Below, one piece after another: positions 1-64,000 of a stretch of 64,000 nt of DNA. The notes under the pieces were generated by a model. That model was not told where the DNA came from. It made no database searches and saw nothing but the letters and a program-made list of their open reading frames with translations. A program made the translations under genes and the position numbers. Each line of letters starts with the position of its first letter. Within the stretch, counting starts at the first letter, position 1. Source of the DNA: Candidatus Bathyarchaeota archaeon (lineage in GTDB: Archaea; Thermoproteota; Bathyarchaeia; Bathyarchaeales; Bathycorpusculaceae); the NCBI GenBank assembly GCA_963772455.1, contig CAVYXJ010000010.1, positions 128,001 through 192,000 on the forward strand, given 5' to 3'.

Positions 1-423
1 GCAATTGCAACTATAGGTGGATATCGAATGGAGCCCAAAGAGAAACCCAAAGTCTTCATAGCTGCAACCTCCCAAGATATCTTAAACAGGGCATTGCAAG
101 CTGGTGCAACATTAAGTACCTCAGGAAGTCCAATCGTGGGAACAGCTGGATTAATTCTTGGGTTGGCAAAATTCAAAAAAATTGATGCACTTTGTTTACT
201 TGGGGAAACACGGGGTTATTTGCCTGATCCTTTGGCAGCTAAAAGCGTTCTAGAAGTTTTAAAGTCTACCTTTAACTTTGATTTGGATCTCGCAGGCTTA
301 GACGAAGAGATTGCTAAAGCAGAGACAATGGTTACAAAGTTGCAACAAATTGAAGAAAAACGAGCCGTGCAAGCTGAAGAGTCAAAAAAGCAAGATGACA
401 AAAAAACCACATATATTTCATAA
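1..423 (+). CDS. PAC2-family proteasome assembly chaperone (5' partial)
   Basis: Frame open from base 1 (AIATIGGYRME...); motifs TIGGY, IVGTAGLILG, CLLGETRGYLPDPLAA; C-terminal HbYX-like tail YIS. Confidence 0.85.
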   Translation, partial: AIATIGGYRMEPKEKPKVFIAATSQDILNRALQAGATLSTSGSPIVGTAGLILGLAKFKKIDALCLLGETRGYLPDPLAAKSVLEVLKSTFNFDLDLAGLDEEIAKAETMVTKLQQIEEKRAVQAEESKKQDDKKTTYIS

Positions 424-591
424 GAATAATTTTTTCTTTATTACTTCTTGTTCGTGTGTTTTTATCCGATATTATGTAAATTAAGAAAATTTAAGTTCTG
501 TTGTAATTTAAAGCATAAATTAGTCGTCATTGCGATTGTTCAGTCAGAATATAGTAATACCATTTTAGTTTGTTAACTTTGAATTATCATC

Positions 592-2640
592 TTATGTTTT
601 CTTTAGACAGCCTTCGCGCGGTTCATAAATTGTTCCTTCACGTAGCAATTGCCCAATCATGCGTTCAACTTCGCCCCTTGGTATCTTTTGTTTAGTTTCC
701 AATTCGTTAACTAATGCGTCTTTTTCCACAATGCCCGTGATTTTCTCCATATCCATCAATGTTGATAATACAATGTGTAGTCTGTCTCGAATGCTCTTTG
801 GTCTGCCAGTCATAATTAGGTCAATGTCTACTTTGTATGAGGACATATCGATTCCGACTTCCTCAAGCGATCGCTTCATAATGGCAATAGCCGCGTCAGC
901 GTCCGCAGCAGTGACTTCGCTTCGAAGAGCAACGCGTGCTCGGGCTTCTGAAACACGAACCAGCGATTCAAGCTGACGCGCCGTTATTGCTACAGGTGAC
1001 CCTTCTGTTTCACTTGCTGAACGCATTGCTAGGTAAAAGTCACTAAGGCGGTTCAATGCGTCCATGCTTAGTTCTGGTTTGACGCTCTTGGCAAAACTGA
1101 CGTATTTTCGTAGAAGCTCCGCATTGACTTGCGCCTCTACCGGGCTTGATCCTCTTCTGTGAATCTCTAATATATGTCTGGACATTTTTCTGTCTGAATC
1201 TTTATTTGGTACGTCACGGAGGACAAAAATTAAGTCGAAACGAGAAAGGATAGTTACTGGTAGCGAAATATTTTCAGCAACCGTTCGATTAGGTTCATAT
1301 CTTCCTAATGATGGGTTAGCGGCTGCTAGAACGGCTGTTCGAGCGTTCAATGTGGCGACGATGCCGCCTTTTGCAACTGAAACAGTATGTTGTTCCATAG
1401 CTTCATGTATAGCAACTCTGTCTTCGGGACGCATTTTGTCCATTTCGTCAATGCATGCGATTCCTTTGTCTGCAAGGACCAATGCTCCTGCTTCAAGACT
1501 CATGCTTCCACCTTTTTCACGTACAACTGCCGCAGTTAAGCCAGCTGCTGTGGTACCTCTGCCCGAGGTGTAAAGTCCACGAGGTGCAATTCTGGCAACG
1601 TATTGAAGCAACTGCGATTTGGCTGTTCCTGGGTCACCAATTAACAGCGCGTTCATTTCGCCTCTCACATTTACGTCTGGTAAACTCTTTGATACCCCAC
1701 CGAAGAGTAGATACATTATTGCTTCTTTGATATGTTCTAATCCAAAAATTGAAGGTGCAATCGAAGTAAGAATTTTGTGGTGTACATCTGGATCTTTGGA
1801 TAACGCAACCATTTTGGCTTCTTCTTCAGGAGTGGGTGGTGATGTTTCAGGTTCTTTGCCCAATACTTCTATGGAGTTGGCGTCTAGTTGAAGTATGAAC
1901 GTGCGTAATTTTCCCATGCCCATTAGTGAGGGTGCAAAAGCACGTACTGTGCCAACTATTGAAACGTGGTCTCCTGGTCTTGCAACATCGACTATTTCGT
2001 CTCCGACAAGTTTCACCGCTAATACACGTGGAAGTTGTCCTGGAGGCAAATCTTCAGGTTTTTCTTGAAGGCGAAGATCTTGTGAGTCTATGAATGTGGA
2101 TTCTTCTTGACTAAACTCGAATGGTCCATCTCTACCACAATCTGGAGCAACGCATACGGATGGAGCTTTTAGAAATTGACCAGTTTGCTCAACCTGATTT
2201 ACTGTGCCGCATCGTTTACATTTGAAAGCTCCCAATTGAACCATTGGGCGAACAGGCGTGGCACGCACTACGATGCCTTCAATCATAACTAGTTTGCTCA
2301 TTTGTCTTGAGCCTAGTTTTCGCAGAATCTCTTTGCCCAAGAGCTTTACAATTCTAACTATTACTTTCTCTATTTTCTCAGCGTATTCTGCATCCTCAAT
2401 TCGAAGTTGCTCGTATGCTCCTTTACCGGCATGTTGTAAGTACTCTTCAGGTCTGTTTAGTAATAGTTCAGATAAGGCCTGGTCGAATCCATAGAGTTCT
2501 TCAAAATCGATAATTAAAGATCCTTTTCCGTTAATGGCTAACTGAGCAATTCGTTGGCGGTACTTTTCTTTTTTGAAAAATTCTTGAAAACGCTGTTGAG
2601 GATCTATGGTCTCAAGTTTAGCCATTCTATTTTTCTCCAA
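592..2640 (-). CDS. mcm: MCM replicative helicase
   Basis: Zn finger CKRC...C, Walker A GDPGTAKS, IDEMDKM, arginine finger SRFD, C-terminal winged helix; no intein. Confidence 0.98.
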   Translation of the reverse strand: MEKNRMAKLETIDPQQRFQEFFKKEKYRQRIAQLAINGKGSLIIDFEELYGFDQALSELLLNRPEEYLQHAGKGAYEQLRIEDAEYAEKIEKVIVRIVKLLGKEILRKLGSRQMSKLVMIEGIVVRATPVRPMVQLGAFKCKRCGTVNQVEQTGQFLKAPSVCVAPDCGRDGPFEFSQEESTFIDSQDLRLQEKPEDLPPGQLPRVLAVKLVGDEIVDVARPGDHVSIVGTVRAFAPSLMGMGKLRTFILQLDANSIEVLGKEPETSPPTPEEEAKMVALSKDPDVHHKILTSIAPSIFGLEHIKEAIMYLLFGGVSKSLPDVNVRGEMNALLIGDPGTAKSQLLQYVARIAPRGLYTSGRGTTAAGLTAAVVREKGGSMSLEAGALVLADKGIACIDEMDKMRPEDRVAIHEAMEQHTVSVAKGGIVATLNARTAVLAAANPSLGRYEPNRTVAENISLPVTILSRFDLIFVLRDVPNKDSDRKMSRHILEIHRRGSSPVEAQVNAELLRKYVSFAKSVKPELSMDALNRLSDFYLAMRSASETEGSPVAITARQLESLVRVSEARARVALRSEVTAADADAAIAIMKRSLEEVGIDMSSYKVDIDLIMTGRPKSIRDRLHIVLSTLMDMEKITGIVEKDALVNELETKQKIPRGEVERMIGQLLREGTIYEPREGCLKKT

Positions 2641-3181
2641 CGTTTTCTAGTATTCTAGCTTTCCACTCAGAAATGATTTTAACAAGTTGCTCGTAAACAA
2701 GGCGTTCTTCACTTGTGAATTTCTTGAGAACTAGGTCACTTTGGGCAGGAGCGGCAGATATTGCAACTATTTTCTTTAGTCTCGAATTAACGATGTCGCG
2801 AGCTAATTGTCTTGCACGATCGTATTCTTGGTATTTCTCGGATTGTTTTTGAGCTTGATCTTTTAGATCTGAGATGAATCTGCGGAGTTTGGGGTAAAAG
2901 TCGCCTGGCAAATCTGAGATTTGTCCTGGAATTTGGACGCCTTCCTTCCATTGGACTTTGAAGAGTTTAGTGGCATCTAAGACGTCGTCTTCGCGGAAAT
3001 GAACCATACCTGCTGATGCAAGTTCTTTGGCTACCCAAAAATAAATTTCGTATTCATTTCCTTCGTCAAAGGGACCTACAGTTAAGCCGGCAAGTTTGAT
3101 TTCTGGGCAGTTGCGGTTCGCTATGATTTTAACTAGTGAATTCTCATAGCAAAAGTCTAAAGTGCATATTTTCGCTGCCAA
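2627..3181 (-). CDS. GINS complex subunit (Gins23/Psf2-like)
   Basis: Overlaps mcm start; N-terminal beta domain (GPF..G...E..FWVA..L) followed by helical domain (LP.DFY, RL.KI). Confidence 0.8.
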   Translation of the reverse strand: MAAKICTLDFCYENSLVKIIANRNCPEIKLAGLTVGPFDEGNEYEIYFWVAKELASAGMVHFREDDVLDATKLFKVQWKEGVQIPGQISDLPGDFYPKLRRFISDLKDQAQKQSEKYQEYDRARQLARDIVNSRLKKIVAISAAPAQSDLVLKKFTSEERLVYEQLVKIISEWKARILENVGEK

Positions 3182-3333
3182 ATCCTATCCCTCTTCAACA
3201 CAGTTGCCCTTTGCGGGATTCAACAGATATGGCGAGAACAGTTTTAAGGATTGCTAGAAAAACAAATTCAGAAAATTTCATTATTTATTGTGCAATGCTG
3301 GAGAATTTGCGGGTCTTTAAAGATGTAAGTTAA

Positions 3334-4584
3334 TCATGGCCAGAGTCCCAATACTTTTATCGCATTTGCTACTCGCCCAATTCCCAGCATTAGGGCTCCA
3401 GTTCGCATATCGCTTTCTTCCTTCACCACAATAGCCTCCACGTCGTTGAAGGCTTTAGTCATTTTCTCCTCAAGCTTGCTGTTGACAGTTTCTAGTGACC
3501 ACTGTTCTCGGGTTAGGTTTTGGACCCATTCGAAGTAACTTACTGTCACTCCTCCACTATTGGCGAGGATGTCTGGGATAAGGCAAATTTCTTTTTCGTA
3601 CAAAATCTTGTCAGCTTCAGTTGTGGTAGGTCCATTGGCGCCTTCAGCAACCATTTTTGCTTTGATTTTGTCAGCGTTCTTGTGTGTAATCTGGTTTTGC
3701 AGCGCCGCGGGGATAAGCACGTCGCATGGTAATTCTAACAGTTCTTCGTTAGTTATACTCTTGTAGCCCATGTAACCTTGGACAGATTGAGTTTTTTCTT
3801 TATACGCTAAAAGACCTTGTGGATTCATGCCGTCTTCGCAGTAGATTCCGCCAGTTGAATCGCTTACCGCAACCACATTGCATCCAATTTCTCGAGCAGC
3901 AATTGCAGCATTGTAACCAACATTGCCGAAGCCTTGAATTGCCACAGTAGCTCCTTTAAGTTTTAATCCGTTATTCTCTGCTGCTTGTCTTATGCAATGA
4001 ATTACGCCACGCCCAGTAGCTTCGATTCTACCCCATGAACCACCAATCTCAACTGGCTTGCCTGTTGCGCTTTCAGGGATTCTGAAACCTTTAAGCTGGC
4101 TGTAAGTGTCCATTATCCACGCCATTGTCTGTGAATCCGTGTACATGTCAGGCGCTGGAATATCCATGTGTGGACCCAGATACTCAGAAATCAAACTAAC
4201 ATATCTTCTGGTCAAACGTTCCAACTCATTTTGACTTAGTTTTTTGGTGTCGACGCATATTCCACCTTTGGCTCCTCCGAATGGTATGTTGGCGATTGCA
4301 CATTTCCATGTCATAAGCATCGCAAGCGCTGTGACTTCGCCGAGCGTTAAGTTTGGATAATATCGGATTCCCCCTTTGAAGGGTCCGCGTGCATCCCAAT
4401 GTTGAACCCGTAAACCGTTGAAAACGTCAACTGAACCATTATCCATTCGAATGTCGATGCTTACGGAAATTGAGCGTTTGGGTTGGCTTAGCATTTTATG
4501 CATTCCTGAATCGAGCCCAAGTTTTTTTGATGCTAATTTGAGTTGTGATAATGCTACGGTTAATGGTGTGTGTTCTTCTGTCAA
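3334..4584 (-). CDS. gdhA: Glu/Leu/Phe/Val dehydrogenase, probably glutamate dehydrogenase
   Basis: GPFKGGIRY, MTWKCA, GGAKGG, DIPAPD, QGFGNVG, EGANGP, VSYFEWVQN. Confidence 0.93.
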   Translation of the reverse strand: MTEEHTPLTVALSQLKLASKKLGLDSGMHKMLSQPKRSISVSIDIRMDNGSVDVFNGLRVQHWDARGPFKGGIRYYPNLTLGEVTALAMLMTWKCAIANIPFGGAKGGICVDTKKLSQNELERLTRRYVSLISEYLGPHMDIPAPDMYTDSQTMAWIMDTYSQLKGFRIPESATGKPVEIGGSWGRIEATGRGVIHCIRQAAENNGLKLKGATVAIQGFGNVGYNAAIAAREIGCNVVAVSDSTGGIYCEDGMNPQGLLAYKEKTQSVQGYMGYKSITNEELLELPCDVLIPAALQNQITHKNADKIKAKMVAEGANGPTTTEADKILYEKEICLIPDILANSGGVTVSYFEWVQNLTREQWSLETVNSKLEEKMTKAFNDVEAIVVKEESDMRTGALMLGIGRVANAIKVLGLWP

Positions 4585-4853
4585 TAGACAAGCCTTCTAC
4601 AACAAAAGTTAATTAAAAATAGCTAGTTAAGAGTTGCCATTGAAAGCTTTTGTAGGTTTGGTTGATGCTTTTGTATACAAATAGATTATTTTCTATTTTG
4701 ACTATCTTTACCTAAATTTTGTAGGGGGAACAAACCGTGAAATTTGATAATCCAGTATTGAAAGCTAAGCTATCAAACCAAATTTTAATATTATTATGTA
4801 TTTTTAATATAAATAGAATAATTTGATTCAATTTACATAAGTTTATGATATGA

Positions 4854-5189
4854 TTAGACTTTTTCAAGGTATTTTTCAAATTGCTTCCTATCCCTCAAAC
4901 ACTGAGGACAAACACAATTAAATGGTAAATTCTTGGTTGTACATAACTCGTCATATTTGCAATCGCCGCAAGGAAAATCTTTCCCGCATTGGGTGCAACT
5001 TTGAAGAAAAATCACTTCAGTATTAAGGATTTCGTTGATTAAGTCCATAAGTTTCTCGATGTCGTTGTAACTTTTAATAGAATAGAGGCATTGTTCGCGA
5101 TTGTAATCTAATCCTGCGTTTAATAGGTGCATGAACTTTTCTTTTTCCACTCGTGGAAGCTTGAATGCTTTCTTATTCAAAACCGCCAT
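4854..5189 (-). CDS. Hypothetical Cys-rich (putative Zn-binding) protein
   Basis: 111 aa; starts 6 nt after the rfcL stop; CTQC, CGDC, C, CVCPQC. Confidence 0.7.
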   Translation of the reverse strand: MAVLNKKAFKLPRVEKEKFMHLLNAGLDYNREQCLYSIKSYNDIEKLMDLINEILNTEVIFLQSCTQCGKDFPCGDCKYDELCTTKNLPFNCVCPQCLRDRKQFEKYLEKV

Positions 5190-5195
5190 GGTTAC

Positions 5196-6440
5196 TCAGA
5201 ACCTGTTCATTTTAATTAGAAAATCAACTTCTTCTGGCGTAAATTTAAACCAAGCTTGAAGGGTATTTCCTTTTTGTTTTTGCAGTAATTCTTTAACGAA
5301 AGGAACGAAATCATGTTTAGCTTTTCCGTGCGAAACGTGACATTGGGCTCCAATTTTGCCGCATATACTGTCAAGCATTGTTCTTTTGCCCTTGGTCCAG
5401 AACAATGTAATAATTCGAATTGGCGGGGAAATCAAAGTAAAGGGTTTGTATGATTCAGGATTGACTGCAGCAGCTTTTGATAAGCAGTTAAAGAAGTACT
5501 TTAAAAGAAACCAATGTTCCGTTCCAATTCTACCTCTAAAAACGTCAGCTTGAGATACAAAATCGTAAGCCGCTGCAAGCTCTGTCGGGTCACTGTAGCG
5601 TCTTGGGAGGTTGTCGCTTATAGATAACAGAAAATCATCATAGTCAACATTCGAGTAGCTAAGCAAACTTGATACCTCTGCAATTGATTTTGTTGAAAAG
5701 AATTCTCGCAAGGTATCGTCCATGCTGATATCCTTGTTTCTTGAACTAAGCATGATCGTATCTTGAAGAGTTAAGTTGTGAGTTCCTTCGCTTAAACTTT
5801 GTAAATCGTTTATTGCTGACCGCACATCGCCGCGGCTATTCTGAGCAATTCTTTCTAGTGCTTCGAACTCTGCTTTCACGTGTTCAAGCAAACATATTTT
5901 CTGAAGCAGAGCAATAATTAGTGGAATCCGTATTTGTTGGAACCTCACGAGTAGGCATACTTTTTTTAGCGGTCGAAGTTTTTCTACTTCAGGGTCATTT
6001 GCAGCCATTATAACTGGGGTGCGTGCTTCCTCAATAATTTTTATTATTGCACCTACACCGCCTCGATCCTCGTTACCAGCGATGCCGTCAACTTCATCTA
6101 GGAAAAGAAGGTTGCCTTTGCCTTTGACTTGGTTTTGAGTTGAAAAATTATCTAAAGCCACGTAGGATGTAGCTGGTTTAGCAACTGCGTTAATCGCTTT
6201 TTCTGAGCGTGTGTCGCTAGCGTTCATCTCAATAATTGTAAATCCAAATTCTTTTGAAGCTGCATTAATTAATGCAGTTTTTCCTACACCGGGAGGTCCA
6301 TAGAGCAAAATAGCTTTTTTACTTCGACGTTTGCTCTTGAGCCACTCAATAAAAATAGTTTTAGCTTCTTCATTGCCAATTATATCTTCTATCTTTTTTG
6401 GGCGGTACTTTTCAACCCATAAAAGATCATTTCGCTGCAT
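5196..6440 (-). CDS. rfcL: Replication factor C large subunit
   Basis: WVEKYRP, GPPGVGKT, EMNASD, LDEVDG, GDVRSAINDLQ. Confidence 0.95.
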   Translation of the reverse strand: MQRNDLLWVEKYRPKKIEDIIGNEEAKTIFIEWLKSKRRSKKAILLYGPPGVGKTALINAASKEFGFTIIEMNASDTRSEKAINAVAKPATSYVALDNFSTQNQVKGKGNLLFLDEVDGIAGNEDRGGVGAIIKIIEEARTPVIMAANDPEVEKLRPLKKVCLLVRFQQIRIPLIIALLQKICLLEHVKAEFEALERIAQNSRGDVRSAINDLQSLSEGTHNLTLQDTIMLSSRNKDISMDDTLREFFSTKSIAEVSSLLSYSNVDYDDFLLSISDNLPRRYSDPTELAAAYDFVSQADVFRGRIGTEHWFLLKYFFNCLSKAAAVNPESYKPFTLISPPIRIITLFWTKGKRTMLDSICGKIGAQCHVSHGKAKHDFVPFVKELLQKQKGNTLQAWFKFTPEEVDFLIKMNRF

Positions 6441-7434
6441 AAGTTTCCTCTACATTCTTTCCAAATTTTGCGAACTGAGCTAAAAGTGCGCTTAGTTGGA
6501 TGTCGCTGTTTGCGCCTTGAGTTAACCTGTAATCGTATTCGCCGATGATGTTTGATAGGTCAGCTTTTTGTTCGGGCGTTAAATCAGACATTTTGAAGAT
6601 TTCGCGTTGCACTTGACGGATGATTTCGTTGCCTGAAAAACCATAAGACCCCATTATTTCATACATTGTTTTTCTGGCTTCAATAAAGTCGCCATACAAG
6701 GCTTTTCGAATCATTTTTTGCACCTGCATAGGGCTGGCTTCTCCAATAACTAGGGAAACTGTCTTTTCATCAACGCAATTGGGTTTGTATGCTGAAGCTG
6801 TTTGTAACGCGTTTATTGCGTGTCGCAAGTCGCCTTCGGAGTAGTCCACTATTCTCTCGGCTGCTTCAGGCTGCAGAGTAATGTTTTCTTTTTTTGCGAT
6901 GCATAGCAGTTGATCTTTCATTGCTTGTTTGTCTAGTCGTGAGAATCGGAAGATGGCGCATCGGCTTTGTATGGGCTCAATAATTTTGCTCGATTGATTG
7001 CATATTAGGATGAATCTGGATGTGCGGGAACTGGTTTCCATTATGCGTCTAAGAGCTGTTTGAGCTGGACCTGTCATTTGGTCACATTCGTCGAGTATTA
7101 TTAGGGCAAATGGAATGTCGCCAAAACCAGAACGACTGTAACGTGAGAAATCTTTGATACGGTCTCGTACTGTGTCAATTCCTCTTTCATCTGAAGCGTT
7201 AAGTTCAAGTGTAAAGTTTCTCCAGTTATCTCCATATAATTCGTGAGCGATGCAGAGAGCGATTGTTGTTTTTCCTGTACCCGGAATACCTGCTAGCATC
7301 AAGTGCGGCATAGTCTTTGGGTTTTTCATAAACGCTTTAAGGCTCTCGACAATGTCTTTTAAACCTACGACATCATCGAGGGTTTTGGGCCGGTATTTCT
7401 CGACCCACATAAGTGCTTCTTCATTAACTGCCAT
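6427..7434 (-). CDS. rfcS: Replication factor C small subunit
   Basis: WVEKYRP, GIPGTGKT, ELNASDERG, LDECD, SRC motif; no intein. Confidence 0.97.
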   Translation of the reverse strand: MAVNEEALMWVEKYRPKTLDDVVGLKDIVESLKAFMKNPKTMPHLMLAGIPGTGKTTIALCIAHELYGDNWRNFTLELNASDERGIDTVRDRIKDFSRYSRSGFGDIPFALIILDECDQMTGPAQTALRRIMETSSRTSRFILICNQSSKIIEPIQSRCAIFRFSRLDKQAMKDQLLCIAKKENITLQPEAAERIVDYSEGDLRHAINALQTASAYKPNCVDEKTVSLVIGEASPMQVQKMIRKALYGDFIEARKTMYEIMGSYGFSGNEIIRQVQREIFKMSDLTPEQKADLSNIIGEYDYRLTQGANSDIQLSALLAQFAKFGKNVEETYAAK

Positions 7435-7524
7435 AAATTAACCCTTACCGATAAATTATAGATACCCTTGTTCTAATAACTAATTTGTCTTTCTGTAAAA
7501 GTTAAAAAAGAATTTGTTTCGAGA

Positions 7525-7866
7525 TTAGCCAATTTTACTGCCTTCAGCAATGTCTTTTTCAGGCTGCAGAACTGAAACATTTCCTGTCTCATCTTCAGCA
7601 GCTAAAATCATACATTGCGATTCTATTCCAGCCAACATTCTTCTTTGAAGATTTAGGAGAAAAACGCATTTCTTGCCAACCAATTCTTCTGGTTTATAAT
7701 ATTTAAGGAGTCCAGCAACTGCTTGGCGTTTTTCTGAGCCAAAATCAACAATGATTTTTATTAGTTTTTTTGATTCTGGTACAATTGTTGCTTCCAAGAT
7801 TTTTCCTATTCGTAGGTCTATTTTTTGGAAATCAGCGAAAGTTATTTCTTCAGCCATAATCTTCAC
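7525..7866 (-). CDS. Stand-alone tRNA-binding OB-fold protein (Trbp111/CsaA/MetRS C-terminal-like)
   Basis: ITFADFQKIDLRIGKI, RQAVAGL, NL..R.LAGIESQCMILAA. Confidence 0.88.
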   Translation of the reverse strand: MKIMAEEITFADFQKIDLRIGKILEATIVPESKKLIKIIVDFGSEKRQAVAGLLKYYKPEELVGKKCVFLLNLQRRMLAGIESQCMILAAEDETGNVSVLQPEKDIAEGSKIG

Positions 7867-8093
7867 GCTTAAGCGTTAGTTATTGTATGTTTAGATATTT
7901 ACTTTGCTTTCGCTCAAAAGTTTGATTCTTTGTTTGGTTGCGAAATGTAAGTTTGTCTTAGTGGTTCAGAAATTCTACATTTTAAATAATGTTGGACTAT
8001 TTTTACAGCTGTATTGAGAGAACATAGGAACTGCACATGTTCTTTGAACTTTCTTAGCCGAGAAATTCCTGGTAGGTTTTGGCATGTTTTTTT

Positions 8094-8759
8094 TTACTCT
8101 TTTGTGGATTTCAATTTAATGGAATCTTTAGAGGGTTCAAATCGTTTTAGCTGGTCTTCAAGCGATTTTCGGCGTACTTCCAATGTGATGTCGCCCCGTG
8201 TGGACTCAATGATTCTTCGAGCAATGTCTGATTTGTGTCTGAGTCCTGGAACAAGCATGTATGCTTCGTCGAGCGCTAACAGTTGAATGAAGATTTGATC
8301 CATTATTTCAAGGCATTTTTCGCCCTTTACCACTTCGCCTTCACGCAAGTTGTCTAAGGCAAGGCGTCTATATTCACCTATGACATCCGCCAAACCCAAC
8401 ATATAATCAACTGAGGGAACATTAATCTCAGCTGGAGTCACAAAACGATCTTCTTTAACTAAAATCAAGAATATGTTAGCTTCAGAATACTCTTGAAAGG
8501 CTGCGCTAAGCATGCCACCGTAAATGATTTCAGGATATTGTTTAGCCATGTCTTGCAGAATTAGAATTCTTTCTCTTGCACTCGAAACCATTTTTTCTGC
8601 ATCTTCGAATCTTTTTTGGTGAATAAGCAAAATCGCCTGTTTGGAAAGGCTGGTTGCTTTACGCATGCTTTCGTGGGTTTCTTCACGAATCTGGTTTTTC
8701 GCCATTAGCTCGTTTTTGACTTCCTGTATAATTATTTCTAAAGAATACAAAAATTGCAC
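8094..8759 (-). CDS. Translin/TRAX (C3PO) family protein
   Basis: QEYSEA and YMLGLADVIGEYRR catalytic acidic motifs; LRHKSD. Confidence 0.85.
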   Translation of the reverse strand: MQFLYSLEIIIQEVKNELMAKNQIREETHESMRKATSLSKQAILLIHQKRFEDAEKMVSSARERILILQDMAKQYPEIIYGGMLSAAFQEYSEANIFLILVKEDRFVTPAEINVPSVDYMLGLADVIGEYRRLALDNLREGEVVKGEKCLEIMDQIFIQLLALDEAYMLVPGLRHKSDIARRIIESTRGDITLEVRRKSLEDQLKRFEPSKDSIKLKSTKE

Positions 8760-8894
8760 CCAATAGGGAATTATTGTTTTGGTTGTTTATTTCAATTTCT
8801 TACCTTTTCGCCTAAATCAAAATCTACATTGAAATTGTGTGTGCTTATTTTGAATGGAAAAATACCTTTACTTAAAAGGTCTTTTAGGCAGATG

Positions 8895-9872
8895 TTAATT
8901 TTCTCCGATTCGTATGGGCTTTTCCAATCTGCTTAGCAAAACTACTCTGCTTTCAGGTGCCTCATCAATAACTCGATAACCCGTCTTCTCTGCTAGCTGG
9001 GCAGCGAAATCTTTGACTTCTCCATGCATGGGCATCCGGTCGAAGCCCAAGCGCAAATTTGAAAAGCCTATGTGCATGTATGCTTTGGCTTCAATGTAAG
9101 TTGGATTTGTTTTCTCAACAAGCTTTGCGTACGCATCAATTAAACTCATGTTGTGTTCCTTAACAAGAGTCATGCGTACTACCGTTGGGCAACGGAAACT
9201 CTGCAGCAAACCCAGCGTTTCATTTAGTTTTGTCCAGGCGCCTGGAAACAGGGGTCGACAGACTTTCTTGTAGACTTCTTCGTTTGGGGCGCATAGTGAG
9301 ATGTATAGTTGTGTGGGTTCTTGGCTTAGCTTTGATAGTTTAGATGGTAGAGTACCGTTCGAAACAAGAAACGTAGTTAATCCTTTTTGGTGGAACGTTC
9401 GAATAAGCTCGCCCAGCGGCTCATAAAGTGTGGGTTCACCTGTCAGGCTTATGGCTACTTGTTTAGGTCTTTGGGCTTCTTGGAATTTGCGCCAATTTGT
9501 TTTCTCGTTGCCTTTGTAGCCTGTTAGGATTTTTGCTTGAGCTTTAAAGCAGCCTTCAACAATTTCTTCTGGTGTATCTTTGTTTGGATTTTTCATTTCG
9601 TCCCATGTAACTTCTAAATCTCCGCTCTGGGCTCTCCAACAAAAAAGACATTGTTGAGTGCACGAATAAAGTGAAGGTGTCATCTGAATGCACCTGTGTG
9701 ATTGGATTCCGTAAAATTTTTGTTTATAACATGATCTGCCGTTAACGATTGATTCGTAGAGCCATTTGCATCTTTTAACAGCTGAGTGACTGCCTATTAA
9801 ATGGTATTTTTGTTTCTTTAAAGCAATTAAAAGTGGCGAGGCAGATTGGTTTTCCAAGTTGTTGTACACCAA
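8895..9872 (-). CDS. taw1: 4-demethylwyosine synthase TYW1/Taw1 (radical SAM)
   Basis: HSAVKRCKW, CYKQKFYGI.SHRC.QMTP, CTQQCLFCWR, AISLTGEP, IEAKAYM. Confidence 0.95.
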   Translation of the reverse strand: MVYNNLENQSASPLLIALKKQKYHLIGSHSAVKRCKWLYESIVNGRSCYKQKFYGIQSHRCIQMTPSLYSCTQQCLFCWRAQSGDLEVTWDEMKNPNKDTPEEIVEGCFKAQAKILTGYKGNEKTNWRKFQEAQRPKQVAISLTGEPTLYEPLGELIRTFHQKGLTTFLVSNGTLPSKLSKLSQEPTQLYISLCAPNEEVYKKVCRPLFPGAWTKLNETLGLLQSFRCPTVVRMTLVKEHNMSLIDAYAKLVEKTNPTYIEAKAYMHIGFSNLRLGFDRMPMHGEVKDFAAQLAEKTGYRVIDEAPESRVVLLSRLEKPIRIGEN

Positions 9873-10020
9873 GTTTTAGTAACATTAGAAGAAGGTCTTT
9901 TAAAAATCCCTATGTCTACAAGCAGTTTTCTTGATGAAATCTCTTTTTATCTGTTTTAACAGTTGAATCAAGGGTTTTGGGTTTCAAAGGTAAAGTTTAA
10001 AATCATCCCTTAGATAAATC

Positions 10021-12141
10021 ATGAGCTCAGCTAATGTTGGCTATCTATTAGGGAGAGTAGAGTGTTTGAACAAGAAAATTGTTTCCGTTTCCATCTTATT
10101 TCTTATGGCGTTTACTGTTGTGTTTGCGCCTCTTGACGTTTTAGCTCAGAATACAAACCTTGGGGTAAGTATTCTCCAAATAACTCCAAGTTCAGCTACT
10201 GGACCGGTTGGATCCAGTGTTAATGTTATTGGAACTGTCTATGTCTCTAATGGTTCTTATCAAATTGTTTTAGGTAGAACCGTAGTTAGCAGCGGTAAAG
10301 CGGACGGTTATTATGTTGATACAAACTTTACGGTTCCTGAGCTTCCCGTTGGGGCTTATGCGTTGACACTTACAGATTTGGGCATCAATGTTAACTCTAC
10401 TAAACAATTTACAGTGACTACTGGTTATGCGATAACTGCTGTTCCTTCATCTGTTCAGGAAGGAAGTGGTTTAACGTTAACTGTTAGTGTTACAGGGGCT
10501 CAGTCGGGACTCTCATACAGCGCAAACGTTGCTGTAGTTCTTCCAAATCCGCTGGGCACAGTTTACTCAAAAATAATTTCTTTAGGAACAATTAACCAAA
10601 AGGGAACAGCAAGTGCACAAACAACTTTTCCTGATTCCAACTTCAATCCTACAGGTTCAGTTTCCGATTACGCAGGAACTTATACTGCATACTTCAATCA
10701 ATCTCAAAATTTAGCGCAAACCACGTTTTCAATTAACTTCATCGATTCAACATCATATCATCGAGGTCAAACTGTATTGGTACACGCAACAGGCTATCAG
10801 CCAAACCAAGCAGCAACTCTGACCGTGATTAGTGCGGTTGGTTCAACAATTGGAACTGCTTCAGCAACAGCTTCAGCTAGCGGTTTAATCAGCACAAGCT
10901 GGATAGTTCCTGCGGATGCTCCTATTGGAGATTGCACAATAAGAATAACTGCTGATGGCATTCAGAAATCAATCCAGGATTCACAGACTTTCACAGTGAT
11001 TGGATACACTGTTAAAGTTCAAACAACTAATTTAGCTGGTCAAGTAGTAACTGATGTAGCACTTCATGCTGTTGACTCCTCAACAAACGTTGCCTATGAT
11101 GCTACAAGCGGTTCTGAAGGAACTGCAACTTTTAAACTTGAAAAAGGCACATATGCTATAACCGCTTCTTGGAATGGTGTTAACGTTGGAGAAACAACCA
11201 TTGTCGTTGGTGGAGACTCAACGTTCACTATCAAATGTCAATTATCTAACGTAAGGATAATTGTCAAAAGTTCAAATGGAATTGCAATGCCCTTTGTCAA
11301 CCTAAACATAGTGTACCATTACCAAAGCAACGGAGGATCAAAAACTGGCAGCATTTCAGGACTAACAGATACTTCAGGTAGCTTTACATTAAATTCAAGT
11401 TTGCCAAGTGCAACCTACACCATAGATGCTTCAATTTACAATCAAATTTTCAATGCAGGTAACAACACAGTAAATAATCTCCAGTCTCAGGCAACAGCGC
11501 AAATATTTATTATTTGTCCAAGCGAGACCGTAACATTCAATGTGGTCGGCAATAACCAAGAACCAATTCCTAATGCTCGCATTGAGCTAGTAGAGTTAAC
11601 AAATGGTTTGTTCTATTCAGCAATTACAGACAACACTGGTTCAGCGACTACCCAAGTTACATTTGGGATGTATCGAGCTAGAGTCTACAGGGACAGTACT
11701 CTCATCAACGAGACTAACGTGCAAATCTTTAGCAACAGCCAACAACAAATTAAATGCACATTATTTAGCATTCAACTTTCCGTGGCAGTTGTTGACTTCT
11801 TTGGCAATCCAATCTCAAACACCAACGTCACATTAAATGGACCTGAAAAAATCTCTCAAGTTACTCAAAGCGATGGAAAAGCAACCTTCAACAATATTAT
11901 TGGAGGCAATATACAGATAATTGCCCAAGCCTCTGGAACAAAAGACGCTTACCAAGCAATGACATTAACAGTTAATCAGCCAACTTCTGTGCAAATAAAA
12001 ATAGACAGGTATATTGCTTTAGGGCCAATGTTGATACCCGCAAGCGCGTTTATTGCTATTATGATTATACTTGTAGCGTTAGTCGTTTTTGCTCTGGTAG
12101 AAATCTTTAGACAAAGAGTTAATCATAGAGCTGCCACCTAA
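10021..12141 (+). CDS. Secreted, membrane-anchored Ig-like / carboxypeptidase-regulatory-like repeat surface protein
   Basis: N-terminal hydrophobic signal, S/T/G/N-rich beta repeats (TD..G.ATF), C-terminal TM helix with basic tail. Confidence 0.75.
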   Translation: MSSANVGYLLGRVECLNKKIVSVSILFLMAFTVVFAPLDVLAQNTNLGVSILQITPSSATGPVGSSVNVIGTVYVSNGSYQIVLGRTVVSSGKADGYYVDTNFTVPELPVGAYALTLTDLGINVNSTKQFTVTTGYAITAVPSSVQEGSGLTLTVSVTGAQSGLSYSANVAVVLPNPLGTVYSKIISLGTINQKGTASAQTTFPDSNFNPTGSVSDYAGTYTAYFNQSQNLAQTTFSINFIDSTSYHRGQTVLVHATGYQPNQAATLTVISAVGSTIGTASATASASGLISTSWIVPADAPIGDCTIRITADGIQKSIQDSQTFTVIGYTVKVQTTNLAGQVVTDVALHAVDSSTNVAYDATSGSEGTATFKLEKGTYAITASWNGVNVGETTIVVGGDSTFTIKCQLSNVRIIVKSSNGIAMPFVNLNIVYHYQSNGGSKTGSISGLTDTSGSFTLNSSLPSATYTIDASIYNQIFNAGNNTVNNLQSQATAQIFIICPSETVTFNVVGNNQEPIPNARIELVELTNGLFYSAITDNTGSATTQVTFGMYRARVYRDSTLINETNVQIFSNSQQQIKCTLFSIQLSVAVVDFFGNPISNTNVTLNGPEKISQVTQSDGKATFNNIIGGNIQIIAQASGTKDAYQAMTLTVNQPTSVQIKIDRYIALGPMLIPASAFIAIMIILVALVVFALVEIFRQRVNHRAAT

Positions 12142-12243
12142 ATTTTACCCTTTAATAGAAAAAAGTTTATATTGCATTCAAATTACTAAAGAAACTCTAA
12201 AGACTATCAAATAAACACATTTTAAATTGACAATTGAGGTGTA

Positions 12244-12534
12244 TTGTTGGCTCAATCAAAAGCTTGTTCTCCAGCGTGCCAATCTTTTAAATGCGCAAAA
12301 AATTCTCTGCTTTTTAGAAGGGATTCTATCTGGTGTAGAGAAACCGAGGAACAATGCAACGTTGCAAAATGTACTTATTCAATGTGCATGAAAAGACGTT
12401 TGTTGCCTGAAGCGATTTGCGGCGAAACCATCAAACGAAAGACTGTTGAGAAAGATGTTGATGATTTCTTTGACGACTCCGTGAAGCTTAAAGGAAAAGC
12501 GCTGCGTAAACTCGGAGACCAAGACTTCTATTAA
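12244..12534 (+). CDS. Small Cys-rich hypothetical protein
   Basis: 96 aa with eight Cys (CSPAC..FKC, WC....C....C....C...C); GAGGTG ribosome-binding site before TTG. Confidence 0.7.
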   Translation: MLAQSKACSPACQSFKCAKNSLLFRRDSIWCRETEEQCNVAKCTYSMCMKRRLLPEAICGETIKRKTVEKDVDDFFDDSVKLKGKALRKLGDQDFY

Positions 12535-12584
12535 AATAAAAGACTGAAACAAAAAATTGCTCGTGTAAAACGAGTCTTTCTTTT

Positions 12585-12746
12585 CTATTTTGATTTAACC
12601 CGTTTTACTACTGGCGGCTTAACCTTCTTGAGGATCCTATATCCACAGATGATGCATTTGGTTTCTCCGCCACGTAACTCTAATTCTTCAGATGGCACTC
12701 TTGAGCCACATCTCATGCATTCATAAACAATTCCAGATTTTTCCAT
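12585..12746 (-). CDS. rpoP: DNA-directed RNA polymerase subunit P (Rpo12)
   Basis: 53 aa MEKSGIVYECMRCG...KCIICGYRILKKVKPPVVKRVK; start trimmed from the track ORF to the ATG at 12746. Confidence 0.92.
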   Translation of the reverse strand: MEKSGIVYECMRCGSRVPSEELELRGGETKCIICGYRILKKVKPPVVKRVKSK

Positions 12747-12823
12747 TGAGAACGCCTGTCCTACAAAGAAAAGCATTTTACTTTTAAACATTTCCAATAG
12801 TTGGTGATAATGAGGATGGTTAG

Positions 12824-13685
12824 TTGAGAAAACGGCTTCGAGATAAGCTTTCAACAGCAATTCCATTTGAAGAATTAAATAAAGTTTACAATTCTTTCGA
12901 TGTTATAGGTGACATAGCAATCATTAAAATTAATACTCTTGAAAATGCACGAAGAAATAGCAAAGCAGATAATGGGTTCTCAGAGAAAAATTAAAACTGT
13001 TCTAACGCCAGCCACTTCTATCTCGGGAGATTTCAGAGTTAGAGAACTAAAACATTTGGCGGGTGAAAAAAAAACAATTACAATCCATAAAGAATCGGGG
13101 TGCACCTTCAAGGTTGATGTTGAAAAATGTTTTTTTTCACCTAGACTGTCTTTTGAACATTTACGAATTGCAAAGCTTGTTCAGTCTGGCGAGACAGTTG
13201 TTAATATGTTCGCTGGTATTGGTTGCTTTAGCATTATTATTGCCAAAACGGTAAACCAAACCAAGGTTTACTCAATTGATGTTAACCCCACCGCAATTCA
13301 ATGCATGGAAGAGAATGTTAGGATCAATCATGTTGATGGAGCTGTTTTTCCAATACTAGGTGATGCAAAAGACGTTATTAATTCTAAACTAAAAGGAGTA
13401 GCTGACCGAGTTCTTATGCCCTTGCCAGAAATAGCCCTCGAATACCTACAATTCTCACTTTCGGCCCTCAAACCAACTGGCGGGTGGATTCACTATTACG
13501 ATTTTCAACATGCACCTGGAAAGGAAAATCCCACAGAAAAAACTAAACTGAAGGTTGCTGAAAAACTCGAATGTTTAGGTGTAAATTATTTTTTTCCTAA
13601 TTCGAGGGTTATGCGGCCTACTGGTCCAAACTGGTATCAAACAGTCCTGGACATAAAGATAGAAGGGTTGCCTAACAAGTTTTAA
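12824..13685 (+). CDS. Trm5/TYW2-family SAM-dependent tRNA methyltransferase, +1 frameshift near 12950
   Basis: Frame from TTG 12824 gives MRKRLRDKL...SFDVIGDIAIIKINTLENA; after one extra C it continues EEIAKQIM...; motifs FFSPRL, NMFAGIG.F, DVNP, DRVLMPLP. Confidence 0.85.
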
Positions 13686-13721
13686 TAACTCAACGTCAAC
13701 TATCTATTTCGTGGTATTCGC

Positions 13722-13991
13722 ATGAAACGAAAATTAATGGAAATCCTTGCTTGCCCCATAGATAAGTACCATCCTTTGGAGCTTCATGTTTTTGAAGAAA
13801 AAGACGAAATAGTGGAAGGATTAATCGTTTGCCCAAAATGCCTGCGGTGGTACCCAATTCGCGACGAAATCCCAGAAATGCTACCTGATGAGTTACGCAA
13901 AGAAGCTGAAGATTTACCATTCTTGAAGAAGTGGAAGGAAAAAGCACCTCAAAAAATCGTATCTGAAGGCAAGCCCTTCAACTTAAAATAA
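13722..13991 (+). CDS. Trm112-family methyltransferase activator
   Basis: LMEILACPIDK..PL, EG.IVCPKC.RWYPIRDEIPEML. Confidence 0.9.
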   Translation: MKRKLMEILACPIDKYHPLELHVFEEKDEIVEGLIVCPKCLRWYPIRDEIPEMLPDELRKEAEDLPFLKKWKEKAPQKIVSEGKPFNLK

Positions 13992-13996
13992 ATTCC

Positions 13997-14947
13997 TTAA
14001 TTTTTTAATTGTATTGACTTATTTTTTGCTGAAGACTGCATTGCGGCTGTAGCGACTTTCAGAGCTCTCACGCCATCCTCGCCTGTTACAAGAGGCTTCT
14101 TCTTCTCCACTATACAATCAACGAAATGTTGGAGTTCAGCTTTCAAAGGTTCTTGGAATGGATATCTGGGTTGAACCGATTCTTTTTGTTGCTCAATCCA
14201 TAAATCTTGAGTTATATAATCCAGACGCATTATAGCGTCGCTCCCCGTTACAGTTAAGGTCCGTGTTTTGTAGGGAGTAAGCCAATTGGATTCTATAAAT
14301 GCACTTTTACCATCTTTGTAAGTGAGCATTATGTGGGCGTAATCTTCGAATTTCTTGATTCGCATACTTCCCATATTGGCGTAAACCGAGATTGGGTCCT
14401 CATTGTAAATAAAGCGCATGACATCAATGTCATGTATGGCGGTATCTTTGACTACGCCTACATCGCCTATACGTTCTGGCCACTGTGAAACGCGTTTGGC
14501 GGTTGCACATACAAGCTCTCCAATTTTCTTATTTTCAACCGATTGACGAATACTTTGCAAGCCAGGTATGAACCGCATTAAAAACCCAACTGTCAAATGT
14601 AGACCGTTCTCATGCGCTGTTTGTACCAGTTTCTGGGCTTGTTGGGTGTTAGTTGCCATAGGTTTCTCGACCAAAACGTGTTTTCCAGCATTAAGGGCTT
14701 TCAATGCTTCTTTTGCCAGAATTGTAGACCAAGTACACACGTTTACTGCTTCAATAGATTTGTCTTTTAACATTTGTGAACTGTCAGAGTAAGCTTTTAC
14801 TCCATATTGAGCTGCCATAGCTTTGGCTCTTTCAGCGTTAACATCACATATTGCAACGAGTTCTGTTGAGGGGAGTTCTTTGTAGACTCGTGCATGGTTT
14901 TTTCCCCATTGCCCTGTTCCGATTACAGCTACGCCAAGTTTCTTCAA
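13997..14947 (-). CDS. Gfo/Idh/MocA oxidoreductase (UDP-sugar 3-dehydrogenase-like)
   Basis: IGTGQWG, HVLVEKP, DTAIHDID, NWLTPYK.R. Confidence 0.88.
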   Translation of the reverse strand: MKKLGVAVIGTGQWGKNHARVYKELPSTELVAICDVNAERAKAMAAQYGVKAYSDSSQMLKDKSIEAVNVCTWSTILAKEALKALNAGKHVLVEKPMATNTQQAQKLVQTAHENGLHLTVGFLMRFIPGLQSIRQSVENKKIGELVCATAKRVSQWPERIGDVGVVKDTAIHDIDVMRFIYNEDPISVYANMGSMRIKKFEDYAHIMLTYKDGKSAFIESNWLTPYKTRTLTVTGSDAIMRLDYITQDLWIEQQKESVQPRYPFQEPLKAELQHFVDCIVEKKKPLVTGEDGVRALKVATAAMQSSAKNKSIQLKN

Positions 14948-16272
14948 TTCTTATCAGTTCCTCTACCTAAGCCACAGTATATGAAGCCTTCTGCCTCAAC
15001 CTTTGAGGGTTCAAAAATACCTATTAAATCTACAATAACTGCAGGTGTTTTCATTAGGGCTTTTAATTTTTTCAAGTTTAAGTTTCTAAATTGTTCTTGC
15101 CCTGTCAATATTACAATGCAGTCTGTACCTTCTACTGCCTCGTTGAGGCTGGTTTTTACTACGCACCAATCTTGTGGTCCCATTTTAGAAATGGGGTCGT
15201 AGAGGTTAGGTTTGGCTCCTTTTTGTTCTATCATTTTGACAAAAATACCTGTAGCCGAAGCAGGGTTAGCTGTACCTAAAACCGCAATTTTGGCTCTTCT
15301 CAATGGTTTGCCTCCGCTTCTTAAAGAATCCTGAGTTAAACTAACCGCATGTTTAACCATATCCTCATTTATCTGCCTAGCCAATGATGGGAGTTTGAGT
15401 TTAACATTCAAGTTTTCGGCGCTATCAAGCAGCAGATAAGCTTCATTCCTGTTTTCTTCTTCAACTATTGTAGGCCAAAAACTTGGGTCATCGAGTTCGA
15501 GTAGTTTTAGAATTTTAAAGTAATCTGTGTTTGCGATTTCACAAAAAACTGATAGCTCGTTAGCAAGGGCACGATTTGCATCTTGTTTTGCCACGTTGAA
15601 AAGTATGGCTGTCTCAGCCATTTTTAAGTCGTTGATTTCTTTCACTTTCTTTGTTATTGTTTTCAGAATGGTTGAGGCTGAGTTTAGGCTTTTTTGGTCG
15701 GCAGCTGCAATCTTTAATTCTAAGTTTGTAATTGAGCTGTCCGCTGAAAGAATTGGGTTATAGACTAAACCAAAATCTTGTCCCGACTTAAGACCAGATG
15801 TATTTTCAAGTGTTTCTTTCACTGTACCTTCGGTAAAACCGATCCCCGCAATACCTCCATAAATTACCAATGAGCCTTTTTGAAGTGCTGAACCAATCTC
15901 TTTGCAGGCGCTTTCTATTTGGGAGTAGTCTGTTTTTTTCTTTTCATCAACCTTTGCTCCAATTGCTATGATGATGACTTGACTTTGAGAAACAGTTTTT
16001 TTTCGTTCATTACTGACGATGATTTGTCCTGAATTTAGAAAGCTCTTGAGTTTAGCTTCAACTTGCTGTAGTGAACCAGGTGTTTTTCCCTTTGCTACTT
16101 TTTTTATTACTGTTGGGTCAGCATCCGTGCAGATAACCCTAAAGCCTGCTTCGGCAAATGCGTTGGCGTAAAGAATTCCTTTTTGCCCGCATCCGATAAC
16201 GCACACAGTGAATTTTGAGCGTTTTTCATTGTTGTCTACCTCTTCGGGTTTAAGGTTTAAAACTGCGGACAT
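14944..16272 (-). CDS. UDP-glucose/GDP-mannose dehydrogenase-family protein with degenerate active site
   Basis: Rossmann VCVIGCGQKG, SGL..G.DFGLVYNP, ALANEL, ARQINE.M, C-terminal domain; start moved to ATG 16272 (MSAVLNLKPEE) to avoid overlap with glmM. Confidence 0.8.
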   Translation of the reverse strand: MSAVLNLKPEEVDNNEKRSKFTVCVIGCGQKGILYANAFAEAGFRVICTDADPTVIKKVAKGKTPGSLQQVEAKLKSFLNSGQIIVSNERKKTVSQSQVIIIAIGAKVDEKKKTDYSQIESACKEIGSALQKGSLVIYGGIAGIGFTEGTVKETLENTSGLKSGQDFGLVYNPILSADSSITNLELKIAAADQKSLNSASTILKTITKKVKEINDLKMAETAILFNVAKQDANRALANELSVFCEIANTDYFKILKLLELDDPSFWPTIVEEENRNEAYLLLDSAENLNVKLKLPSLARQINEDMVKHAVSLTQDSLRSGGKPLRRAKIAVLGTANPASATGIFVKMIEQKGAKPNLYDPISKMGPQDWCVVKTSLNEAVEGTDCIVILTGQEQFRNLNLKKLKALMKTPAVIVDLIGIFEPSKVEAEGFIYCGLGRGTDKN

Positions 16273-16309
16273 TGACTGGTTTTCTCCGAAGCTTTGTTTT
16301 TTAAGGTGG

Positions 16310-17680
16310 TTATATTTTTTCCAAGATTTTTTTGAGCTTTGCGGTATAGTTTTCAACTAGTTTTAGCGCTGTTTCTTGGTTTTTCGCCTCAGCGTATAAC
16401 CTGAAAACTGGTTCCGTTCCGCTAGGTCGAATCAAAATTGCACTACTATCGCTAAACCAGATTTTTACGCCGTCAATGGTGCTTACATTTTCGTTCTTAA
16501 CTTGTTCAAAGATTTCTTGTTGCAAAAGATCTTTTTTGTTATCTGGACATTCGATTTTTGCTTTCTCAATGAAATACAGCGGTTGTTCAGCTACGAGTTG
16601 AGAAAGTGATTGTCCCGTTTCAGCCATAATGTTGAGCAGCAGCACAGTTGTCATTGCTCCGTCACGAACTGCTTGGTGTGGACCATAGAATACTCCACCG
16701 TTCTCTTCCCCGCCCAAATTGGCGTTTACCTCTTTCATTTTTTGGGAAACTGTGACGCTTCCAACTTTTGTCCAAATTAATTCGCCTTTGTAAGTTTCAA
16801 CAGTGTCTTTGATTAGGGTTGATGAGCTTACTGGTGTTACTATTTTTGCGCCTGGGTTTTTTTGTAGGTAGTTTTTGATGATTACTGCGAAAGTTTTGTC
16901 TCCCCAGTAAATCACGCCGTTTGCGTCAACAAAGATTGAGCGGTCAGCGTCTCCGTCAAAAGCGACTCCCATATGTGCCCCGATCGCTTTCACAGTGGAG
17001 GACAACACGCCTAAGCTTTCTGGTCTTGGCTCTGGCATTCTACCAGGGAAAGTGCCGTCGATGTTAGCGTTGATGCTGGTTATTTTGCAGCCGAGTTCCC
17101 TTAGTAACGACGGTGCTGTGAGTCCACCTACACTGTTGGCGGCGTCCACGACAACGTGAAAGTGTTGATTGGCTATTGTTGTTTTGTTAACGTGTTTTTT
17201 GATAGCTTGGATATATTCATCATTTATTCCGGGCAACTCACGTTTTGCCCCCAGTTTATCCCATGATGCATAGACGATTTTGTTATCAAAGTAAATGTTC
17301 TCAATCTCAACCTCTTGTTCGTGTGAGGTTTCGATGCCGTCGCTCCAGATTACTTTGATTCCGTTGTATTCTGGCGGGTTATGGGAAGCTGTGATTATTA
17401 CTCCGCCATCCATCTTGTGATTCTTAACTGCAAATTGTAAAGAGGGTGTTGGTGCCATTCCTGCAAAAAACACGTTGCATCCAGCAGCTGTCAATCCAGC
17501 AATTACTGCTTTAGCAAACATAGGACCGCTTGTTCTAGCATCATATCCTAAAAGTAAATTCTTTTCTTTTCCGAAGAAGGTTCCAATTGAGGCTCCGACT
17601 TTAATAGCCATTTCAGGAGTCAACTCAACGTTGACAAGGCCGCGGATGCCGTTTGTTCCAAAAAGTTTTCGTGTGCTCAT
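16310..17680 (-). CDS. glmM: Phosphoglucosamine mutase / PMM-PGM family
   Basis: LFGTNGIRG, ITASHNP phosphoserine motif, FDGDADR, GEENG, RPSGTEP. Confidence 0.88.
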   Translation of the reverse strand: MSTRKLFGTNGIRGLVNVELTPEMAIKVGASIGTFFGKEKNLLLGYDARTSGPMFAKAVIAGLTAAGCNVFFAGMAPTPSLQFAVKNHKMDGGVIITASHNPPEYNGIKVIWSDGIETSHEQEVEIENIYFDNKIVYASWDKLGAKRELPGINDEYIQAIKKHVNKTTIANQHFHVVVDAANSVGGLTAPSLLRELGCKITSINANIDGTFPGRMPEPRPESLGVLSSTVKAIGAHMGVAFDGDADRSIFVDANGVIYWGDKTFAVIIKNYLQKNPGAKIVTPVSSSTLIKDTVETYKGELIWTKVGSVTVSQKMKEVNANLGGEENGGVFYGPHQAVRDGAMTTVLLLNIMAETGQSLSQLVAEQPLYFIEKAKIECPDNKKDLLQQEIFEQVKNENVSTIDGVKIWFSDSSAILIRPSGTEPVFRLYAEAKNQETALKLVENYTAKLKKILEKI

Positions 17681-17723
17681 GTAAATTCAACTCTGCGTAG
17701 CTATTAACAGTTGAGTTTAGGTT

Positions 17724-18785
17724 TTAAAATGTTTCAGTTACTTCCTTTGCTGGACATACCACTTGACCATCATGCATATTAATGCTGTCTTTAACCTTGG
17801 CGAGGTCGCCTACTACACATCCTTTTGGAAGTTTAACGCCCTTGCCTATTTTTGCTCCTTCTCCAACGATAGCTCCGTTGAGGATGGCGCCGTCAGCTAT
17901 GTGGGCTTCTGCGAAAATAACTGAATTTGAGATTTGTACATTTTCCCCGACTTTGACATTTTTACCCAGGATTGCGTATGGTCCGATCACGGAGTTTTCA
18001 CCAACAACGACTCCTGTATCCAAAGCCACAGGGTTTTTTATATAAGGTTCAACGTTCTTATTTTTGGCGTTTTTTGCTAGAGAATCGAGGACTGCCTTGT
18101 TTGCTTCCAAAAACTCATAGGGCTTACCAATATCAATCCATAACCCATCGATACAATGACCACATAGTTTGCCTTCCGCCGCCAATTTTGGGAAGACTTC
18201 GCGCTCAATAGAAACCGGTTTTCCTTCAGGAATGTATGTGAACACTTCGGGGCTTAGAACGTAAGCACCAGCATTTATTTGGTTACTTGGAGCTTTCCCC
18301 TTGGGTGGTTTCTCTACAAAACGTTTGATTACAGTTCCGTCTATGTCTGCAACTCCAAAACTGCATGGATCCTCGACTTTGCATAGCGCAATTGTTGCTA
18401 ATGCACCAGATTTTTTATGCGCTTCAAGCAGTTCTTGGTAGTTAATGTCAGCGTATATGTCGCCGTTCAACATGATAAACGGCTCATTGTGCCCAATTAG
18501 ATTCTCTGCCTTCTTTAGTGCTCCTCCTGTTCCAAGAGGCATTTTTGGTGGATCAACTGAAAATCGGACTCTTAAGCCGCATTTTGAAGGTTTGTGTTGC
18601 CGGATGTAGAATTGAGTTAAGGCATTTACTGCGAGAATTGCTTCGTCTACTCCGCCCTTGGCTAATCGCTCAAAAATCCATTGCAGTAGTGGTTTGTTCA
18701 CTATTGGGAAGAGAGTTTTAGGTCTCGAGCAACTTAGTGGACGAAGTCTTGTGGCGAAACCGCCTGCTAAAATCAATGCTTTCAG
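17724..18785 (-). CDS. NDP-sugar pyrophosphorylase (mannose-1-phosphate guanylyltransferase-like)
   Basis: LAGGFATRLRPL...PK, LGTGG, NGD, FVEKP, WIDIG, C-terminal hexapeptide repeats; probable CTG start at 18785. Confidence 0.9.
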   Translation of the reverse strand: MKALILAGGFATRLRPLSCSRPKTLFPIVNKPLLQWIFERLAKGGVDEAILAVNALTQFYIRQHKPSKCGLRVRFSVDPPKMPLGTGGALKKAENLIGHNEPFIMLNGDIYADINYQELLEAHKKSGALATIALCKVEDPCSFGVADIDGTVIKRFVEKPPKGKAPSNQINAGAYVLSPEVFTYIPEGKPVSIEREVFPKLAAEGKLCGHCIDGLWIDIGKPYEFLEANKAVLDSLAKNAKNKNVEPYIKNPVALDTGVVVGENSVIGPYAILGKNVKVGENVQISNSVIFAEAHIADGAILNGAIVGEGAKIGKGVKLPKGCVVGDLAKVKDSINMHDGQVVCPAKEVTETF

Positions 18786-18851
18786 AGGTGTCACCTTGGG
18801 TATGAAGTAACCTATTGGCACGTTTTCATATAAACAATTATGGGCGTTTAA

Positions 18852-20402
18852 TTATTCCCATTCTATGGTTGCAGGTGGTTTGTGAGTAATATCATAGACT
18901 ACTCGCGTAACTTGGGAAATTTCATTTGTTATTCGTGTGGAGATTTTTTCAAGCACTGGGTAGGGAATCCTTGCAAAGTTTGCTGTCATGGCTTCACGAC
19001 TCTCTGCTGCCCTAACAGCTACAACGTAGCCGTAAGCCCTGGAATCGCCCTTAACACCTGTGGCCTTCGTATCAGTAAGGACGGCGAAATATTGCCAAAG
19101 GTCTTCCGCGACACAATTCTTCTCAATCTCTTGTGTGACAATGGAATCGGCTTTCTTTGTAATAGCGACTTTCTCTTCGGTTAATTCGCCTATGATTCTG
19201 ACGGCTAAGCCTGGACCAGGAAATGGTTGTCTGTTAACAAGTTCCCTGGGAAGGTTAAGCATTACAGCTACTTTGCGGACTTCGTCTTTGTATAGGTCTC
19301 GGAGGGGTTCAACAATTTTCTTAAATGCTATCTTTGAGGGTAATCCAGCAACGTTGTGATGTGATTTTATTACGTCAGAGTTTTTTCTAAATCCTGATTC
19401 AATTCGATCAGGATAAATTGTTCCTTGAAGGAGATATTCTGCACCGGATTTTTTTGCTTCTTCCTCAAAAACTCGAATAAATTCTTCTCCGATGACTTTG
19501 CGTTTTTTCTCGGGTTCCGATACACCTTTGAGTTTCTCTAAGAAGCGCTGTTGCGCATTTACCATGACAAATTTGATGTTAAAACTCCCGAATGTCTTGC
19601 GGATTGCTTCCGGTTCTCCTTCACGCATGAAGCCGTGATCCACAAAAACAGCTGTTAGCTTATCGCCTAAGGCTTCGGCGGCCAATGCTGTGGCAACGCT
19701 ACTATCGATGCCTCCACTTAGTCCTATGATGGCTGTTGCTTCGCCTACATCAGTCTTTATTTCTTTGACCATTCTTTCAATGAGGTCTCCCACTTGCCAG
19801 TTTGCTTCGCATTTACATACTTCAAAGATGAAATTACGAAGCATTAGTTCCCCGTTCTTTGTGTGCATTACTTCAGGGTGCCATTGAAGACCATAGATTG
19901 GAACGTTTTTGTTTCTATATGCCGCCACAGGACAACTATCGGAATGTGCTAGAATCTCAAAATCTGCGGGTAACTCTAAAACAGTATCTCCATGACTCAT
20001 CCAAACTGTTTCTCGAGGGCTTAGGCCTTGCAAGACGCCCACAGGTTTATCTATAGTGACTTCCGCGATTCCGTATTCTCGACAAGCGGCGCGTGAAACC
20101 TTTCCTTTTACCATGTAGGCTATTAGTTGATGACCATAACAAAGACCTAGAATAGGCAGTTTTATGTCTAAAATACTTGGAATTATGTTTGGTGAATCTT
20201 TTTCGTAAACGCTTGACGGTCCACCTGAAAAAATTAGACCTTTAATGTTAAATTTTTCATTTAGCTTTTCAATTTCGGTGGGGTTAATGTCATAAGGAAC
20301 TATTTCTGAGTAGACACCATGTTCTCTGATTCGTCTGCCTATGAGGTGGCAGTATTGTCCACCAAAATCAAGAACTAGGATGGTGTCGTATTTTGTTTGC
20401 AT
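18852..20402 (-). CDS. guaA: GMP synthase (fused GATase + ATPPase)
   Basis: LDFGGQY, GLCYGHQ, QWHPE, SGGIDS, IKSHHNV, PFPGPGL, KPPATIEWE. Confidence 0.97.
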   Translation of the reverse strand: MQTKYDTILVLDFGGQYCHLIGRRIREHGVYSEIVPYDINPTEIEKLNEKFNIKGLIFSGGPSSVYEKDSPNIIPSILDIKLPILGLCYGHQLIAYMVKGKVSRAACREYGIAEVTIDKPVGVLQGLSPRETVWMSHGDTVLELPADFEILAHSDSCPVAAYRNKNVPIYGLQWHPEVMHTKNGELMLRNFIFEVCKCEANWQVGDLIERMVKEIKTDVGEATAIIGLSGGIDSSVATALAAEALGDKLTAVFVDHGFMREGEPEAIRKTFGSFNIKFVMVNAQQRFLEKLKGVSEPEKKRKVIGEEFIRVFEEEAKKSGAEYLLQGTIYPDRIESGFRKNSDVIKSHHNVAGLPSKIAFKKIVEPLRDLYKDEVRKVAVMLNLPRELVNRQPFPGPGLAVRIIGELTEEKVAITKKADSIVTQEIEKNCVAEDLWQYFAVLTDTKATGVKGDSRAYGYVVAVRAAESREAMTANFARIPYPVLEKISTRITNEISQVTRVVYDITHKPPATIEWE

Positions 20403-20589
20403 TATATAGACTCAGAACTATTGGAGTTTAGGGGTCTAATTTAAGATTACTATCTGTTTTCTGCTAAAGACAATTGTTTTTGGGTTATTAGTAGGCTTAA
20501 TTTTTTTCCAAAGAATAATTGAAATAACTAAACTTTTATTAACTTAATCAGACGATTATCAAAAGGACGTTTCAAAAAACAAGATTTAA

Positions 20590-21060
20590 TTGGAAGAACG
20601 TGCAGGATCGGATGTTATGGTATTAAATGAAACAGATGTAAAAATCCTTAAAGGATTGTTAGAGGACGCAAGATTTTCAAGCAGGCAAATAGCCAAAAAT
20701 GTAGGCGTTTCAGTCGGTACCGTTTTATCCAGAATCAAAAAGATGGAAGAAGACGGCTTAATCAAAGGTTACTCAGTTATTTTAGATCATGAAAAACTCG
20801 GCTACCAGTTAACCGTAGTTACTGAAATTACAGTTTCCAAGGGTAGACTCGTAGAAACAGAGAATGAAATCGCCAAAATTCAAAACGTTTGTGGAGTCTA
20901 CGATGTCACAGGTTTAACAGACGCTATAATTGTGGCAAAGTTCAAAAGCCGCGAAGATTTAGGTGCCTTTACCAAAAAGCTACTTTCTCTACCCTACATT
21001 GAGCGCACAAACACCCATGTAGTCTTAACAACAGTGAAAGAAAATTTTCGCTTGTTATAA
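20590..21060 (+). CDS. Lrp/AsnC transcriptional regulator
   Basis: HTH (DAR.S..IA..VGVS..TV..RI..M...G.I.GY) plus RAM domain (VYDVTG..D). Confidence 0.93.
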   Translation: MEERAGSDVMVLNETDVKILKGLLEDARFSSRQIAKNVGVSVGTVLSRIKKMEEDGLIKGYSVILDHEKLGYQLTVVTEITVSKGRLVETENEIAKIQNVCGVYDVTGLTDAIIVAKFKSREDLGAFTKKLLSLPYIERTNTHVVLTTVKENFRLL

Positions 21061-21163
21061 TCGAGTTATTTTAGTATCATTATCTTTTTTATTATTTTTC
21101 AAAGACTATTTTTTGTATATGGGACTTTTTTGGTTAATTTATTTTTAAATAAGAGAAGAAAAA

Positions 21164-22228
21164 TTAGGTTTTTACTTTTTCTGGATGGTGGTTTTCCATT
21201 TTGTATTTTAGTTCAGGGGCTGCTATAGTTATTTTTGTTCCTGAAGGCACTGCCGATGTTATCCAGACGTTTCCACCGATGACAACATTGTCGCCTATTA
21301 CTGTCTCAGCGCCAAGTAATGTTGCGCCTGAATAGATTACCACATTGTTTCCTACAGTAGGATGGCGTTTGCGGCCTTTGATTATGTTTCCTTTCTCATC
21401 TTTTGGAAAACTCAGAGCGCCAAGGGTTACGCCTTGATAGAGTTTTACGTTGTCTCCGATTTCTGCAGTTTCGCCTATCACGACGCCTGTGCCGTGGTCG
21501 ATGAAGAAGTTTTTGCCGATTTTTGCGCCTGGATGGATATCTATTCCGGTTTGTGAGTGAATGTGTTCGCTCATTATTCTAGGAATTAGTGGTACTCCGC
21601 TTAGGTAGAGTTCATGTGCTATTCGATATGTAGTTATAGCTAGTACACATGGATAGCTTAAGATGACTTCCTCATTGCTTACTGCTGCTGGGTCGCCACT
21701 GTAAGCTGCTTGGATGTCGCCACTTAACATAGAACGGATTTTGGGTAATTTCTCAAGGAGTTCCTTAACCACTACATGCGCTCTTTTTTGGCACACATCC
21801 TGTGGGCATTCACTGATTTTTCTGCATATGTATTTGAGGCTCCTTTCAACCTCATCAGTGAGCCTTGTATAAACTGATGTTAATGTGGTACCAAGTTGAT
21901 ATTTTATATTAGCTTTAGTTATTTCTGAATCGCCCAAATACCCTGGAAAAAGGACTGTGAACAGGTCTTCCAAGACCTCGATAACTATTATTTTTGATGG
22001 CAGATCTCTTCCTTCAAGGTGGTCCATGCCGCCGAATTTGCGGTAGCTACTCATGATTTCGTCCACTAGTTTTGGCACGCTGGTTTCTACCCAGTCTTGT
22101 TCCACTTTATCGTGGTTGTGCATGAGTGTTGCTAGCATTCTGTCTGGGTTCCAGCAGTCATTATCTATGTTTTTGTCTTTGCATTCTTGGCATTCTTTAG
22201 GTATTGGCTTGTTTGGGTTTGTGGGCAT
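21164..22228 (-). CDS. cysE: Serine O-acetyltransferase (long EpsC-like type)
   Basis: DPAA, YP, RIAHEL, TGIDIHPGA.IG..FFIDHGTGVVIGET, YQGVTLGA, KRHPT. Confidence 0.93.
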   Translation of the reverse strand: MPTNPNKPIPKECQECKDKNIDNDCWNPDRMLATLMHNHDKVEQDWVETSVPKLVDEIMSSYRKFGGMDHLEGRDLPSKIIVIEVLEDLFTVLFPGYLGDSEITKANIKYQLGTTLTSVYTRLTDEVERSLKYICRKISECPQDVCQKRAHVVVKELLEKLPKIRSMLSGDIQAAYSGDPAAVSNEEVILSYPCVLAITTYRIAHELYLSGVPLIPRIMSEHIHSQTGIDIHPGAKIGKNFFIDHGTGVVIGETAEIGDNVKLYQGVTLGALSFPKDEKGNIIKGRKRHPTVGNNVVIYSGATLLGAETVIGDNVVIGGNVWITSAVPSGTKITIAAPELKYKMENHHPEKVKT

Positions 22229-22292
22229 ATTGTTTCACTTTACTTCAACTATTAGATAGGGGGATATAAGAAAAGTGTCTTTTAAACATAGA

Positions 22293-23243
22293 TTATGTGT
22301 TGGTGGTTGTGGGTTCTTGGAAGAGCACAGTGCTTAGGTAACGTTCACCAGTGTCAGGAAGAATTACTACTATTATTTTGCCTTTGTTCTCTATTCGTTT
22401 TGCTATTTCTATTGCTGCGTATGCTGCGGCGCCAGAAGATATGCCGACAAGTAAGCCTTCTTTTTGTGCAAGTTGCCTTGCTGTTTGCAAAGCCTGGTCG
22501 TCTGATACTTTGAATATTTCATCGACTAAATCAAGTTTTAGTACATCAGGCTTGAAGCCTGCGCCTATGCCTTGGATTTTATGAGGTCCTTTTTGGCCGC
22601 CGCTAAGGACTGGTGAGGCTGCTGGTTCTACAGCTATTGCTTTGAATTCTGGTTTTTGTGGTTTAATGAATTGGGCAATACCGGTAATGGTTCCACCTGT
22701 GCCCACGCCTGCAACAACAATGTCTACTTTTCCGTCGGTATCTTCCCATATTTCTGGTCCAGTGGTTTCTTTGTGGATTTTTGGGTTAGCTAAGTTTTTA
22801 AATTGTTGGGGCATGAAGCTGTTTGGTGTGTCTTTTATGAGTTCTTCGGCTTTTTTTATGGCGCCGCCCATGCCGTCTGGTCCCGGTGTGAGGATTAGTT
22901 GTGCGCCATATGCTTTTAGTAGGTTGCGGCGCTCGATGCTCATTGTTTCGGGCATAGTTAAAATGAGTTTGTATCCTTTGACAGCTGCTACCATTGCTAA
23001 GCCGATTCCTGTATTGCCGCTTGTAGGTTCGATGAGTGTTGCGCCCGGTTTAATGATGCCTTGTTTTTCGGCTTCAGAAATCATTGATAGGCAAATTCGG
23101 TCTTTGACGCTTCCGCCTGGATTTCTTGCTTCCAGTTTAGCTAATACGGTAGCGTTTGCGCCTTGGGTCAGTTTGCTTATTTGGACTAGGGGTGTTTTTC
23201 CGATTGTTTCTAAAACGTTTTTATAGTCATTCATTTTTAACAC
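22293..23243 (-). CDS. cysK: Cysteine synthase A (O-acetylserine sulfhydrylase)
   Basis: NPGGSVKDR (PLP Lys), [29 protein letters not shown]. Confidence 0.96.
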
Positions 23244-23345
23244 CTTATTTTATAACAGCGTTATAGTTGGTGTGGTATAAACCTTACCACATCTATGCAA
23301 AATAGTATAACATACTAAACCTAAAACGCTTGCGCCTAAACACAA

Positions 23346-23362
23346 AAGTAAAGCCTTTAAAT
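23346..23362 (+). promoter_or_regulatory. Putative BRE/TATA promoter of tRNA-Leu
   Basis: Purine-rich AAGTAAAG followed by CCTTTAAAT, about 33-38 nt upstream of the mature tRNA 5' end. Confidence 0.5.
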
Positions 23363-23393
23363 GAGCCCTGTTCCTATATTTCCGCAACACAAC

Positions 23394-23481
23394 GCGGAGG
23401 TCGCCCAGCATGGCCAAAGGCGTAGGACTGAGGCTCCTATCCCGCAGGGGTTCGTGGGTTCAAATCCCACCCTCCGCACCA
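23394..23481 (+). tRNA. tRNA-Leu (anticodon GAG), intronless, CCA encoded
   Basis: Acceptor stem GCGGAGG/CCTCCGC plus A-CCA; anticodon arm TAGGA-CTGAGGC-TCCTA; long variable arm; T arm GTGGG-TTCAAAT-CCCAC. Confidence 0.96.
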
Positions 23482-23688
23482 ACCAAGATTTTTTTTTCGC
23501 ATTTTTCCCATAAATCAAATAAATTTTTCATACAATTAGATTACGCTTATGATTTCTCGATTATCAAAGGTATCTAAATTTTGGATCTAAAACAATTTTG
23601 GACCAATGGATTTTCCATTAAAAAACTATTTTAGATAAGTAACGGTTAAAAGCCAATATGTACAGTGATACTTTAACTCCAAGAAGGT

Positions 23689-24306
23689 TTGGTAACAATG
23701 TCTGCTAAAACTCAACAGAGAAAATTCATTTCAGTTGACCCAGGCAAATGCATTGGATGCGGAATTTGTGAGTACGCTTGCACCGTAGAAAAAGGTGAAA
23801 ACACTTGGAATCCAATCCGTTCCAGAATCAGAGTAGTTCGCATGGCGCCAGTACTCAACTTTGCTTTAACTTGTAGGGGCTGCGAAGATGCAAAATGTGT
23901 AAAAGCATGTCCAGAACGTGCTCTCTCCCAAGCAGCGGAAACAGGCTTACTAATAGTTGACGAAAGTAAATGCAAAGGTTGCGACTGGTGTGTACAAGCA
24001 TGTGACCATGGGGGGATAACAATTCATGCCGATACAGGAAAGGCAATCGCATGCAATCTTTGTAATGGTGAACCACAATGTCTTGCTTCTTGTCCCGAAG
24101 AAGCATTAGCAATCGTCAGTTCAGATGAAGAAGCAGAAAAACGCTTTAACGACTCATTAGCAACGTTGTCACAGCAAATTGAAAAAATTACTACCAGTAT
24201 TAAGAATAAGGACTGGAAACCATTTTTGGCTGTTGCAGAAAAACGTTCAGGCGTTATTACAGAGAAACTGGAAGTTTTGAATAAGAAAGTGAAGGCAAAA
24301 AAATAG
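23689..24306 (+). CDS. 4Fe-4S dicluster (CooF/DmsB-like) electron-transfer protein
   Basis: Four cluster motifs: CIGCGICEYAC, CRGC...CVKACP, CKGCDWCVQAC, CNLC...CLASCP. Confidence 0.88.
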   Translation: MVTMSAKTQQRKFISVDPGKCIGCGICEYACTVEKGENTWNPIRSRIRVVRMAPVLNFALTCRGCEDAKCVKACPERALSQAAETGLLIVDESKCKGCDWCVQACDHGGITIHADTGKAIACNLCNGEPQCLASCPEEALAIVSSDEEAEKRFNDSLATLSQQIEKITTSIKNKDWKPFLAVAEKRSGVITEKLEVLNKKVKAKK

Positions 24307-24319
24307 AAACAATACCTTC

Positions 24320-25186
24320 TCATATCTTTTTGTTTTCTTCATAACCTCTCAGTAAACTATCTATATCTAACCCGATTTTTTCACCAACGTATCCGCCTTC
24401 CAAAACAAAAAATGCGGGTTTTTTTAGGTTAGCGATTCTTTTTCCGATTTCAAAGTAATCCTGTATAACTAAACCTAAGGTTGCTAAATCCTCTTGGTGA
24501 GTATCAAAACCTGCAGAAACCGCTACCGTTTCAAACTTGGCTAAATCAAGGCTGCTTAATGCTTTGTCTAGTGTTTCTAAGTAACGTTGTCCACCATAAT
24601 CTCGTGGCAAGGCAAAATTTATGCAGTTTCCTTCGGTGAAATCGCCTGTTCCAGGGTAATTAGGTGATTGGTGCAGGGAAACATAGACAATTTTTTCGTC
24701 GCCTTGAAAAATTTCTTGTGTACCATTTCCATGATGTCCATCAATATCTAAGATTATTGTGCGTTTTCCTGATTCTTTTACGGCTATGGCGATGTTGTTT
24801 AGGTAGCAGAACCCACGTGTATAAACGCCCAATGCTGAGCCGCTTCTACCAACGTGATGTCCAGGTGGACGCATCAGTGAAAAACCATTAATTTTACTAG
24901 CCAAGATTGCTCCACCAACAGAGAGTTGCGCAAACTCATAGATGTTTTTGTAAGCTGGTGTGTCTGAATCTTCAACTAATCCTTTTTTTACGTTAAAAAG
25001 ATAATCTGCGTCATGAACGCTTAAAATTTCTTCGTCAGTTGCTGGCTTTGGCTCCAAGAACTCGTACCCCTTAGATTTCAGAATATCGTGTGCAGTTTTT
25101 ACTCTTTGGGGTCCTTCAACGTGCCAGGTGCCATAGCCTAAACATTTTTCTGAGTAGACTATTTTTGTTTTCATCGGGTGCTGCAT
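24320..25186 (-). CDS. Histone deacetylase-family amidohydrolase
   Basis: RPPGHH, GFCYLNN, DIDGHHGNGTQ, SAGFD, LEGGY. Confidence 0.92.
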   Translation of the reverse strand: MQHPMKTKIVYSEKCLGYGTWHVEGPQRVKTAHDILKSKGYEFLEPKPATDEEILSVHDADYLFNVKKGLVEDSDTPAYKNIYEFAQLSVGGAILASKINGFSLMRPPGHHVGRSGSALGVYTRGFCYLNNIAIAVKESGKRTIILDIDGHHGNGTQEIFQGDEKIVYVSLHQSPNYPGTGDFTEGNCINFALPRDYGGQRYLETLDKALSSLDLAKFETVAVSAGFDTHQEDLATLGLVIQDYFEIGKRIANLKKPAFFVLEGGYVGEKIGLDIDSLLRGYEENKKI

Positions 25187-25256
25187 CCATTAGACTGATA
25201 AATACGCTTACATTTAAAATATAACCTCAATCAGAATCTATCCATCTTAAGTTTAA

Positions 25257-27221
25257 ATGGAGACTCAGTGTGTGGTTTCAGTAAATCCTTTCGATCAATT
25301 TCGTCAAGAATGCCAAACTGCATTAGCAAAAGCATTAAACAAAGCTTTGCCTGATATGCAACAGCCGACAATCACTCTAAACAAAACCCCTAACATAGAA
25401 TATGGTCAATTAGCCTCTTCACTTTGTTTTGAATTGGCGAAAAAACTTAGTCAGAAACCACTAGCTTTAGCGCATGAATTAGTTGTAGTCATTGATAAAT
25501 CGGAATTTAATTTGATTGAGAAAGTTGCTCCTGCAGGTGCTGGTTACATAAATTTTCATGTGAATTTCGCTAAATTCTCGCAATTAACTTTGGAGTCAGT
25601 AAAAAAGTTAGGGTCAGAATATGGTTTTACCAAAACTGACAAAATTAAAAAAATCATTGTTGAACATACCAGTGTTAACCCCTTGCATCCAATCCACATT
25701 GGACAAGCCCGAAACCCCATGATAGGCGACGCGTTAGCACGTATTCTCAAGTACAGAGGGCATGATGTTTCACGCCATTACTACATTGACGATGTTGGAC
25801 GCCAATCATCGGTTGTAGCTTATGGTTACGCTAAACTTGGCAAGCCAAAGCCCACTGAGAAAGTAGACCTTTTCGTGGGAAAAATCTACACGGTAACAAG
25901 TTGTATCGTCGAAATTAACCGCCTTAAAAAAGTGCGTGATACAGCAATTGCTGTTCATAATGCAGAGGACTTAGTGAAGGCAAACAAGGAAATAGATGAG
26001 TGGATGTCAATTGCCGCGGAACTTAAAGAAAAGTATCCGGTACTCTTTGAAGCTTTAACAGTGCAAATTGGTCAAGATGAAAATCCTGAAGAAGAAATCA
26101 AGAGTTTAAACTGCGCTTACGAAAACGACGAACCTTATGCAAAAGAACTCATTCGGGAAATAAGTGATTTATGTCTTGAAGGATTCCGCGAAACTATGAA
26201 ACGGGTTGGTGTAACTTATGATTCGTGGGACTGGGAAAGTGATTTTGTTTGGAGTACACAAGTTAACGATGTTTTGGCCACCCTCAAGGCTTCACAGTTT
26301 GTGACTATTGAAAAAGGCGTTTTTGTGTTTAATGCAGAAAAAGTTGTTCAATCTCTTAACTTAAAGGCCAAATTGGGTTTAAGTGAAAATAACGAAGTCC
26401 CCCCCTTAACCCTTGGACGCGCCGACGGTACAACACTTTACACAACACGTGATATCGCCTATACTCTATGGAAGTTTAAGCATGCACAAGAAGTCATAAA
26501 TGTAATCGGTATGGAACAGTCGCTTGCTCAGCTGCAATTAAAAATAGCGCTTTATGCAATGGGTCATGCTAAATACGCTGAGAATCTGGTGCATTTCGCG
26601 TATAATTTGGTTACTTTGCCAGGTTACAAAATGAGCAGCAGAAGAGGACACTATATCACCTTCGATGATGTTTTAACCGAAGCGGTTCAAAGAGCTTATG
26701 AAGAAGTCTCGAAACGCTCACCCCTTCTTTCAGAAGAAGAAAAACGTAAAATCGCGGATTTTGTAGGTTTAGGATCGGTTAGGTATGCACTTGTAGATGT
26801 TGATCCATCCAAAACAGTAGTTTTTACATGGGATCGTGTACTGAATTTTGAAACGAACAGTGCACCTTATGTCCAGTATACTCATGCAAGAGCCTGTAGC
26901 ATCCTTCGAAAGGTAGAGTGTGAACCCGAAAAGCCATCGTTCGAATTGCTCACAGAAAAACTTGAGCGCGAACTTATCTTGAACCTTGCAAGTTTCCCAG
27001 ATATGTTCATTGAAGCCTCAGAATATCTTAAACCAAATATGATAGCCGACTACACCAACACTTTAGCTGACAAATTCAATACATTCTACAACGCGTTACC
27101 TGTGATAAAAGCTGATTCAAAAGAACTTAGCGAAGCTCGAATTGCTCTGACACGAGCTATTCAAATCGTTATGTACAATGCGTTAAATTTGATTGGTGTG
27201 GTTGCTCCAGAAAAAATGTAG
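25257..27221 (+). CDS. argS: Arginyl-tRNA synthetase
   Basis: EHTSVNP.HP.HIGQARN (HIGH-like), KMSSRRG, PYVQYTHARACSIL, C-terminal PEKM. Confidence 0.96.
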   Translation: METQCVVSVNPFDQFRQECQTALAKALNKALPDMQQPTITLNKTPNIEYGQLASSLCFELAKKLSQKPLALAHELVVVIDKSEFNLIEKVAPAGAGYINFHVNFAKFSQLTLESVKKLGSEYGFTKTDKIKKIIVEHTSVNPLHPIHIGQARNPMIGDALARILKYRGHDVSRHYYIDDVGRQSSVVAYGYAKLGKPKPTEKVDLFVGKIYTVTSCIVEINRLKKVRDTAIAVHNAEDLVKANKEIDEWMSIAAELKEKYPVLFEALTVQIGQDENPEEEIKSLNCAYENDEPYAKELIREISDLCLEGFRETMKRVGVTYDSWDWESDFVWSTQVNDVLATLKASQFVTIEKGVFVFNAEKVVQSLNLKAKLGLSENNEVPPLTLGRADGTTLYTTRDIAYTLWKFKHAQEVINVIGMEQSLAQLQLKIALYAMGHAKYAENLVHFAYNLVTLPGYKMSSRRGHYITFDDVLTEAVQRAYEEVSKRSPLLSEEEKRKIADFVGLGSVRYALVDVDPSKTVVFTWDRVLNFETNSAPYVQYTHARACSILRKVECEPEKPSFELLTEKLERELILNLASFPDMFIEASEYLKPNMIADYTNTLADKFNTFYNALPVIKADSKELSEARIALTRAIQIVMYNALNLIGVVAPEKM

Positions 27222-27416
27222 CGGCAGACTATTAGAATCAGGATTTAGATCTTTTGGTCAATTATCCTTTTAACCTTGTTTTCTTACATCCATCAAATTC
27301 TTTAAAGATAACATAAAAAGAAAAACAACTTTTTCGAGCATCCTTCCTCCAAATTGGAATCAAATCCAATTAGTTGAGCAAAATAGCCGAAGTTCCTTAA
27401 TATTTATGAAAAAAAA

Positions 27417-27800
27417 TTAGTCATTTAATTCTGCAGGTTGTACTGGGGTTGGAGGCAATTCTTCTTCTATTTCAACGATTTCTTCACCGCTGTCCCGTAA
27501 AACATATGCAGTTACAAACGAAACCACGGTCAAAAATAGATACGGAAATACATTCGATAGAATAGACAATATCAAATAATCGATTGGGGGCATTGCAGTA
27601 GAGTTAACCATTTCGATAAGTCGATAAGTTGAAATGGCTAATATGATGGTAAATATTGCGGATACTGCTCCAAAATAGATAGCTGCTTTTCCAACGATTT
27701 TTAAAGTGTTCATGATGATTACTGTCCGCATTTTTATGAGAGGATGTCTCTTTTTAAGGTATGCTCCATTTGCAAAATCTGCATAATAATTACCCTGCAA
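27417..27800 (-). CDS. Small membrane protein (2 TM, acidic/Pro tail)
   Basis: Two hydrophobic segments; true start probably downstream of the track start. Confidence 0.6.
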   Translation of the reverse strand: MQGNYYADFANGAYLKKRHPLIKMRTVIIMNTLKIVGKAAIYFGAVSAIFTIILAISTYRLIEMVNSTAMPPIDYLILSILSNVFPYLFLTVVSFVTAYVLRDSGEEIVEIEEELPPTPVQPAELND

Positions 27801-27864
27801 TCGGTAAAAATTCTTTTAGGTAGATTTTTTAAAGATAACGTGATCTAAAAATAAGGCTGTACAT

Positions 27865-28539
27865 ATGGGCAGGCTTTGGGTAATTATTAGAAAAATTTTT
27901 AGTGTCTCCTTAGTCTTTAATGCCCTGTTGACAATCGGCTGTATAAGTGGTATTCTGGCAGGATTCTATTGGTACTACTATAATTGGCACCCCTTCTCAC
28001 CATACTTAATTAGTGGTAATCTGTTTTGGATTGTGATTGCAGCTGCTATCATCAACATTTTCCCAAGTGCTGGTCTTGGTCGCTCATTGCATACAGGTAG
28101 ATTTCTGTTCCACCACTACTTTTATGGCTTCATGGTCCTGGTTTGCGCCGTCGTCTACATTGTATTTTTTGCACAAATTTCACTTTTGACGATTTTTCTT
28201 GTTAATAACACAAGCGTCCAAGTTAATGTTGGTAGATTTTTTATTTTAGGAGGTGTAACGCTCATTTTGGATGACCTTCCTGATGTTCACACCAAGTTGG
28301 ATTCAGGTTTAAACTGGTTAAAATGTAAAGTTGGGAAAGGTGCCCGATTTGTTTCAGCGATTCAATTAGTTATAGGGGCAGTTTCTCTGTACGTTTTTTC
28401 TGCTGTAGTTCTTTCAGTTTATTCAACTCCCGAATATGTTACAGTTGCAAATTTGATGTTAATAGTCACTCTCTTTATCACAAGTGTAACCTCATTTATT
28501 TTCGTGAGAAGAAAAGTATGGTATAAAATTGGAGATTAG
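27865..28539 (+). CDS. Multi-pass membrane protein of unknown function
   Basis: About 6 hydrophobic helices; FHHYFYG and LDDLPD motifs. Confidence 0.7.
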   Translation: MGRLWVIIRKIFSVSLVFNALLTIGCISGILAGFYWYYYNWHPFSPYLISGNLFWIVIAAAIINIFPSAGLGRSLHTGRFLFHHYFYGFMVLVCAVVYIVFFAQISLLTIFLVNNTSVQVNVGRFFILGGVTLILDDLPDVHTKLDSGLNWLKCKVGKGARFVSAIQLVIGAVSLYVFSAVVLSVYSTPEYVTVANLMLIVTLFITSVTSFIFVRRKVWYKIGD

Positions 28540-28631
28540 TCTTAATCAATTGTTATCTGATAATTGGTCGTTATTCTTGCAATAACAAATTTCATATACA
28601 AGCCCAATAATGTAAAACGAGGTGCACATTA

Positions 28632-29699
28632 ATGAGCGATTCATACTTCAAAAAGAAACTTGAACCAATCAAAGTTACAAAACAGAAACCAATTTCTCAA
28701 CTGCTAAAAGAAATGGGCAAAACCGCTTACCAAGGACGCAAACTTGGAGAAGCCGTTGACGTTTGGGAAAACATGATTAAAGAAAAAGATACCATAATCG
28801 CTTTGGGATTTGCAGGTTCAATGAGCACCGCAGGGCAATGGACAATAATTAATTGGTTAATCGAAAATCGTTTCATCGACGTACTAGTTTCAACTGGTGC
28901 TAACGTCTCAGAAGACATTGTTGACGCAATGGGCTTGGGTTACTATCAAGGTAGCCACATGGTAAACGATGAACAACTACTACATGATGACGTCAACCGA
29001 TACTACGATGTTTATGGAAAAGAAACAGATTATCGTAAAATGGAAGAAGTTGTTACCGATTTTGTTATGACTTGCAAACAGGATTACAATTACACTTCTG
29101 CAGAGTTTCTCTATTTGCTGGGCAAATATCTTGGCAAGAAAAAAATTCCTGCTATCTCCGCGGTTGCAGCAGCCAACGGCGTACCAATCTTCAGTCCAGC
29201 TATGGTTGACAGTGCTTACGGCGAAACATTCCTTTTAGCTAAAAACCAAGGACATAACGTTGTAATCGACTCAGTAAAAGAATTCGAACAGTTCGTCAGC
29301 ATAGGCACAAAAACCAAGGAAGTAGGCGTGGTCTACATCGGAGGCGGCGTTCCCAAAGATCTAACCCAGCTTATCGCCATCTCGGTTTCACCATTCACCT
29401 GCGATGAAGGAGTCAAAGGTAGAAAAGGTGGCTTACGCAAAGGACTGCAAGAATACTACTACCCCCACAAATACGCTATACAAATTACCACTGACTCTCC
29501 ACAATGGGGCGGCTTATCTGGTTGCACATTGGAGGAGGCTATTAGCTGGGGTAAAATCAACAGCCAAACCGGTACACGCGCAGTAGTTTACTGCGATGCA
29601 ACCATCGCATTGCCGCTTATTTGTCATGCATTGGCTGAACGTGTTCCAGAGAAACGGAAAGGGCCAGACATGAGCTGGCTATTCAAAGGCGTCCAATAA
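28632..29699 (+). CDS. Deoxyhypusine synthase-like paralogue
   Basis: STGAN..ED, DSAYG, GGGVPKD, QITTD.P.WGGLSGCTLEEAISWGKI, DATIALP. Confidence 0.88.
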   Translation: MSDSYFKKKLEPIKVTKQKPISQLLKEMGKTAYQGRKLGEAVDVWENMIKEKDTIIALGFAGSMSTAGQWTIINWLIENRFIDVLVSTGANVSEDIVDAMGLGYYQGSHMVNDEQLLHDDVNRYYDVYGKETDYRKMEEVVTDFVMTCKQDYNYTSAEFLYLLGKYLGKKKIPAISAVAAANGVPIFSPAMVDSAYGETFLLAKNQGHNVVIDSVKEFEQFVSIGTKTKEVGVVYIGGGVPKDLTQLIAISVSPFTCDEGVKGRKGGLRKGLQEYYYPHKYAIQITTDSPQWGGLSGCTLEEAISWGKINSQTGTRAVVYCDATIALPLICHALAERVPEKRKGPDMSWLFKGVQ

Positions 29700-29719
29700 A
29701 CGCCCTAATTTTTCAATTT

Positions 29720-30676
29720 TTATTTCTTGTTTAACCTTGTGAGCAGCGAGCTTGTCATTATCGGCATTATTATTGTAGCGTCGCCTTCTATCATTATGCG
29801 TTTGGCTTTTTCGTTGATTTTTCCCCAAGAAACCGCTTCTCTTGGACGGGCGCCGCTGAGGCTACCGTCCCATTCGTCTGCGGTCGTAATATAGACAACA
29901 TAGTCTAATCCGTCTTTGAATTGGTTCCACCAAATCGTGTGATGTTTGCTGATTCCGCCTCCGACGATCAAGGCGCCGCTTTTTTTAGCGTCAAAAACGA
30001 TGTTGTTGAGGTCACCTTCGTCTTTAAGCAAGTTAATGCGAAAGTCTTTGTGATCTTGGCTAAAGAACCAGAGTTGATAACCTACTGCGCCATCGGTTAT
30101 GCCGGGAACAAATACTGGTATGTTGTGTTTGGCTGCCCAATAGAGAATTGAGGTTTCATCGCAGCATCGTAAACCAATTTCGCGTGAAAGCTCGCTTGTT
30201 GAAAGCTCCTTTTTGCCCTCTTTGTATAGCTCTTCAAGCAACCTGATTATTTGTTTCTCTAAAACTACACCATAACTGTCGTTTGGGACAAGTACGTTTC
30301 CAAGACGGTTTACTCCTTCTTGGTGAAGCTTGGAATCATTCATAATGAAACTACCTTTATAGTAGTCTCTGTAACAACGTGCTACATCGTGGTCCAGTGT
30401 TCCGCATGTGGTTATTATTACATCGACTAGTTTGTGTTTAACAAGTTCTCTGATTACGCCGCGGGTGCCAGTGGCTACAATGTCAGCTGTGAATGATAAA
30501 AATTTTACACATTCTTTGTCATTGATCATTGCTTCCATGATGTTGACGCCTGTAGCAAGCTTGCCTGCAGTGAAGCCCCACGCTGCATCCATCTGTGAAA
30601 CAAGCTCGTTAACAGTCAGTTCTTTTGAGAAATCGTAATCTTTCACTGGTACCTTATGTGATGTTTCTTTGTGCAT
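29720..30676 (-). CDS. dys: Deoxyhypusine synthase (canonical type)
   Basis: FLSFTA.IVATG.R, TTCG.LDHD, NRLGNV.VPN, TDGAVG, GGGISKHH, DGSLSGARPREAVSWGKI. Confidence 0.93.
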   Translation of the reverse strand: MHKETSHKVPVKDYDFSKELTVNELVSQMDAAWGFTAGKLATGVNIMEAMINDKECVKFLSFTADIVATGTRGVIRELVKHKLVDVIITTCGTLDHDVARCYRDYYKGSFIMNDSKLHQEGVNRLGNVLVPNDSYGVVLEKQIIRLLEELYKEGKKELSTSELSREIGLRCCDETSILYWAAKHNIPVFVPGITDGAVGYQLWFFSQDHKDFRINLLKDEGDLNNIVFDAKKSGALIVGGGISKHHTIWWNQFKDGLDYVVYITTADEWDGSLSGARPREAVSWGKINEKAKRIMIEGDATIIMPIMTSSLLTRLNKK

Positions 30677-30743
30677 CCCTATTTTCTCCTACTACATCTC
30701 TGATACCTGAAATTGAAATAAATAGGTGTCGAAAGGTGATTGC

Positions 30744-31634
30744 TTAGTATGATAGGTAATCGATAATTCGTTGATAGATGTCTTTATCCATTGAGTCTTC
30801 GTAGCCTGCATAGATGCTTGGGTTATCATTGATTTCTACAACCACGTAGTCTCCGTCGACTTCTTTGATGTCTACTCCATAGAGCCCTTTTCCTGCTACA
30901 CTGCATGCTTTAAGAGCCACTTCTCTGAGTCTTGCTGGCATATCTTTTTTCTCTGAGCTGACTGTTCTGCCCCAAACCACGGTAGGTTTTCCGCGAAGTT
31001 TAGCACCGTGTTTCCATTTGCCTTTTGGAATCATGTATTTGCAGACGTACAAAATATCGTTGTTTAATACGCCTACTCTCCAATCAAAACCCGTTGGAGT
31101 GAATTTTTGAATTGCCAACACATCCGATTTTTTAAAGAATCTTTTGGCGATATCCCTGAAACTGGTTTCGCAAGCAGCCTTCTCGACGTAACGTGAAAAA
31201 CTTGTGTAGGGTGCTTTAATGACGACGGGTTTGCCGAGTTCGTCGAAGATTTCTCTGATTTTTTTATGGTGTAAATCGTCTTTGTTTAGGAAAACGGTTG
31301 GGATGCGGGGGACGTCGTATTTTTCGAAGAGTGCATATTGGTGGATTTTGTTGCCGCAGATTTTGATGGATTCTGGGTCGTCGACTACTTTTAAGCCCAG
31401 TTCCCAAGCAGTTTTTGAAACAATGTATGAAGTAAAGAGTGGGTCTGTGGTTGCTCTGATAAAGACAGCGTCGTAATTTGGAATGTCTTCGATGTTTTCG
31501 CGGAAAAGAAAATTAAATTCGTTTCCTGATCGTTCAGCAGCTAGCTTAAAGTTTTGAAGAGCGGCTTCCTCTCTGTGGTCAGTAAAATTATATTTTTCAA
31601 CAAAGCAAGCGATCTTAGACACCGATATGTTCAC
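30744..31634 (-). CDS. RimK-family ATP-grasp amino-acid/peptide ligase
   Basis: DAVFIRATT, VVDDP.SI..C.NK, PVVIKAP..SFS, QKF.PT.FDWRVGVL, YGVDIK, EINDNP. Confidence 0.9.
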   Translation of the reverse strand: MNISVSKIACFVEKYNFTDHREEAALQNFKLAAERSGNEFNFLFRENIEDIPNYDAVFIRATTDPLFTSYIVSKTAWELGLKVVDDPESIKICGNKIHQYALFEKYDVPRIPTVFLNKDDLHHKKIREIFDELGKPVVIKAPYTSFSRYVEKAACETSFRDIAKRFFKKSDVLAIQKFTPTGFDWRVGVLNNDILYVCKYMIPKGKWKHGAKLRGKPTVVWGRTVSSEKKDMPARLREVALKACSVAGKGLYGVDIKEVDGDYVVVEINDNPSIYAGYEDSMDKDIYQRIIDYLSY

Positions 31635-32310
31635 CCTGCTGAGAAATCAGCATAATCTCCTTCGAGATTAACTCTAAATCATTCTTAGATAGCTCAGTTT
31701 CTTTCATTGGTTCAAGACCACACAGGAACGCTTTTCCTTCTGTTTTTTGAACATGAACTTTACAGATGGGAATCTTGAAGAGTTCATAAACCTTTTCCGT
31801 GATAGCGCTAATTTGCTCATCCTCGATTTGGGATTTGCCCAAAAACGATTTGACTGTAAACATTTCGCCAGTTAGAGGTTGAGCGCAAACAGTAAATTTA
31901 TAGTTCATCCCCAAACTTTTTGTTGCCCGATATAAGGCGCTCTTGTTTTTAGCGACTTGATAACCTTCATAAATGAATGGGTTAACTGCAAAAACCACGA
32001 CTGGCAATTTGAGTTCAGTCATTATTTTCTTAACTGAATCTGTAACGAGAAACGGTAAAGTTGGAATCTTTGCTCTTTTCGCGCGCAAGAGAAGAATTGG
32101 TATTCTGCTTGAATCAATAATGTTTTCACATGAAGGAATAACGTTGTTGCCTAAAACTTCCGCGTGTAAGGACACATAATAACCTGTTTTTAGGTACCGA
32201 TACTCGTTGTTGATGTTGAGGGTGGTATCTTTAATCGATGATTCAAGAAACTGTGAAGGTTTTAGAGCTTTGAGCTCATCTTTAAGGTCGAAGTTAGAGA
32301 CGACCAACAC
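31615..32310 (-). CDS. RimK-like ATP-grasp N-terminal (RLAN)-domain protein
   Basis: N...Y.YL..GYYVSLHAE..G..VIPS signature; overlaps the start of the RimK-family gene. Confidence 0.78.
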   Translation of the reverse strand: MLVVSNFDLKDELKALKPSQFLESSIKDTTLNINNEYRYLKTGYYVSLHAEVLGNNVIPSCENIIDSSRIPILLLRAKRAKIPTLPFLVTDSVKKIMTELKLPVVVFAVNPFIYEGYQVAKNKSALYRATKSLGMNYKFTVCAQPLTGEMFTVKSFLGKSQIEDEQISAITEKVYELFKIPICKVHVQKTEGKAFLCGLEPMKETELSKNDLELISKEIMLISQQGEHIGV

Positions 32311-32328
32311 TCATAGTGCACCAGTTAA

Positions 32329-33609
32329 TTGGAAGGCGTTATTCGTAGAGCTATATTTAAAATTAACTATACACAAATACAGCATCTTAAGTTAACGCTA
32401 AATAAAAAAGAGGCAAAATCAACGTATAAACCGCTTGAAGTACTCGGACCGGAACATGAATACTCGCTCGTAGACAAGAATCTAAAGCCAATGCCAATTA
32501 GCGATAAAATCATCAAAGATTATTGCGGAAAAATAATAAATTTCATCGAACTGCCCTCTTTTACATTTGGTAAAGAAATGCAAATGCATGTAATGGAGAT
32601 CAAAGCCAATCAACCCTTCAAAACACCCTCTGAATTTGAAGAAACTATGCAAACCGCTGTCTCAACGCTAAATCAAATCGTGCAAAAACATGGCGCCATG
32701 TTGCTTGGAACAGGCATGCACCCCCTCCTTGAACTGGAGGAAACTGGCATCTGGTCTCATTACCACAAAAAAATTTACCAGCAATACGGAAAAATCTTCA
32801 ACTTAAACCAGCACGGATGGCTAAATATCCAGAGTTTTCACCTAAATTTGCCTTTTCAAAAAGAAGCCGACGCCATTCAAACTCATAACATACTCGCTAA
32901 CCTGTGCGCTTATTTGCCAGCAATTTCTGCTTCTTCACCAATTTATGAGGGCAAAAATGGTCCAGACGTTGATAATCGCCTGCAATTCTATAAGTTAAAC
33001 CAGAAGGAAATCCCGTCAATAAGTGGAACTGTCATCCCAGAATATGTTTTTTCAATTGACCAATACAAGCGAGATGTTATTGAGCAATACTCAAGGGATT
33101 TAGCTAATGCGGGAGCAGACAAAACTTTGTTGCACCGAGAATGGGTTAACTCAAGAGGAGTAATTTTCCGCTTTGACCGTTGTGCTCTTGAAGTTCGAGT
33201 AATGGATGAGCAGGAATGCTTGAAGTCGGATGTGGCTTTAGCTTGTTTTGTGCGTGCTGCTCTTAGAGGTTTAATTGCTTTGAATGTTGAACTTTTAACG
33301 CATGATGTTCTAATTGATGATTTCAACAAAGTCATTAAGGATGGCTTAAGTGCAAAGGTTTTAAGTTCACATGGAAAAACAGCAAGGCAAGTTTGCCAAT
33401 ATTACCTCAAAATAGCCTTAGAATATGCGACTGAAGATGAGAAAAAGTATCTATGGCTTGTCAAGAAGCGCATTGAAGAAGGCAATCTTTCAGAGCTTAT
33501 TCGTGAAAGAGTTTTGAGGCGATCTCAGAAAACAAGTTTCCATCAATCTATCATTGATGTTTATTCAACTCTTATTAAGTGCCTAATTGATAATCAACCC
33601 TACCTCTAA
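32329..33609 (+). CDS. Glutamate-cysteine ligase family 2 (GCS2/YbdK-like) carboxylate-amine ligase
   Basis: GPEHEYSLVD, KE.Q.HV.EIK, GTGMHP, HGWLNIQSFHLNLP, SASSP, NSRG.I.RFDR.A.E.RVMD.QEC; start uncertain. Confidence 0.88.
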   Translation: MEGVIRRAIFKINYTQIQHLKLTLNKKEAKSTYKPLEVLGPEHEYSLVDKNLKPMPISDKIIKDYCGKIINFIELPSFTFGKEMQMHVMEIKANQPFKTPSEFEETMQTAVSTLNQIVQKHGAMLLGTGMHPLLELEETGIWSHYHKKIYQQYGKIFNLNQHGWLNIQSFHLNLPFQKEADAIQTHNILANLCAYLPAISASSPIYEGKNGPDVDNRLQFYKLNQKEIPSISGTVIPEYVFSIDQYKRDVIEQYSRDLANAGADKTLLHREWVNSRGVIFRFDRCALEVRVMDEQECLKSDVALACFVRAALRGLIALNVELLTHDVLIDDFNKVIKDGLSAKVLSSHGKTARQVCQYYLKIALEYATEDEKKYLWLVKKRIEEGNLSELIRERVLRRSQKTSFHQSIIDVYSTLIKCLIDNQPYL

Positions 33610-33615
33610 AAATGG

Positions 33616-34167
33616 GTGAAAAAAATGCCAGAAGACAACAAAGGAACAACCTACTCGTATGACGTGTGCAGTGAATGTAAAATTATCTGTTGCCAAGACG
33701 CTAAGCCACCAGTAAGTGAAAGCCGAAAAAAAATAATAAAAGAATATTTACAAGAACAGAAAATAAACGTTGAATCACCTTTCGCAAAAGAAAACTATTC
33801 TTACCCTTCAATTGATGAAAATCTACTCTGCAAGTTTAACAGTAAAGAAACCAAGAAATGTATTGTTCATTCAGTTAAGCCTGAAACCTGTCGAGCTGGA
33901 CCAATTACTTTCGACATTAATTTTAAAACAAATAAAGTCGAGTATTTCTTGAAAAAATCAGAAATCTGCGCTTATGCAGGGGAACTCTATAAGGATAAAT
34001 CCGCTTTCAATAATCATTTTGAAGTTGCCAAGAGAGAAATTATGCGGCTGGTTAAAGAATTGGATGCGAATGAGTTGCGGGAGCTTACGAAAATTGAAGA
34101 ACCGCTAACATTCAAAGTAGGTGAAGAAGATTTGCCTTTTGAAGTGGTTAAGAAACTTGGTTTATAA
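33616..34167 (+). CDS. YkgJ-family cysteine-cluster protein
   Basis: CSEC...CC, C.F......C.VH..KPETCRAGP. Confidence 0.85.
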   Translation: MKKMPEDNKGTTYSYDVCSECKIICCQDAKPPVSESRKKIIKEYLQEQKINVESPFAKENYSYPSIDENLLCKFNSKETKKCIVHSVKPETCRAGPITFDINFKTNKVEYFLKKSEICAYAGELYKDKSAFNNHFEVAKREIMRLVKELDANELRELTKIEEPLTFKVGEEDLPFEVVKKLGL

Positions 34168-34527
34168 AAAGCCAGCATCTCTTAGTTTGAGTGCTACGCC
34201 AATGTCGCCTCTAAAATGAACTTTTCCTGTGAAGAAGGCTTTTTCGGGACTCAATTTGCCGTTAACCATGTCCATAAAATCGTTCTCGTTCATTTTCAAT
34301 GTTAACGTTGGGGCTTCATGGGTTCCCTCGGTAACTTTAATTTTCTGGTCTTTTAAAATAACCATCCAGTTTCCGCCTTCTGGTCCAGTTATATTTAGTT
34401 GAGTTATGACATTGATACCTGCTGCTTTTTCTGGTTTAAACCTGGTGGGTAAGGCTTTTTCGAAGAATTCTCTGGGGGTATTTGTCTCCATGATCTCAGC
34501 CCGTTGATTTTTAATCATTTTACACAT
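34162..34527 (-). CDS. Stand-alone SCP2 sterol/lipid-binding domain protein
   Basis: QLNITG..GG.W, P..TL.M...DF..M..GKL....AF..GK....GD. Confidence 0.85.
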   Translation of the reverse strand: MCKMIKNQRAEIMETNTPREFFEKALPTRFKPEKAAGINVITQLNITGPEGGNWMVILKDQKIKVTEGTHEAPTLTLKMNENDFMDMVNGKLSPEKAFFTGKVHFRGDIGVALKLRDAGFL

Positions 34528-34551
34528 TTGGGTTATTGAACGTTTGGTAAT

Positions 34552-35310
34552 TTACCTAAAGAGGTCTCTTTCTTTGGCTCTTGTTAGAGAAGTTGCTGAA
34601 GCGTTTTCGTCTGTTTGATAGTTGTAACCTCGAATGATAGCGACTGGAATTCCTTCGTTTGCTTGGCCAATTACAAGTTCTGCAGCAGAAGAAAGTTCGT
34701 CTGCGATAGCAGTTTGTTTTATTCTAAGAGTGTAGCCAAAGAGGTCTTTTTCGCCCCGCCTGTCCCGTATTGGTTTAAATCCTGCCACTCCAACGGCCAC
34801 GTTAATCTCGCCTAGCCTAAACGGTCTGCCATGAGTGTCAGAAATAATAACTGCCACGTTAGCGGATGTTAAACGTTTTATTTCTTTTTTTATATTCTCT
34901 GCCGAAGCGCTCGGATTTTTTGGCAAGGGAACAACATTTCTGTCTCCTGATACATTGGATCGATCAACTCCTGCATTAGCGCAAATAATACCGCTGACGG
35001 TTTCAGTTATAATGCTGTTTTGACCAACGCGAACGATGTCTTTGGTTTCCTGCAAAATAACCTCAACTAATGCGGGGTCTTTGTTGGTTTTTTGAGCTAT
35101 TTCCTTTGCTTTCTCTGAGGGCTTAACTGTGTCTAGATCGATTACGTTTCCTTCTGCCTTCGAAACCACGACATGCGTAACTACTACAATGTCTTTTTCT
35201 TGGATTGGATTACTCTGTTTTTTTGCTGCTTCAACAATAAGCTTCCCTAAGTTGTCCCCTTTCTTAATTAAAGGTAAGTTTTCAACAGCGAATACTTGAA
35301 TAGGATTCAC
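34552..35310 (-). CDS. cofE: Coenzyme F420-0:L-glutamate ligase
   Basis: LPLIKKGD.L, VVSKAEG, ICANAGVD.SN, IISDT.GRPFR.G, DE..SAA.LV.GQ..EG.PVAIIRG, DLFR. Confidence 0.94.
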   Translation of the reverse strand: MNPIQVFAVENLPLIKKGDNLGKLIVEAAKKQSNPIQEKDIVVVTHVVVSKAEGNVIDLDTVKPSEKAKEIAQKTNKDPALVEVILQETKDIVRVGQNSIITETVSGIICANAGVDRSNVSGDRNVVPLPKNPSASAENIKKEIKRLTSANVAVIISDTHGRPFRLGEINVAVGVAGFKPIRDRRGEKDLFGYTLRIKQTAIADELSSAAELVIGQANEGIPVAIIRGYNYQTDENASATSLTRAKERDLFR

Positions 35311-35390
35311 GCATTTTGCCTCTTCTAAACTTGCTAATTAAGCTATAGAACTTAAGTATATCTCGGAAAAAGTTTGGAAAGATAAAAATT

Positions 35391-35423
35391 GAAAAAAGAA
35401 TGATGGGACCGTAAAGGTCTCAT
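35391..35423 (-). terminator. Hairpin plus U-tract after the MetF-like gene
   Basis: Minus strand ATGAGACC-tttac-GGTCCCAT (one mismatch) followed by CATTCTTTTTTC. Confidence 0.5.
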
Positions 35424-35440
35424 TTGTTGGTTTGGGTTTT

Positions 35441-36166
35441 TTAGCTTCTGAATTTCTGTAGTTTCTGAAGCATTAGTTTGTCGCCTTCAGCATCGCCTGC
35501 GCATGTAGCGATAATGCCGTCGACGAGTCCTACAAGCTTGCTTGCTTTTTCTTCAACTGTATCCATGGTTGCAGCAACTGGCCATCCGATCATTTTGACG
35601 GTTTCTACGTTTTTGTCTGTTCCAACTAGGAAGTATGCGAACAATGGCTTATTGAGTTTCTTGCATTCTGCTGATACTGCTTTGAGGGCGTCAAATGAGT
35701 CGTCGGTTAGCCTCATGAAATACACGAAGTCCCATGGCTCCCGTACCCGTTCAAGAGTTTCTTCTATTGAACGTCTTGCTGTTAGCAAGCAGCCGAGTTT
35801 GAGGTTCTTGGTCTTTACATTAGTTCGTATAAAGTCTCTTGCTGCTTCGGATGAGGGCAGCATTGTTATGGGTTGACCAAACTTTGGGTTGTCTCCCATA
35901 GTGACTGCTAAGCCGTCTAAACCAATTATGTCCGATGCTAAAGCTAAGCCTCCTACTTCAACTGGTCCTTTATACTTTAGAATGAAAATTGGTACGACGT
36001 ATTTTTCTGGGTACTTGTATTTGAGTAAGCAGCTTACGACTACTCCGCTTGGAGCTGGGTAACCTGCTGCACCGTCAGTTACGTTCCATCCATCTACTAA
36101 GTCTTTGAGTTCGTCTGCAAGCTTTAGGAATTTACGTGTTGGCACAAATTCATTTAGTATTTTCAT
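35441..36166 (-). CDS. Short MetF/MTHFR-like flavoprotein TIM barrel
   Basis: N-terminal E..P, D..NVTD...G.P..S, GLDGLAVTMGDNP resemble MTHFR strands 1-4; remainder divergent. Confidence 0.6.
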   Translation of the reverse strand: MKILNEFVPTRKFLKLADELKDLVDGWNVTDGAAGYPAPSGVVVSCLLKYKYPEKYVVPIFILKYKGPVEVGGLALASDIIGLDGLAVTMGDNPKFGQPITMLPSSEAARDFIRTNVKTKNLKLGCLLTARRSIEETLERVREPWDFVYFMRLTDDSFDALKAVSAECKKLNKPLFAYFLVGTDKNVETVKMIGWPVAATMDTVEEKASKLVGLVDGIIATCAGDAEGDKLMLQKLQKFRS

Positions 36167-36281
36167 GGAGATTTCATCTCAGCTTAATGGGTGAGATGTT
36201 TGGGTTAAAAAGGCTTTTGCATTCGATGCATTGGTTTTTCAGAAAAAGTTATTTCTGGAGCAACATGTTCAAAAACAAGCA

Positions 36282-37139
36282 TTATTTATCCGCATTTAGG
36301 GCAACTAAAGTTTTTTTGGCGCGTTCCATCTTGAATTTGGATAATCTGACGACTTCCTCTTTATCAATTCCTTCTATCGCAGCATCCAAGTTTTTCACCA
36401 GTTCTACCCCTACCTTTGATCTAACAACCACACTTGAAAACCCAGGTTTACTCCCAACGGAACCAACTGAAATGTCAGCGAAACGCGATGCGAAATCATC
36501 ACAGTAAAGGCACGCTTTCTCTGCGGCGCAGTTAAGATCATTTACTTTGCAACTGTATTCTTTTCCGTGGGTAAAGGCTATGAATTTTCCATGCCGAATC
36601 TGTGTTTTTTCAACCTTGTCCAAGTCGATGCCCAAACGTGTACACATTTCTTTTTTCAGCTTTGTCTTGTTGAAAGCTTCAAAGCAGAATAAGCCGATAA
36701 CCGTGATTTCGCATTCATTCTTTAGCGATTGCTGTATTTTTCTGGCAGCTTTTGCTTCGCAAGGCGTGCAAACGATGGCTACCCTTCTTTTTCCTTGGTC
36801 GATTAGTTCACGCAGCTTCTTGGTAACGTTGACTCTGAGGTATATAGTTCCCCCTGCGGCCTTAGCTTCCTCGGCATTCGTGGCTACGACGACTTTTGCA
36901 TTGTACCCATCTCCGCGGTAAACGACAACAGCAGCATCAAAAATGTGCTCTTCAAAACCCTTCACTAAAAGAGCCGTAACCACCCCACCGTCTTGCCCCC
37001 CAAACCCACTTTTAGACGAAAACATATTGCAGTAAACTCCGAGGTTTGGGTCTTTTGAGCCTTCTAGAAATTGCTGTTCAATTTTAATTTCGTCTTGAGT
37101 TTTGTAGTTTTGGTTTTTTTCTGTTTGTTCATTAGGCAA
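36282..37139 (-). CDS. Coenzyme F420 hydrogenase/dehydrogenase beta subunit (FrhB family)
   Basis: GQDGGVVTALL, AAGGT.Y, VCTPCE, IGLFCFE.F, CLYCDDF....ADISVGSVGS..G.S.V.VRS..G. Confidence 0.88.
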   Translation of the reverse strand: MPNEQTEKNQNYKTQDEIKIEQQFLEGSKDPNLGVYCNMFSSKSGFGGQDGGVVTALLVKGFEEHIFDAAVVVYRGDGYNAKVVVATNAEEAKAAGGTIYLRVNVTKKLRELIDQGKRRVAIVCTPCEAKAARKIQQSLKNECEITVIGLFCFEAFNKTKLKKEMCTRLGIDLDKVEKTQIRHGKFIAFTHGKEYSCKVNDLNCAAEKACLYCDDFASRFADISVGSVGSKPGFSSVVVRSKVGVELVKNLDAAIEGIDKEEVVRLSKFKMERAKKTLVALNADK

Positions 37140-37331
37140 TTATGAGTTCAACCAATTTTTTCTTAAGTTTAAGGTGGGGTTTTCGGGCAAATAAAGCTTT
37201 AAACTTTTGGACAACCAGTTTTGTAATTAATTCGGTTATGTTATTTAATGAAAAGTCGCGATTACCAAATTCTTGATTTTGGTCTACTAAGGAAACGTAA
37301 ATTAATTCGGGAAAGAAATTATCTGTAGTTT

Positions 37332-38120
37332 GTGATTGTTATGAAAGTTGCTGTTTCTGGTAAAGGTGGCGTTGGCAAGACCTTGATTGCTGGTGGTTTA
37401 GCGAGTGGTTTTGTTGATCGCGGCTTAAAGACTATAGCTATTGATGCTGATTCTTCTCCAAATCTTGGTTTAACACTTGGGTTGTCAGCAGAGGAAACTC
37501 GTAAAATAGTGCCCATAACGGAAAACAAACCTTTGGTGGAAGCTAAAACTAGCACTGGTTACAACAGTATTTTTAATTTAAATTTCTCTGTAGACGACAT
37601 TGTTAAAGACTACTCTATATCCACTCCGCTTGGAGTAAATCTGATTGTCATGGGCACTGTGCAGGCGATGGAAGCAGGATGTATGTGCGCCCCAAACGCT
37701 GTCATCCGGGCTCTGCTACGACACCTTGTGGTTGATCGAAATGAAGCTGTTGTTATGGATTTAGAGGCGGGCGTAGAGCACATTGGCAGAGGAACTGCAA
37801 GACAAGTAGACGCCTTACTCACAGTTGCCGACTCTAACCTAAAATCCTTAGAGATCGCCAAACACATACACGATTTAGCATCTGCGGCAGGTATGAAAAA
37901 AATCTACCTCATTGGAAACAGAGTAATGAACGACGCTCAAAAAGAAGCAATTCAAAACTTCGCTGACAAGAATGGACTTAATTTGCTTGCTTTAGTACCC
38001 TTCGACCAAAAGGTGATTGAGGCAGATATGCTCGGAATAACCCCGTTGAAAAACAAGGAAATCGCAGCAGTTAAAGCCATAGATGATATCTGTGAGCTGT
38101 TGATTAATAAAACAGTATAA
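37332..38120 (+). CDS. cooC: CooC-type nickel-insertion ATPase
   Basis: GKGGVGKT, DAD.SPNL, GCMC Ni-binding CxC, DLEAGVEH.GRG. Confidence 0.9.
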   Translation: MIVMKVAVSGKGGVGKTLIAGGLASGFVDRGLKTIAIDADSSPNLGLTLGLSAEETRKIVPITENKPLVEAKTSTGYNSIFNLNFSVDDIVKDYSISTPLGVNLIVMGTVQAMEAGCMCAPNAVIRALLRHLVVDRNEAVVMDLEAGVEHIGRGTARQVDALLTVADSNLKSLEIAKHIHDLASAAGMKKIYLIGNRVMNDAQKEAIQNFADKNGLNLLALVPFDQKVIEADMLGITPLKNKEIAAVKAIDDICELLINKTV

Positions 38121-38244
38121 TCCTTTTCACTTTTTTGATAGTTACTTAGATAATTACCAATCTTTTCATTTTTTGGTTATCTGAAAATAACATAAATTAA
38201 AAAATATTTGTTTTCAAATAAGATTTCAAGTAGGTGGTTGTTTT

Positions 38245-38835
38245 ATGAGTCTTGATTGGAAAAAATGGGCAAAAAATGACTTAATCTTTGGAATTATCCT
38301 TCCGGTAATCGCTGTTTTCATTATTGTGCTGATTTCAAAACTTCAGTCATTGGTCGGTGGGGAACCAGGAATCGTTCTAGGACTAACAATGGAGATACTA
38401 GAACTAGTTGTAATAGTCGGTGTTCCCTTAGCGCTTGGTTTATTGTGGAATCAGTGGGCTGGTGGAGCTTCTGGCTTCTTAATGGGTACCTTCTATGCTT
38501 TTTATTGGTCAAATAGTTTTCATGGGATTGCAGGTTCCGGGACGGTCTTGTTAGCATACGTTCTTAGTCCAATGTTGATAGGTTATATAGCTGGAGCGTT
38601 AAATAAGCGATCTGACAATTTCAAAAGACTATTAATTTCCGCCATTGTCGCTTCAACAATTGGAGGCATAGTGCTATTTACTATATTCCAAATGTCAACT
38701 GCCAACGTAGTTACCGGATACATTGGATTTGCATTGACCGTCTTAGCTCGTATGCTCGCCGCTGTTCTTACCGCTATTGTAGTGAAAGTCTTCTTCTGGT
38801 ATGGCATGGGTGCTCACAAAGAACCAAATATTTGA
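38245..38835 (+). CDS. Membrane protein, possibly ECF S-component-like
   Basis: 196 aa, about 6 TM, small-residue pattern LGLLWNQWAGGASGFLMG and IGYIAG. Confidence 0.55.
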   Translation: MSLDWKKWAKNDLIFGIILPVIAVFIIVLISKLQSLVGGEPGIVLGLTMEILELVVIVGVPLALGLLWNQWAGGASGFLMGTFYAFYWSNSFHGIAGSGTVLLAYVLSPMLIGYIAGALNKRSDNFKRLLISAIVASTIGGIVLFTIFQMSTANVVTGYIGFALTVLARMLAAVLTAIVVKVFFWYGMGAHKEPNI

Positions 38836-38966
38836 TAACACTTTTTTACGCCATTTTGAGACAAATTTCTTGGCTTTAGTCATTAAATGAAAAACTGAGA
38901 ATATTAATCTGTGTCAAAAATATCAAATAAAAGAAATGGACGTAAGAGGCTAAACATTACCGGTTT

Positions 38967-39143
38967 TAAGCAATGGTCATTATCGCAATTGCAATGTGAC
39001 CTGCCGAGTTGCCACCAATATATTTTTGGGGTTTGCTTCAAAGGATTTTTTTGCATCCTGGAGCATAAAAATAATAGTATTTGCCTTGGTAGATTTTTTG
39101 TACTTTACAGTTTTCTCGTTTACCACTCCATTTTCGGTCTTCA
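38967..39143 (-). pseudogene. Decayed YHS-domain (TRASH-like) small metal-binding protein
   Basis: Stitching three frames gives (ED..)GVVNEKTVKYK/IYQGKYYYFYAPGCKK/SFEANP/KYIGGNSAGH, matching the YHS pattern DPVCGM.V....A......G..YYFC..GC...F...P.KY. Confidence 0.55.
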
Positions 39144-39324
39144 AAAATTAGAGTTCTTATTTTGCCAAAAGAATTTAATCATTTAAAACTTTTCCAGGAA
39201 CTTTAGGTCCAATTTGATAAGAGGCAAATAAGGTTGAAAACTCTCCATTTTAAAATAATAGTATTAAAGCTCTGGAACCATAGACAATATATTCGAGTTT
39301 TTGCTTAAGAAAACACCGTAAACT

Positions 39325-40104
39325 TTGAGGTTATTTTATATGAAAACTTTGGTTACAGTTGGTCGCGGTGGAACAGGAAAATCCAGCTTCACCGCTCTAA
39401 TGGCTAAAAACTTCATTGAGGCAGGACAGGCACCTTTACTTTTAGTTGATGCCGACCCAGATCAGAATCTGGGTGAAATGATTGGGGTAGACCTCAAAGA
39501 AGTGGGAAAATCAACAATAGCTGACCTTATCGTGAGCACATTTATTGAAAAAGGAGGCACCACAGTCGGTGTACCACCAAGGGAACGCATCGAAAGTCGT
39601 ATTTGGGAAAACGGCCTCTATGAAAGCAAAAGCTTCGATTTTCTTTCGGTTGGCACCAAATGGGTTGAAGGATGCTATTGCATGCCCAACTCCGCCCTTA
39701 AGGCTGCTTTGGAATCGTTGACTAAAACTTACAAGTACGTACTCGTTGATTCTCCTGCAGGCCTTGAAAATTTGAACAGACGAATAACCTCGGATGTTAA
39801 CGATATCTTTGATATTCTTGATCATTCAAAGAAATCACAAGATCATGTCAGAAGAGCAATCAAAATAGCTAAAGAAGTTGACATGAAATTTGAAAACTTT
39901 TACTTAGTTGGCGGTTACCGTTTTCCAGCTGAGCTAGGAAAGCAAGCGGAAGATGACTTGAAATACAAGTATTTGGGCAAAATCGAAGCGGATGATCAAC
40001 TTGATGAGTTTGTTTTAAATGGAAAATCGTTACTTGACTTGCCAAACAACAACAAAGCGTATCTTTCAGTGCAGAATATCCTTAAAACCCTGGGCTATAT
40101 GTAG
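39325..40104 (+). CDS. CooC/AcsF-type ACS maturation ATPase
   Basis: GRGGTGKS, DADPDQNL, EGCYC, DSPAGLE.L.RR; directly upstream of cdhA; likely start is the ATG at 39340. Confidence 0.88.
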   Translation: MRLFYMKTLVTVGRGGTGKSSFTALMAKNFIEAGQAPLLLVDADPDQNLGEMIGVDLKEVGKSTIADLIVSTFIEKGGTTVGVPPRERIESRIWENGLYESKSFDFLSVGTKWVEGCYCMPNSALKAALESLTKTYKYVLVDSPAGLENLNRRITSDVNDIFDILDHSKKSQDHVRRAIKIAKEVDMKFENFYLVGGYRFPAELGKQAEDDLKYKYLGKIEADDQLDEFVLNGKSLLDLPNNNKAYLSVQNILKTLGYM

Positions 40105-40180
40105 CTCAAAGGGTTTTACACAATTTCTTTAAACCCTTGCATTTCTATAACTACAACGTGACTTTTGCGTAAGAAATCTG

Positions 40181-40227
40181 GAAAGGTTTAAAAAGTATGT
40201 CATTAAGGGATGTTGTAAACCTTTACA
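40181..40227 (+). promoter_or_regulatory. Putative cdh operon promoter with overlapping palindrome
   Basis: GAAAGG-TTTAAAAA (BRE/TATA) followed by TGTAAA-CC-TTTACA at 40214-40227. Confidence 0.45.
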
Positions 40228-40239
40228 GAGGTTTCACAT

Positions 40240-42588
40240 TTGACAAGTAAAAACGTCCATGTAAAAATTGACGAAATGAAGACCAATAGCGGTCTCATTA
40301 AAAATTTTGAATTATCTATTGGCAAGGTTATGAATGACAACTATAACGAGCCAATGGGTCCAACCCCAATGCCCTCCATGACAACTCTCCGGGATTGGGA
40401 CATGAAACTTCTCACCAAGTACAAGCCCTTCTATATGCCCGATTGTGATCTTTGCTGCCTTTGCACTTTTGGCAAATGCGATTTGACAGCTGGAAAACGC
40501 GGCGCATGCGGCTTAGACATTGCAACCCAATCCTCCCGTATTGTGATGTTGGCTTGTGCAATTGGATCAGCATGTCACTCAGCTCACTCACGTCACCTTG
40601 TCCATCACTTAATTGAAAAATACGGTCGCAGATACCCCTTAGACATCGGCGGATTAAACATCAAAGTTGAAGCACCAATCACCCGTCTTGTCACCGGTAT
40701 AAAACCTGAAACACTAGGCGACCTTGAAGATGTTTTATCTTATGTTGAAGAACAAATTACTCAAGTTCTCGCAGTAGGCCACACTGGTCAAGAAGGCTGC
40801 AACTTAGACTTTGAATCCAAAGCAATGCACGTTGGTATGATTGACCACGTAGGAATGGAAGTCGGCGACATCGCACAGATTTCAACTTTAGGTTATCCAA
40901 AAGCAGATCCAGAAGCACCACTCGTAAAGCTCGGCATCGGAAGCGTCGACCGAACAAAACCAGTTATTATGGCAATTGGTCACAACGTCGTTCCATCAGT
41001 CGGAATAATCGATTACGCAAAAGACAACAAAGTTGACGACAAAATCGAAGTAGTCGGCTTATGCTGCACATCACACGACATGACAAGGTATTACAACCGC
41101 GCAAGAATTGTCGGTCCAATCAGCTGGGAACTTAGGTTCGTACGCGCAGGATTAGCAGACGTAGTTGTACTCGACGAACAATGCATCAGAACAGACATTT
41201 TCGACGAAGCCAGCAAAGTCAGCGCTCCAGTAATTGCAGCATCAGAAAAGAATTGCATGGGCTTCAAGAACCGCACAAACGATCCAGCAGACGAAATAGT
41301 CGCTGACCTCGTAAGCGGCAAAGTCAAAGGTGTCCTAATTCTCGACCCAGAAAAAGTCGGCGAAGTCGCAGTCCGCGTAGCACAACAAGTCGCTCCAGTC
41401 CGCAAGAGAAAGAACGTTCTTCCAAGCTTAGAGGAACTTACACAAATCGCAAAGAATTGCACACAATGCAGTAAGTGTCAACGTAACTGCCCACAAGACT
41501 ACGCCATTCCAGTAGCTATGAAAGCAGCAGGACAAGGAGACTTAACATTACTAACAGACCTCTATGAGACCTGTATCGGATGCGGAAGATGCGAAGAAGC
41601 ATGCCCACAAAAAATCATGATCCACAGTCTAATCATTAAAGCAGGCGAAAAAGCCATGCTTTGCGAAGACAACCTATGCCGCGTAGGAAGAGGCGCAGTC
41701 TCAGACGTCGAAATCCGCAACGTTGGTAGCCCAATCGTCCTCGGAGAAATCCCAGGTATCGTTGCAATCGTTGGCTGCAGCAACTATCCAAAAGGCGGCA
41801 AAGATGTCTATGACATAGCAAGAGAATTTGCAAGCAGACGATACATCGTCGTTGTGTCTGGATGCTCAGCTATGTCCGCAGGCAGCTACCGCAACAGCGA
41901 AGGCAAAACCCTCTACGAAGAATTCCCAGGCGGATTCGAAGCTGGAGGAGTTCTAAACGTCGGCTCATGCGTCGCAAACAGCCACATCGCCGGTGCAGCA
42001 ATCAAAGTAGCAAACATCTTCGCAAAACGCTCCCTAAGAGGTAATTATGAAGAAATCGCAGATTACATCCACAATCGCTTAGGTGCAGTTGGTTTAGCTT
42101 GGGGTGCATACTCACAGAAAGCCGCAGCAATCGGCGCAGGATTCTGGCGCTTAGGTGTACCAGTACTTGTCGGTCCACACGGGGTCAAATACAGACGTAT
42201 GCTTCTTGGCAGAAAAGAAGATCCAAAGAACTGGGAAGTCCTCGATGCACGCACAGGTAACACAGTTAACGTAGGACCAGCACCAGAACACCTCTTCAAC
42301 ATAGCTGAAACTAAGGAAGAGTGTATGGTTGCAATCGCAAAACTATGCATCAGACCAAACGATACATGGAAAGGACGCAGCATAAAACTAAGCCACTATG
42401 TTGACTTAAGCAAACGCTACCTTGGAGTAATGCCCAATGACCTACACCTGTTCGTGAGAACAATGGCTGATGTCCCGTCAACAATGAAGGACGAGTTTGT
42501 CAAGATACTTGAAGAAAACAACTGGCAAGAAACAGTAATTCCGGATCCAACCTTGCTTCCAAGAATGGTCCGTAAAATGAAGGAGTAA
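40240..42588 (+). CDS. cdhA: CODH/ACS complex alpha subunit
   Basis: CDLCCLCTFGKC, GACG, CH..H..H, IGHN, GLCCT, two 4Fe-4S ferredoxin motifs, GCSN, GSCV, SQKA. Confidence 0.97.
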   Translation: MTSKNVHVKIDEMKTNSGLIKNFELSIGKVMNDNYNEPMGPTPMPSMTTLRDWDMKLLTKYKPFYMPDCDLCCLCTFGKCDLTAGKRGACGLDIATQSSRIVMLACAIGSACHSAHSRHLVHHLIEKYGRRYPLDIGGLNIKVEAPITRLVTGIKPETLGDLEDVLSYVEEQITQVLAVGHTGQEGCNLDFESKAMHVGMIDHVGMEVGDIAQISTLGYPKADPEAPLVKLGIGSVDRTKPVIMAIGHNVVPSVGIIDYAKDNKVDDKIEVVGLCCTSHDMTRYYNRARIVGPISWELRFVRAGLADVVVLDEQCIRTDIFDEASKVSAPVIAASEKNCMGFKNRTNDPADEIVADLVSGKVKGVLILDPEKVGEVAVRVAQQVAPVRKRKNVLPSLEELTQIAKNCTQCSKCQRNCPQDYAIPVAMKAAGQGDLTLLTDLYETCIGCGRCEEACPQKIMIHSLIIKAGEKAMLCEDNLCRVGRGAVSDVEIRNVGSPIVLGEIPGIVAIVGCSNYPKGGKDVYDIAREFASRRYIVVVSGCSAMSAGSYRNSEGKTLYEEFPGGFEAGGVLNVGSCVANSHIAGAAIKVANIFAKRSLRGNYEEIADYIHNRLGAVGLAWGAYSQKAAAIGAGFWRLGVPVLVGPHGVKYRRMLLGRKEDPKNWEVLDARTGNTVNVGPAPEHLFNIAETKEECMVAIAKLCIRPNDTWKGRSIKLSHYVDLSKRYLGVMPNDLHLFVRTMADVPSTMKDEFVKILEENNWQETVIPDPTLLPRMVRKMKE

Positions 42589-42603
42589 ACGGAGGAAAAA
42601 ACT

Positions 42604-43146
42604 ATGTCCTGTGAACCATGGCAATGTGCAGAAATAGCAGCAACTAAAAAAGCAAACCCCATAACTAAACCCGAGATAGCAGTAGCGATGATCAAAAAAG
42701 CTCAACGCCCACTTCTTATTGTGGGAAGCAATGCTACTGAAAGATACATGGAAGGCAAACAATTGATCGAATACTTAATCGAGTTCGCTAATGCCTCCAA
42801 AGTGCCAGTTGTCGCAACCGCCCACATGGTTGGTGAATTTATAAAACGCGGATACCAACCTGCGGCATTTATGAATGCAATGGAAATTGGCCAAAGAGTG
42901 GTAGACCCAGAATGGATGGGAATCGACGGCAAAGGACACCCAGACCTAGTTTTGTTAGTCGGGTTACCTTATTACGTTGAATCATTGATGCTCTCCGGAA
43001 TGAAACATTTTGCACCAGATCTAAAAACCATGACCCTCGACAACCTATTCCATGTACACGCAAGCTGGTCTTTCCCAAACACAACCCTCGAAGAGTGGGC
43101 TGCAAACCTCAAAGTAATGACATCAAAATTTAATGGAGGAAATTAA
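42604..43146 (+). CDS. cdhB: CODH/ACS complex epsilon subunit
   Basis: MIKKAQRPLLIVG, W.G.DGKG..DLV...G..YY, LKHFAP-like motif, A.WSFPN. Confidence 0.94.
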   Translation: MSCEPWQCAEIAATKKANPITKPEIAVAMIKKAQRPLLIVGSNATERYMEGKQLIEYLIEFANASKVPVVATAHMVGEFIKRGYQPAAFMNAMEIGQRVVDPEWMGIDGKGHPDLVLLVGLPYYVESLMLSGMKHFAPDLKTMTLDNLFHVHASWSFPNTTLEEWAANLKVMTSKFNGGN

Positions 43147-43149
43147 AAA

Positions 43150-44571
43150 ATGTCTATGTTTAAAGATATACCCGTTGAAGTTGGCGTAATATTCGAAGGA
43201 GAACGTATTCGAAGAAATGATATGCAAGTAGAACTTGGCGGTCCAACCGTTAAGCAAAAGTTTGAACTTGCAAAAGTAAAACCCCTTGACCAGATCGAAG
43301 ATGGAAAAATAACCATTATCGGTCCAGACCTAAAAGACTTGAAAGCAGGCGGCGCATACCCATTCGGAATTCTTGTTGAAGCTGCAGGCGCAAAACTCGA
43401 CGCAGGTCTTGAAGGTGTTATTGAAAGACGCATTCATGGATACCTAAACTATATTGAAGGCTTCATGCACCTAAACCAGCGCTACGACATCTGGATTCGC
43501 ATAGGCAAGAAATCCTTCCAAAAAGGCTTGACCAGCTTTGATGCAATCGGCAAAGTCCTCTATCGCTTATTCAAGAGTGAACTGCCAATTATTGAGAAAG
43601 TTCAAATTACTTTCATAACAGACACAGCAAAACTAGATGAAATGACTCCTGAAGCCATTCAAGCATACGAATCACGCGACGCAAAAGCCAGAGGTCTAAA
43701 AGACTCAGAAGTAGACACATTCTACGGTTGTGCACTCTGTCAGTCATTCGCACCAAGCCACGTTTGTATTATCACACCTCAAAGATACAGCAACTGTGGT
43801 GCAATCAGCTGGTTTGATGGCAAAGCTTCAGCAAGCATCGATCCTAAAGGACCAGTCTTCGCAATCCCAAGAGGCGAAATGATCAACGAAGAAAAAGGCG
43901 AATTCTCAGGCGTCAACGAAGCTGCCAAGAAACGCACCATGGGCGAAGTTAACCAAGTTTGGCTATACACTGCGTTCGATCACCCACACACATCATGTGG
44001 ATGCTTCGAAGCTGTAACCTTCTACATTCCAGAAGTCGACGGATTCGGCGTCGTCAACCGCGCTTTCAAAGGAGCAGCCGTAAACGGCTTACCCTTCAGC
44101 ACAATAGCTGACTCAGCTGCAGGCGGAAGACAAATCGACGGATTCCACGGAATGTCCATCGAATACATGCGAAGCAAAAAATTCTTTGCAGCAGACGGTG
44201 GATGGAACCGAGTTGTCTGGGTACCAAAAGAAGTCAAAGAAAAAATTAAAGAATTCATCCCAGCAGACATCGTTGACAAAGTCGCAACAGAAGAAGATGC
44301 AAAGAACATTGACGAACTCAAAGCTTTCCTAAAGGCAAAGAACCACCCAGTCGTTGCAAAATGGGAATCAGAAGCAGCACCAGCAACAGAAACAACAGCT
44401 ATCCAAGTTAACGAAGAAGCAGCAGGCACAATGATGCCAGTTGCAACTATGAGCTCAATGCCAATCATGGCCGGCGGATTCAAAATCATACTCAAAGACG
44501 CAAAAATCTACGCTAACAAAGTCATCATAACAACAGTCAAAGACAGCAAAGACAACAAAGACAAACGGTGA
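43150..44571 (+). CDS. cdhC: CODH/ACS complex beta subunit (acetyl-CoA synthase)
   Basis: EGERIR, ERRIH, FYGCALCQSFAP.HVC, CGAI, PHTSCGCFE A-cluster motif. Confidence 0.97.
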   Translation: MSMFKDIPVEVGVIFEGERIRRNDMQVELGGPTVKQKFELAKVKPLDQIEDGKITIIGPDLKDLKAGGAYPFGILVEAAGAKLDAGLEGVIERRIHGYLNYIEGFMHLNQRYDIWIRIGKKSFQKGLTSFDAIGKVLYRLFKSELPIIEKVQITFITDTAKLDEMTPEAIQAYESRDAKARGLKDSEVDTFYGCALCQSFAPSHVCIITPQRYSNCGAISWFDGKASASIDPKGPVFAIPRGEMINEEKGEFSGVNEAAKKRTMGEVNQVWLYTAFDHPHTSCGCFEAVTFYIPEVDGFGVVNRAFKGAAVNGLPFSTIADSAAGGRQIDGFHGMSIEYMRSKKFFAADGGWNRVVWVPKEVKEKIKEFIPADIVDKVATEEDAKNIDELKAFLKAKNHPVVAKWESEAAPATETTAIQVNEEAAGTMMPVATMSSMPIMAGGFKIILKDAKIYANKVIITTVKDSKDNKDKR

Positions 44572-45800
44572 TTCAAACGCCCCAAAACGACAACGACAAA
44601 AAGAAAGACGCTGAAGGACTACAGCTAAGCGACGACCTATTGGAAGCACTTGCAAAATTCCAGACAATCGAGCTGGAAGACTTCCAAATGGACGTCAAAG
44701 ACCTAGAAATCATCTTCGAAGCAGGCGCAGCAGGACAAATAATGCCCAAACTAAAACTTCCAAGCATCGCAGGCGGAAAACCAACCAGCATGCTACAAAT
44801 TCCCTTCTTACCACCAATTGAAACATACCCAAACAAAATCTCTGAAGTAAAACTTGGGGCAACAAGAAGCGAAGGCGGCACCCGCGGACGATCACTAACA
44901 ATCGGCGGAGAAGTATCTCCCGCTTTTTACACTTTTGAGCGACCTATGCCACACAAACCAGTCATCACCTTAGACGTTTTCGACATGGAAGTTCCTCTGA
45001 GCAAAGCAGTCAAGATGCACGTTAAAGACGTGGTCGGTGACCCAGCAGCTTGGGCAAAACTTGCAGTCGAAAAATTCGGTGCAGACATGGTTACAATGCA
45101 CTTAATCAGTGTTGACCCACTACTCAAAGACGCATCCCCCAAAGACGCATGCAGAACCATCGAGAAAGTCCTGCAAGCTGTAGATGTACCACTAGTCATC
45201 GGCGGATGTGGAGACCCAGTTAAAGATACAGCTGTCTTTGAGGAAGTATGTGCACAATTTCCAGGCGAACGCTTCTTAATCAGCTCAGTCACACGCGACA
45301 TGGACGTAGAGAAATGTGCCAAATTCATCAAGAAAGCAGGCCACGCAATCCTCTCATTCACACCCATGGACCTTAACTTGGCACGTGAACTCAACAGACG
45401 CCTCTACGACTATGTTGGCAGAGAAGACATCATTATGGACTTAACAACTGCAGCTCTCGGCTACGGCTTAGACTATGCATTCACAAACATGGAACGCGCA
45501 CGCATGGGCGGTTTAATGGGCGACGCTGAATTGGCACACCCAATGTCCTCAGGTACAACTAACGCTTGGGCAGCAAGAGAAGCATGGCTAAAAATGTCAG
45601 CTGAATGGGAACCACGCGAACTCAGAGGTCCACTTTGGGAAGTAACAACTGCAATAACCCTGTTGCTTGCAGGCGTAGACTTATTCATGATGATGCATCC
45701 AGCAGCCGTAAAAACACTAAAAGACGTAACCAACTACTTAACAAGCGCTAAAAAAGCAGACCCATCAAAATATGCAAATTGGGTCACGGTAAAAGCTTAA
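44568..45800 (+). CDS. cdhD: CODH/ACS delta subunit (corrinoid Fe-S protein small subunit)
   Basis: EVKLGAT...GG.R, VFD, DP..WAK, IGGCG.P.KD, TTAALGYGLDY, NAWAAREAW, GPLWE, MMHP. Confidence 0.96.
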   Translation: MIQTPQNDNDKKKDAEGLQLSDDLLEALAKFQTIELEDFQMDVKDLEIIFEAGAAGQIMPKLKLPSIAGGKPTSMLQIPFLPPIETYPNKISEVKLGATRSEGGTRGRSLTIGGEVSPAFYTFERPMPHKPVITLDVFDMEVPLSKAVKMHVKDVVGDPAAWAKLAVEKFGADMVTMHLISVDPLLKDASPKDACRTIEKVLQAVDVPLVIGGCGDPVKDTAVFEEVCAQFPGERFLISSVTRDMDVEKCAKFIKKAGHAILSFTPMDLNLARELNRRLYDYVGREDIIMDLTTAALGYGLDYAFTNMERARMGGLMGDAELAHPMSSGTTNAWAAREAWLKMSAEWEPRELRGPLWEVTTAITLLLAGVDLFMMMHPAAVKTLKDVTNYLTSAKKADPSKYANWVTVKA

Positions 45801-45806
45801 GGAGAC

Positions 45807-47240
45807 ATGAATGATATGGCAGAGAAGAAAAAAGGCGGATTAAAAGAACTTAGCCCCATAACGATTTACAAAAGCTTGCCAAAAATTAACTGCAAAGAAT
45901 GCGGCGTCGACAATTGCATGGCATTCGCAACAAAAATTGTCAACCGCGAAATTGAACTCGATAGCTGCAAACCACTACTAAAACCAGAAAACGCCAAATC
46001 TTACGCTATTCTCAAAGAGCTTCTAAAACCAGCAGTCAAAGAAGTCATAATCGGCGTTGGCGACAAAGCCAAGAAAATCGGCGGCAAACTAGTCATGTAC
46101 CGTCATGAATTCACATACAAAAATCCCACAGCCATAGCAATCGATGTAACAGACGAAATGTCTGATGCCGAAATTGTTTCACGCGTTCAGAAAACAGATA
46201 ACTTTACTTTCGAATATATCGGCAACACCCTAAAACTTGACATGATAGCAGTCAGATGCACTTCTGGAGATGCAGACAAATTCAAAGCAACAGTCAAAAA
46301 AGTCTCCGAAACCACAAAACTACCAATGATCTTGTGCACCTTGAGCCCATCAATAGCTGAAGCAGGCTTAATGGCAGCGCCAAAAGCAAGACCCCTCCTA
46401 TACGCGGCAAACTCAACCAACTGGAAAGACATGGCTGAATTAGCCTTAATGTACAGCTGTCCCATAGTTGCATCTGCTCCAAATGACCTAAACACACTCG
46501 TCTCACTCGCAAAGACCCTGATGGCTTACGGCGTAACCGACATAGTTCTTGACCCAGGCACCTTCATAAATGAAGGCTTACCAGACACAATCAACAACTT
46601 TACAATGCTCAGAAGAGCAGCAACTAAAGGCGGCGAAGAACTTGCAGGCTTACCTCTACTCGGCGTACCAATGGTCGCTTGGGTAGACAAAGGCGAAATG
46701 GCAGACGACCTAGTCAAATGGCGAGAAGCATACGTTGCATCAATGCTCATAGTTCGATATGCAGATGTATTAATTATGCACGAAAACGACGGATGGGCTC
46801 TACTACCAATGACAGTACTACGCCAGAACATTTACACTGACCCACGTAAACCCGTAGCAGTTGCACCAGGACTCAAAGTTTACGGCACACCAGACGAGAA
46901 CTCACCAGTGCTCTTCACATCAAACTTCGCATTAACATACTACACCGTAGCATCAGACATCGAAAGCAATAAACTCAATGCCTACCTCATCGTCGTCGAA
47001 ACAGAAGGCTCAGCAATCGACAGTGGAGTTGCGGGGCGCAAACTAACAGCCGAACGAGTTGCAGACGCAATCAAAGCAAGCGGTATCGAACAAAAAGTCA
47101 AACACCGCAAAATAATCATTCCAGGCAAAGCATCACGCATTAGCGGCGAAATCGAAGAACTCAGCGGCTGGAAAGTCCAAGTTGGACCACGCGACAGCAG
47201 TGAGATACCCAAGTATCTCATAGAGAAATGGCAACCATAA
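45807..47240 (+). CDS. cdhE: CODH/ACS gamma subunit (corrinoid Fe-S protein large subunit)
   Basis: LPKINCKECG..NCMAFA, YRHE, LRQNIYTDPRKP, NFALTY, VGPRDS. Confidence 0.97.
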   Translation: MNDMAEKKKGGLKELSPITIYKSLPKINCKECGVDNCMAFATKIVNREIELDSCKPLLKPENAKSYAILKELLKPAVKEVIIGVGDKAKKIGGKLVMYRHEFTYKNPTAIAIDVTDEMSDAEIVSRVQKTDNFTFEYIGNTLKLDMIAVRCTSGDADKFKATVKKVSETTKLPMILCTLSPSIAEAGLMAAPKARPLLYAANSTNWKDMAELALMYSCPIVASAPNDLNTLVSLAKTLMAYGVTDIVLDPGTFINEGLPDTINNFTMLRRAATKGGEELAGLPLLGVPMVAWVDKGEMADDLVKWREAYVASMLIVRYADVLIMHENDGWALLPMTVLRQNIYTDPRKPVAVAPGLKVYGTPDENSPVLFTSNFALTYYTVASDIESNKLNAYLIVVETEGSAIDSGVAGRKLTAERVADAIKASGIEQKVKHRKIIIPGKASRISGEIEELSGWKVQVGPRDSSEIPKYLIEKWQP

Positions 47241-47245
47241 GCCAT

Positions 47246-47283
47246 CCCTTTCTTATTTTATTTTTATTTTTTTGTTCATTTTG
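47246..47283 (+). terminator. Oligo-T terminator of the cdh operon
   Basis: CCCTTTCTTATTTTATTTTTATTTTTTTG directly after the cdhE stop. Confidence 0.55.
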
Positions 47284-47337
47284 GCTTTAAGTAATTCTTT
47301 TATAATTCTATGGATTTCTAGAAATTGGTGATTTTTA

Positions 47338-47739
47338 GTGGATCATACAATTGTACATTTTGAAATTCCAGCCAACGACATTGAAAAAATCAAGAAATTT
47401 TATATGGATTTGTTTGGTTGGACGATGAATAAGTATCCTGGATCAACCGTCTACTATCTTGTGGGCACTGTTCCTGTGGATGAAAAAACGATGATGCCTA
47501 TTCGACCAGGCGTCAACGGTGGACTCTATGATAGGAAAGATTCCACGATGCCTGAGATGGCTAAGCCTACAAACTACATCTCGGTGGAGTCGGTGGAGGA
47601 GTACAGCAAGAAGGTTATGGATTTGGGCGGCAAGGTTGTGGTGCCAAAGATGGAGATTCCTGGTTTGGGCTGGTGGGCTCTTGCGCTTGACCCTGAGGGC
47701 AATCATTTTGGTATGTTGGAATATATGCAAAAACCCTAA
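47338..47739 (+). CDS. VOC / glyoxalase-family protein
   Basis: IVHFEIPA, FY..LFGW, NGG, YI.V.S, GG.VV.PK.EIPG.GW.A...DPEGN. Confidence 0.9.
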   Translation: MDHTIVHFEIPANDIEKIKKFYMDLFGWTMNKYPGSTVYYLVGTVPVDEKTMMPIRPGVNGGLYDRKDSTMPEMAKPTNYISVESVEEYSKKVMDLGGKVVVPKMEIPGLGWWALALDPEGNHFGMLEYMQKP

Positions 47740-47886
47740 TCTTTTCTTTTTTGTTCATTTCTGTTTCTTGTTGATATCAATCTGTAATATGTTAAAAATC
47801 CCATGCTTTTTACTTAAATTTGTACTAAAAGCGTATAAACCCCTTCATAACATCTATGAGCATTTACTGCTAGAAGGGACTGAAAA

Positions 47887-49368
47887 ATAGGCTGCGGTAT
47901 CTTTGGCGCAATAAATTATGAAAAACAACCAGTTTTTCCGTATGTTTATTGGGGATTACGTGCCCAAAATCATCGAGGTCACCAGTCACACGGTTTCCTC
48001 ACAAGCAACAATAACGAGTTTTTCACGTACAAAGCCTTAGATTTGGTTCCAAGACTAAAAACAAGTGTCATTCACGAATGGTTCGGTCGCCTACCCGGAT
48101 CCATCGGCATCGGCAATGTACGGTATACAACCTCAGGCAAATGCGACGACGTCTCCATAATAGACGGGACCCAACCAGTTGTCGCCTCCGTAGACGGAAT
48201 AAAACTCGCCCTCTCCTTTAACGGTAACATCGTTAATACTTTGCCGCTCAAAAAAGAAATATGTGAAAACTTCGATGATTTCCTCTACAACTGCGACTCT
48301 GACATCGTTTGCCACAAAATGCTCCTTGCCTTAAAACAAGGTCAAGACTTATCCTCAGCCGCCCGAACAGTCATGGAAAGCTTAGACGGCGCATTCTCAG
48401 TAATTGGTATAACAGGCGATGGTCAATTCTTCGCCTTCAAAGACCCGCACGGCATAAAACCCCTGTGCGCTGGGCATGACCCCGAAACCAAGACATTTGC
48501 GTTTTCCTCCGAAACTGTGAGCTTGGACATGAACAGTTTTGTTAGAGATTTTGAGTTGGAGCCGGGTGAACTTGTTACGGTTTCAGAAAACGGTTTTAAA
48601 CGCACCCAACTTATTGAGAATCCGCGTGAAGCCTTCTGTTGTTTTGAATACGCTTATTTTGCAAGACCCGACTCGCGCTTTGACGGAAAATACGTTTATG
48701 AAATCCGAGAAGATTACGGGAGAAATCTTGTTAAAGAGTTCCCTGAAATCGTCAAGGACGGCGACATCATTATGTCTGTGCCTGAAACTGGCGATGACTC
48801 AGCCATGGGAGTTCATGAAGCTTCAGGTTTACGATGGGAACGCGCATCAAGGCGTCACCGTTATGTTACCGAACGAGCCTTTATTTTGCTTAACAATGAA
48901 CGTTACTCAACTATCGACAAAAAAATTAACATCTTAGGTAGCAAAGTTGCGGGCAAACGAGTTATAGTAACAGAAGACAGCGTTGTCCGAGGCGACACCA
49001 CCAAGGTTATCATAGAAAAACTCCGCAAGGCAGGCGCCAAGAAAGTTTACCTCTTCGTAACTTTTCCACGTATCATCGGACCTTGCTTCTATGGTATTGA
49101 CATGTCAACTTACGGGCAACTCGTCGGTTCCCGACATAATGCTGAGGAAATCGCTAAAATCATAGGTGCAGACGCCGTTTGCTATCAGTCCATTGAAGGA
49201 TTAGTACGTGCTAGTGGCCAAACTGAAGATCAGCTTTGTATGGCGTGCATTACAGGTAAGTATCCGACGCCGTGTGCGCAAAAGATGTCGGACATAATGA
49301 AGAAACGTTTCCAAGATGGATACGAAGAAAAAACAAGAATCTACGAATCCGAAGAAGCTCAGCCGTAA
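47887..49368 (+). CDS. purF: Amidophosphoribosyltransferase (4Fe-4S type)
   Basis: Frame extends 52 codons above the track start to ATA-GGC-TGC (I/M-G-CGIFG, catalytic Cys); HRG, RYTT.G, NGN, FEYAYFARPDS, EDSVVRGDT, PCFYGID, CMAC. Confidence 0.95.
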   Translation: MGCGIFGAINYEKQPVFPYVYWGLRAQNHRGHQSHGFLTSNNNEFFTYKALDLVPRLKTSVIHEWFGRLPGSIGIGNVRYTTSGKCDDVSIIDGTQPVVASVDGIKLALSFNGNIVNTLPLKKEICENFDDFLYNCDSDIVCHKMLLALKQGQDLSSAARTVMESLDGAFSVIGITGDGQFFAFKDPHGIKPLCAGHDPETKTFAFSSETVSLDMNSFVRDFELEPGELVTVSENGFKRTQLIENPREAFCCFEYAYFARPDSRFDGKYVYEIREDYGRNLVKEFPEIVKDGDIIMSVPETGDDSAMGVHEASGLRWERASRRHRYVTERAFILLNNERYSTIDKKINILGSKVAGKRVIVTEDSVVRGDTTKVIIEKLRKAGAKKVYLFVTFPRIIGPCFYGIDMSTYGQLVGSRHNAEEIAKIIGADAVCYQSIEGLVRASGQTEDQLCMACITGKYPTPCAQKMSDIMKKRFQDGYEEKTRIYESEEAQP

Positions 49369-49416
49369 TCGCTATTAAGCGTTCCCTCCAATGTCTTAGC
49401 AGATAGGTGTCTTTGG

Positions 49417-50829
49417 ATGGAAAAAATCGGTGTCCTAGTTGTTTCTTATGGCGCACGAGAAGTTGCCATGGCGGATGCTCTTCTAAGAAGCAAAAAATAC
49501 CAAGTGGAACTCTACGTCGCCGACAAACAATGCAACCCCTACAATGCTAAAAACGCAACAAAACAAGTAGTTATTCCAACCCTAGACATAAACGAAATCT
49601 GCAAGTTTGCAGAGACAAACAAAGACAAACTCGACTTTGTTATGGTTGGCTCCGAGAAACCTATAATCGAAGGAATCAGAGACCTAATCGAGAAACAAAC
49701 AGGTATACCCGTAATCTGTCCAACCAAAGAGTACGCAATTGAGGAGAGCAAGATTGCTCAGCGAATTCTTTTCGAGGAGATAGCGCCCGAAGCGAACCCA
49801 CGGTTTAAAATTTTTCATCCTTCAGATTACAAAGGCAAAGATATTCAAAAATCAGTTTATCAATGGCTGGACGAATTGGACAATCAAGCTGTGGTCAAGC
49901 CCGATAAGCCTGCATTGGGTAAAGGTGTGGGCGTTTGGGGAGACCACTTCGCAAATCGGGAGCAGCTTTTTGAGCATTTCATGTCCAACTTCAAATATGG
50001 TTCAGTTCTAATAGAAGAAAAAATTGACGGAGAAGAATCCAGTTGCATGGGCTTCTGCGACGGCAAACACTTCATTTCCCTGCCTGACACACGCGACTAC
50101 AAACGTGCCTTTGACGACGACAAGGGACCCAACACAGGTGGTATGGGTTCCTATAAAGACGTAGTCGATTACCTGCCCTTCCTCACTGCCTCTGAACGCG
50201 AACAAGAACTTGCGTTAGCTGATAGGGTTTTTAGAGGATGGAAAACAAAAATCAAAGACGACACGGCGCTAAGAGGTGTCCCACTGTACCTTGCCTTCAT
50301 GCACACAGGCAAGGGTATCAAAATCCTTGAAATCAACAGCCGCCCAGGTGACCCCGAAATCATGAACCTTCTTGCAATCATAAAAGAAGACTTCGTCGAT
50401 GTCTGCCTCAAAATGGTCAATGGAAACCTAAATGGTGTTGCAATGGAAAAGTTGGCGACAGTATTGACTTACAAGGTTCCATCAGATTATGGTGGATACG
50501 CTGATGCGTTTCCTGACAAAGTGGATAAACAAGCAGTCAACATGCCTGTTGACCTCGATAAGGCTGAGGCACTTGTCGAAAAATTCGGCGAGAAAATCCG
50601 CGTATATCCTGGCTCTATGGAGCTGCGCGATGGCAAAAACTATGCTCTCAAATCCCGAGCCATAGGTATCCTTGGCATCGGTGGAAGCATCGAGGAAGCA
50701 CGTCAAATCAGTCAGGAAGGAGCTAAAGCAATAACTGGTGGTGCGCTCTGGAACCGAACAGATGTTGCCTCAAAGCAACATATTTCTAAAAGCATTAGGC
50801 ACATGGAGCAGTTGAGGCAAAAGCCTTGA
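49417..50829 (+). CDS. purD: Phosphoribosylamine-glycine ligase
   Basis: GARE.A, IEESK, GKGV, EEKIDGEE.S, DYKRAFD.D.GPNTGGMGS, E.NSRPGDPE. Confidence 0.95.
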   Translation: MEKIGVLVVSYGAREVAMADALLRSKKYQVELYVADKQCNPYNAKNATKQVVIPTLDINEICKFAETNKDKLDFVMVGSEKPIIEGIRDLIEKQTGIPVICPTKEYAIEESKIAQRILFEEIAPEANPRFKIFHPSDYKGKDIQKSVYQWLDELDNQAVVKPDKPALGKGVGVWGDHFANREQLFEHFMSNFKYGSVLIEEKIDGEESSCMGFCDGKHFISLPDTRDYKRAFDDDKGPNTGGMGSYKDVVDYLPFLTASEREQELALADRVFRGWKTKIKDDTALRGVPLYLAFMHTGKGIKILEINSRPGDPEIMNLLAIIKEDFVDVCLKMVNGNLNGVAMEKLATVLTYKVPSDYGGYADAFPDKVDKQAVNMPVDLDKAEALVEKFGEKIRVYPGSMELRDGKNYALKSRAIGILGIGGSIEEARQISQEGAKAITGGALWNRTDVASKQHISKSIRHMEQLRQKP

Positions 50830-51908
50830 CCTGTATCTTTGTTTCCGACTGCGAAGGACCAATATCCAAAAATGATAATGCCTTCGAGTTAGCTGAGAAC
50901 TTTATTCCAAACGGTGACAAATTTTTCACACTCATAAGCCTCTATGATGATGTCTTGGCAGATGCAATCAAGAAACCTGGTTACACTGCGGGCAGCACTC
51001 TCAAGTTGATTTTGCCCTTCTTCAAAGCGTATGGGATAACGGACAGCCAAATGGAAGATTTCTCAACTAATAATATTCTGCTAATCGCCAACAGTAAAGC
51101 AACACTGAACTACATACAAAGAATTGCTGGCTCCTTTATCGTTAGCACAAGCTATGAACACTATATCAAAGCCTTCTGCAAAGCGGTCGATTTTCCACTC
51201 AAAAATGCGTATTGTACAAAAGTGAAACTCGACAAATGTCCCATCACACCCCAAGAAAAGGAGCGCTTAAGAGAGATGGCGCAAGAAATCGCGCAAATGC
51301 CCCCAATCGCCATTCCACCAAACGCTAAAACCATTGAGGATTTTTCAAACCGCGATCAGGCAATTATCAAGCGGTTAGATGAGATTTTTTGGAGTCTAAT
51401 TCCCAAGATGTTTGTTGGCAAGTTTCTCACAGATGTAGTTACCATTGGCGGGGAACATAAAGCCGAAGCCATTCGTGACATAGTCAAACGTTTAGGTAGT
51501 GAGCTGGAGAATGTGTTGTATGTGGGAGATAGCATAACAGATGTGGACGCATTCAAACTAGTACGCTCCAATGGTGGCTTGGTGGTCTCTTTCAACGGGA
51601 ACAGTTATGCAGTAAGGGAAGCTGACGTGGCAGTTCTGTCGGATAGTAACCTTGTTACAGCTGTGATAGCTGATTTGTTCTGTAAGTTGGGCAAAAAACA
51701 AACCCTTAAAGCTCTTGGTTTATGGAGCTATGATGTTCTTAAAAAAAATCAGATAGACGAAGTTTTACTAAAACAGTTATCAACGTTGTATCCTGATGTA
51801 TTGCCCAAAGTTCAAATAGTTACAGCCAAAAATATGGAATCACTAATAAAAGAGAGCAGCGAGTTTAGGAAGAAGGTTCGCGGAGTAGCCGTGGGGAGAC
51901 TTGGATAA
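50826..51908 (+). CDS. HAD-superfamily hydrolase (EhaR-like)
   Basis: FVSDCEGPISKNDNAFEL (motif I variant), VSTSY (II), GGEHK (III), YVGDSITD (IV), SFNGN.YA; TTGA overlap with purD. Confidence 0.8.
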   Translation: MTCIFVSDCEGPISKNDNAFELAENFIPNGDKFFTLISLYDDVLADAIKKPGYTAGSTLKLILPFFKAYGITDSQMEDFSTNNILLIANSKATLNYIQRIAGSFIVSTSYEHYIKAFCKAVDFPLKNAYCTKVKLDKCPITPQEKERLREMAQEIAQMPPIAIPPNAKTIEDFSNRDQAIIKRLDEIFWSLIPKMFVGKFLTDVVTIGGEHKAEAIRDIVKRLGSELENVLYVGDSITDVDAFKLVRSNGGLVVSFNGNSYAVREADVAVLSDSNLVTAVIADLFCKLGKKQTLKALGLWSYDVLKKNQIDEVLLKQLSTLYPDVLPKVQIVTAKNMESLIKESSEFRKKVRGVAVGRLG

Positions 51909-52817
51909 ATGCCTAAAGCAAAAATCGAAGACACTTATGCAGAAGCGTTCACTGGGATTTATTGTCGTGTAATCGTAACTGCGGACGACGAGCCAACGCT
52001 TCGCAAAGCCGCCGAAGACTCCACTGCAACGCCATCAGTAGTGATTGGAAGAACCGAGGGCGGTGTTGAAAAATACCTAACTCCAAGTGAAACACCAGAC
52101 AAACGCATGGGCGCTATATTGCAGTTCTGGGGAGAAATCAACCCAAAAAAAACCTTCGAGGAATCACTGAAAAAGTTTGAAACTGAACTGTCTTATCGTA
52201 TTCGCCAGGATATTCTTGTTAAACCCTTTACGGCAATTTTCGATGCAATGCCAAGGGCTGAGGGCAAGTTAGATATGATGGAGAGTGTGGGGCATTGCGG
52301 CGACGGTTACGAGTGGGTTGAGAAGCGTTATGGCAGGGAAGTCATTGTTGTTCCTTTAATGGTTCCGGACTTTATCATCGAACACTATCTTGGTTACGCG
52401 AAAGGTGTTATGGGCGGCAATTTTTGGATAATGTGCAAATCAAAAGAAGCACTCAAAGAAGCGGGCGCTAGAGCACTAAAGGCAATTCATAAAGTGTACG
52501 GGGTCGTGAACACTTTTGACATATGTTCAGCTGGCTCCAAACCAGAAACGCACTTTCCCAAAATAGGACCCACTACCAACCACCTATATTGTCCATCGCT
52601 CAAATCGCGCTTAGGTAAAGAATCCAAGGTTCCAGAAGGCGTCGGTTACATAGCCGAAGTCGTCTTCGACGGCATTTCTTTGGATGCAGTTAAAGAAGCC
52701 ACCAAAACAGGAATCAAAGCGGTTTTAGAAGTTGATGGTGTTGTGCGGGTTTCCGCCGGCAATTACGGTGGCAAACTAGGCGAATATAAAATCCAATTAA
52801 AGGAGTTATTTCCATGA
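51909..52817 (+). CDS. Formylmethanofuran:tetrahydromethanopterin formyltransferase-like protein (divergent Ftr paralogue)
   Basis: [50 protein letters not shown]. Confidence 0.9.
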
Positions 52818-53728
52818 CAAAATTTGATGTAGTCGGTTTCGGGGCACTCAACGTTGACATGCTCTTCAAAGTCGAGCGACTTGCAACTGCGGAAGAAGAA
52901 AGCTTTATTGAAAATTACACAGAAGCTTGCGGTGGATCAGCCGCAAACACAATTGTTGGATTGGCTAGGCTTGGTTGTAAAGTCGGTTTCATAGGCAAAG
53001 TTGCTAACGACCGTGAAGGCCAAATGCAACTTGATTGCTTCCAAACAGAAGGAGTGGACACAGGCGGCATAATTGAGACAACCAAGGGAAGAAGCGGTTC
53101 GGTTATGGGTTTTGTGGACAGAAAAGGTGCAAGGGCTCTCTACATTAATTCAGGCGTCAATGACTTAGTTGAGCTTAGAGAAATTAAATATGAATACATT
53201 TCTCAAACTAAACTCCTTCATTTATCGTCCTTCGTTGGTGAAAAATCGTTCCGTGCACAAAAGAAGCTCTTAAGCGCTTTGCCTGAAGGGGTTGAAATAA
53301 GTTTTGACCCAGGTTCATTGTACGCTCAAAAAGGTTTTGCAGTCATTGAGCCTATCCTTAAGAATTCTCATGTTATGATGCCAAATGCAATTGAACTTGA
53401 ACAATTAACCGGTGAAGAAGATTACCGCAAAGGAGCTGATTTCATGATTGCTATGGGTGTTAAGATCGTGGCTGTTAAGCTTGGCAACAAAGGTTGCTAT
53501 GTAACGGACGGTAATGAAAAGCTTAGTGTAGAACCATTCAAAGTTAAAGCAATCGACACAACTGGGGCAGGCGACGCTTTCAACGCAGGCTTCCTCTATG
53601 GCTTAATCCAAAACAAAAGTCTCTATGAATGCGGTCAATTGGGCAATTTTGTAGCTTCCCGAAGCGTTATGGCAATGGGTGCCCGCGCAGGCTTACCCTA
53701 TGCTAAAGATTTAGCACTTCTTAGTTAG
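52814..53728 (+). CDS. PfkB/ribokinase-family kinase (nucleoside-kinase-like)
   Basis: GGSAAN, LG.....[25 protein letters not shown]; ATGA overlap with the Ftr-like gene. Confidence 0.92.
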
Positions 53729-54529
53729 CTTGTCGATTATGCTTTGGAAGATTAGTTTTCCATCGCCATACTGGAGCATTTGTTGTTCGCGCGTCCAGTT
53801 GGGTTGTTGCCACCAATACATCGCCCTCTCAGGATGAGGCATCAACCCAAAGATGTTGCCTTCTTTGTTGCAGATTCCAGCAATGTCGTAGAATGAACCG
53901 TTAGGACAGATCGGGTACTTGCCGTCAGCGACTTTGCCATTTTTGTCGCAGTAGCGGAACACCAACATGTCCTCATCGATGAGTTTCTTTAGCAGTGCCT
54001 GCTCTTGTTCTTTTGGAAATAGTAATCGCCCTTCTCCGTGTGCGATTGGTAAGCTAATGACTTTTCCTGGTGGAATTTTGTTTGTAAATAAACATTTACC
54101 TTTGTTTTCTTGTTTGAGGTAGATCCATTCGCATTTGAAACCTGCAGGTTCATTGGTGGTCAATGTGGCTTCTGGGTAGGCGCTCAGTCCTTTGAAGCCT
54201 GGAAGCAAACCGTATTCGACTAGGATTTGGAAACCGTTACAGATGCCCAAGATTGGTCTGCCTTCATCGATGAATTTTCCCATTTCTTTGGCGAGGTTCG
54301 CGGAGAGGTGTCTTGCAAAAATCACGCCTGAACGAACATAGTCGCCGAATGAAAAGCCGCCAGGAAAAACTAGAATACTGTAATCCAGCAGGTTTCGGTG
54401 TTTGATTAACTCGTTAACATGGACAGATTCTGCTTGTACGCCTAGTTCTTGGAAGGCACGCAGGGTTTCTGCGTCGCAGTTGGTGCCGCCGACTCGCATT
54501 ACGCAGACTTTGATTTCTTCGGTGTTCAT
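53711..54529 (-). CDS. purQ: FGAM synthase glutaminase subunit
   Basis: GTNCD.E, PGGFSFGD, GICNGFQ, AHGEG, PNGS, GLMPHPER. Confidence 0.97.
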   Translation of the reverse strand: MNTEEIKVCVMRVGGTNCDAETLRAFQELGVQAESVHVNELIKHRNLLDYSILVFPGGFSFGDYVRSGVIFARHLSANLAKEMGKFIDEGRPILGICNGFQILVEYGLLPGFKGLSAYPEATLTTNEPAGFKCEWIYLKQENKGKCLFTNKIPPGKVISLPIAHGEGRLLFPKEQEQALLKKLIDEDMLVFRYCDKNGKVADGKYPICPNGSFYDIAGICNKEGNIFGLMPHPERAMYWWQQPNWTREQQMLQYGDGKLIFQSIIDKLTKKC

Positions 54530-56913
54530 TGTGGTGCCTCCTCTTGGTTTAAGGTTCTTTTCCAGTTGTGTCTTAGGTTTTCAAGCTTAGCATCAATTGC
54601 GCTTTTTCCATTCAGCCCCGTAATGAGTAGTTTTGGTTCTTTGGTTACTTTGCCGATTAAAGCGCAGTTCTTGCCTTTCATTAGAGTCTCAAAATCTTCT
54701 TTGTCTGCTTCTGCAACTTCGATTAGAAAGCGACTGTTTGATTCTGAGAACAACACAAAATCGTTTCGCGCCATTTCTTTGGCTGGCACTTTGGATAGGT
54801 TTATTTCTAAGCCGTAGTCGCTTGCAAATGCCATTTCGGCTGCTGCTACTGCTAAGCCGCCTTCCGAGAGGTCGTGGCATGATTTAATTAATCCTTCGTC
54901 AATGGCGTCAATAACTGCTCTGAAGGTGCGTTTGGCTTTTGCTCCTTTTACTTTGGGTACGTTTGCGCCAAGGTAGCCTTTGAGTTTGTAGTATTCTGAG
55001 CCGCCTAGTTCGTTGTATGTTTCCCCGATGATGTAGAGTAGGTTGCCGGGGGCTTTGAGTTCCATGGAGATGGTTGATTGAATGTTTGGAATTACGCCTA
55101 CTGCAGTGATTAGAAGTGTGGGTGTTATTGGCCCGAGGGGCGATTCATTGTATAAGCTGTCTTTTCCTGAAATGAACGGTGCCTTAAATGCCACAGAGAA
55201 GTCGAAGCATGCTTGACACGCTCTCACAAGCGATCCCAATCGCTCTGGTTTCTCGGGGTTTCCCCAAGTGAAATTGTCTAGTAGTGAGACTCTTCTTCCG
55301 CCCACTGCAACGTTGTTTCGGATTGCTTCGTCAATGGCTGAAGCTGCCATCCAATAAGCATCAATCTTGCCATAATTCGGGTTCATACCGCAAGAAATCA
55401 CTAAACCCTTCCATGAATCGTCAAGTGGTTTTAAGACGGCGGCATCGTTTGGTCCTGCGTATTCGCCTTGTAGTGGTTTGAGGGTTGTGTTGCCTTTGAC
55501 TTCATGGTCGTAAGTGCGAATTACGCTTTCTTTGCTTGCTATGTTTGGGGCTGCGAGTAGTAGGTGCAAGGTTTCAGTTAGGTTTGATGGTTCTGGGAAT
55601 TCTGGTTCGGTAAAGGTTGTTTTTTCGATGGTTGCTATTTTGCTGCTTGTGCAAGGGTTGAAGAGGAAAGTCATGTTTATGTCGCTGACGGTTTCTCCGT
55701 TGTAGGTGAGTTTTAGTTGTCTCTCTGGTGTTAGTGTTCCGATGGCTGTTGCAATAACGTCTTCTTTTTCGAAAACAGCCATGACACGCTCCAGATTCTC
55801 GCAAGGCACCGTGATTAACATGCGTTCTTGTGATTCTGATAGGTAAATTTCCCATGGTGCCAAATCCGGATGCTTCAAGGGTACTTTAGCTAAATCTGCG
55901 ATTACTCCGCAGTTAAAGCGTTCTGCTGTTTCGCCAACTGCTGAAGATAAGCCTCCGCCGCCAATGTCAGTCACTGCTGAAGCGAGTTGTAGGTCGCGGA
56001 TCTCTATTATTGCTCGTTTAACTTTTTCTTCTTCTATAGGGTCTGCTATTTGGACTGCTGGGCGCGAGACTGTTTCCGATTTCTCGGTTAATTCTGCGGA
56101 TGCGAAGGTTACTCCGTGGATGCCGTCGCGTCCGGTTTTTCCGCCTGCTAAAACTACTATGTCGCCGACTTTAGCGTTTTTTGCATATTTGTTTAGAGGT
56201 AAAAGTCCAATGCAGCCGCAGTATACTGTGACGTTGCCTGTGTAGGATTCGTCGAAGTATATTGCGCCGTTTACGGTTGGGATGCCCATGTTGTTGCCGT
56301 AGGCGCTGATGCCTGCGGTGACACCCATATAAACGTATTTTGGATGTTTAACGCCTGCAGGAAGCTTCTTGTAATCGTAATCTAAAGGTCCAAAACCTAA
56401 GACGTCAGTGCAAGCGATTGGGTCAGCCCATACGCCTAGTATGTCGCGTATAACGCCACCAACTCCTGTTGCTGCGCCGCCAAATGGCTCAATCGCAGAT
56501 GGATGGTTGTGAGTTTCAACTTTTGCTGCTATGCCAAAACCCTTGTCAAACTTGACGATTCCCGCATTGTCTTCAAATACACTTACACACCAAGGTGCTT
56601 TGATTTGTTTGGTGGCTTTTGCAATGTATGTTTTGAAGAGACTGTCGATTTCTTTACCATCGATTTGGATTTTTCCTTTGAAGGTTTTGTGGCAACAGTG
56701 CTCTGACCATGTTTGGCTAATGGTTTGTAGTTCTAAATCAGTCGGATTTCTTTTTTCTTCTTTAAAATAAGCTTGGATGTTGCATAGTTCTTGTTGGCTA
56801 AAACCCAAGGATAATTCGCTGTTGAATTCGGCAAGTTGTTCTTGGGTAGCTTTTGCTATAGCAACTTCTAAAACTGGGCTGGTTTTGCGTTGGGTGTAGA
56901 GGTTAGCGTTCAT
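54526..56913 (-). CDS. purL: FGAM synthase synthetase subunit
   Basis: WSEHC.HK, VETHNHPS, GAATG.GG.IRD, D.GGGG, SESQERM, YDHEV, SGKDSLYNE, HDLSEGG. Confidence 0.97.
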   Translation of the reverse strand: MNANLYTQRKTSPVLEVAIAKATQEQLAEFNSELSLGFSQQELCNIQAYFKEEKRNPTDLELQTISQTWSEHCCHKTFKGKIQIDGKEIDSLFKTYIAKATKQIKAPWCVSVFEDNAGIVKFDKGFGIAAKVETHNHPSAIEPFGGAATGVGGVIRDILGVWADPIACTDVLGFGPLDYDYKKLPAGVKHPKYVYMGVTAGISAYGNNMGIPTVNGAIYFDESYTGNVTVYCGCIGLLPLNKYAKNAKVGDIVVLAGGKTGRDGIHGVTFASAELTEKSETVSRPAVQIADPIEEEKVKRAIIEIRDLQLASAVTDIGGGGLSSAVGETAERFNCGVIADLAKVPLKHPDLAPWEIYLSESQERMLITVPCENLERVMAVFEKEDVIATAIGTLTPERQLKLTYNGETVSDINMTFLFNPCTSSKIATIEKTTFTEPEFPEPSNLTETLHLLLAAPNIASKESVIRTYDHEVKGNTTLKPLQGEYAGPNDAAVLKPLDDSWKGLVISCGMNPNYGKIDAYWMAASAIDEAIRNNVAVGGRRVSLLDNFTWGNPEKPERLGSLVRACQACFDFSVAFKAPFISGKDSLYNESPLGPITPTLLITAVGVIPNIQSTISMELKAPGNLLYIIGETYNELGGSEYYKLKGYLGANVPKVKGAKAKRTFRAVIDAIDEGLIKSCHDLSEGGLAVAAAEMAFASDYGLEINLSKVPAKEMARNDFVLFSESNSRFLIEVAEADKEDFETLMKGKNCALIGKVTKEPKLLITGLNGKSAIDAKLENLRHNWKRTLNQEEAPQ

Positions 56914-57161
56914 TTAATTTCAACAACGCTTATAGTGTAGTTGTCTTTGGTTGGGTTTGCCAAAAGACGTTTGCTCATATCTTCTGCCTTCGCTTTGGCT
57001 TCAGTTAGCGTTGATGCATCAAGAGTCACGGTGTAGACTTTGCTTACGTCGACCGCTTGAACCTTGTAGCCGAGTTCCACAAGTAAACGTGCAGTTGTTT
57101 CGCCTTCCGGGTTGCTATGTCCGGGTTTGAGGCTGACTTCAATTTTGGCAGCGTATTTCAT
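56910..57161 (-). CDS. purS: FGAM synthase PurS subunit
   Basis: V.LKPG..NPEG.T, LG, K, LLANP..D.Y. Confidence 0.93.
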   Translation of the reverse strand: MKYAAKIEVSLKPGHSNPEGETTARLLVELGYKVQAVDVSKVYTVTLDASTLTEAKAKAEDMSKRLLANPTKDNYTISVVEIK

Positions 57162-57218
57162 AAGCCACTAAATTATGATTTGGAATTTAAACGCTTTCGT
57201 AAAGAAAAAAGCAATACT

Positions 57219-58301
57219 TTATGTGAAAATCATATGTTTGGTCTTGTAATCTATTTCCACGACTTTTTGTTTGTTAGTTATCTTGCCGATAATCTCAGGG
57301 TTCTCGCCAGCGTGCTTTAGAGTGTTTAATGTGTTCTCAATATCTGCCTTGTTAACCACAATGGCAAATCCCCAGCCCATGTTAAAGGTCTTAAACATCT
57401 CCTCATCAGATATTATAAATCCCAGATCAGCCGCGGTTTTCTGGATTAATCCAAATATTGGATGCGGCTTGAAATTGTTGAATTCAAAACCGATGCCTGG
57501 AGAGTAGTTGGCAAGGTTATTGAATTTCAAGTAAGCATCGCCCGTAATGTGGACAGCTCCCTTAATTTTGACTTCTTGAGCAAGTTTTAAGAAAGGTTTA
57601 ACGTAGATTTTCGTGGGTTTCAAAACCTCAAGAACCACTTCCCTGTCTATCCCTTCTGGGATGTCGTAGGGTGAGTATTTTCCGCCCCATTGTTTGAAGA
57701 GGATTTTTCTTGCAAGTGTGATAGCGTTGCTGTGCAAGCCGCTGCTGGGCAAACCGATAATTGGGTCTTCCGGCTTGATGTTTTCGCCAGTGATGATTTT
57801 TTTGCGTTCAACACTGCCGACCGAAGAGACAACCATATCGAACCCTGCGTTTTCCGATAAGCCCTTGATTAATTCAGCTACGTCTCCTGTTTCGCCACCT
57901 GTAACTGGGCATTCGGATTCGTGCGCGCCTTGGATGATGCCTTTTAGCCACTCGTTTACTAATGTGGGTTCGCTGGCCTGCGCATGAATGTTATCCGCTA
58001 CGGAAAGAGGTTTGGCGCCAGAGCGAATCACATCATTAACAGCCATCGCAACAGCGTCTACACCTATTGTGTCGTATTTTTGTGCTAGTTGAGCAACAAG
58101 AACTTTGGTGCCTACACCTTCAATTACTAAATCCAAAAAAGTGTTCTCGCCGATTGGAAAAATGTTTCCGTAAGGTAGATGCATTACACCGCTAAAGAGG
58201 CTGTGCTGGTAGGTTTCCTGCAGATTCTTAAGTTGTTTTTTGGATTCTACGCGTTGTTTGCGATTTACTCCTGCATCCTCGTAAGTGTAGTTTTTGGGCA
58301 C
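57219..58301 (-). CDS. purM: AIR synthase
   Basis: TY.DAGV, EGVGTK, D.VAM.VND, GGETG, SSGLHSN, AVHITG, EM..TFNMG.G. Confidence 0.95.
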   Translation of the reverse strand: MPKNYTYEDAGVNRKQRVESKKQLKNLQETYQHSLFSGVMHLPYGNIFPIGENTFLDLVIEGVGTKVLVAQLAQKYDTIGVDAVAMAVNDVIRSGAKPLSVADNIHAQASEPTLVNEWLKGIIQGAHESECPVTGGETGDVAELIKGLSENAGFDMVVSSVGSVERKKIITGENIKPEDPIIGLPSSGLHSNAITLARKILFKQWGGKYSPYDIPEGIDREVVLEVLKPTKIYVKPFLKLAQEVKIKGAVHITGDAYLKFNNLANYSPGIGFEFNNFKPHPIFGLIQKTAADLGFIISDEEMFKTFNMGWGFAIVVNKADIENTLNTLKHAGENPEIIGKITNKQKVVEIDYKTKHMIFT

Positions 58302-58406
58302 GAGCTTGTTTCTCCTTGCACGCTAAATGTGTAGGTTTCTGTCTGATAACGATTTTGTTTGCAAAAACCCAAAAAGGTTTTTGTGCTCAGAATGATTGAT
58401 TAGCCA

Positions 58407-59252
58407 TTGATCTTCGTGCAAACAACTCCCAAATACCACATCTATGTAGAATACGTTGAACCAGACAAATCAGGCATCAGATTCAATGTTCCCCAAGAAG
58501 AACTTGTGCGCACTTTCTCCTCCCCCTACACCATGGGGCAACCTTTCTGGTTTTTGGGCAAACTTCTCAACCCCAACAAAGTAACTAAAGTTGTCATATT
58601 CTGGTCCTACCAAACAGCCGACAAACTAAAACTTCCAAACCAAGAAAATCTTGTAGCCGCCAAAGACAAAAAATACCTAATCGAAAATATACTCAAAGGC
58701 AAAGTCAAAGGCGCTTACCTGTGCACTGAAAAATTCTTATCTTCAACCGAAAAAACCACGGCTCCCTCTAAACAGTCAATATCTGGATCGGATGTTAGGC
58801 GAAGGGTTTTCGTAGTCTGCGGCACAGATGGCGAGATGAAGCAAGCTGTCACTATTTCCTTAACCAGACTCAAACTTGTACCGATAGTTGTGTGTGAAGA
58901 GCCAAGTCAAGGTAAAAAAATCGTTGAACGATTCCAAGAGTATTCCGATGTTGGTTTTGCGGTAGTTTTGCTTTCGCCGGATGATTGCGTATACGTTAAA
59001 GATGAACCGCCCACAAAACGCACGCTAAGACCTAGGCAAGACGTGATTTTTGAGCTTGGTTTCCTTTTAGGAAAACTTGGTAAGAATAACGTACTTGTCT
59101 TCTTCAGAGAGTGCGCAAACTTTGAAATTCCCACAGATTTTGAAGGTATAAAAATCGCTGCGTTCGATAATCGTGATAGCTGGAAGCTTGCACTCATTCG
59201 TGAACTAACAAACTGTGGATACGATTTCGACGCTAATAGTCTCGAAAAGTAG
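58407..59252 (+). CDS. Nucleotide-binding protein with C-terminal TIR-like (Cap12/Pycsar-effector-type) domain
   Basis: VFVVCG.D, FAVVLLSPDD, RPRQDVIFELG...GKLG, EIPTDF.GI. Confidence 0.82.
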   Translation: MIFVQTTPKYHIYVEYVEPDKSGIRFNVPQEELVRTFSSPYTMGQPFWFLGKLLNPNKVTKVVIFWSYQTADKLKLPNQENLVAAKDKKYLIENILKGKVKGAYLCTEKFLSSTEKTTAPSKQSISGSDVRRRVFVVCGTDGEMKQAVTISLTRLKLVPIVVCEEPSQGKKIVERFQEYSDVGFAVVLLSPDDCVYVKDEPPTKRTLRPRQDVIFELGFLLGKLGKNNVLVFFRECANFEIPTDFEGIKIAAFDNRDSWKLALIRELTNCGYDFDANSLEK

Positions 59253-59411
59253 GATAACAAATTAATTTGTAGATTTTCAATTTTAATATGACAAAAATTC
59301 TCTTCAAAGTCCTGACAATTTATTAAAAAAATGATTTGGTTTAGCGAATTATTTTTTTTAGCGAAAAAGGTTTATACAACATGGTTTCAATCCTAAAATG
59401 AGGAATGTTAA

Positions 59412-59573
59412 ATGGCAAAATGCCCACAATGTGGAAAAGAAGTTGAACCCAAGAAATCATGGAAAATGGCCGGCAGACCAGATAAAACTGGAAAAAGGAC
59501 AGAATTAACAATTGGCCTTTGTGAATGCTGCGGCAAAACCTTCAGAGCAACATTAGCCAAAAAGAAAATATAA
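59412..59573 (+). CDS. Small basic Zn-ribbon protein, Cren7-like chromatin protein candidate (not in ORF track)
   Basis: 53 aa MAKCPQCGKEVEPKKSWKMAGRPDKTGKRTELTIGLCECCGKTFRATLAKKKI; GAGGA ribosome-binding site and TTTATA box upstream. Confidence 0.75.
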   Translation: MAKCPQCGKEVEPKKSWKMAGRPDKTGKRTELTIGLCECCGKTFRATLAKKKI

Positions 59574-59590
59574 GACTTCTAAAAAACTTC

Positions 59591-60929
59591 CTATCTTTTC
59601 TTTCCTTCATTTTTATTTTTCTTAGCGACCAAAAACCCAGTTGCAACTACCATTAAACTAAGCAGCAAAGGGATTGTCCAAAATGCAAACTCTGGTACTG
59701 TTGGTGAGGGCGAGCCTGTTGGCGATGAAGAGGCTGATTGCTGATTGGTAATTGTCCCAATGGCGTAAATGTAATAGTCGTTTGAACCTATGTAGACCAC
59801 GCCGTTAGCAACAGAAGTAAAGGATTCCACGTCGTCGCCAGTTTTGTAACTCCATATTTTTTCGCCTGTTTTAGCCTTCAAAGCATAAACATAATCATCT
59901 TTAGAGCCAATGTAGACTACTCCATTAGCAACAGCTGCATAGGAATCTATTGCATCTCCAGTTTTATAATTCCAAACTTTTTGGCCTGTTCTAGCATTCA
60001 GGGCATAAACGTTTTGGTCGTCGGAGCCAAAATAAACAATGCCCTCTGCAACAGCTGGTGATGATGTTACATAATCGTTTGTTGTGAAATTCCAAATTTT
60101 TGCGCCACTTTCTGCATCCAAAGCGTATAGAGTTGTGGTCGTTTGAGCCAAAGTAAACCACACCGCCGACAACTGCGGGGGAAGAATACATCGAATCCTT
60201 CGGTTTGAAACTCCATATTTTATTTCCTGTCGAAGCTTCTAAAGCATAAACATAGTCCCAAGATGTAACATAAACAACGTCGTTAACTACTGCTGGAGAA
60301 GACCACACAAAGTTGCTGGTTTGAAAGCTCCAGATTTTGCTGCCGTCTTCTGCCTTTAATGCATAGACGTAATGATCGTTTGAGCCGATGTATACCACTC
60401 CATCGACAACGTTAGGAGAAGAATAAACTTGGTTTCCTGTTTTGAATTTCCATATTTGGTTTCCTGTTTTAGCGTCTAAGGCGTAAACGTTGTTGTCAAG
60501 CGACCCAACATAAACAACGTCGTTAACAACTGTGGCAATTGATTTAATTGAATTACCTGCAGTGAAGCTCCAAATTTTTTCACCCGTGTTAGCATTCAAT
60601 GCATAAAAAGTGCGATCCTGCGAGCCGACATAAGCAACTCCATTTACAACTGATGGGGAAGAATACTCTACAGAATTGCCGGTTTTGAATTTCCATAGTG
60701 TTTGATTGGTCAGCGGTCCGGTCGACGTAGAGTAACCTGAGTGGGCTGAGTCATAATGGAACGTGGGCCAATCGTCGACTGAAGGTTGTTGAGCCTTAAT
60801 TTCCTGAGTGCAGGATAGGAGCGTGGGTAGTAACATTAGTGCTATTATTATTGTGAATTTTTTATGGTTAATTCTCTCATCTTCCTTCTTATTGGTTGGA
60901 TAATCCAACCAGAATATATGTCTTCTCAT
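59591..60929 (-). CDS. PQQ-like (BamB-type) beta-propeller surface protein with PEF-CTERM sorting signal, frameshifted at about 60131
   Basis: Repeats SSP.V..GVVY.GS.D..VYAL.A.TG...W.F; two track ORFs join at GSNDHN-(t)-LYALDA; C-terminal S/P linker, VPEF, TM helix, basic tail. Confidence 0.85.
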
Positions 60930-61114
60930 AATTCAAGAAAAATTATGTCTATCAAATAAACGAAAAATTAAATTTTTCAGCAAAATTGCAGCCTTAGCGG
61001 GGAAGATTTTCCTTAATATATTTAGCGTGCAATTCGGCGAATGCATCAAAACTATTTACAAATTGAAAAAAAAGATAGACCAATTCTATCACACAAATCA
61101 TTTTGATTTCTTGC

Positions 61115-61957
61115 TTAATCGATTTTTGTTTTTCTCGATTTTTTCCATCCCAATAATCCTATTGGAATAATGCTGATAACGAAGATTAGATAAATCCAGC
61201 TGTTAGCCCCAGACCAGTTGACCTCACCAGCGTAGCGAACCAGAGATACTGCCTGAAGTGTGCCTAGTAAGGTGTAACTTATGTATGCGATTCTGTTGCG
61301 TTGATGGTCGTTTTCCCATGTCATATGCAATGCTATAACGCTGATTCCAATGAGCCAGGCTCCAATTGCGCGGCTCGTCAGCGGGGTTAGCGCCCAAGGC
61401 CAAAAGGTGGAAGCTGTCGATGGAGATATGAATAAGACGATGCCCGTAACCAGCATTATTGTTCCTTGGGTTGCAAGGGCGAGGCGCATCAAGGAGGGTA
61501 ATGTTGCTTTTCGTTTCGGTGTCGAGCCTTGGAGCCTGATTTGATGAATGAGAAGAATCAGCATAGCAATGGGTACAGCAATGTAAATGGCTAACCAAAG
61601 ATAAGCGGCCACCATTGCTGAAAATATTGGGCTGTTGAGGTGGAATTTATCGAGGTGCAATAAGGTTACAACTAAAGTCAGAGTTGTAAATAAGAAAACT
61701 GAAGGAACAGCTATTCGAGCGTTGGCCCATGTCTTCTCTCGATAGGCAAGAAATTCCAGGATAAAGCTGGAAAGATAGCCCGCGCCAAGGAAAGCAGCTG
61801 TCATAAAGGACTGGATGGTCCAAGCGAAGCTTGTGGCAGTCTGCTCAGTGAGAAATGTGAGATCGAGCCCTGCTGAAAGAACAAGAATACTGGCTGCTAG
61901 CAAAATAAGGCGCATGCCCTTCGAAAGCTTAGGTGAAGTTGCTTGAAAAATTGTCAT
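61115..61957 (-). CDS. Multi-pass membrane protein with internal duplication
   Basis: About 8 TM; repeated unit FAWTI...TAAFLGAGY / WPWALTPLTSRAIGAWL. Confidence 0.7.
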   Translation of the reverse strand: MTIFQATSPKLSKGMRLILLAASILVLSAGLDLTFLTEQTATSFAWTIQSFMTAAFLGAGYLSSFILEFLAYREKTWANARIAVPSVFLFTTLTLVVTLLHLDKFHLNSPIFSAMVAAYLWLAIYIAVPIAMLILLIHQIRLQGSTPKRKATLPSLMRLALATQGTIMLVTGIVLFISPSTASTFWPWALTPLTSRAIGAWLIGISVIALHMTWENDHQRNRIAYISYTLLGTLQAVSLVRYAGEVNWSGANSWIYLIFVISIIPIGLLGWKKSRKTKID

Positions 61958-62052
61958 TGTTCGTCGTCGTATTTCTCATAGACTGTTGTGGAATATTAAA
62001 GTTTCAGTGTTTCGCATCCGCGAGTTCTTTTCGAGAGGCGCTAATTTAGTGC

Positions 62053-64000
62053 TTATTGTTTGCTGTGGGGTTTTTCGTTTTCGATGCATTTCCATAACAA
62101 TGGTAAAACTTCTTTTTGTGAAGAAAGACTGTATCGTGCTTTGCTTGGAGTTACTCCCACTTTGATTGAGTATGCTTCTTTGGGAAGAGCTGCAAAGAGG
62201 TCTTCGTCGGTGTTGTCGTCTCCTATTGCAAGAATGAAGGTGTATTGTTGTTTTGAAAGCCAGTTCTGTGCTGCTCGTCCTTTATTAATTAGGGAGCTTT
62301 TGATTTCGATTACTTTGTTTCCATTTAGTACTTCTAGGTTAAGGTTTGATATTGATGATAGAATGTTATCTTTGAGTTCTTTAGCGCGTAGAGCGCCAAG
62401 GGTAGGTTCGGTTGCGCGGTAATGCCAAGCTAAAGAAAAATCTTTCTCTTCCACGAAGCTGCCGGGTGTTCGGTCAGCGTATGTTTCAAGAATTGGAAGA
62501 ATTTCTTTTTTCCATGCATCGGAAAGTTGTTCAAGGACTCTCCAGTCTTCTGAACGTTCTTTAATCCATGCTCCATGCTCTGCAGCTAATCCAACTTTTA
62601 GGGATTTGAACCACTCGTCAATGGTTTTTTTGTCTCTGCCGCTGATAAGAACAATTTCGTTAGAAGATGATTTACTAAGCTTGCTTAGCATTTTAGTTAC
62701 ATCTTCGGTAGGTACTGCTTTTTGTGGTTTGGTTGCGAAAGGCACTAGTGTGCCGTCATAATCTAGTAGAATTAGTCTTTTTTTGCTTCTGCTGTAGCTT
62801 TCGACTAGTTCCGTTCGATTAGCTGGAGTCATGATTTGTTGAGCACTTTCTTGTTGTTTGATATAAGCGTCATTTAAGCGGTTGAGAAAATCGTCTGCCC
62901 ACCGTTCAACATTATAACGTGATAATCGTTTTTGCATAATGCGATTTCGTTTTATTTGTTCTTCTATAGGCATAGCGAGAGCTGTTTCTAAAGCTTCAAT
63001 TATGTCTTCTTGATCGTTGGGGTTAACGATAATTGCCTCTCCAAGTTCTTGCGCCGCGCCTGTCATTTCCGATAGTATTAGTGCTCCTAAACCGTTGATT
63101 TTAGTTGCTATGAACTCTTTGGCCATAAGGTTCATGCCATCGCGTAATGGTGTCACTAAACCAACGTCGGCAATTCCATATAGAGCTATTAAAGTTTCAA
63201 AAGGAAGGAATCTTGAGAAATAGCTAACGGGCGTCCAATCTGTGGTACCGTACTTTCCGTTTATTCGACCTACTAATTCATCAATTTGTTTCTTCAATGT
63301 TTGGTATTGACTCACGTTAATTCTTGAAGGAACTGCGACCAATATGAAGGAGACTTTTCCTCGATATTCTGGTTTATTTTCAAGCAGGGTGGCGAAGGCT
63401 TCGAGTCGAAGTGGGATTCCTTTAGTATAGTCGAGGCGGTCAAAAGAAAGAATTATTTTTCGCTTTCCAATCTTTCGTAGAGTGTGTGCCATCTCTTTTT
63501 GAACAAGTGTATTGTTGCCTGCATCTGAAAACCGTTTATAATCTATACCCATAGGAAAGATATCGACTTTTGTTTGCTTTGACCCTATTTGAATTTCCCC
63601 AAGGTAATTTTCGTTTCCTAAAATACGACGAATACATGAAAGAAAATGAAAAACATAATCGTAAGTGTGGAAACCAATTAGGTTTGCACCAAGTAAGCCT
63701 TCAAGTATTTCTTCCCGCCAAGGAAGAAGTCTAAAAATTTCATGCGATGGAAAAGGGATATGATGGAAATACCCTATCTTTGCATCAGGTAAATGTTCCC
63801 GTATCATTTGTGGGAGCAGCATGAGTTGGTAATCATGAATCCAAATAGTGTCGTTAGGCTTAGCGACCTTTATTATTTCGTCACAAAATTTTTGGTTGAC
63901 TTTTTGGTAAGTCTCCCAATTTTTGAGGTCATATGTTGCATAGAGGTTAAAATAATGAAATAAAGGCCATATAGTATTATTTGAGAACCCTTCATAATAG
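62053..64000 (-). CDS. Bifunctional trehalose-6-phosphate synthase/phosphatase (5' partial)
   Basis: Frame open to window edge (YYEGFSNNTIWPLFHY...WIHDYQL); HIPFP, DRLDYTKG, DGMNL.AKE; HAD part DYDGTL, SGR, GDD.TDED. Confidence 0.95.
   Translation of the reverse strand, partial: YYEGFSNNTIWPLFHYFNLYATYDLKNWETYQKVNQKFCDEIIKVAKPNDTIWIHDYQLMLLPQMIREHLPDAKIGYFHHIPFPSHEIFRLLPWREEILEGLLGANLIGFHTYDYVFHFLSCIRRILGNENYLGEIQIGSKQTKVDIFPMGIDYKRFSDAGNNTLVQKEMAHTLRKIGKRKIILSFDRLDYTKGIPLRLEAFATLLENKPEYRGKVSFILVAVPSRINVSQYQTLKKQIDELVGRINGKYGTTDWTPVSYFSRFLPFETLIALYGIADVGLVTPLRDGMNLMAKEFIATKINGLGALILSEMTGAAQELGEAIIVNPNDQEDIIEALETALAMPIEEQIKRNRIMQKRLSRYNVERWADDFLNRLNDAYIKQQESAQQIMTPANRTELVESYSRSKKRLILLDYDGTLVPFATKPQKAVPTEDVTKMLSKLSKSSSNEIVLISGRDKKTIDEWFKSLKVGLAAEHGAWIKERSEDWRVLEQLSDAWKKEILPILETYADRTPGSFVEEKDFSLAWHYRATEPTLGALRAKELKDNILSSISNLNLEVLNGNKVIEIKSSLINKGRAAQNWLSKQQYTFILAIGDDNTDEDLFAALPKEAYSIKVGVTPSKARYSLSSQKEVLPLLWKCIENEKPHSKQ

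Follow-up and report, generated by a model that had tools for sequence, protein, structure and literature searches.

Two GAR formyltransferases are known for step 3 of purine synthesis, the conversion of GAR to FGAR: PurN, which is folate dependent, and PurT, which uses formate and ATP. In the accessible part of PMC3261824, Archaeoglobi, M. kandleri and four Methanobacteriales species (which appear there under the order name Methanomicrobiales) are without purN and purT, and M. thermautotrophicus is a purine prototroph despite missing both. A paralogue of the formyltransferase Ftr, called Ftr2 and uncharacterised, is present in Archaeoglobales, M. kandleri, Methanothermobacter and ANME-1, the last without PurN and PurT (PMC9012536, accessible part); the same source places Ftr2 alongside PurN in ANME-2a and ANME-2b, which counts against a role in GAR formylation. 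The PurN/PurT-less lineages of the one paper and the Ftr2 lineages of the other coincide, a link not drawn in these parts of the two papers, and a literature search found no paper linking Ftr2 to GAR formylation. In Methanothermobacter, EhaS, annotated as Ftr-like, and EhaT, annotated as ribokinase-like, are cotranscribed with eha, their role being unknown (PMC3087415, accessible part).

The window, a stretch of 64,000 nucleotides from a Candidatus Bathyarchaeota archaeon (contig CAVYXJ010000010.1), contains the main purine operon of a methanopterin-using Bathyarchaeia archaeon, without either known GAR formyltransferase. Domain and profile searches returned the genes and coordinates as described in the first-pass annotation, in the order purF-purD-HAD-Ftr paralogue-PfkB on the + strand, opposing purQ-purL-purS-purM on the - strand:

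40240-47240, + strand, archaeal CODH/ACS genes: cdhA, epsilon, cdhC and two cdhD-like (Pfam Prismane, CO_dh, CdhC, CdhD)
47887/48043-49368, + strand, purF (amidophosphoribosyltransferase), step 1 (TIGR01134, 299 bits)
49417-50829, + strand, purD (GAR synthetase, 470 aa), step 2 (GARS_A 114 bits, GARS_N 58 bits)
50826-51908, + strand, HAD-superfamily protein of the AF1437 (PDB 1y8a) family (weak Hydrolase_3 and Hydrolase matches)
51909-52817, + strand, Ftr2, the Ftr paralogue, candidate for step 3 (FTR 150 bits, FTR_C 180 bits)
52814-53728, + strand, PfkB/ribokinase-family kinase (PfkB 175.5 bits)
53711-54529, - strand, purQ (FGAM synthase glutaminase), step 4 (NF002252, 316 bits, above cut-off)
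54526-56913, - strand, purL (FGAM synthase II), step 4 (TIGR01736, 678 bits, above cut-off)
56910-57161, - strand, purS, step 4 (TIGR00302, 68 bits, above cut-off)
57219-58301, - strand, purM (AIR synthetase), step 5 (TIGR00878, 253 bits, above cut-off)

The CODH/ACS genes lie immediately 5' of the purine cluster and were counted as context only. At 47887 purF apparently starts with ATA, two codons 3' of an in-frame TGA (47881-47883); the N-terminus is read as M(ATA)-G-C-G-I-F-G with the catalytic Cys at codon 3, and the ATA start is conserved in seven of the eight loci in which the motif was located, the eighth having ATG. Re-reading of the junctions confirmed the translational coupling of the trio after purD, namely a TTGA overlap between purD and HAD, TAA followed by ATG with no gap between HAD and Ftr2, and an ATGA overlap between Ftr2 and PfkB. 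The trio had been compared with EhaR/EhaS/EhaT, a likeness drawn from published annotation and an automatic cluster name. The Ftr-like and ribokinase-like annotations of EhaS and EhaT bear it out (PMC3087415, accessible part), whereas EhaR as a HAD protein derives solely from the automatic name of an Atlas cluster near the window HAD. EhaR/S/T ends the eha hydrogenase operon, whereas the window trio stands in a purine operon and, the scan of 32 window ORFs revealed no hydrogenase, as originally noted.

In the source genome (2.45 Mb, 92.4 % complete) PF00551, the PurN fold, had no match in the window or elsewhere, and the PurT model reached 44 bits at best, its cut-off being 502, which leaves a gap at step 3. 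PurH was sought in the genome and not found; purE, purC and two adjacent purP are located on contig C7, away from the purine cluster. Neither PurN nor PurT was found in any of the genomes of 21 relatives.

The window Ftr2 scores 334.7 bits against NF002554, above the cut-off of 297, and 236 bits against TIGR03119, below the cut-off of 292.6. Its two-lobe domain pair is that of the Ftr structures 1ftr, 2fhj, 2fhk, 1m5h and 1m5s (165-179 bits), and it shares the C-terminal GNYGGKLG block and an active-site-type Glu with Ftr, while its identity with the other Ftr of the same genome is 36 %. A tree of 71 rows separated Ftr1 (21 rows) from Ftr2 (50 rows) with an SH-aLRT of 100, and the groups are also distinct by identity (at least 51 % for Ftr2 vs at most 45 % for Ftr1) and by score (at least 404 vs at most 290 bits). 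Thirteen positions, including R99, E93, W74, W173, C130 and C176, are invariant in Ftr2 alone. Ftr2 is thus an old, deep paralogous clade distinct from canonical Ftr1, from which it differs further in its occurrence in purine operons and its exclusion of PurN/PurT.

The order purD-HAD-Ftr2-PfkB recurs in all 14 loci fetched from relatives in nine families, and the arrangement is therefore not due to chance. In a further Bathyarchaeia set, HAD-Ftr2-PfkB lies directly 3' of purD in 18 of 20 loci, and a pur gene is present in 59 of the 64 public loci titled Bathyarchaeia. Three Asgard loci have the order purQ-purL-purF-purD-Ftr2, with Ftr2 alone 3' of purD, and PurN, PurT and an AF1437-family HAD are all absent from these genomes; the pur linkage is thus not confined to the genome in which it was first seen. 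PurT is found directly 3' of purD in G026, G036 and G092, and PurN in G072, G207, G082, G057, G117 and G216, the slot after purD being interchangeable, with genomes differing in which of PurN, PurT and Ftr2 fills it. The Bathyarchaeia PurN/PurT clusters differ from the window cluster in all genes (approximately 35 % identity), so part of this pattern is whole-cluster turnover. In a second phylum, that of Ca. Methanoliparum, a pur gene was within 10 kb of Ftr2 in only 2 of 21 fetched loci. In six genomes of that phylum Ftr2 is Bathyarchaeia-like (74-75 % identity), and at these transferred loci the flanking HAD and PfkB are reduced to remnants of approximately 40 residues, Ftr2 therefore being the sole gene kept intact.

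The distribution of the three enzymes was surveyed in 201 Bathyarchaeia genomes and 201 genomes of the second phylum, and the anti-correlation proposed in the first-pass annotation was found in both. PurN and PurT were both absent from 74 of the 75 Ftr2-bearing Bathyarchaeia, whereas one or the other was found in 88 of the 126 without Ftr2; the corresponding numbers for the second phylum were 77 of 83 (with PurT in none of the 83) and 105 of 118, the signal in these 2x2 tables being overstated, as related genomes are treated as independent. PF00551 also takes in formyltransferases besides PurN. PurN or PurT is thus the exception in genomes with Ftr2 (1/75 and 6/83, respectively). The six second-phylum exceptions carry PurN, and four of them are of the Methanoliparia type, in which Ftr2 adjoins a MoaA-like gene rather than pur genes. 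None of the three enzymes was found in 38 of the 126 Bathyarchaeia and 13 of the 118 second-phylum genomes without Ftr2. Even within one Bathyarchaeia family (f16, 14 genomes), Ftr2 occurs in two genomes, PurT in eight, PurN in one and none of them in three. Genomes tend to hold one of PurN, PurT and Ftr2.

Since a divergent Ftr copy occupies the place of PurN/PurT in the purine operon, Ftr2 is probably the missing step-3 enzyme, and from the sequence comparisons we regard it as a good candidate for a GAR formyltransferase with H4MPT or methanofuran as the formyl carrier. We infer its activity, substrate and donor as follows: Ftr2 would catalyse the conversion of GAR to FGAR, with N5-formyl-H4MPT or formyl-methanofuran, both of the Wood-Ljungdahl C1 pool, donating the formyl to the glycine amine of GAR, an amide-to-amine transfer with the chemistry of canonical Ftr, of which the acceptor is H4MPT or methanofuran instead of GAR. 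Ftr2 resembles PurN and PurT in its operon place directly after purD, its complementary distribution and its proposed product, but has no sequence or fold kinship with them, having neither the Formyl_trans_N fold nor that of ATP-grasp enzymes, and its H4MPT- or methanofuran-bound donor would also set it apart.

That Ftr2 only duplicates formylmethanofuran:H4MPT formyltransferase, as an alternative or anabolic isoenzyme, appears unlikely, although by its domains and its NF002554 score it is a full Ftr-family member that retains every hallmark of ordinary Ftr, the active-site-type Glu included, and occurs together with PurN in the Methanoliparia-type genomes. Such a role leaves both the placement after purD and the exclusion of PurN/PurT in two phyla unexplained, and an Ftr1 copy is kept beside Ftr2 in every Ftr2-bearing genome checked. 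The two adjacent purP paralogues of the source genome would also fit an isoenzyme, but a single PurP locus (MTH1201) is named for M. thermautotrophicus in the accessible part of PMC3087415, and PurP-like duplicates occur in PurT lineages as well (PMC3261824, accessible part). The purD gene raises another alternative, in which Ftr2 formylates glycine or another precursor and the trio-type PurD ligates the formylated unit to phosphoribosylamine, bypassing free GAR. The window purD is indeed a divergent subtype accompanying the trio (233 bits against TIGR00877, cut-off 288, with a weak GARS_C match), sharing 50-94 % identity with purD in most trio loci and only 26-33 % with that adjoining PurN, PurT or Asgard Ftr2. 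However, the ordinary subtype adjoins Ftr2 in the Asgard loci, G051 and L073, and in G022 a trio-type purD precedes a PurN-like gene, which makes this route very improbable.

The remaining alternatives concern HAD and PfkB. The window HAD matches PDB 1y8a (AF1437) over residues 4-296 (E 2.4e-29), and both carry D-x-E-G-P (motif I), GDSI(T/S)D and FNGN-YA motifs; D8, E10, G11, P12, K212 and G234-D239 are invariant. AF1437 is a structural-genomics protein on which a literature search found nothing relevant. Like ribokinase/PfkB sugar or nucleoside kinases, the window PfkB has a PfkB fold with a GAGD anion-hole motif (T250-G-A-G-D254, invariant), but it falls below every named equivalog cut-off (175 bits against 300 for the ribokinase model TIGR02152) and forms its own orthologue group, whose members co-occur with Ftr2 and HAD. 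Its best PDB matches are a fructokinase and ribokinases, the list including 1tyy, 1tz3 and 1tz6, which we take to be aminoimidazole riboside kinase, phosphorylating the riboside of a purine intermediate. Such a function would suit an ATP-driven bypass: HAD would remove the phosphate of GAR, the resulting riboside would be formylated by Ftr2, and PfkB would restore the phosphate to give FGAR, one ATP per formyl making the transfer irreversible, as with PurT. The operon coupling within the trio, its recurrence in the order HAD-PfkB-Ftr2 (G299, G315 and G254) and the second-phylum co-occurrence with Ftr2 (HAD in 78/83 genomes with vs 18/118 without; PfkB in 33/34 vs 6/38 of those tested) are in agreement with such a bypass, as is the adjacency of EhaS and EhaT in Methanothermobacter (PMC3087415, accessible part). 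We nevertheless consider it improbable, as the Asgard purD-Ftr2 genomes have no AF1437-family HAD, Ftr2 alone is intact at the six transferred loci, and HAD-PfkB pairs occur without Ftr2 in genomes with PurN and once beside PurT. HAD and PfkB are thus a two-gene module, mostly co-occurring with Ftr2 yet separable, and of the trio proposed as one obligatory formylation system the association is supported, but not the obligation. The pair could instead serve purine salvage outside formylation, as 5'-nucleotidase and nucleoside kinase, the trio then being a neighbourhood association and not a pathway unit. Its independence of Ftr2, an adenosine-deaminase-like amidohydrolase near the L157, L175 and L180 loci and the proximity of purE, purM and purP to the Asgard PfkB make this conceivable, if doubtful, as HAD-PfkB is mostly confined to Ftr2 genomes in the second phylum and no model of a characterised nucleotidase or nucleoside kinase was matched above cut-off by either protein.

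With Ftr2 as the candidate step-3 enzyme, HAD may be a phosphatase and PfkB a kinase whose substrate is a nucleoside or a ribosyl purine intermediate; both would then assist the Ftr2 route (by pull, salvage or homeostasis) rather than form its catalytic core. Should Ftr2 indeed catalyse step 3, it would join PurN and PurT as a third GAR formyltransferase without being related to either.

The ORF listing and the family scans of the window bore out the gene map drawn in the first-pass annotation. On the + strand, purF and purD are followed by three genes, hereafter called the trio, coding for a HAD-superfamily protein, an Ftr-family protein (Ftr2) and a PfkB kinase, and the junctions of the trio are those described earlier, a TTGA overlap, a zero-base gap and an ATGA overlap. 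The purQ, purL, purS and purM genes lie on the - strand and converge on the purF-to-PfkB block, and archaeal CODH/ACS genes are found directly upstream of purF. The 32 window ORFs scanned included no hydrogenase, as had been stated. Close homologues bear names that put the organism in Bathyarchaeia.

18852-20402, guaA (GMP synthase), approximately 28 kb upstream of the pur operon
47887, + strand, start codon of purF
49417-50829, + strand, purD
50826-51908, + strand, HAD-superfamily protein of the AF1437 family, 360 amino acids
51909-52817, + strand, Ftr2, 302 amino acids
52814-53728, + strand, PfkB kinase, 304 amino acids
58407-59252, TIR-domain protein of the CAP12/Pycsar-effector type (PF10137, 89.9 bits), beside purM

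The ATA at 47887 appears to be the sole possible start codon of purF. An in-frame TGA precedes it by two codons, and the catalytic Cys is encoded by the third codon. ATA is also found at this start (M-G-C-G-I-F-G; window 47881-47895) in seven of the eight loci in which the motif was found (L015-L028), the eighth, L027, having ATG at the same position. The TIR-domain gene occupies the same place beside purM in two members of the genus (L015 and L026).

The absence of PurN and PurT, the two known GAR formyltransferases, which had been noticed in the cluster, extends to the genome (2.45 Mb in 24 contigs, 92.4 % complete). Formyl_trans_N (PF00551) was absent from the window proteins scanned and had no match in the genome, and the best genome match to the PurT model TIGR01142 was 44 bits, compared with a cut-off of 502; the 44-bit matches fall in long carbamoyl-phosphate-synthase-like open frames. 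The purE and purC genes and two adjacent purP genes are located on another contig, and PurH was not found in the genome. The pathway is therefore otherwise present, the second formylation falling to the formate-dependent PurP. A PurP paralogue was ranked low as a candidate for the missing enzyme. PurN and PurT were likewise absent in all 21 relatives, which represent nine families of one order; the one relative without Ftr2 (G010) was uninformative because it lacked purD too.

The genome has two Ftr genes, which share 36 % amino acid sequence identity. The window Ftr2 scored 149.6 bits with the Pfam domain FTR (cut-off 27), 180 bits with FTR_C (cut-off 25) and 334.7 with the subfamily model NF002554 (cut-off 297), but 236.2 against the 292.6 of the equivalog model TIGR03119. 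Matches to it in 201 Bathyarchaeia genomes fell into two groups, one with 51 % identity or more and 272 bits or more, the other not exceeding 45 % identity and 211 bits, and the same two-way split was seen with a profile of 15 Ftr2 sequences in 201 genomes of a second phylum, that of Ca. Methanoliparum (at least 404 versus at most 290 bits). Solved Ftr enzymes matched the window Ftr2 with 165-179 bits, within the range of matches of the Ftr1 type, the canonical formylmethanofuran:H4MPT formyltransferase (at most 211 bits). A tree of 71 rows separated 21 Ftr1 rows from 50 Ftr2 rows (SH-aLRT 100, branch 0.42+0.42), and the window Ftr2 did not group with the canonical Ftr1-type enzymes. The Ftr1 rows follow phyla; the Ftr2 rows of Bathyarchaeia, Asgard archaea, Methanoliparia and other genomes interleave, implying horizontal transfer. 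One Glu of the active-site type is invariant in all 71 rows (E250 in the window Ftr2, E246 in the 297-residue Ftr1 rows); the catalytic glutamate of the M. kandleri Ftr is presumably Glu245. Thirteen positions are invariant only in Ftr2, including R99, E93, W74, W173, C130 and C176.

A search for fusions among longer homologues gave a single protein from 4124 candidates (559 amino acids, 35 % identical), which is of the Ftr1 type. In G215 (L045:9555-11351) Ftr2 and PfkB form one open frame of 599 amino acids with the junction CTGATGACT, the only apparent Ftr2-PfkB fusion among the cases examined, which was given little weight, since it may be either genuine or the product of a one-base indel error. 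The predicted Ftr2-PfkB complex had a score of 0.00, compared with a mark of 0.32, and was not counted either way.

When presence thresholds were taken from the two-group split in the scores, Ftr2 genomes were mostly without PurN and PurT, in agreement with the anticorrelation that had been proposed (74/75 in Bathyarchaeia and 77/83 in the second phylum, counts which take in related, non-independent genomes).

Ftr2, PurN and PurT in the genomes surveyed; the PF00551 count includes formyltransferases besides PurN, and "none of the three" refers to Ftr2, PurN and PurT and not to purD
Bathyarchaeia, 201 genomes, Ftr2 present: 75, of which 74 with neither PurN nor PurT
Bathyarchaeia, 201 genomes, Ftr2 absent: 126, of which 88 with PurN or PurT and 38 with none of the three
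Second phylum, 201 genomes, Ftr2 present: 83, of which 77 with neither PurN nor PurT
Second phylum, 201 genomes, Ftr2 absent: 118, of which 105 with PurN or PurT and 13 with none of the three

The sole exception among Bathyarchaeia, G166, has a 79-bit PF00551 match covering model positions 3-158 in an open frame of 300 amino acids. All six exceptions in the second phylum have PurN, and PurT was found in none of its 83 Ftr2 genomes. Within one Bathyarchaeia family (f16, 14 genomes), two genomes have Ftr2, eight PurT, one PurN and three none of these. The 175-bit "PurT" match of G021 was left out of the PurT count, since it is directly beside purE and of PurK length, and the second-phylum matches of 140-175 bits to the PurT model were put down as PurK-like too. 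In Ca. Methanolliviera and Ca. Methanoliparum (L077 and L078), whose genomes also contain PurN, the Ftr2-type gene adjoins a MoaA-like radical SAM gene and not pur genes, and the Methanoliparum genome (G223) has a further Ftr match of 281.5 bits.

The position directly after purD is occupied by different genes in different genomes. A PurT-like gene is found there in G026, G036 and G092, and PurN in G072, G207, G082, G057, G117 and G216; with the G026 protein the PurT model NF006766 gave 244 bits, as against 77 bits for PurK models. HAD-Ftr2-PfkB follows purD in all 14 loci from relatives and, among Bathyarchaeia loci at a greater distance, in 18 of 20. Two Atabeyarchaeia chromosomes and the isolate LC30, all three of them Asgard records, have the order purQ-purL-purF-purD-Ftr2, followed by a gene for an ArgE/DapE-type deacylase, and PurN, PurT and the trio-family HAD were absent in these three genomes. 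The deacylase (L074:10543-11829 and L075:10984-12273) scored 268.7 bits with TIGR01910, for which the cut-off is 217.6. The purD adjoining the trio (compared across the window and loci L033-L076) is a distinct subtype of 470 amino acids, with 50-94 % identity among most trio loci and only 26-33 % identity to the purD next to PurN, PurT or Asgard Ftr2. The purD of G022 is of this subtype, and directly after it is a divergent PurN-like gene.

Linkage to purine genes is not confined to this genome. Among the 80 public loci closest to the first alignment row none was titled Methanobacteriota. Public loci titled Bathyarchaeia or Bathyarchaeota numbered 64, and at least one pur gene was found in 59 of these. 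Ftr2 is immediately preceded by HAD in 47 of the 57 Bathyarchaeia-titled loci with room to see it, and immediately followed by PfkB in 56 of 59; five exceptions have a gene of 1 to 1.8 kb inserted between HAD and Ftr2. The extra gene is approximately 1 kb in L102 (8979-9953), L107, L111 and L113, and the 324-amino-acid ORF of L102 matched no family above cut-off; in L126 (9271-9927) a PurH2-like IMP cyclohydrolase is coded between HAD and Ftr2 on the other strand.

Gene order, the separate clade, the complementary distribution with PurN and PurT and the replacement directly after purD together point to Ftr2 as probably a methanopterin- or methanofuran-dependent GAR formyltransferase, which is the best-supported explanation; substrate, donor and activity are inferred. 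Against this reading stand the co-occurrence of PurN with Ftr2 in 6 of the 83 second-phylum genomes and, according to the accessible text of PMC9012536, in ANME-2a and ANME-2b, the genomes that have neither Ftr2 nor PurN nor PurT, and, for the second phylum, the weakness of the pur linkage (2 of 21 loci).

The roles of the two other trio proteins are less clear-cut. The HAD is homologous to AF1437 (PDB 1y8a, E 2.4e-29), its Pfam matches being weak yet above the cut-offs, and it carries the four catalytic motifs of the HAD superfamily. Motif I is kept as D-x-E-G-P (D8-x-E10, Glu replacing the usual second Asp), and the S107-T108-S109 block, K212 and G234-D-S-I-T-D239 are invariant or nearly so. 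The kinase matched PfkB with 175.5 bits (cut-off 25.8) and its GAGD motif region (T250, G251, A252, G253 and D254) is invariant in 10 sequences, but it is below every equivalog cut-off, including those for ribokinase (TIGR02152, 174.8 versus 299.65; NF008353, 129.2 versus 341). Both follow Ftr2 in the second phylum, HAD being present in 78 of 83 genomes with Ftr2 versus 18 of 118 without it and, among 72 genomes taken consecutively, a PfkB orthologue (at least 229 bits) in 33 of 34 versus 6 of 38. The first-pass annotation had treated the trio as a unit, and this holds in so far as the HAD-PfkB pair is linked to Ftr2 and to purine genes; it does not hold in that the pair is not strictly needed wherever Ftr2 follows purD, as in the Asgard genomes without HAD.

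That HAD and PfkB take part with Ftr2 in an ATP-driven riboside bypass is considered unlikely. In such a scheme the HAD would remove the 5'-phosphate of GAR, Ftr2 would formylate the riboside from formyl-H4MPT or formyl-methanofuran, and the PfkB kinase would restore the phosphate, the ATP spent making an otherwise near-isoenergetic formyl transfer irreversible. The co-occurrence with Ftr2 is consistent with it. A role of HAD and PfkB as a nucleoside or nucleotide salvage pair is possible if doubtful. The two genes are usually adjacent even when Ftr2 is elsewhere (G272, G289, G259, G237, G248 and G281), and the pair is found in genomes with PurN and without Ftr2 (G243, G265, G274, G283, G307 and G323) and beside PurT in G278. 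Two kinds of gene recur beside the pair, a semialdehyde-dehydrogenase-family gene, directly upstream of HAD in four genomes (L157, L177, L180 and L181), and an adenosine-deaminase-like amidohydrolase, near the pair in three (L157, L175 and L180).

Six second-phylum genomes (G361, G290, G231, G253, G385 and G346; loci L153-L156, L168 and L170) have an Ftr2 which is 74-75 % identical to that of the window and nested inside its Bathyarchaeia clade, flanked only by remnants of the C-terminus of HAD and the N-terminus of PfkB, approximately 40 residues long. These remnants are the footprint of horizontal transfer of the cassette, of which only Ftr2 is intact at the locus. Separate, unlinked HAD genes are present in G361, G290, G231 and G253, and separate PfkB genes in G290, G231 and G253.

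The statement in the first-pass annotation that several H4MPT-using archaea lack recognisable purN and purT agrees with passages of PMC3261824, which list two Archaeoglobi, four Methanobacteriales species and M. kandleri as such, with pathways otherwise intact, an acknowledged gap since at least 2011; the order is named there as Methanomicrobiales, yet the species listed are Methanobacteriales. The same text describes M. thermautotrophicus as a prototroph and derives C8, the purine carbon from step 3, from C2 of acetate in M. stadtmanae, which would be compatible with a carrier-bound formyl group. The gap was repeated in 2022 for ANME-1 in PMC9012536, where an unidentified enzyme is called for in ANME-1, Archaeoglobales and Methanobacteriales, all without PurN and PurT, and an uncharacterised Ftr2 is reported from ANME-1, ANME-2a, ANME-2b, Archaeoglobales, M. 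kandleri and Methanothermobacter; in the passages available from that article the two are given separately and unconnected. No paper proposing an Ftr paralogue as GAR formyltransferase was found in a search outside which lay the supplements of PMC9012536, PMC3261824 and PMC11291895, which may list per-genome Ftr and pur calls bearing on the claim.

The comparison with EhaR/S/T was partly sustained. EhaS is annotated as Ftr-like and EhaT as ribokinase-like in the portion available of PMC3087415, both being cotranscribed with eha, whereas EhaR is a HAD by automatic cluster name only, and searches on EhaR and on AF1437 gave no relevant literature. The likeness is thus one of printed annotations and a cluster name, and EhaR/S/T is at the tail of the eha operon, whereas the window trio is in a purine operon with no hydrogenase in the ORFs scanned. 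It seems improbable that the trio is one ATP-coupled GAR-formylating machine joining the Wood-Ljungdahl C1 pool to purines and that EhaR/S/T is the same trio, placed on the Methanobacteriales Eha operon because reduced ferredoxin supplied by Eha would replace the formyl drained into purines.

If Ftr2 is a GAR formyltransferase, it would be the third way of carrying out a core step of purine synthesis, unrelated to the other two. C8 would then be fed directly by methanopterin- or methanofuran-bound formyl, which would tie the C1 pool of the Wood-Ljungdahl pathway or methanogenesis to the making of nucleotides with neither free formate nor folate involved. It would also account for the Ftr-like and kinase-like genes with which the eha operon ends. 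In Bathyarchaeia, Asgard archaea, Archaeoglobi, ANME and methanogens, hundreds of annotations as "second Ftr" would have to be corrected, and this re-annotation would affect metabolic models and the interpretation of isotope labelling.
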